Assembly: GCA_003990765.1 (NCBI GenBank)
Contig: RBNJ01000212.1
Location: forward strand, 1-36,572
Source of the DNA: Jimgerdemannia flammicorona
Lineage: Eukaryota
Reading direction: 5' to 3'
Length of the DNA: 36,572 nt
Shown here: positions 1-36,572 of the stretch, piece after piece
Layout of the letters: each line of letters begins with the position of its first letter
Position numbering within the stretch: position 1 is the first letter of the stretch
Notes under the pieces: model-generated
The model's input: only the letters and a program-made list of their open reading frames with translations
What the model was told of the DNA's origin: nothing
The model's database searches: none
Translations under genes and position numbers: made by a program

Positions 1-243
1 TACAAGTTTGCTAGCTATGAGAGGGTGGCTAAGTAATAAATGAGTCATTTGGACTTTGTCGAAACATTTAGACAATGTCTAAATGCTATGCTAAATCGGG
101 GTATTCGATTTGGATAATGTCTAAGAATTTAGACAATGTCGAAATCGAGGACTGCTAGCTATAAGGCTATACTACTTTGGGAATGGGTGCGATCAAGTGT
201 CTATTCCCTATTTCCTTCTTCCAAATTCGGCTGTACTGTCACA
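1..243 (-). repeat. LTR, family L3 (cut by window edge); same family as 33167-33643
   Basis: Near-identical to 33382-33643 and ends at the same ...GTCACA terminus. Not followed by a PPT, so it is a solo or 5' LTR inserted into a dUTPase sequence. Confidence 0.85.
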
Positions 244-553
244 GTAGCTAAAGAAGTTATAGACCAAAGATTTAAAGGCAAAATAAAAGTTCTGCTATAC
301 AATACTGAACAGAAGATAGTTGAAATTATCTGTAGAAAATGAATTATCTAAGCCATTATTGAGATAATATATAATAACCTTGAAGTCAAAGAAACAAACA
401 AACTGTTATCCTCTGATAGAGGAGAAAAAATTCAGATCAATAAAAAAGTACTCTGATAAAATCAAGGAGAAGACTAAGATATAAAAGATTATCTATATTT
501 AAAAACCTCAAGACTGAGACTAGAAATGATATCAGTATATTGCTGATAGATAT

Positions 554-2053
554 TATAACAGTGACTCCAGAATGATGACATTAGTACAGAAGACAGTCTT
601 TTCTTACAAGCCATCAGATTGGAGCACAAGAAGATCATATGGCATACAAGATGAGCAATGATGACCAACTGTGAGTCATTGTGACCACAGTACAAGCATC
701 CTGAGGAATATAAAAGAAGGATCAAGAAACTACAGTAACAGCAACCAATAAGACCCACTAATCCCAAAATAGCTCAAAGACTCACTATAAACAAAATGCC
801 TACTGCTCACCAAACCTCAAGGTCAAGGAACCACCAAGGCACCTCAGTCAAAGAAAAGATGTTCCAAGACATCAGAAGAGCCATGAGGACCTGCTCAAGA
901 AGGACTCCTAGTGACAACCTGGGTACTAGTGACCCTTATCACTATATCCTCTACCACTGTAAAATGGAAACCAGGATCACCATTGCTACCAAATGCCTCC
1001 AAATGTGGCAGGAATATGAAATAGGAATCCTCCTTTGCCAGGAGTTCCCACAGGTCGGCACTCAAGAGCTACAAGATATTACTTCTATAGATATATGCAA
1101 AATAAGGACAGCTAAGAAGATCCATCAGATCTTCAGGCATACACCATGGTCAATCCCCAACTTAGAGTATGTCAGAGTCTCAGATTTCAGAGACCTATCA
1201 TCCTGCCATATCAATGCACTAGAAGCCAGGGTGGCTACAGAAGCCCAGTTCACTATCACCCTCAATAGTGATGAAGTAGAAGACTTCTGGTATCCCATCC
1301 TTTAGGACAACCCAGACCAATTCCTACAAGGATTGATCTCAGTATTCCAAGGCCCAAGCATCCAGGTTAGACCTCTCCAAGACCCCACATTTGTTCTCTA
1401 TTTTGTGGAAGAGAACCTCATAGACTGGAGAGTTCCAGATCTCCTTGTTCCTGATTTCTCCATCACTGAATATGATGACATCATCAGCAATGATGTCATC
1501 CTGCACAACCTACATGACCTTGATGAAATGTTTGCAGACCTCATCTCCTTCAAAGATATCCTGACCTCTGATGATGAGGATGAAGCCCCCATGGTCCTGA
1601 ACATTCTGCTCTAAGTTTCTTATTATACTGAGTAATACCAGCACCAGCATTTAATGTAACACTGAATAATATCAGCACTGGTATTCTGATATAATACCAA
1701 ATCATACCAGCATCTTGAACCTATACAACCATCAGTGCTGACCCTGGAACTTAGCAGTTTTTCCTATCCTGGCATTTTATTTTAGTATCTTAACAACTAT
1801 TGAATTATATTTTGTATAAATACCCCTCTTATTTCCTCTGGAATAAATTTAGTTCCAGTTTCACTTATACACACTTTCTTGCAAGCAATCTAAGAGATAC
1901 CAAGACAGTTTCAAGATAAGAAGTTTGAGGACTATAAGACCTTGGGAAGGTACTTCAATAAGAACTTGTTTATAACAAACTTGAGTTAGTCTAAGAGATA
2001 CACCTTGAAGAGAATCTGGTATATTTGAAAGACTCAGTAACTACTATGTGATA
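554..2053 (+). repeat. Oversized (1500 bp) solo LTR, family L1, containing an ORF
   Basis: Termini TATAAC...TGTGATA (mutated TG..CA; other copies read TGTAAT and TGTGACA). ATAT on both flanks. TATAAATA at 1815-1822. Homologous to 20821-22370, where it directly follows a PPT. Confidence 0.85.
796..1614 (+). pseudogene. LTR(U3)-encoded accessory ORF, ~272 codons, unknown function
   Basis: ORFs 796-1305 and 1333-1614 are one frame separated by a single TAG (CAG in copy 20821-22370). Frame conserved in three LTR copies; acidic C-terminus. Frame may extend upstream to an ATG at 658. Confidence 0.75.
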
Positions 2054-4534
2054 ATATATATATCTCTGCAGAATGATATCCTTATAAAATTAAGATATAC
2101 TATTTTGAATATATAGGAGAATATATTATATATATCCTCAAATTCAAAAAGTACAAGTCAATTATCCCAGAATAATGAGATGAAGAAATCAAGAATATCA
2201 ATGATGAAGATAGAGAAGTATAAGATTAGAAAAAAGAAACTACCTCAGAAATAATTACTGTCTAGCAAGAAGATATATAATATAGAATATATCTGCTTCT
2301 AAGAGAAAATCAAAGGAAATCCTATTGAAGTCCTTATTGATAGTAGAGTAAGTAAGTACTATCTTGACAAAAAAACTGCTAACAAATTTCACCTCAAGAT
2401 ATAGAGAAACTCAGAAAAAAACATTATTATATTTGAAAATAGAATAATATAGAAACTCTTCAAGATATATAAAAATACACTCCAACATATCTGGATATTA
2501 CTAAATTTATATAAAAAAGAAAGATATCTCCAAGACAGTTTTTTGAATAAGATTTAAATACTATAAATTTTATATAATACTATTTGGTCTCACTAATGTA
2601 CTGATAATCTTCTAAATACTAATAAATAATATTTTTTATAAATATCTTAGAGTATTCATTTCAGTCTATCTGGATGACATTCTGGTATATAGTATAAGTA
2701 ATATTATCTACCAATAATACCAACAAATGGTTTTTAACATACTCTATAAATATAAGCTCTAAGTAAAAAAAAGAAATATTACTTCTTTAAGAAAAAAATT
2801 GAATATATAGGACATATATATTATCTCAGAAAATAGTATTACTATTAATCTTAAGAAGATCCAAGCAATCTGCAATTAATCTATCTTAAAGACTCTTAAG
2901 TTTCTATAAGAACTAGCAGAATATTATAAGAGATTTATTTAAAAATTCTCTGCAATTATCTCTTTACTTACAAGTTTTACCAGAAAGAGAGCTAATATTG
3001 AAAAAGAATAGACAGAAAGATGCACTATAGTCATGAATACTCTTAAGAGAATGCTGACTAATGTATCAATTTTAATTAGTTCTAATCTAACCAGACTTTT
3101 TATAATTATTACTAATATTTTAAATATTATTATTAAAGCTATTTAATTAGTTCCAATCTAACCAGACTCTTTGTAATTATCACTGATATTTTAAATATTA
3201 TCATTAGAGCTGTCTTGACTTAATATAAATACTTTATTGTCTACTTGTCCCAGAAACTTAACAAATATAAAAGAAATTATATTATATATGATAAGAACTC
3301 CTCACTATCATCCAATCTCTATAAGTATAGAGCTATTTTCTTTTTAGCAAAATATTTACCTTATAGACAGACCATTAAGCCCTTTAATATATCTAGATAC
3401 AATCAATTATTATAGAAAAACAGATCTGATAGATATAGATCCTTATACTCTTTGATGTTAAAATTAAGCATATTACTAAAACTAGCTGATATACTCTTCT
3501 AGAGTACTCAGAAAGATGATCTTACTATAATTAGCAATATCATTATCAGCCTATTTGAAGAAGTTAAGAAAGAGTATACCAAGAATGCTAAGATATAAGA
3601 AATTACTAAAAAAATCTTCAAAAAAGATAGTAATATTATAAAGAAGATCTATAAAAATATATCTGTCTAAAATAGATATATATATCTTAATAATATAAAA
3701 ATTTGAGTTTCTGACATCTCTATCTGCTTATAAATCCTACAAAGATTATATGATATATTTATAGCTAGATATATGAGATTTGATAAGATATACCAACATA
3801 TTATCTGAGACTTTTACTGGTCCAAAATGATATCTGATATCAAGAATTATATTATATCCTATGATATCTATCAAAGATATAAGCCTAGCAACTAGATACT
3901 AGCTGGTATACTATAGTTACTACTAATTCTTATCTGAAATTAGAACTATATCAGAATGGACTTTATTGTTCAATTACTAAAAACTAAAAAAAGAGATGTA
4001 ATTATTGTTTTTATTAATCATCTCAGTAAGTAGGTCTACTTTGTTGTAACAACTATTACTATAATAGTACTAGAAACAGTACAGCTATTATTGATAATAT
4101 ATTCTATTTTCACAGACTATCATCAGTAATTATCTCAGACTGAGATATAAAATTTATAAGCAATTTTTGATAAGTACTCTTCAAGAGCCTAGAAGTATAA
4201 CTAAAAATATCTATAGCATATTATTAAACTTATATAAGAACTTGAAAACTATATTGTTTAATTTTAATTTTCTCTAGAAGTCTCACTTATCTCATCTCTA
4301 TCTAGATCAGCAGACTCTCTAAGCTCAGCATCTTCAAGAATATCAAGAATTATATCTATATTTCAGAGCTTAAGTATCTATCTCTTAACTTCTAGCTTAC
4401 TTAAATTTATTTTATATAGATAAAGTTACTATCTAATTACTATCTAGATAATTATAAAATATATATATAGTAAGGCTAATTTAGAGAAGATGTGACTAAA
4501 TATTCCTTATAGAATAGGTGTTTCTTTATAGAGT

Positions 4535-5750
4535 TTTTTGTTTTTTGTTTTTTGTTTTTTTTTTTTTTTTTTTTTTGTTTTACAGACTCAGAGTTCTACA
4601 GATTTTTATTAGAAGGGAACCTAGACTATATAGGCCAAAACCCTCCCCTACTACCCATTAAGTACTACTCTTCCATTAATCTAGACTAGCTATTGTTCAG
4701 TAGCTTAACTATGCCAGGCACAGCAGGGCCTATAGTGACCCATACCTTATTCTATATACCATACTCTTTCTACCATCAAGGAGAACTCAGCCATATACCA
4801 ACGACTGAAAGCATACACCTGAGATCCTAATATATATATAAAGCCATGCCTGAGCTAAATAGAATAGCCCCTACTACTCCAAAGAGAATGACAGGCAAAG
4901 AAAAACCCTCATCAAAGTATATCACAGTAGATAGAGCCTAGTTCTCTCAGTCAAGGTGAGTAAAGGACTTATATATGAGACAGGAGGAGACCCTCAATAT
5001 CCCACTACTCAAGCCTGCAGACCTTGATCATATTGCTATGTCAGCTCTCAATTCTAGTTGAGTATAGTCAAGATGCCTAAAATGGGTAGTCTTGGGCCCC
5101 CCAACTGTCTCCAATAACTGGGGCCCAACCTGCTGAATCACCAAAAGAAGCCAAGAGTGACACCTACTACCTAACTGCTTCACACTAATCAAAAGGCCCC
5201 ACCAAAGCAGCACCTGCCTCAGCCCCAATAACCACCTCTAGCCTGGCATCCTACTGGTTCACCATAATTACCCTTTCTCTTATCTGTAATAGCAATCTCC
5301 CCTCCTATCCCAATATCACCCAAAAAACAGTCACCTATACCAGAACCACACTTACTGGAAAGCTTACCAAAGCCAGAGGGCCTCACTACAGATACTGAGG
5401 ACCTATAAGTAACCTATACTGGATACTTGATATCCAAGGTCAGCTGACTCTCTATATAACCTGTGACATACTGAGACAATACCTTATTGGTGATAGCAAA
5501 AGGAAGAAAGTACTGTACCAAACTAAATATACTCCAGATACAGCCAAAGGCATCAGAAACTGTGAAAAAGTGGAGAAGACACTGATTAGACATTAATAAA
5601 GAGATAACTCATCACCACTGCCTCCCTCCTACTACCCTGCAATAGGTACAGTAAACCAACCTAAGGTAGAGGAAGTAATAATTGTGGAAAGTGGACTCAG
5701 AAGATTGCCTACCAAACCATTATGACTGGTAAGGTAGTGAAGAAAGGTAT
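4535..5750 (-). mobile_element. Non-autonomous poly(A) retroposon, ~1.2 kb, copy 1 (most degenerate)
   Basis: (T6G)n/poly-T tract at the left end; colinear with 10806-12024 and 30135-31311; same 5' end. TSD only degenerate (TATAGAGT/TATGGAGT). Confidence 0.85.
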
Positions 5751-6317
5751 GATATATGGAGTATTTCTTATAGAATGAGTATTTCTTCAGAGATTAGTAT
5801 ATTATATCTGATTATTTATATAAATTAGTAATATATATATATATATAGTAACTATGTAAGATAACTATGCTAAGTATTCTTTATATATTATCTAACTATA
5901 CTTATCATATTAGAAAATATAAAAGCTCATTATTTGCAATCTGCTCTTTGTCAAGTATAATAATTATAATAAACTATAATAAAGCTATAAATTCCAATTT
6001 GCTATTATTATTAATAATTGAAATTTATATTGGAAATTTATAATTAATATTATTTATCTCCTTATATATATATCTTCTTTTATATCTCTATTATCTATCA
6101 ACTACTTCAGAATAATCTCAATTACTTCAATATATAGGTATTATTATTATTACTATTCCATATGAAGAGTAGAATTTATAATTAATAATATTGTATAATC
6201 TATCTCTTTCTCATTTTTCTATTGCCTATTGACTACTATCTACAGGGTGATATTTTACATACTATTTTCATTAGTCTGAAAGATAAATCCAATATAATCC
6301 TCAATTAGTAAGTAGTA

Positions 6318-6606
6318 GGAATTCTTCTAATATAGGTCTTTATAACTCTTTTGATATCTTAGAATATTCTTTCTTAGACTGAGAAGTCTTGGTGGTTCCT
6401 GGATCTTATAGTTTAGTGAGTAGCAGATATTTTGTTTATAGTGAGTCTTTTGAACTATTTCAGATTTTTGTAAGTCTTATTGGAGTTGCTACTACTGTGG
6501 TTTTCTGAGTAAGTTATACTATATGATCTTCTTATACTCTGATCTAGTAGCTTGTAAGGAAAGGCTATCTTCTATAATGATATCACCATTCTGAGATCAC
6601 TGTTAT
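6318..6606 (-). repeat. 5' fragment of an L1-family LTR; terminus split by the chromovirus insertion
   Basis: Reverse complement matches ~555-910; the terminal base resumes at 14282 after the GTTAT duplication. Confidence 0.75.
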
Positions 6607-7070
6607 TATAATAATTTCATAGTCATATTTAGTCTTAGTATATTTTTATATTTTTTAGTTAGTCTTTTTTTGTTATTTCTTGAATATTCTACTATATTCC
6701 ACTACCTTCTACTTGCTTAGAAACTTTCTCTCAGTATCCAGATACTACTAGAACATTTTTGTCTTTCCTTGACACTAAGTATCTTATCTTAGCTAGTTAT
6801 GAAACCTTTTGAAATATTGTAGAATAGTATTAGTCAACTTTGCCAAGAACCTATTTCTTGATATTTCTCTTTCTTTTGAAGATTCTTTTGGATCTTTCTT
6901 TCAGATTATATATAAATATCTTTATTCTCTGTCTAAATAAAGCTTAGAATATTTTCTCTCAGAAATCCTTTAAGAACACTTGAATCTTTAAGTATCTCTT
7001 TGAGCTACTTTAGGTCAATTAGGACTTCCAGATTAAGCTGCTTCCTCTTAAAGAAACTAGAACTGTTATA
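6607..7070 (+). repeat. 5' LTR, family L2
   Basis: Direct repeat of 13813-14276; differences are mostly transitions; termini mutated to TATA..TATA. Confidence 0.95.
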
Positions 7071-8126
7071 CTTGATAGCAGTAGTGTCATTATATCTCAC
7101 CTTCTTACACAAATTTGAAAAACAGTTACAACTAGTTATATAAATCTAAAATGAGCTATGAAGAGTCAGTCTATCAGCCAGACCCCTCTGCTACAGAAGA
7201 AGCAAGAGAACTGTAAGTTGGTATAGAAGATATGCTCACCACTATAGCCCACTAAATCTAAGAACTTTAAGTATAACTAGAACAGCAAAGAATAAGAACT
7301 GTGAGTATATTATATTCTACTATAGCATCAGTTAGTTTCAAGCTACTCAAGTCTAATATCTTTAATAGTCATTAAGGAGAACTATCTACAGATACATAGA
7401 TCTTCTAGTTGGACCAATACTTTAAACTCACAAGAATGGAAGAAGATATGCAAGTCTAATTTACTATCACACTTCTCTGGGGAAATACAGCCATCTGATA
7501 GTATAATTATATTATGACTATATCTATATACTCATATGCATAAATCAGAGACTGAGAAGCTTTCAAGAGAGCTCTTTACAAGCAGTTTAAGCCTACTAAT
7601 ACCACCAAGCTAGCCAGAGACAAGCTAGTAAATATCAAGTAACTTAAGTTGATACAAAGCTATAATATACAATTCTTGTTAATCCTACTTGAGCTACTAG
7701 CAATATCTGAGGACAAAAAGATAGACTGCTATGTCTGAGGCCTAAAGGGAAACACACAAGTTAAGGTTGAGCTAGAAGAACCCAAAAACCTTGATGAAGC
7801 TATGAGAATTGCCAATAGGTTTGATGTCATCACCTTTGGTAACTACTTTGAACCAGAACACTATAAGAAGAACCACTTTGAGAACTGCCACAAGAACCAA
7901 CTAAGAATAGTTGGCCTGGTATCAATGGACTTAGACACCATAAATAAAAAGAACACTAAGCTCATTCCTGAAGAAAAGGACTATCTAAAGAAATCTGGAA
8001 CCTGTTTTTTCTATTACCAAACAGGACATATTGCAACCAAATGTCCTAAGAAGACTAGTGAACCCTCAAGACCAGTCACCATATTGTCCAAAGATACACC
8101 TACCAACCCCACTACCAGTCAACCTG

Positions 8127-8540
8127 AGCTCAAGATCAAGAAGCTTCATCTGAAGACTCAGACCCCTCAATATCAAATAGAAAAAGCCATTAGTTTTGAC
8201 CTACACTCTGTCAAACAAGTCACTATTCCAACTAAGGGCTAAACTCTGATGCCTATTAGAATTGCAGTTCAATGTCCTGAAGGACATTATGCCAGAATTA
8301 TATCACAATCAGGACTTAGTATTAAATATCATTTAGATATAGATGCTGGTATCATTGATCCAGACTTTTAAGGACAAGTTCAAGTTCTGCTTATCAACTA
8401 GAAGGATCAAGACTATACAGTCAAGAAAGAAGACCAAGTTACACAAATGATCCTGGAAAAAGCTAGTCAACTCAAGATCACAGAAGTCCAAGAACTCTCT
8501 GAAACTAAACAAGACTAAAAAGGTTTTGGTAGCACTGATC
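8127..8540 (+). pseudogene. Retrotransposon-encoded dUTPase domain
   Basis: Reads KAISFDLHS...PEGHYARIISQSGLS...DAGIIDPDF*GQVQVLLIN...VTQMILE...KGFGST, relics of the five trimeric dUTPase motifs. Confidence 0.9.
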
Positions 8541-8662
8541 AAGCAGTAAGTCTTAGTGAAAATTGAGCTTAAGCTATACTCATTTTCAAAGGCCTAGTCA
8601 AAGGAAAAGAAGTTTAAGTACTCATAGACAGCAGAGCTGCAGGGAACTTCATCAATTAGAAC

Positions 8663-9019
8663 TAGTGCTCCCAAACAAGTCGAATCAATTCAAATCGAAT
8701 CAAAAGTTGAATCGAATTGAGGATCTGATTTGAACCCTAATTTTCAAAATGCAATAACTCAGTGTAAACTCATCCAAATCTAATGTACTTTAGCTTGTTA
8801 GAATTACATTAATATGGTGAATCTAACAAGCTAAAATACATTAAATTTGGATGAGTTTTCGTCGAGTTATTACATTTTGAAAATTAAGGTTTGAATCGAA
8901 CTTCAAATTGAATTGGACCTTTGATTCAATTCAAATTGAATCAAATTGGACCCTTGATTTGATTGAATCAAATCGAGTTTGGGCCAAATTCAATTCAATT
9001 CAATTCGTTGGGAGCACTA
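8663..9019. mobile_element. hAT-type MITE (357 bp) with foldback structure
   Basis: TIR TAGTGCTCCCAA...TTGGGAGCACTA; exact 8-bp TSD ATTAGAAC (8655-8662, 9020-9027); internal long imperfect palindrome; subterminal AATCG/AATTG-like pentamer repeats. Confidence 0.93.
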
Positions 9020-10803
9020 ATTAGAACCTCATTGAAAGCCTCAAGATCCTTATCAAGTCTGTATCCAAGAATAATAGTATAGTTACTGTAGATGGTATAC
9101 TGCACCCCATTGAGTCAATTGCCACCAAACTACCCATCAAGATCTAGAAATATTGAGAGTAAGTAAACTTTGAGATTGTACTACTAGGAGATTATAATCT
9201 GATCCTAGAAAAACTCTGGCTTATAAAATACAACTCAGATATTAATTGGTGTAAGAATGAAGTCACCTTACTTCAAGATAGAGCCAACATCACTATCAAG
9301 ACAGACAAGACCATGAGCAAGACTCAGATTGCAACACTGTCAGCTATATAGTACAAGAGAGTACTCAAAAAGACAATGCATACTTTTATTGTAATGGTCT
9401 GTCCCAAGAAACAAGACAAGAGACTATCAGTCAATGAAAGTATCAAGTTACTGCTAGAAGAATTCAAGAATGTCTTTCCAGATAAGCTACCTAGCCTACC
9501 ACTTATATGAGAAGTTGATCACAAAATCAAACTGACCCCAGGAGCTATACCATCCAAGAAATATATATATCATATATAACTACTTGAAATTGAAGCAGTT
9601 AAGAAAGAACTAGAAGAACTACTTATATAAGGAGCCATCTAGCTAAGAAAATCTCCTTATAGCTTACCAGTCTTATTCATCAAGAAGAAGGATGGTACTC
9701 TGTAGATGTACATAGACTATTGTATACTCAACAAGCTTACTGTTAAGAACTACTACCTACTACCCTTGATTGATCAAATCTTTAATACTCTCAAGAATGC
9801 CAAGTACTTCACCAAGTTGGACCTCATGTCAAGATACTACCAGATTTGAATCAAGCTAGAAGATATTCCCAAGACTGTATTTATGACCCCCTTTGGACTC
9901 TACAAATTCTTGGTCTTAGTATTTAGTCTCACCAATGCACCTACCATATTCCAGACCCTGATGAATAAGATATTCAAGAACCAACTATTTATTTTCCTAT
10001 TGGTATATCTCGATGACATTCTGATCTTTAGTATAACTAAAGAAGAATACCTCAAATACATTTGAATAGTCCTGGAGATTCTGCAAAAACATAAGCTTTA
10101 TGTCAAGCTTAAGAAGTACAAATTTTTCAAGGAACAAGTTGAATACCTTGGCCACATTATCTCTGCACAAGGAATTTAAGTAGACTCATACAAGATAGAA
10201 GTAATTGAAGAATGGCCCATTCTGTTAAATCTCACAGAACTCTGATCCTTTCTTGGTCTAGCTGGCTACTACTACTGCTTTGTCAGAAACTTCTCTAATA
10301 TTACTGAGCCACTGACTAACCTCATAAGGAAGGCTCTGCACTCAGACCACTATGTACTCTATACCTAAGACCTCTTCTATCAATAAGTCTTTCAAGAATA
10401 CAAGAACTGTCTGACCTATACTCCAGTCTTATATAATGTAGATCAAGACCTTACCATTGGAGCAGTTCTATTATAAGATAATGGCAAAGGACATCATCTT
10501 ATTACTTTTGAGTCCTATAAGTTAGTCCTGACTAAACAAAAGCTAGCCACTTATGAGAAGGAACTACTGGCAATAATACATACACTAGACTACTAGTGAT
10601 GCTATCTAGAAGATGTTGAGTTTGATATCATCACCAACTATCAATCTCTCAAGTATATCAACACCCAATCTACTCTGTTATATCTATAAGCCAAGTAGAG
10701 TCTCAAGCTTCAAACCTTCAACCCAATAATCATCTACAAGCCTGGCAAGATACTTGTAGTACCAGATATCTTATCAAGATGCTCTGACCTCACCACAATT
10801 ATA

Positions 10804-10805
<2 letters not shown>

Positions 10806-10853
<48 letters not shown>

Positions 10854-12024
10854 TTTTACGGACTCATATCCCATGGATTTTTATTAGAAGAGAACCTAGA
10901 CTATATAGGCCAAAACCCTCCCCCACCACTCACCAAGCACTGTCCCCCTATTAACCTAGGCTAGCTATTGTCCAGCGGCTCAACCATGCTAGGCGCAGCA
11001 GAGCTGATAAGCCTGCACCTCATTCTGTGCACCATGCTCTCCCTACCACCAGGGGAAATCCAACTATACACCAACAACCGAAAGCGCATGCCTGAGAACC
11101 CAATGTATGTACAAGGCCATGCCCGAGCCGAATAGAATAGCCTCTGCTACCCCAAAGAGAATGACAGGCAAATAAAAAACTCTCATCAAAGCACAACATG
11201 GTGGGTAGGGCCTGGTTCTCTCAGTTGAGGTGAGTAAAGGACTTATACATGAGGTGGGAGGAAACCCCCAATACCCCACTACTCAAGCCTGTGGGCCTCG
11301 ATCATGTTGCCATGTCAGTTCCTGGTTCCAGTTGAGTATAGCCAAGATGCCTGAAATGGGTAGCCTCGGGCCTTCTGACCCCCTCTGACGACTGGGGCCC
11401 AACCCCACTGACTGCCAAAAGAAGCTGATAGTGACACCTACCACCTAACCATGCCGCACCAATCAAAAGGCCCCACCGAAGCAGCACCTGCCCTAGCCCC
11501 AATGACTGCCCCCAGTCTGGCACCCTACTAGTTCACCATAATCGCCCTTCCACCTATCTGTGATGGCCATCTCCCCTCCCATCCCGACAACACCTGAAAA
11601 GCAGTCACCTACACCAGAACTGTGCTCGCCAGGAAGCTCACCAAAGCCAGAGGGCCCCACCACAGGCACTGAGGACCTGCAGGTAACCTACACTGAGCAC
11701 TTGATGCCCAAGGTCAGCCAACTCCCTACGTAGCCTGAGACACACCAAGACAACTCCTTGTTGGTGATGACAAAAGGAAGAAGGCACTGCACCAAAATGG
11801 GTACACCCCAGACACAGCTGAAGGCACCAGAATCTGCAAAAAAGTGGAGGAAGCACCAATCCGACACCGATAAAGGGGCAACTCATCACCATTGCCCTCC
11901 TCCCACCATGCCCCTGCAGGCACAGCAAACCAACCCGAGGTAGAGGGGGTAATATTAGGGGAAAGGGGACTTGGAAGGTCGCCTACCAAACCTTGTGACT
12001 AGTAAGGTAGTGGAGAAAGGAGCG
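10806..12024 (-). mobile_element. Non-autonomous poly(A) retroposon, ~1.2 kb, copy 2
   Basis: (TA)n plus poly-T tail; 16-bp TSD TCACCACAATTATATA (10790-10805, 12025-12040); AATAAA near the 3' end; inserted between RNaseH and integrase. Confidence 0.92.
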
Positions 12025-13812
12025 TCACCACAATTATATAAGTCACCTTAGTATCAGAATTTCTAGACCAAATCAGGCAAGCTTATAAGGAAGATATAGT
12101 TGCTACTAGAGTTTTCTCAAACAAGCTCAAGGATACATATACTATCAAGAACAATCTGATCTATCATCAAGACCAAGTTTATCTACCTGAAAACATGAAC
12201 CTATACTATAAGGTTTTACAAGAACACTATAACTCTCCTCTCATCAGTCATCTGAGAATTAAGAAAACTATCAAAAATATCTAACACCACTACTATTAGC
12301 CAAGTATGGTCAAGAAAATCAAGAACTATATTGCCAGCTGTAATCTATACCAGTGCAATAAGTCTACCAACCAAGTACTTACCAGTTTGCTACAATTACT
12401 GCCAATTTCTACTAAGAAATTTGAGTAAGTTACCATAGACTTTATAACTCAACTATCATAAACCCAATCTGGTGCTAATACTATTATCATATTCATTAAC
12501 TGTCTGACCAAGACTATGGTTGCTAAACCAACTACTATCAATACTACTACATCCAAGATTGCAAGAATCTTCTTCAAGTTCATCTTCTGTCACTATGGTC
12601 TACTATGAGTAATTGTCAGCAATTATGACCCCAAGTTTACCAGTCACTTCTGGCAAACTCTCTTCAAGACTCTGGGAACTCAACTGGCTATATCTACTGC
12701 CTTTTATCTACAAACTGATAGACAAACTGAGTATATGAACAGAACTCTAGAATAAATGCTTAGAAACTATGTTTTTTATGAGTAAGATAATTGAGACCAT
12801 TACTTAACTTATGTGAAGTTTATATATAACAATGCTATCTAATCATCTACTGGTCTTTTCCCTTTCTGGTTACTCTATAGTTGAGATCCTGAGATCTCTG
12901 TAAGTTTATTCTCTTTCAAGAAAAGCAGTCAAATATAAGTTCTTACTACTAAGAGCCTTATAGACAAAATAAACAAACTACTCAAGATTGCTACTATAAA
13001 TCTTCAGAAAGCTCAGTAGTATCAAGCCAAGTATGCTGACAAGAAATACCATGATATTACTTACACTATTGGAGATTAAGTCCTACTGTCTACTGAAAAT
13101 CTCAAGATATAATCTCAAATTAACTGCTCTTCAAACAAGTTCCAACTCAAGTATATTGGACCTTTTGAGATCACTGAATAAGTCTCTATATCCTCCTACT
13201 ACCTCAAGTTACCTGAAACCATGAGAGTATACTCAGTCTTTTATATATTATATCTTAAGATCTGGAACCAGTCACTGCTCTACTCTGATCAAATTTCTAA
13301 GCCATCTGCCCCTGTAATTATTGAAGACCATATTGAGTACAAAACTGAGAAAATCCTCAACAAATGAATCTACTACTGCTGTTCTGAATATCTAGTCAAG
13401 TAGATGGGCTCTCCTGAATATGATGCTACCTAAGAACTACTGATTGATCTCAAGAACTCTCAAGACCTAGTCCAAAACTTTAAGGCAAAATACATTGCCC
13501 AATCCCTGTAGTAACTTTCTTGGATTATTGATGACCTATAGCAATAACCAGTATCTTATGCATTAGAAGTTTACTTTGAGACCCCAGAACTAGTAAAACA
13601 TTTAATAAATAAGAAGTCTACCGAAATAAAGCTATTAGCTGGGCTTGAACTTCTACCAGTTAGTTAGTCTGATAATAGGTACTCTGCTCTATATGAGGAT
13701 AGCCAATCCTCACCAATGTACTAATATAAGTTTGAGAAATTTTGGTTAAATATATCTAGTCTTATATTACCTAAGAACTCAATGAGAATATTAATTCTTA
13801 AGGAGAGAGGGA

Positions 13813-14276
13813 TGTAATAATTTCACAGTCATATTTAGTCTTAGTATATTTTTATATCTTTTAGTTAGTCTTTTCTTATTATTTCTTGAACATTCTACTA
13901 TATTCTGCCATCTTTTACTTACTTAGAAACCTTCTCTTGGTGCCCAGATACTATTAGAATATTCTTGTCTTTCCTTGGTACTAAGTATTTTATCTTAGCT
14001 AGTTATAGAACCTTTTGGAACATTGTAGAATAGTATTAGTCAGCTTTATCAAGAATCTATTTCTTGGCATTTCTCTTTTTTTTCAAGATTCTTCTGGATC
14101 TTTCTTTCAGATTATATATAAATATCCTTGTTCTCTACCTGAATAAAGCTCAGAATATTTTCTCCCAGAAATTCTTTGAGAATACTTGAACTTTTAAGTA
14201 TCTCTTTGAGCTACTTTAGGCTAACTAGAACTTCCAGCTTAAGCTACTTTCTCTTAAAGAAACTAGAACTATTATA
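13813..14276 (+). repeat. 3' LTR, family L2
   Basis: Starts TGTAAT directly after the PPT; matches 6607-7070. Confidence 0.95.
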
Positions 14277-14282
14277 GTTATA

Positions 14283-15075
14283 ATATCTATTATTTATCTA
14301 ATCTTATTTATAATTTAAGTTAAAGTAATTTATCTATTATTTACTCAATCTTATTTATAATTTAAGTTGAAGTAATATATATCTATCTTTCTTTTTAATA
14401 TTTATATCTACTCTAATCTAATTTTATTTATAATATCTATTTATTATTCTTCTTATATATTTCAATTTAATCTTATTTATCATTTAAGCTAGAGTCATAT
14501 ATATTATTTATTTATCTAATTTTATCTATAATATTTATTTATTATTTTTCTTATCTACTTCAATATAATCTTAATTATAATTAGTACTTTCAAATAAATC
14601 AAATTGAGATCTAATATAATTAAAAATTAAAAATCAAACTTTAAAATATAAAAACTTATACAAAATATATTCAAATTTGATAATCTTTATCATATTAGAT
14701 TTTTTTAAATAAAATAAATCTAAAAGCTAAAATTTATCAAATTTGAATATATTTTTATTAAGTTATTGAATTTTGAAAATTAAGATTCAAATTGAAACTT
14801 AAATTAATTTAGATCTTAATTTAATTTGAATTAAATTAAATTGGAATTATTCTAAATCAAATTAATTCTCAATTTAATTTAAATATTTTGAATTGAATTA
14901 AATTAAGTTTAAATTTGATTTAATTTAATATATTCTAAGTACTAAGCTAAAGTGATAAATATCTATCATTTATTCAATTTAAGCTAAAGTAATATATATC
15001 TATTATTCATCTAATTTAAGATAAAGTAGTATGTTCATTGTTCATTCAATTCAAGCTGAAGCAGTATACATCCAC
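14283..15075. repeat. AT-rich degenerate minisatellite (~36-48 bp units) interrupted by a MITE-like element
   Basis: Recurrent ...ATTCAATTCAAGCTGAAGCAGTATACAT-like units (AATTTAAGCTAAAGTAATATATAT in mutated copies). Confidence 0.65.
14582..14944. mobile_element. Heavily AT-mutated MITE related to 8663-9019
   Basis: Ends TAGTACT...AGTACTA, similar length (363 bp), internal palindrome and pentamer repeats; no intact 8-bp TSD. Confidence 0.6.
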
Positions 15076-15456
15076 TCTGACCAAGCAGTATATGGCCACA
15101 CTGTAATTTAAGGGTCCTCTGGAAGCATTATAGAGACTATCCAATAGGTCCAAAAAGTCAAAAAGACGCCATACCCTAGGGTACCACCTATGCTTTTATT
15201 CGGTACCCTGCCTCCACTACTATATATCTGTCAATGAAGAAGTTCGCTGGGGCAAGCATTATCCATTTATCGTAATCAGATGTCTCCTTGTCCAGAACAT
15301 TAAAAAATAGAAATAAAAACTAAATAAAAAAAGGTGATGGGTTTATGTGAAAATTAAATGGCGTTGAAGGGGGAAAACAAAACAACCCCCCCCCCCCAAA
15401 AAAAAAGCTAAAGACGAACTAACCCCTTAACTTTCATTATAATTCACTCCCACCCC

Positions 15457-17165
15457 TCATTCGTCCGCCATGGCAACTAAACCCATCCCGAGCTCGGCCT
15501 CATCCTCCAGCCCCTCCTCGACACCCGAACGCGGCTTCACGACCCTTCGATACCGCCGCGGCCCCCACAACCTCCATTCCCGGCCGACGATGACGGGCTC
15601 GCCGATCCAGTAGACGAGAAACGTGAGAGTGGCCAGGGCGGCAATGCAGCGGTACAGTGCGGCGGGTCCGTAGGAGTTGTAGACGGCGCCGCCGACAATC
15701 CCACCGAGGCCGCCGCCGATCCCGTAGTAGATGCCGCTGTAAACGCCCACTGCCGTCGTCTGCAGGTCAAGTGGGGTAATGTTCGTCACGAAGTGAGCGC
15801 CTCCGCTCCAGAAGAGGGCGAACCTGCGGTGCGGGTGTGGTTGAGGAGGAGGGGAATGGATGGAATATGATGGCGACGTGAATAATAAATCGAGGGGAGC
15901 AAAAAAGAAAGATCTAATACTTTACAACACATTACACAAAAGCGATAGATGTTACCCACATAAAACCATGCAACATCTCGACCACCAAGCTCATAGCTGG
16001 CACCAAATTCTCCCCGAAATATCCATATACACTAGCCCTGACCAACAACGCAACCTGGCTTGCCAGTATCATGTATTTGTACCCAACAGTCTTCAGCAAA
16101 CGATCCGACATCTGGAAGCACATGACTTCGAGCGATATCCCGCACAGATGGTTAAGCCCCATGAGCGAGCGCGACGCACCGAGAGTCTCGAGGTACAAGA
16201 ACAGAAAATTTGATGCCGCACTGCGACCAACGCCCATGAGGAACGTGATAAAGAGGAAGAAGATGAACGGTGGATGGGTGAGCAGGTTAGCGAGGGCTGC
16301 GCCGAAATGGGGCGTGGTCGTGTTGCGGGACGATTTGACGAGGACGGCGTCGTGGTCGGAATCATGCGGGTTATCCTCGCCGTCGGAGTCGGTAATGGCG
16401 AAAGTAAGTTCGCCTTGTTCTGAGTCTGTGTCGAGGGGGTCCTGGATAAATGGGATTCCCTCCTGGTTGGAGCTCAGGGACCTTGTGGTGGCCAGGCCAG
16501 AGGGGGAGAATTCGTTGGGCGGGGTGCGGAAGATGAGGACGAGAAAGGCGGATATGGCAATAGCGTATATGAGGAAGGAAATTTGGACGGTATGGAAGGC
16601 GTCGATGAGGAGACCGAGGATTGCGGCGGTTAGCCCACAGGAGATGGTGCCGAAGAGGCGCTTGGAGGAGATTTGCGTCAGATGATTGTCGTCCGACATT
16701 GAAGCAATGAATTATATAATATAACCTCTCCTCGCTTACCTGCTGTCCGTACAAGCCCTTGTTCCCCGTCCTCTCCAAAAACCCCAACACATACGCATCC
16801 ACCAACGGCATCACCGCCCCCGCCAGACAAGCGTACAACAAGAAGCTTCCAAATAGCATCGGAAATTCCAAGCTCGGTCCCAGAATAGGTAGCAACACCA
16901 CAAAGGCGGCCGCGCCAATCGTGCAAGCGACGAGAATGCGCTTGTGCAACAGGTATTTGTCTGCAAGGGAGGTCCACGCAGCTGAGGAAACGAACTCGAC
17001 AAACGGTGCACACCCGAGAAGGAGGCCGATCCGGTTCGCGGTGAGACCTCCTTCTCCGAGGAAGAGAGGGAGGAAAGGGTAGATGCTACATATGGCGATA
17101 AAAAAGGTCACATAGAGGAGTTTTGGGAAGATAAAATCTATACGGAAGAGTACGGATGGAAACAT
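15457..17165 (-). CDS. MFS transporter, MFSD6-like (MFS_1_like family), 497 aa; exons 17165-16740, 16660-15960, 15823-15457
   Basis: Multiple hydrophobic helices. GT-AG splicing restores the family-typical LYGQQRLFG and EMLHGFMFALFW; also YYGIGGGLGGIVGG. Exon phases are consistent. Confidence 0.9.
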
Positions 17166-17287
17166 GGTTGCGAGAGGAACGTTGATGTGTGACTCGTCTT
17201 TTTATGCACGTGCTCTGAGACAGTCGTCTTCACGTGATGTCGCCTTAAATTGCCCCGCGGCCACACGACCAACAGTCACCACACAAC
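17166..17287. promoter_or_regulatory. 122-bp bidirectional promoter with two CACGTG E-boxes
   Basis: Head-to-head ATGs at 17165(-) and 17288(+); GCACGTGC at 17206-17213 and TCACGTGA at 17230-17237. Confidence 0.6.
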
Positions 17288-18171
17288 ATGATCTCCTTCA
17301 TCCTTCTCGTAAACAAGCAGCGCCGGACAAGGCTGTCGCGATATTTCGCCCGGGATGGCATACCATCCGTCGAAAAGCGACCGGCGTTTGAAGCCGATGT
17401 TGCCAAACACTGTTCGCTGAGGGATGATCAGAAGGTCCGAGTAACTACGAGTGGGTGGGACGCAAAGGCGTTTGCGGGCTCGATACTGACAATTTGCCAA
17501 TCACTCTGTAGGCGATGATATTTGACCATAACAAGTACCGCATAGGTAATCAATGGAAACCATTCACTTGCCGTGATAGTTTGTTGAGGCTTGCTGACCT
17601 TACTCTCTCTCCCCACTCACCTTGGTATAATTACCGTCAGCGTACCGCCGTTATGCGTCCCTTTACTTTGCTATTGGATTTGAAGGGAAAGAGGTGAGTT
17701 TAAAACGACGCTTCTGATTCGTTGGAAATGACTATCATCTCACCATTTTAACCGTTTTCAATAGAACGAATTCGCGATTCTCGAGCTCATTCAGGCCTGC
17801 GTTGGTAAGCGAACTCTCCACATTTCGCATTTTAAACAAATTTCGCACTACATAAGTGGTTATAGCGAGCCTCAAAATCGCTTCCTTCTCGCCACCGAAC
17901 CTGCTAGAGGCTTTAAACGCATATTTTGAGAACATCGTCTGTATTTTTTTCTTTTTCCACTTCGTTATTAAATGTCATCGACCGCATCTCTAAACCGTCT
18001 TCCCCGCACTACTCCGCATCGCCAAAGTCTGAGCTAGACATCATGTTCAACCTCGAGAAGGTCCACATGATCTTCGAGGAGGTCGTCCTGGACGGCCATG
18101 TCGTCGAGACGAATAAGGACAGGATCCTGGCCCCTATCATTGCCACGCGCAAGGAGAAATCGTCGCGGTGA
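17288..18171 (+). CDS. AP4S1: AP-4 adaptor complex sigma subunit, 148 aa; exons 17288-17434, 17512-17545, 17641-17693, 17765-17804, 17908-17936, 18028-18171
   Basis: Spliced product [20 protein letters not shown]...[10 protein letters not shown]...[11 protein letters not shown]...[18 protein letters not shown]...[11 protein letters not shown]. VNKQxx[13 protein letters not shown] and ETNxxRILAP match sigma4 as I recall it. All introns are GT-AG and in frame. Confidence 0.88.
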
Positions 18172-18786
18172 TGGCGGTATACCTGTTTGGGCGCGGTGGC
18201 CGACGGTCTGGCTGGATTGATATAATAATTTTAATCTATAGGTTTTGTAATGATTTTTAGGTCCGCAGTGGTAATATCGTGGGTCGATTCTGTATGAATG
18301 GTGTATGGTTTTCGACACCATAACATGATCTTTGAACATTTCAAACCCCAATGCGCACTTCTGGCTTCTGTTCTGGTTGTCTAAGGTTGAGAAAGGCAAT
18401 CATGGCTTCCTGCCAGATAATCAAGGCGGATTTCCCACGATACATGGGATCTCCCCAAATTTGACAGTCAAAAGATTCGAGTTTTGCGATTTTGGAATAA
18501 TCGATCTTCATTATATCACACTGAGCTGATATATACAAGGTTCATATTCCTGTTCATTGAATTTCACTAAAATACGGGTTGAGATAACAATTTCGATCAT
18601 TCCACCCCACCCCCCCACCCTCCTCCCTCCTCCCTCATCTTGCTGATGCGCAAATCAAACCGTCATTTCTCACAAATATCATTCAATCTCCACGAATAAC
18701 ACATTGCCGATTCAGAAATCCCGCAAACATGCAAGAACAAGACAAATGCTGACGCGGGAGCAGACCGTCGCCGACGTTCCATCCGC

Positions 18787-19431
18787 TTACTGGAACTTGC
18801 CCATGGTTTCCTGGATGCCAGCGCTCTTGTCGATACGGGAGACGAGGCGGATATTGGACTCGATGCGCTGACAGTTCATCTTGTGGATGGCATCGTGGCA
18901 CTTCCTGGTAAGGGTAAGAGGTCGGAGTGGATAACAAGAGGTGATTAGCGCAACAGTATTCTTTGCCGTTGGTAAAGTTCTATATGGAAAGGGATGGAAG
19001 GAGTCCAACCTGATGACGTTCATGACATCGTCCCAGCTGCCCTCGACGTTGGTGCCAGTGGCGTGAACGTGGAAGTTGAGGCTATTTAGCAATGCATAAG
19101 AGGTGAAGGAAAGATGAGAACTTGTAGTCGTAATTGTATTCTGACATTGTTTTGACTTACCCGCTTTCCTTCAGGATTCTGGTAGTCTCGTTGATGTACT
19201 AATCCGAGCAAGTTACAAATAAAAGTCGAAATGGATGATCGTTGCATTTACTCCCAAAGGCAATGGCGAAAGAGAAGCCTACCTTGCAGGTCGAGATGTC
19301 AGCGCCGAGGGGGGAGACGCTTTGGGGAGGCCAAGTTTGACGAAATTACTCACGGTTTCAAAACCGGACTGAAGACTAGTCATATGCACGTACCAGAAGT
19401 CAGCGAGAATGTGCTCATGGAATTCCTTCAT
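18787..19431 (-). CDS. ECM15: UPF0045/Thiamine_BP family protein (Ecm15/MTH1187-like), 100 aa; exons 19431-19394, 19319-19283, 19198-19161, 19081-19010, 18904-18787
   Basis: Spliced product MKEFHEHILADFCVSPLGADISTCKYINETTRILKESGLNFHVHATGTNVEGSWDDVMNVIRKCHDAIHKMNCQRIESNIRLVSRIDK...; GTxxEGxWD and RxDK family motifs; phases consistent. Confidence 0.87.
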
Positions 19432-20019
19432 GTCGATGGTTTTTGTATGAGTTGTTTTGGATAGAATGAACAGCGTTTGCGCTACAATTCCCATCGCTAC
19501 TTATAGCCTCCTATGCGTAAAAATTCATGCGGTACGCGAAGGATGCAGGAAATGTGACGCGTGACTGATATCATATTGGTGCATTGATATGCTGATATCA
19601 CCTTACAGATCTTTATAGCGCTGACGCTCATGGCGTAGACTGGCAATTCCATTAAAGTTCGGATTGGTTTTGTGTCAGTTTGCTTGCGCATTAGCCTTGA
19701 TCGGGTAAATTATGTCGGGTAACAATGACATCTCGCTTTGGATTAGTGGTTTCACGCTGCCCATGGGCGCAGACAATGTTTCTCCAGTATCCTATAGTTA
19801 TTTATCGCATCGCTGACGGGACGTCACACTATAGGTATTCTTCGCTTCAAACGTGTGGAAATGTAAAGAGGGAGAGGAGTACTTGTATGCTATGCTAGGC
19901 GAGCTAGTTTTGGATTGAAATGAAGTGTCAATAACTAGCTTTTGGGAACTTATGCATTTTACTTTTTATTAAATATAGTAAGCCTTGTGTGAGGAGACAT
20001 TCAGCCAAACAAATCACCC

Positions 20020-20550
20020 TATGTCTCACAGTTTTATTTGTCATAAAGGATAGAACTCTACAAATGTATGTAGACTATTATATACTCAACAAGCTTACAG
20101 TTAAGAACTGATATCTACTCATTGATCAAATTTTTGATATACTTAAGAATATCAAACATATTACTAAGCTAGACATTATATCTAGTTACTATCAAATTCA
20201 AATCAAGTCTGAAAATATTTTCAAAATTATCTTTATAATTTCTTTTAGACTTTATAAATTTCTAGTCCTTATATATATTTGGTTTTATCAATATATTTAC
20301 TATATTTCAGACTCTTATAAATAAGATATTTAAGAACTAACTTTTATTTTTCTATTAATATATCTTGATGATATTCTGATGTTTAATTTAACTAAAGAAG
20401 AGTATTTTAAGTATATTTACCTAGTTTTGAAAATTTTACAAAAATACAAATTATATATTAAGCTTAAAAAATGTGATTTTTTATTATTATATTATCTTTT
20501 CTCAAAAAATTCAAGTTGATCTATATATAAGATAGAAATAATTTAAAAAT
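20020..20550 (+). pseudogene. Highly degenerate Ty3/gypsy RT fragment related to family L2
   Basis: Similar to ~9660-10210; LIYLDDILMF near 20360-20385. Confidence 0.8.
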
Positions 20551-20558
20551 AATTTGAA

Positions 20559-20820
20559 TATAATAGTTTTAGTTTCTTTAAGAGAAAGCAACTAAATTTT
20601 TTAAAAAAATTAGTAAATTTAGAATAATTCAAAGAGATATTTAAAGGTTTGGATAATTTTAAAGAATTTCTAAAAAAAAAAAAAAAATTGAGTTTTATTC
20701 AAACAGATAAAGAGAATATTTATAAAAAGATCTTAGAAATAAAGAGAAAAGCCAAAAAAGTAATTTTAGTAAAAAATAGTTAATACAGTTTTATAATATT
20801 CTAAAAAGTTCTATAATTAG
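20559..20820 (-). repeat. Partial, heavily mutated L2 LTR truncated by an L1 LTR
   Basis: Matches 25513-25790. Confidence 0.75.
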
Positions 20821-23235
20821 TATTATATAGTAGTCACTGAGTCCTTTAAATATGTCAGATTCTCTTCAAGATATATCTCTTAGACTAACTACAAGTTTGT
20901 TATAAGTAGGTTCTTATTAGAGTGTCTTTCCAAGGTCTTATAGTTCTCAAACTTCTTATCTTTAAACTGTCTTATTATTTCTTAAATTGCTTGCATAGAA
21001 TTGAGGGTAAGTGAACTGGAACTGACTTTATTTTAAAGGAAATGAGAGAAGTATTTATATAAAATATAATTTAATAGTTGCTAAGTTATAAAGTTAAATA
21101 TAAATTCCAATAACTAAATAAAATACTGAAACATAAAAAACTATAGTTGTAAGTACAAATTCAAGTGTCTATACAAATAGTTATATAAGTTCAGAATATT
21201 AGTAGATTTTGGTGATATAGAAAAAGAGTGCTTGAAGATTCAGATATTATAAAAAAAAGAATACTAGTAGAATTTAGTATATAAAAAAAGGATGCTAGAA
21301 GATTTCAGTATTATCAAGAACTTAGAGCAAAATGTTCAAGACCATAGGGGCTTTATCTTTGTTGCTGCTGAAGAAAATGAGATCTATGAATATTTTGTCT
21401 ATTTTGTATATATTGTATAGAATAATATTATTACTAATAATATCATCATATTCAATAGTGGGGAAAGTAAGGAGATCCAGAGCTCTCCAATCTATGATAT
21501 TCTCTTCTACAAAATAAGAAACAAATGTGGGGTCTTGGGGAGGTCTAATCTAGATACTGGGACCTTGGAATACTGAGATAAATCCTTATATGAATTGATC
21601 TGGATTGTCCTGGAGGATGGGATACTAGAACTCTTCTACTTCATCACTATTGAAGATGATAGTGGACTGGGCTTCTGTGGCCACTATGGCCTTCAGTATA
21701 TTGGTATAGTAGGCTGACAATTTCTTAAAGTCTGAGACTTTGGTATACTTCAAGTTGGGGATCAACTATAGTATATGCCTGAAAACCTAATAAATCTTCT
21801 TGGCTGTCATTATTTCATATATATATATAGGAGTAGTATCTTGTATTTCTTGGAGACTGGCCTGAGAGAATTCCCAGTAGAGAAGATTTCCTATTTTGTA
21901 TTTCTGCCACATCTAGAGATATTTGATAGCAATAGTGATCCTTGTTTCTATTTCATAGCAGTAGAGAATATAATGATAAGAATCACTAGTACTCAGGTTG
22001 AGGCTAGAAGTCCTTCTTATACAGATTCTTATAGCTTTTCTGATGCCTTAGAACATCCTTTTCTGGACTAAGAGATCTAGTAATTTCTGGACCTTGAGGT
22101 TTAGTGAGCAGCAGGTATTTATTTATGGTAAGTCTTTTGAACTATTTTTGTAAGCTTTGTTTGAGTTGCTGCTACTGCAGTTTCTTAATCCTTCTTTTAT
22201 ATTCCTCAAGATATCTGTCTTGTAGTTATAATGACTTATGGTTGGTCATCATTGCTCATCTTATAGCCTGGGTGAGTTATGCCATATGATCTTCTTATAC
22301 TCTGATTTAGTAACTTATAAGAAAAGGCTATCTCCTGTACTGATATCATCATTCTGAGGTCATCATTACATCTTTCTTCTGAATAAGGATCTTCTCTTGA
22401 ATATTCTTATTTATTGATCTAGTCTGAAAAATTTACTGATCTCATAACCTCTGGTAGGAGATCAAAAAGTGGTATTTATGGGCTGGTGTCTTCTCTATGT
22501 ATTTTGACATGATGGTGAAGGGTCACTCCCTTCATATAGAGCAAGGGCCTAATTCTGATCTTGATCAATCAGTTGATGGTTCAAACTTCTCTAGCTTTGA
22601 AAGTCTCATAGATGAGTAGTTACTGGTACTATATCTCTTAAAGAATAGTCTAGAAAGATTGCTTACTAGTCATGGAATATGCTGTTATAATTCACAGACT
22701 AGAACCTTGTAGGTGGTCATTATATTTTACTTCTCTTATATAGATTTATAGTACTTTTTGAGTCTGTTCTTATATACTATAGTAGGCAGTATAGTCTCTG
22801 AGAGTTTTCTAAACCAGAAGATAGTTTTCTTGATATTTTGCATATAGAAGAGTCCTTCTCCTCCAGTTTTCATAAATATGAAGCTTCTACCATATTTTGA
22901 TATAGTAGGACATTTTCTCTGATTTGGATGAGTTTTAGGGTCTTGTGATTCTTTTCTGCATTCTTTCTTATCAGTATTTGTAACTTGATGATGTAATCTT
23001 TGGCCTTCTTTCTAATTTGGTATAGTCTCCAGATTTCTGAGTTAATTTGTCTCTATATTAGGTCTAGATTTATGACTGAGATTCTATCAGAATCTTCTTT
23101 TCCATAGAGCAGTTCTCTTGGGGTAAAGTGTGTACTCTGTGACTATATATCTTATAGAACAGAGAGAGTAGTTGAGAGGTAGTTATCCCAATTGTCATAT
23201 ATATCTGAGATCTTTGCCAGAATGTTCTTGGTAAG
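20821..23235 (-). mobile_element. 3' portion of a family-L1 gypsy element: integrase C-half (~23235-22745), spacer, PPT (~22371-22380) and 1550-bp 3' LTR (22370-20821) containing the accessory ORF
   Basis: KNILAKISDIYDNWDNYLS...EIWRLYQIRKKA...YQNMVEAS...TIFWFRKLSETILPT is closely similar to the integrase at 34156-34740; purine tract then TGTAATG. Confidence 0.88.
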
Positions 23236-23295
23236 CAGAACTTAAGAAAATAGAAGAAGTCAGTATTATCAAGCAAGCTATTAGCCTCTGGGCTT

Positions 23296-24548
23296 CCACC
23301 AAGGCCTCTCAGTTCAGAAAAGGATATTCCAAGACATCAGAAGAGCCATGAGAACCCATACAAAAAGGATTCCTAGCCTTAACCTGGATACTAGTAATCC
23401 TTATTATTATATTCTCTACTGCTATAAAATGGAAATAAGGATCACTATTACTACCAAATATCTCTGGATGTGGTAGGAATATAAAATAAGAAACCTTCTC
23501 TGCCAAGAATTTCCTCAGACCAGTCTCCAAGAAATATAAGATACTACTCTCATAGATGTACATATATGAAATAAGGATAGCCAAGAAGATTCATCAGATC
23601 TTCAGGCATATATCATGGTCAATCCCCAACTTAGAGTATATCAGAGTCTCAGACTTTAAGAAATTATCAGCCCACTATACTAATGTACTAGAAGCTATGG
23701 TTGCTACAGAAGTCCAATCTACCATCACTCTTAATAGTGATGAAATAGAAGAGTTCTAGAATCTCATTCTCTAGAACAATTCAGATCAATTTCTGTAAGG
23801 ATTAATCTCAGTATTTTAAGACTCCAGCATTCAGATTAGACCTCTTTAAGACTCCACATTTGTTTCTTATTTTGTAGAAGAGAATGTCATAGATTGGAGA
23901 GCCCCTACTGCTGTCTAACATGACAACATTATTAGTGATAACATCATCCTGCTAATTGGTGATATGTATGAAGTACATAAAATACATAATATATATAAGA
24001 TGGACAAAATATTTACCAACCTCATTTCCTTTGAAGACATCCTATTCCTGACCTCTAGCCTTGATGATAGTGACAAAGATAAAGCCCCTATAGTCCTAAA
24101 CATTCTGCTCTAAGTTCTTAGTAATACTGAAATCTTTTGATATTCTTTTTCTATACTACTGAAATCTACTAACATCCTGAACTTATACAACTATTTATAC
24201 AGATACTCAAATTTGTACTTATAATCAAAGTTTTCTATATTTCAGTATTTTATATAGTTATTAGAATTTATATTTAGCTTTATATCTTAGTAACTATTGA
24301 ATTATATTTTGTATAAATACTCCTCTTATTTTCTTTGAAATAAAGTCAGTCAAGTTCACTTATACTCAATTCTATATAAGCAATCTAAGAGATAATAAGA
24401 CAGTTTAAAGATAAGAAGTTTGAGGACTATAAGACCTTGGAAAGATACTCTAATAAGAACTTACTATAACAAACTTGTAGTTAGTCTAAAAGATATACCT
24501 TGAAGAGAATCTGATATATTTGAAGGACTCAGCAACTACTATGTGACA
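23296..24548 (+). repeat. 5'-truncated L1 LTR carrying most of the accessory ORF (to 24113)
   Basis: Matches ~831-2053; ends TGTGACA; reads EIRIAKKIHQIFRHISWSIPNLEYIRVSDFK. Confidence 0.88.
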
Positions 24549-26218
24549 ATATGTAAAAACACATATATAAATATACAAACTCACATATCAACAGATCAGT
24601 CTTCAATAGTTCATAGTACTGATAATACTTCAAGTTAACTATTTTGATAGTTCTATACTTTTCACACAATTCTCATTCTGAAATCTGATAATATTATACT
24701 AAAACTGATGATGTTATTTATATTTATTATAGATAAAAAATTAAAAAAAGAAGATATATTTATGATATATATAACTGATGCTTTTGTTTAATATATATAT
24801 AATATTATTTCTATCAATCTCTTTATATTATATAGCTAGAAGTTCAAAATGCTTGATGGTTCAACTTTGACAAATACTCTGACAAAATTAAAAAGAATAT
24901 AGAAATAAATAAAATTAATATCCAAGCTATAGTAGATATATTTATCTGATTACCCAACTATTTCTATATCAATAACTCTATTTAATCAAAAAATATTTAA
25001 TTATATTCTTTAGCAGAATTTTGAAATTGACTTATTTGCTAGATTTTATATATAGACCAACTATTTACAATCATTAAGAGTGACTAATTATATAGTATCT
25101 TTGGTCTCCTCAAGTATGATTTATATCTGCTAAGTATTAATACTATTTATAAAAATATCCCGGAGATCTATAGGAAGGAGTATGATAATCTTTGCCAGAT
25201 ACTTCAGATAAAATAAATAAATAAGAGCAATACTATGACTATTGTAAGCTGAACTATATATATATAAAGAGCTTATTAATTTAATCTCACATTCAATAAA
25301 TAAAATTCAACAGGTAGAATTTTATTTATAATTGATACATGGATATCCCTCAATGAAATTTTATTTCTGGGTATTACCAGTTATTGAATTGATCTTGATT
25401 AGCAACTTAAATCTCTTACCCTTAACTTTATCTAACTCACTGGTCCTTATTCTGGAGAAAATATTACAGATACTTTTATTAGTTATATTCAGGATCTTAG
25501 GATCACAACCAATGTAATGGTTCTAGTTTCTTTAAGAGAAAGTAGCTAAATCTGGTAGTTCTAGTTGGCCTAAAGTAGTTTAAAGAGATACTTAAAGGTT
25601 TAAGTATTCTTAAGAGATTTCTGGAAGAAAATATTCTGAGTTTTATTCAGATAGAGAATAAGAATATTTATACAGAATCTGAAAGAAAAATCCAGAAGGA
25701 TCTTGAAAAGAAAGAGAAATGCCAAGAAATAGGTTTTTAGCAAAGATGACTAATATGGTTCTATAATGTTTCAAAAGATTCTATGACTAGCTAAGACAAG
25801 ATACTTAGTGTTAAGGAAAGACAAGAGTGTTCTAGTAATGTCTGGATGCTGAGAGAAGGTTTCTAAGTAAGTAGAAGGTAGTAGAATATAGTAAAATATT
25901 CAAGAAATGATAAGAAAAGACTAACTAAAAGATGTAAAGATATACTAAGACTAAATATGACTGTGAAATTATTACATCCCTCTCTCTTTAAGAATCAACA
26001 TTCTCATTGAGTTTTTAGATAACATAAGACTAGATATACTTAACCAAAATTTCTCAAACTTATATTAGTACATTGGTGAAGATTGGTCATTCTTATATAG
26101 GGTAGAGGGCCTATTATTAGACTAATCAACTAAGAGGAGTTCAAACCTAGCTAGTAGCTTAATTTTGGTAGACTTCTTGTTTATTAAATATTCTGCTAGT
26201 TCTGGGGTCCCAAAGTGG

Positions 26219-29200
26219 ATAGGCAGATGGAGATGATAAAAAGAGAGTATTTCTTGGCTAATTTTTTGAGCTATAGCTTATTGATATGGGTGATCTTTGG
26301 TCCAGAGTCACTAGAGTTGAGTAGGTTCTTTTTACCTTGTAGTTTGAAGTTATGGTATCCTTTCTTGATGGTCAGAGAATGGTTTACCCAATCAATCATG
26401 GGGTTCTCTTTTTTTAACCATGGAGTCCTAAGGATGATTTCATTTTCAGAGAGTGATACAATCTGGAGGGTAATATGTACTCAGTAGTCACCAATTCGGA
26501 AGGGCAGATTGCAGACTTCTTTGCTAATAACATGTGAGGTTCCATCAGCTATAGCAACTGCTTGAGTTTGTTGTACTAGAGAGGTGAAGACCTTGAGTCT
26601 GTTGGCTGTTTCTTCATTGATGAAGTTGTCTGAGGTACCACTGTCTATCATAATTTTGACAGGTACTCAGTTGATAAAAGCTTGAAGTATAAGTAGTTTG
26701 TCTGATTCAATAGTGGTAATTTTGGTTTTAAGAGCTTTTCTTCTATTGGTTCTTCTTTGAGTCAGTTTGTTGACACAAGAGAAGCAATCATCAATTATTC
26801 AGGAAGAGTATATTCCAATACCATGGGGGCATCAGCCACTTGGTATATATATATCTGTCTTGGATTTTCTTATAGAATTGTTCTTCTTTATTTATAGTAG
26901 GTTGGGCTGGAGCCTTATTTGATGAGCCAAATCCTTTAGATCCTCAGATGGTGGGTAGTAGTTCAGGGACTTCCTTGACTGTCAGGGTTGACTTGATTTT
27001 TTTGAATAGGATCTGGGTAATGTAGAAACCAATAGAGATCTTGAAGAGTGTCCAACTATGGTTTTGGATGAAGATAATAATTTCACCTATATAATCCTCA
27101 TCAATGACTCCTCCTTCTACTGAGAGTCCTTTCAATGCTAGGCTGCTGCAACAGTATATTCTTCCAACATGTCCTTCAGGAATTTGGATACTGATTTCTG
27201 TATAGACTTGCTTGACTTCTCAGTTAGAAACTGTAGCTTCTTTGACTATATACAGGTCATATCCAGTTGCCTTTTGACTTTCTTTGGTTGGGACCTTAGC
27301 AGTTTATCTTAACTTGACAAAGTCCAGTATTCTGGTAGTCAGGTTGTTGAGGTAGTGCAGAGTAGTAACAGTTGTTCGTATTACTGTTCAGAGTTTTCAG
27401 TTGGGACAGACACTGGCTATATATCCTGTCTTTCAGCAATAGAAGCATGCTCTGCTTCTTCGAAGTTCATTTCTTTCTCCTTCAGTGAGTTTCTTGAAGG
27501 TACTTGGCTGAGTAGATTTGTAATTTCTGGGGTCTATGAGGTGGATGTAGAGAGAGCTCAGAATGCTTCATGCTTGAGTTCTTCTTTCTTAGTCTAAGTC
27601 TTTTCCTTATTGTTGAATTATCTTTGGGGCAGAATTGGTCTGCTGTTAGAATTCACTTGACCATAGTCTTGATTCTTGCTAGACACCATTATTGATGATC
27701 ACAATCAACTGAGTGGTCTTGTTCTCGGATTTTTCTAGTAAGTCATTCAGGCAGGACATTGAATAAATAGTCTGCTCTTATACTATTTTATGCTTCATCA
27801 TTGGCAATATATCCTAGGCCAATAGTGTTCAGGAGTGACTCAAGTTTTGTACAGAAGATTTCAAATTCTTCTTTACCATATATATCAAATTTGAAGTTGT
27901 GGAGTTTTACTCAGGATTCAGTAATCATAGTTTCACTGTGGTATTGGGCAATCATGAGTTGTTTGAGTCCAGGGGCTGCAGGATGGGCTCTATATCCTGG
28001 GGTATTATTTGCTACATTCTGAGCAACTACTGCAGGTTGAGTGTCCCATATGAGGGGTTTTTCAGGAAGGGTTCACCACCATTCTTTGGCTGGTCCTCAG
28101 AAGAATGTAATAACTCATCAGATATAGGCTATAGTAGTAGCAAAGAGTTGTTCCAGAGTGTAGTCTTGATTGTTTGTTAGAAGACAGTCAGCAACTCGCT
28201 CATTGGTCCATTGATTGGCTTTGAAATTGGTATCAACTATACTAATGAAGTTTTGGACTTCTTGTACAGTACCATTAAAGATAGGTAGGCTCAGATTTTT
28301 GGTAGGTCAGGTCTGTTCAGCTAAGGCAGTAATGGTTGCTGCCATTATGGCTATTTGGGCTGTGAGGTCTAGAATTTGTTGGTTCACTATATTGTTTACT
28401 AGAGGTAGTTGGACTGCTGGTAGTAGTATTACTGGTACTACTTAAGATACTAGTACAGAGTGTGATGGGGTTCTTTAGATCTGTGTAAGTTGCTGGAGTA
28501 ATAATTGTGAGTCTGGAGTAAGGGCTCAATAGATAGCTGTTTGTTGCTGTGTAGGTGTATTCTGTCCTGATGGAGGTGCATCTCCTTCAGTAGTATATCT
28601 GAGATCGAATTCACTAAGATACTCCTCCTCCTCTTCAGTTTGATCTCCATGTAATTGGGTTTGCTCAGCATCAAAGTAGACAGAATCAGTTGTATATCTG
28701 ATTTCAGATGGACTTAATTCAAAGTCAAGTTCTGGTTCAGTATTGGTTTCAAAGTCAGATAGAGTAGTAGCAGAGCCTGCTTCAGATTTAGGGTCAGACT
28801 GTTGATGAAGAGTTTCTCTTGCTTCTTTTTTAAGAATATGGTGGGTCTTGCTATTCTGAAATCAGTAGTATGTATAATGTGGTCTTGGTCCAGGTGTAGT
28901 GAAAATTGGTGAAATTGAGCTACTTAGCTACAGAGGCTTGGGCTTCATAAGAGACTAAGGCTAGAAAGACTACTGATGGTTGTCCTAGGTTGCTTGGATT
29001 TGTGAAGCTGACAAAACTCTTATTGAGAAGAGTAAAGAAGGCTTCAATAAGACCTTCTTCATCTTGACTTGCTGAGTGTAGAGCAAGGAGTTTGGTGAAT
29101 AGGGTTTTGCCTATTTGCTGATTTAACTGGAGTATTTCTTTCTTCAAATGAAGTTTGTCTCACTTGTTGTAGGTGTGGAGGTCAAATTGTTCTTATATAT

Positions 29201-29355
29201 TAGGTTCAATTCTCTCCAGATTATCAGATAGTTTAGGATATATTCCAGTTCAGAGGTTGGGCTTTATATCAACTTGTAGAAATTCTTAGAGGAGTTTGTA
29301 GCAGGGTGAGAAAGCATCTTGAAGCAGAATGGATTATAAACTACTGCTACCAAGT
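26219..29355 (-). mobile_element. Internal 5' half of gypsy family L4: PBS, gag, dUTPase, protease; truncated before RT
   Basis: PBS TGGTAGCAG at 29352-29344 (tRNA-iMet-like); knuckle CFYC*KTGYIASVC near 27410-27450; protease MIDSGTSDNFI near 26620-26655; ILRTPWL. Confidence 0.87.
26920..27330 (-). pseudogene. Retrotransposon-encoded dUTPase domain
   Basis: Reads KATGYDLY...IPEGHVGRIYCCSSLALKGLSVEGGVIDEDYIGEI...ITQILF...I*GSKGFGS. Confidence 0.92.
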
Positions 29356-30050
29356 TGTAAGATGGTTACTTTTTAGAGTAATCATTTTGTAGTTCTGGAA
29401 GGGTTTTCTAGAAGTTCTAGATATTCTGGAAGACTGTCTTCTTATGGTCAAGATCAATTTCATATGGAATATGTCCTCTACACTTATTGATTTTAAGATT
29501 GGGTTGATGTCTCAACCAAAGTCCTCTTTCAGACTAGTTCTGGATGTTCAGAATTTTCTATATTTCAGAAAGTTCAAGAAACTAAGACCAGCTTAGTTGA
29601 ATTGGCATATCGCTGCAGACAATACCCAATTAGGAAATTTTGTGATGGGGTTAGGAGTTGGACCTAACAGGGAATAAATTTACTTAAGAGTGATTTATGG
29701 ATTATTAAATAGGTTTATTTGCTATTCATGATATTGCTATACTAGGAGTAGTTATATAAAGAGATATTGTGGGGAAGTGCTTAGGAGTTGTGTTCAGATT
29801 GTTCAAGTATTCAAGTCTTACAAGTCTGAGATTCTGAGGTATAGGGGAGGGGGTATTTATACTAGTGAGGGGCTATCTAGACTATACTAAATATGGATGT
29901 AGCATTAAGTGCTTTATTGAGTTGGAATGCAGTCATATAGTATAAGTGTGATCTGGCATATCAAGAGATCATCTGACTGCTGAGTCAGTTCACAGTCACA
30001 TTGTATAAGGCTAATCTAACTATACTATGACTGCTAAGCTATTTATAGAT

Positions 30051-32344
30051 TTAGACACTGTTTGGATAATCTTCAATGACATTACCATCAATAGTATCAT
30101 CTCTGATGAAGTAGTCATCTAGGAAGAGTTGTTTTTTTTTTTGTTTAATGGACTCATGTCCTGCGGATTTTTATTGGAAGGGAACCTAGACTATATAGGC
30201 CAAAACCCTCTCCCACATCCATCAAGCACTGCCCCCCCATTAACCTAGGCTAGCTATTGTCCAGTAGCTCGACCATACTAGGCACAGCAGGGCTAATAAG
30301 CCCACACCTCATTCTGCACACCATGCTCTCTCTACCACCAGGGAAAATCCAACCATATGCCAACAACTGAAAGCGCATGCCTGAGAACCCAACGTATGTA
30401 CAAGGCCATGCCCGAGCCAAATAGAATAGCCCCTGCCACCCCAAAGAGAATGACAGGCAAAGAAAAAAACCCTCATCAAAGTACAACACAGTGGGTAGGG
30501 CCTGATTCTCCCAGTTGAGGTGAGTAAAGGACTTACACGTGAGGCAGGAGGAAACCCCCAATACCCCACTACTTAAGCCTGTGGGCCTTGATCATGTTGC
30601 CATATCAGCTCCCAGTTCCAGTTGAGTGTAGCCAAGATGCCTGAAATGGGTAGCCTTGGGCCTCCTGACCCCCCCTGATGACTGGGGCCCAACCCCACTG
30701 ACTGCCAAAAGAAGCCAATAGTGACACCTACCACCTAACCACACCGCATCAATCAAAAGGCCCCACCAAAGCAACACCTGCCCCAGCCCCGATGACCGCC
30801 CCCAGCCTGGCACCCTACTGGTTCACCGTAATTGCCCTTCCACCTATCTGTGATGGCCATCTCCCCTCCCATCCCGACAACACCTGAAAAGCAGTCACCT
30901 ACATCAGAACCGCGCTCACCGGGAAGCTTACCAAAGCCAGAGGGCTCCACCACAGGCACCGAGGACCTGCAGGTAACCTATACTGAGCACTTGACGCCCA
31001 AGGTCGGCTGACTCCCTATATAGCCTGAGATACCGAGACAACTCCTTGTTGGCGATGACAAAAGGAAGAAGGCGCTGCACCAAAATGGGTACACCCCAGA
31101 TGCAGCTGAAGGTACCAGAATCTGCGAAAAAGTGGAGGAAGCACCGATTCGACACTGATAAAGGGGCAACTCATCACTATTGCCCTCCTCCCACCATGCC
31201 CCTACAGGCACAGCAAACCAACCCAAGGTAGAGGGGGTAATATTAGGGGAAAGGGGACTCGGAAGGTCACCTACCAAACCTTGTGACTAGTAAGGTAGTG
31301 GAGAAAGGAGCTGTCTAGGAAGAGTTGTTTACAGATTAATTTTCTCTATTTACTGAGATAGTAATATATTGGGACTTCATTGCCATCCCACAGAATAGCA
31401 TTATCTGTTTCATATGCTGGATAAGGTGTTGGTGGGCAAAGGAGTGATGCATTGTCTTTGCTTTCATTGGATTTGCTATCTGCATATCTTCTATAAGTTA
31501 CAGTACTATAAGTCACAAGGTTATAGTAAGCTGGCAGCTGTGGTTTATGTCACTTATACTCAGATAGTAGAGTGGTTGGTTTAATCTCAAGAGTTGTCTG
31601 AAGATACAGATTGTGTTCTCTGGTCTCCTCATTATAGTTGAAGTAATTGGGAGTAAATGTAGGTTGGTATTCATGCCAGTGATCATTGTTCCAATAGGTC
31701 TTGTAGGTAGTTATGAACTGTTATAAGTTCATCAGCAAGATTGGTGGTATGATCAGGGTTGGCAGAGATTCTTGGTTTGAGGTCATGTCAGTATCAGAGG
31801 GGTTGTTGTCTTCTGCTTTATCTTTATCAAATTAGATTATATAATAGATGTCCTTTATGGTATATCTGACTTAAGACATTTGTAGGATGTAGTTGTTGGG
31901 GTGTGGAAAAGTTCTGTCTGTGATCTGAACATACTCAAGATACTTGTGGTTGAGTTCTTATATCATGTCATTGATTTAGCCATAGGATAGAGTAGCAACT
32001 ATTTTGCTGATAGTAACTTAGAGGTGAGGAATAATGATGCTATGCTCATAAAAGAGTTCTTGGTATTTGTGGGCAATGAGCTTCTAGTGTTGAAACATCT
32101 GGGTAATATCTATATCATAGTGGTGTTTGACCATATCTTCTAGGAGGTGGCTAATCTGGTAGTAGCTTGAGATTTGTCCAATTTGGTGGGCCTTTCTAAG
32201 TATGTTCAGGGCATTCCATTGGGCTTCCACAAAGTAGAGGAGTGCTAGGCTATGGATATTTATAAGGAGCAGAGGGGGTGTGGCTCAGTTGACAATGGCA
32301 TTCTAAATGTTAGTGCAGATGCAGTTGTAGATCTTGGTGGTCAT
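30051..32344 (-). pseudogene. LTR(U3)-encoded accessory ORF of L4 (~360 codons), interrupted by the retroposon
   Basis: MTTKIYNCICTNI*NAIVN*ATPP...ISSYYQISHLLE...KLIAHKYQELFYEHSIIIPHL*VTISKIVATLSYG*INDM...; stops are explicable by C>T or G>A; probable frameshift near 31830; acidic C-terminus. Confidence 0.65.
30135..31311 (-). mobile_element. Non-autonomous poly(A) retroposon, ~1.2 kb, copy 3
   Basis: Poly-T; 17-bp TSD TCTAGGAAGAGTTGTTT (30118-30134, 31314-31330); same 5' end as copy 2. Confidence 0.92.
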
Positions 32345-33166
32345 ATGTATTTGTATATGTTTAGAAGTTATAGTTGTTATTTGTTTTGGTTCTCTGTTTC
32401 AATATGTCTCAGTGCTCAGTATATATACATTTGATCCTGATTGGTAAGATTCTATTTTGTATAAATCTTATATTCTGTGACTTTATATTGACTCAGCTTT
32501 ATGATCAAGCAGGTGATTTCCAGATTTGTTCAGCTGTCGAATGTGATTTTGGTGGCTTGTTCAGAGGGTGACATGTGATTTCTGTGACTTGGAGATTGTA
32601 CACTTACAAGAGTGTTCTAGTAGTGTCTGAGTGCTGAGAGAAGGTTTCTAAGTAAGTAGAAGGTAGCATAATATAGTAGAATGTTTAAGAAATAATAAGA
32701 AAAGACTAACTAAAAGATGTGAAGATATACTAAGACTAAATATAACTATGAAATTGTTACAACTAAGGTAAAAAGAAGGGGCTTACCATCTGATCAGTAT
32801 TTTGAGAAAAGTCTTAAAATAAAATAGATTTTAATAGTTATTTATTTTTACATAAATTTGCTAACTGAAAATTTCAAATATAGAATTTGACCATTATAAT
32901 AGACAATACTATAAACAACTCAACATTTTTCCAAAATTTAGTAGTCAGCCTTTAATAGAAAAATATTGTGTATATTATTAGATCCATATACTGAACCTTA
33001 CTATTTAGAATTATCTTATATATATAGATAAAATATCTGGAAGTGAAGAAACTCTGAGTATTTATACAAACTGGTTGTATTGGTCTGATTATCTTCACAA
33101 TAACAAAATAAATTTACTACAATTAGTTTAGTTCTGAAAGAGCTGATATTAGATATCTATATATAT

Positions 33167-33643
33167 TGTAATGTAGCAGATGCTTACTTTTGAAAGTACG
33201 TCAGATTTCTGTATCTTGAAAACTTGACAGTTTTGACTCTCGCAGAGTCTCTTGAAGTGGCAGGGGAGGGTGGGTGAGTTCGAAGTGTATCTGCCTGCAG
33301 GCTTACTAGTTCCTTTGCTATCTCTTTACTTTGAACTATTTTGATCTGAGGTTTATTCACTTGAAGATACTGGGTTATTTATACAAGTTTTGCTAGCTAT
33401 AAGAGGGTGGCTAAGTAATAAATGAGTCATTTGGACTTTGTCAAAACATTTGGACAATGTCTAAATACTATACTAAATTGGAGTATCCGATTTGGATAAT
33501 GTCTAAAATTTAGACAATGTCTAAGAATTTAGACAATGTTGAAATCGAGGACTGCTAACTATAAGGCTATACTACTTTGGGAATGGGTGCGATCAAGTGT
33601 CTATTTCCTATTTCCTTCTTCCAAATTTGGCTGTACCGTCACA
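33167..33643 (-). repeat. 3' LTR, family L3 (477 bp)
   Basis: Begins TGTGAC after the PPT and ends TTACA; matches 1-243. Confidence 0.85.
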
Positions 33644-33680
33644 ACTTCCTCCTAAATAGATGGTCTCATCCTTGAGGCGT

Positions 33681-34142
33681 CTATTCAAACTCCCAGGCTT
33701 CAATGGTCTGTATGGTCTTGTACTGTGTAATTTGCTGCATGACTGTTTCCTAATGATGTCTTCTTACTTTCTCGAAGTCGGTAGGGGTTACTCCTCTCAG
33801 GTGGTCTATCGCTACTTCATCTTCTCAGAATAACTTGTGGATCCTTTTGGCAATAGTGATCTGTGAGTGGGAGAGTTGACACTTGGCAATCCAGTCCTCC
33901 TTGGTCTTTGATGGATCCTGATTGAGCACCTGTCCAAGCTTGAAGTACTCTTGGAATTCTATGCGATACTGATAGGCTCTAAAGTGTGAGATCTGAGAAA
34001 GATGAGTCTGCACAATACTTTGAATATCCTTATAGTATGGCTCTATGGTCGGAGGCTCGGTGGTGTGCCATTGTCTTTCGATGGCTCTTTGGGCAGCACT
34101 AGTGATCTTGAGTGCCATCACAGTACTTTTGTTACTGACCAT
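33681..34142 (-). pseudogene. Accessory ORF between integrase and PPT, 153 codons, homologous to the LTR-encoded ORFs
   Basis: ORF 33825-34142 continues in frame through a TGA and a TAG: ...FQEYFKLGQVL...ITIAKRIHKLF*EDEVAIDHLRGVTPTDFEKVRRHH*ETVMQQ...WEFE. Confidence 0.72.
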
Positions 34143-36572
34143 GATATTTCTTGAGTCAGTTTCGGTGAATGGTGGTGGGGATTATTGTGCCTGAGGGTTT
34201 TCGTAGCCAAAAGGTGGTCCCTTTTATATCTTGCACAAGGTAAGGTCCTTCCCACTTGGGCTCCAGTTTTCGTGACCATGAAGCTTCAACCATATTCTGA
34301 TACACCAGGACTTTGTCTCCTATCTTGATGATCTCTAAGGGGTTGTGGGTCTTTTCCGCATTCCTCCATTGTAGTATCTGCACCTTCATTATGTAATCCT
34401 CAGCCTTCTTTCTGATTTGGTGTAGTCTCCATATTTCCATATCCACATATTTCCATACAGCATCTCCATTGGATGACAAGGTTCCCTGAGAACATTCTTC
34501 TCTGAACAGCATTTCTCGAGGGGTAAAGTGGGTACTTTGTGATCAGATATCCCGGAGAGCAGATAATGTTATTGATAGATAGTGATCCCAGTTCTCATAG
34601 CTATCGCAGATCTTTGCAATAATGTTCTTGAGGGTTTTGTTAGTCCTTTCTACTTGTCCATTTCCTTGAGGGTGATATACTGTGGTCCGAATATGCTGAA
34701 TCTTGTACTTCTTGTAGAGAACTTTGAAGAACTGGTTCACGAATTCTGTTCCTCTATCTGTAGTTACTTGTGTTGGGGTCTTGAACCGGCAGATGATTTC
34801 CTTGTGGAAGAAATCGGCGATTAACTGTGCATTGGCTTCCTTGAGGGGTCCTGCTTCTATCCACTTCGTAAAAAGGTCTACGATGACAATGATGTATCAG
34901 TTACCAGTCAGGGTCAAGGGTAGGGAGCCAATTACATCTATTGCTATATGGGCAAATGGTACTGGTTCTATGTGTGCTGATCCTGGGGCTTGATTCTGTT
35001 GGTCTTGTTTCTGTTTCTGGCATTTGTCACATATTTTGACAAATTGTCTGATATCTTTCTCCATTCCTGGCCACCATATTGTTCTTCTTGCCTTGTTATG
35101 TGTATTCATTCCTCTTAGGTGGCCAAGTTCGTGTACTGATTTCATTGCTTGCTCCTTCTTGTATTCTGGTATGACTAGTAGTTTTTCTTTCTTCAGTGTT
35201 TCTCCATCGGTTTCGAATTGTTTCCATATCCTATTGATAATTGTTTGTGTCCATTCTTCCAGATGTTGGGGCATCTTTCGCTGTCCCAGGTATGTGATGA
35301 TTCTATAGTAGAGCTCCTTATTCATGATTGATTTGTTGGTTAGAGGTAGTTTGAGGTGTCCATGAGAGAGCATCTGCATTGGAATTTGTTCTTCCAGGGC
35401 AGTGCATGATGGTTACATCATAGGCTTGTAACTTCATTATCCATCTGGCATAGATTCCCTTGGGTTGTCCGGTTGTCAGTAGCCAGGTGAGAGCTGAGTG
35501 GTCTGTCTGGATGGTGAAGTGTCTTCCAGCCAGATAGTAGTGGAACTTTTCCACAGCCCAGATGACTGCAAGGCATTCCAACTTGTAGGACTCATATTCT
35601 TTTTCAGCCCCTCGGGTTCTGCAGCTAAGATATGCAATGACATACTCTTTTTTATCTTCTTTTTGAGCCAGGACTGCTTCTAGTCCTTGTGCACTTGCAT
35701 CTGTTTAGAGGATAAATTCTTGGGTTCAATTGGGTTGTCTGAGGATGGGTGCCTGAGTTAGTCTGACCTTGAGTTCGTCAAATACTTTTTGTTGTCTGCC
35801 AGTCTACTGGAACTTAGTATCCTTCTTGTTGAGTTCATAGATTGGGCCTGCGATATTGGAGAATCCTCTAATGAATCTGTGATAGTAGGAGGCGAGTCCC
35901 ATGAAGGCTTGGGCTTCTGTGACAGTAGTGGGCCTTGGGTATGCTGCTACTGCTTGTATTTTGAGGGGGTCCGTGTGTGTTCCATCTCGATTGATGATAT
36001 GGCCAAGATAGGAGATCTTGATTTCCGCAAACTTGCACTTCTTGGGTTTGATATAAAGGCTATGTTGTCTTAGTCTCTCCATTATCTGCTGTATGTGCTG
36101 CAGATGTTCCTTGGCTGTCTTGCTGTAGATGATTACATCATCGACATAGACCATCATCCATCTTCCCATATTATAGCGGAAGATTTTGTTCATTATTTGC
36201 TGAAAGCTTGCTGGTGCATTGCACATTTCAAATAGCATTCATAGGTAGATGTAGGTTCCGTCTGGGGTGATGAAGGCTGACTTTTCACTTGCCATTTCTG
36301 TGAGTCCGATTTGGTAGAATCCTGAGTATAAGTCCAAGGTGCTGTAGTATTGTGCTTCGTCTCCTAGTGTTATAAGGATATCACTGATGAGCGGTAGTGG
36401 TTGGCGATCCTTCTTGGTGACTGCATTGAGCTTTCTGTAGTCAACACAGAGCCTTGGGGCAAATTCTCCAGGTTTGCTTCCTTTTTTCGGGGCTAGTACA
36501 ACTGGTGAAGACCAGGGGCTACTGGCTTCTTTGATGATGCCGGCTTCTTCCATCTGCTTGATTTCTTCTCTG

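Follow-up and report, generated by a model that had tools for sequence, protein, structure and literature searches.

Positions 554 to 2053 of the window (the whole 36,572-nt stretch of Jimgerdemannia flammicorona DNA that was analysed) are almost certainly a solo LTR, 1500 bp long, from a family of Ty3/gypsy-type retrotransposons, here called L1, and this is very probably a family whose U3 holds a genuine, selected accessory gene. Judged from sequence comparison, the frame at 796-1614 represents a real gene that protein-level purifying selection maintains in an active lineage, the copies in the window being dead.

A repeat family with LTR ends

Comparison of the window with itself gave an L1 repeat family of four members (554-2053, 20821-22370, 23296-24553 and 6316-6610), with both termini common to three copies. 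The features that define the family and its surroundings are as follows.

554..2053, plus strand: unit of 1500 bp assigned, almost certainly, as a solo LTR of family L1; TG..CA decayed to TA..TA; ends common to copies; nested in an older gypsy element
2054..4500, plus strand: decayed Ty3/gypsy element hosting the solo LTR, with RVT_1, RNase H and an integrase zinc domain (Pfam, stops read as X); its upstream part lies at 246-553
6316..6610, minus strand: 5'-end fragment of an L1 LTR, equivalent to about 551-910, adjoining the start of another LTR family
20821..22370, minus strand: 1550-bp copy of the LTR at the 3' end of an L1-type element, with the ORF heavily decayed
22371..22388, minus strand: polypurine tract (PPT) region adjoining the LTR start, CCTTATTCAGAAGAAAGA; undecayed as ...CCTTATTCAGGAGGAAGA/TG in three contigs of run X1 and one of run X2
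22782..23230, minus strand: C-terminal integrase remnant of the L1-type element, with 70% nucleotide identity to the L3 integrase region 34175-34630
23296..24553, plus strand: 5'-truncated L1 LTR copy, equivalent to 831-2053, ending ...GTGACA (CTATGTGACA)

The first letters of the unit at 554-2053 are TATAACAG where other copies have TGTAAC, and its last letters are CTATGTGATA where the copy at 23296-24553 has GTGACA. TG...CA termini with a short inverted repeat are present as TGTAAC in the minus-strand copy and in metagenome contigs and as GTGACA in the copy at 23296-24553, and the TA...TA at the two ends of the solo copy is a decayed form of these family ends. The minus-strand copy (22370->20821) begins TGTAATGATGACC immediately past CCTTATTCAGAAGAAAGA (22371-22388), and the copies starting at 554 and 6610 share an identical start base with unrelated DNA alongside.

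Evidence from outside the window came from the Logan contigs of four runs (X1, X2, X3 and X8), three being soil metagenomes and one an organism run, in which 1723, 402, 84 and 208 contigs, each of at most 270 nt, mapped at a likeness of at least 80%. Contig depth was below 8 at 400-527 and at 2064-2300 and reached hundreds to thousands inside 528-2063, with a sharp rise at 528-591 and a drop past 2063 in the four runs. Contig ends before 556 read ...AGGAGGAAGA/TG, an undecayed PPT junction (three contigs from X1 and one from X2), and contig ends past 2051 read CA-ACT-TGGTGCCCATTGG..., a TGG-type PBS-like junction (one contig from X2 and one from X3). The two contigs with the PBS junction are at most 174 nt long and stop short of the ORF. 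The PBS motif had no match in the window at up to three mismatches, and no tRNA genes were found in the window.

Three contigs skip the unit altogether, with joints at 549>2058, 553>2084 and 553>2095. Linking as they do 549/553 to 2058-2095, they represent empty sites, from copies of the host gypsy element other than the one in the window. These sites carry (AT)3-4 where (AT)5 would be expected and differ from one another by one or two AT units. ATAT flanks the unit 554-2053 on both sides; because it sits within an (AT)n run it says little as a target-site duplication. A protease-like motif, read by eye, lies near 2330, about 280 nt past 2053, and RVT_1 begins near 2490. The distance from 2053 to this motif leaves no room for gag, and the unit is therefore a nested insertion and not the 5' LTR of the host element itself.

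The window as a whole is a eukaryotic transposon nest surrounding, at about 15.4-19.7 kb, a small island of genes in which Pfam recognised an MFS_1_like transporter, a clathrin-adaptor small chain and a thiamine-binding protein, together with a weak match to an ER-retention receptor (E 0.002, under the Pfam cut-off). The ratio of observed to expected CpG came to 1.08 in the gene island; four of five transposon stretches were at 0.0-0.05 and the L3 element was at 0.33. In the two copies with the heaviest decay, private changes were mainly C>T/G>A, in the contexts CpA, CpC and CpT. Classical RIP as the sole cause of the decay was rejected on an index (CA+TG)/(AC+GT) of 1.13-1.42 and on the CpG depletion, and the decay looks like transposon-targeted cytosine methylation followed by deamination rather than classical RIP alone. 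The host is probably a soil-dwelling eukaryote of fungal character.

A frame upstream of the predicted core promoter

Five features describe the interior of the LTR.

709..716, plus strand: TATA1, predicted promoter of the LTR gene, TATAAAAG within GAATATAAAAG; identical in the minus-strand copy and in the metagenome contig L001
796..1614, plus strand: ORF of the accessory gene in U3, 272 codons plus stop, broken in the window copy
1303..1305, plus strand: in-frame TAG at codon 170, private to the window copy; CAG in the family, Q in the homologues
1814..1828, plus strand: TATA2, predicted core promoter of the LTR, GTATAAATACCCCTC, with TATAAATA at 1815-1822; the motif is also in L001
1842..1847, plus strand: predicted poly(A) signal AATAAA, 26 nt after TATA2, with equal TATA-AATAAA spacing in L001 and in family L3

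The LTR opens with a segment (554-708) holding six ATGs. It is followed by TATA1, whose surrounding GAATATAAAAG is kept at 11 of 11 positions in both L001 and the minus-strand copy. The interval 717-795 is free of ATG, and the first ATG after TATA1 is the start of the ORF at 796, as is likewise the case in L001. In this metagenome contig of 1345 nt, an intact frame of 323 codons precedes the same GTATAAATACCCCTC and AATAAA as in L1. Between the ORF and TATA2 lies a weakly conserved spacer (1615-1813), and about 200 nt separate AATAAA from the CA end of the LTR.

A homologous TATA2 block occurs in the LTR of the sister family L3 (77% identity between L3 and L001 over 53 nt, E 1.3e-5). Because that LTR, of 477 bp and without the ORF, also has it, the TATA2-AATAAA block was taken as the promoter of the genomic RNA, and the ORF therefore sits in U3. 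The end of U3 would fall about 25-30 nt downstream of TATA2, and R would be short, since the poly(A) signal lies at or just before the start site.

The first-pass annotation had called the repeat an LTR and had placed an ORF of about 272 codons in its U3, and on both points the present evidence agrees: the copy at 20821-22370 is preceded by the integrase remnant and the PPT, the contigs show PPT/TG, CA with a PBS-like sequence, and empty sites, and the frame, which runs from 796 to 1611 with a TAA stop at 1612-1614, is wholly inside the unit, between the LTR start at 554 and TATA2 at 1814-1828. Contrary to that annotation, the frame is not open in this copy; codon 170 is TAG and the longest true ORF of the window copy is therefore 169 aa. 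The further claim that each solo LTR leaves a complete gene behind does not hold for the solo LTR 554-2053, which carries the TAG at 1303-1305 and many C>T changes.

At 1303 the contigs have C in place of T at a depth of 968.5 out of 987.5 in X1, 120.6 out of 125.3 in X2, 17.9 out of 17.9 in X3 and 70.6 out of 73.3 in X8, and all relatives have Q where the window copy has TAG. The copy was inactivated by CAG>TAG together with general C>T decay. The remaining two long copies in the window have many stops, one of them being frameshifted as well, and all four L1 copies in the window are dead.

Expression of the gene

From this arrangement of signals we tentatively suggest, at rather less than even confidence, that transcription of the gene begins at a TATA box of its own (709-716), passes through the ATG-free leader and ends at the AATAAA at 1842-1847. 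A transcript from TATA1 would traverse the ORF and stop at the poly(A) signal of the LTR, making a self-contained unit of about 1.1 kb in each LTR. Spliced subgenomic expression is the rule for retroviral 3' genes, and in the window copy the ATG is preceded at 20-35 nt by a TAG and an ACTAAT that resembles a branch point, so the ORF might instead have no promoter of its own and be expressed from a spliced subgenomic RNA off the 5' LTR, as in MMTV sag and HIV nef. In that case solo LTRs would be silent for the ORF. We regard this as unlikely, though a serious contender: the acceptor-like site is not kept in L001, which does retain TATA1 and the ATG-free leader, and the stretch from the LTR start to TATA1 contains six ATGs.

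Relatives and selection

A first protein search returned three relatives, among them P0002 (271 aa, 72% identity over the full length). An exhaustive search of 1.84 billion representatives gave six matches, five of them real, all free-standing and of 138-342 aa; the sixth, P0007, was rejected as a repeat artefact, and no fused forms of the LTR protein were found in this search. The homologues of the ORF are P0001, P0002, P0003, P0004, P0006 and P0008, plus the L001 ORF (323 aa), with frames open across 200-342 codons in relatives that are 29-79% identical. The cluster members of these relatives are all metagenomic and have no informative names. Of the contigs with family members, the one carrying P0006 is 4848 nt long, that of P0009 3003 nt and that of P0018 2375 nt. 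A search for related loci returned a single metagenome contig, L001, and none in the viral-contig and genome-contig sets. Related sequence was carried by eight sequencing runs at shares of 0.05-0.16, seven of them soil metagenomes, with no RNA runs among the eight.

Comparison of the window copy with L001 (54% protein identity) gave a pN of 0.27 and a pS of 0.69, corresponding to a dN/dS of about 0.17 for the 271 codons as a whole and 0.12 for the core, values that are only approximate because dS is saturated (about 2). Non-synonymous divergence was 0.33 in the same comparison, in which synonymous sites were saturated. At the DNA level the identity between L1 and L001 is 64% within the ORF, drops to 36% in the spacer that follows it and is 57% for the stretch beginning with TATA2.

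The protein

The intact protein of the LTR gene has 271 aa in relatives, with a basic N-terminal arm (+8 over the first 60 residues of the 271-aa form), a strongly acidic C-terminal half and a pI of about 4.5-4.9. An end motif at the C-terminus, P-x-x-LNF, is retained in distant members. AlphaFold2 models were mostly helical and of low confidence (mean pLDDT 51.5 from 8 sequences, 56.3 from 16), so that a helical core is predicted at low confidence.

Pfam returned no family for the pieces of the ORF, nor for six intact relatives at E<=1, and a sequence-profile search of the PDB had no match at E<=1. Among structure comparisons, Foldseek against the PDB had no match at E<=1e-3, and the wide VIA-align search reached a best Z of 3.7 with none at Z>=5. 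An atlas search with the ORF protein had a best score of 0.83, under the lead threshold. As there is no Pfam, PDB or fold match, any role given to the protein is a guess; the layout of charge would fit a nuclear regulatory or adaptor protein.

A homologous gene before the PPT in the sister family

The sister family L3 is represented in the window by four features.

33828..36571, minus strand: L3 pol with RT, RNase H and integrase (Pfam RVT_1, RT_RNaseH, Integrase_H2C2 and rve) in Ty3/gypsy order, running off the window
33681..34142, minus strand: L3 ORF3, homologous to the LTR gene; 153 codons, interrupted by two C>T/G>A stops, in a different frame after integrase and before the PPT
33167..33643, minus strand: L3 3' LTR, 477 bp, TGTGAC...ATTACA, without the ORF and with the same TATA/AATAAA core
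1..243, minus strand: partial second L3-type LTR, 88% identical to 33382-33643

The pol order RT-RNase H-integrase is seen in L3, and for L1 just the integrase remnant is left. The L3 PPT is AGGAGGAAG, at 33653->33645, and the U3 of L3 holds tandem motifs. ORF3 has nine intact or partial relatives, of which P0009 is intact at 153 aa; no fused or longer forms were found in what was a weak search. Profile comparison of ORF3 with the LTR protein gave an hhalign probability of 88% (E 3.1e-6, 114 columns, residues about 14-149 of the LTR protein). The homology is at profile level only, with 21% identity, and ORF3 matches the N-terminal half of the LTR ORF. When the HMM of either family was run on the window, its next-best (weak) matches fell solely on copies of the other family.

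A further claim of the first-pass annotation is supported by L3. The ORF (or the PPT) had been said to have crossed the LTR boundary within one lineage, and the 153-aa ORF of L3 lies before the PPT with the profile match given above. Because the PPT and the LTR start are alike in L1 and L3, movement or copying of the ORF into U3 fits better than a shifted PPT and, from the sequences of the two families, would be the simplest description. In the L1-type region before the PPT (22363-22781) the ORF3 HMM had no match, and comparison of this region with that of L3 gave a z of 1.9 for nucleotides and 1.8 for purine/pyrimidine, neither of them significant. By eye, the same region may show a short resemblance to the start of ORF3 (KST..L.K). 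It is possible, though less likely than not, that an accessory gene normally found between integrase and PPT entered U3, by relocation or as a copy, and brought a promoter along, which would make the LTR a complete gene cassette of TATA, leader, ORF and poly(A) signal.

The homologue inside the internal region of L3 also bears on whether the ORF is a mere passenger, host-gene sequence that was picked up and does nothing for the element. LTR elements are known to capture genes, according to the part of the source available (PMC7264820), and the protein has no retroelement domain. We nevertheless consider a passenger improbable, as the relatives are all small free-standing ORFs on short metagenome contigs with no longer cellular protein among them, a sister element has the homologue in its internal region, and selection has been retained across lineages that are at most 54% identical.

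The layout of L3 invites a further reading of the unit itself, namely that the true LTR is short (from a few hundred bases before TATA2 up to 2053), the ORF being an internal 3' extra ORF and 554-2053 a truncated 3' end. L3, with its 477-bp LTR, has precisely this layout, and no paired 1.5-kb LTRs in one full-length L1 element were seen in the window or in the contigs of at most 270 nt. This reading is very improbable, given that two independent copies (554 and 6610) share their start base beside unrelated DNA, that contigs join the flanks exactly without the whole 1.5 kb, and that the conserved PPT adjoins 554 and not the post-ORF spacer; 5'-side truncation is not known from LTR elements. Finally, U3 regions contain enhancers and that of L3 has its tandem motifs, but conservation of cis-acting DNA or RNA signals with no protein is hardly credible for a frame that has remained open, at lengths of 200-342 codons, among relatives 29-79% identical, with synonymous sites saturated at a non-synonymous divergence of 0.33.

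Consequences of a gene in U3

With the ORF read as an accessory gene in the U3 of a 1.5-kb LTR, its position would have direct consequences for the element. U3 is copied from the PPT onward in reverse transcription, and each new element would therefore have the gene twice and each solo LTR would start with one. That the protein works in trans on some step of the cycle of its own element, such as LTR transcription, RNA handling or escape from silencing, has in our view about even chances. If the LTR is such a gene cassette, all LTRs, solo LTRs included, could supply the protein in trans, its dosage would track the number of LTRs and not the number of elements, and the gene would survive its element.

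One family having the gene before the PPT and its sister having it after makes a concrete system for the entry of accessory genes into the LTR, and the position in U3 raises the question of what effects gene duplication, solo-LTR survival and promoter interference have on the element. Solo LTRs are usually annotated as non-coding, and a family of them born as complete genes would therefore be missed by standard pipelines. The protein itself is a clearly selected orphan for which neither fold nor family is known, and it may represent a novel type of factor in element-host interaction.

Comparison with known systems

Several LTR elements carry extra genes or promoters, in other positions or of other kinds. 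Cassandra TRIM LTRs carry an independently transcribed 5S RNA gene and the BARE-1 LTR has two TATA boxes. Both recall the arrangement predicted for L1, an LTR with a second independent transcription unit or promoter, and they differ from it in having an RNA gene or only alternative starts for the element RNA, rather than a protein-coding gene. The extra ORF brtn of BcGypsy1 is reportedly antisense and internal. BcGypsy1 is an element of Botrytis and carries this ORF according to the available part of its description (10.1101/2021.04.13.439636). The accessible text on the rice elements Retrosat2, RIRE3 and RIRE8 places their ORF0 in the internal region, upstream of gag-pol (PMC3485330). As described there, ORF0 is like the LTR gene in being an additional, orphan ORF in gypsy elements whose LTRs are very long and in evolving faster than pol (PMC3485330), and it differs in being internal, not in the LTR, and in having plants as hosts.

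Additional ORFs (aORFs) of plant LTR retrotransposons sit in the internal region, either before or after gag-pol, as stated in the available part of Vicient and Casacuberta (2020, PMC7264820), which holds no mention of an ORF inside an LTR. Within that scheme, L3 ORF3 (33681-34142), to which the LTR gene is homologous, is exactly an aORF-3S, a sense ORF located after pol and before the 3' LTR. An aORF-3S lies upstream of the PPT, as the L3 homologue does, whereas the L1 gene lies downstream of it. A literature search, with most subscription journals outside its reach, returned no LTR retrotransposon reported with an ORF inside its LTR; the one paper it matched for such a layout concerned MMTV.

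The layout of the L1 LTR gene has its closest parallels among retroviruses. Genes within U3 are textbook knowledge for a few retroviruses only (MMTV sag, with the overlaps of nef and bel). HIV/SIV nef and foamy-virus bel/bet are accessory genes that occupy U3 sequence of the 3' LTR; they only overlap U3 and start internally, whereas the L1 start codon and its predicted promoter are inside the LTR. MMTV sag is a superantigen ORF in the U3 of the MMTV LTR of about 1.3 kb, and a second promoter is known inside that U3. In both sag and the L1 gene a sense ORF of about 270-320 codons is wholly within the U3 of an unusually long LTR, and both genes are present in both LTRs because the ORF is upstream of the main TATA box.

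There are differences as well. MMTV is an enveloped mouse retrovirus whereas L1 is a Ty3/gypsy-type element, and no env-like domain was seen in the parts of the window that were read, which include no complete L1 element. Sag is a type II membrane protein, unlike the L1 LTR protein, which is acidic, helical according to the models and without an obvious membrane segment. Likeness to Sag in sequence or fold is absent, with no Pfam family for six members (in a library not known to include a superantigen model) and no PDB match at E<=1. In layout the nearest analogue of the L1 LTR gene is MMTV sag, and if the gene did enter the LTR as a cassette it would be a retrotransposon counterpart of sag, with the entry of a retroviral 3' gene into U3 caught in the act.

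L3 open reading frame and LTR signals

The L3 element, a gypsy-type sister of the L1 family, carries an extra 153-codon ORF between its integrase and polypurine tract (33681-34142, minus strand), which starts ~20 nt past the integrase stop in a frame differing from that of the integrase. Nine metagenome relatives of this ORF were found, none of the nine belonging to a known family, and two stops of C>T/G>A type interrupt the window copy. In L3-type LTRs, U3 repeats a ~16-nt motif three to four times in tandem (TAGACATTGTCYAAAT-like; 33440-33545, minus strand, and 60-140 in plus-strand reading); these are possibly enhancer repeats. Within the L1 solo LTR, a 7-bp hairpin (CTGGAAT...AGTTCCAG; 1838-1858, plus strand) holds AATAAA in its loop, with no clear conservation of the stem in other copies or in L001, a metagenome relative of the L1 LTR.

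Third LTR-like family and other repeats

Further repeats and domains in the window

Third LTR-like family, start TGTAACAATTTCATAG:
6609-7073, plus strand
13573-14312, plus strand
25515-26216, minus strand
32606-32761, minus strand
20522-20820, minus strand
dUTPase domain, in the element ending at 25974 (Pfam E 1.2e-16):
26947-27219, minus strand
G+C-rich (~0.5) 1.2-kb repeat, three copies, 78-91% identical:
4544-5747, plus strand
10820-12023, plus strand
30129-31311, plus strand
Two further reverse-transcriptase fragments, 72% DNA identity to each other:
9622-10115, plus strand
19984-20470, plus strand

The third-family copies at 13815 and 25974 are each preceded by ~240 bp of common internal sequence. 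No Pfam match was obtained for the minus-strand ORFs (72-114 aa) of the G+C-rich repeat. The two reverse-transcriptase fragments, the first with an RVT_1 match (9850-10062, E 3.4e-9), lie one either side of the gene island region.

Rearrangement and decay

At 6600-6612 the 5' end of a minus-strand L1 LTR fragment meets the plus-strand 5' end of the third family head to head, the two ends abutting within ~1 base. At 22370-24553, two L1 LTR copies flank a 930-bp piece holding an integrase remnant. These copies are inverted relative to each other, and the plus-strand one is broken at its position-831 equivalent, adjoining the integrase fragment. The arrangement indicates a rearrangement or deletion.

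Of the five transposon stretches measured across the window, four (e.g., 2054-4500, 20821-22362) had a CpG observed/expected of 0.0-0.05 and the L3 element had 0.33, compared to 1.08 in the gene island (15400-19700), and the GC of old copies fell to 0.24. This depletion and low GC suggest that decay was caused by cytosine methylation and deamination aimed at transposons, beyond classical RIP alone.
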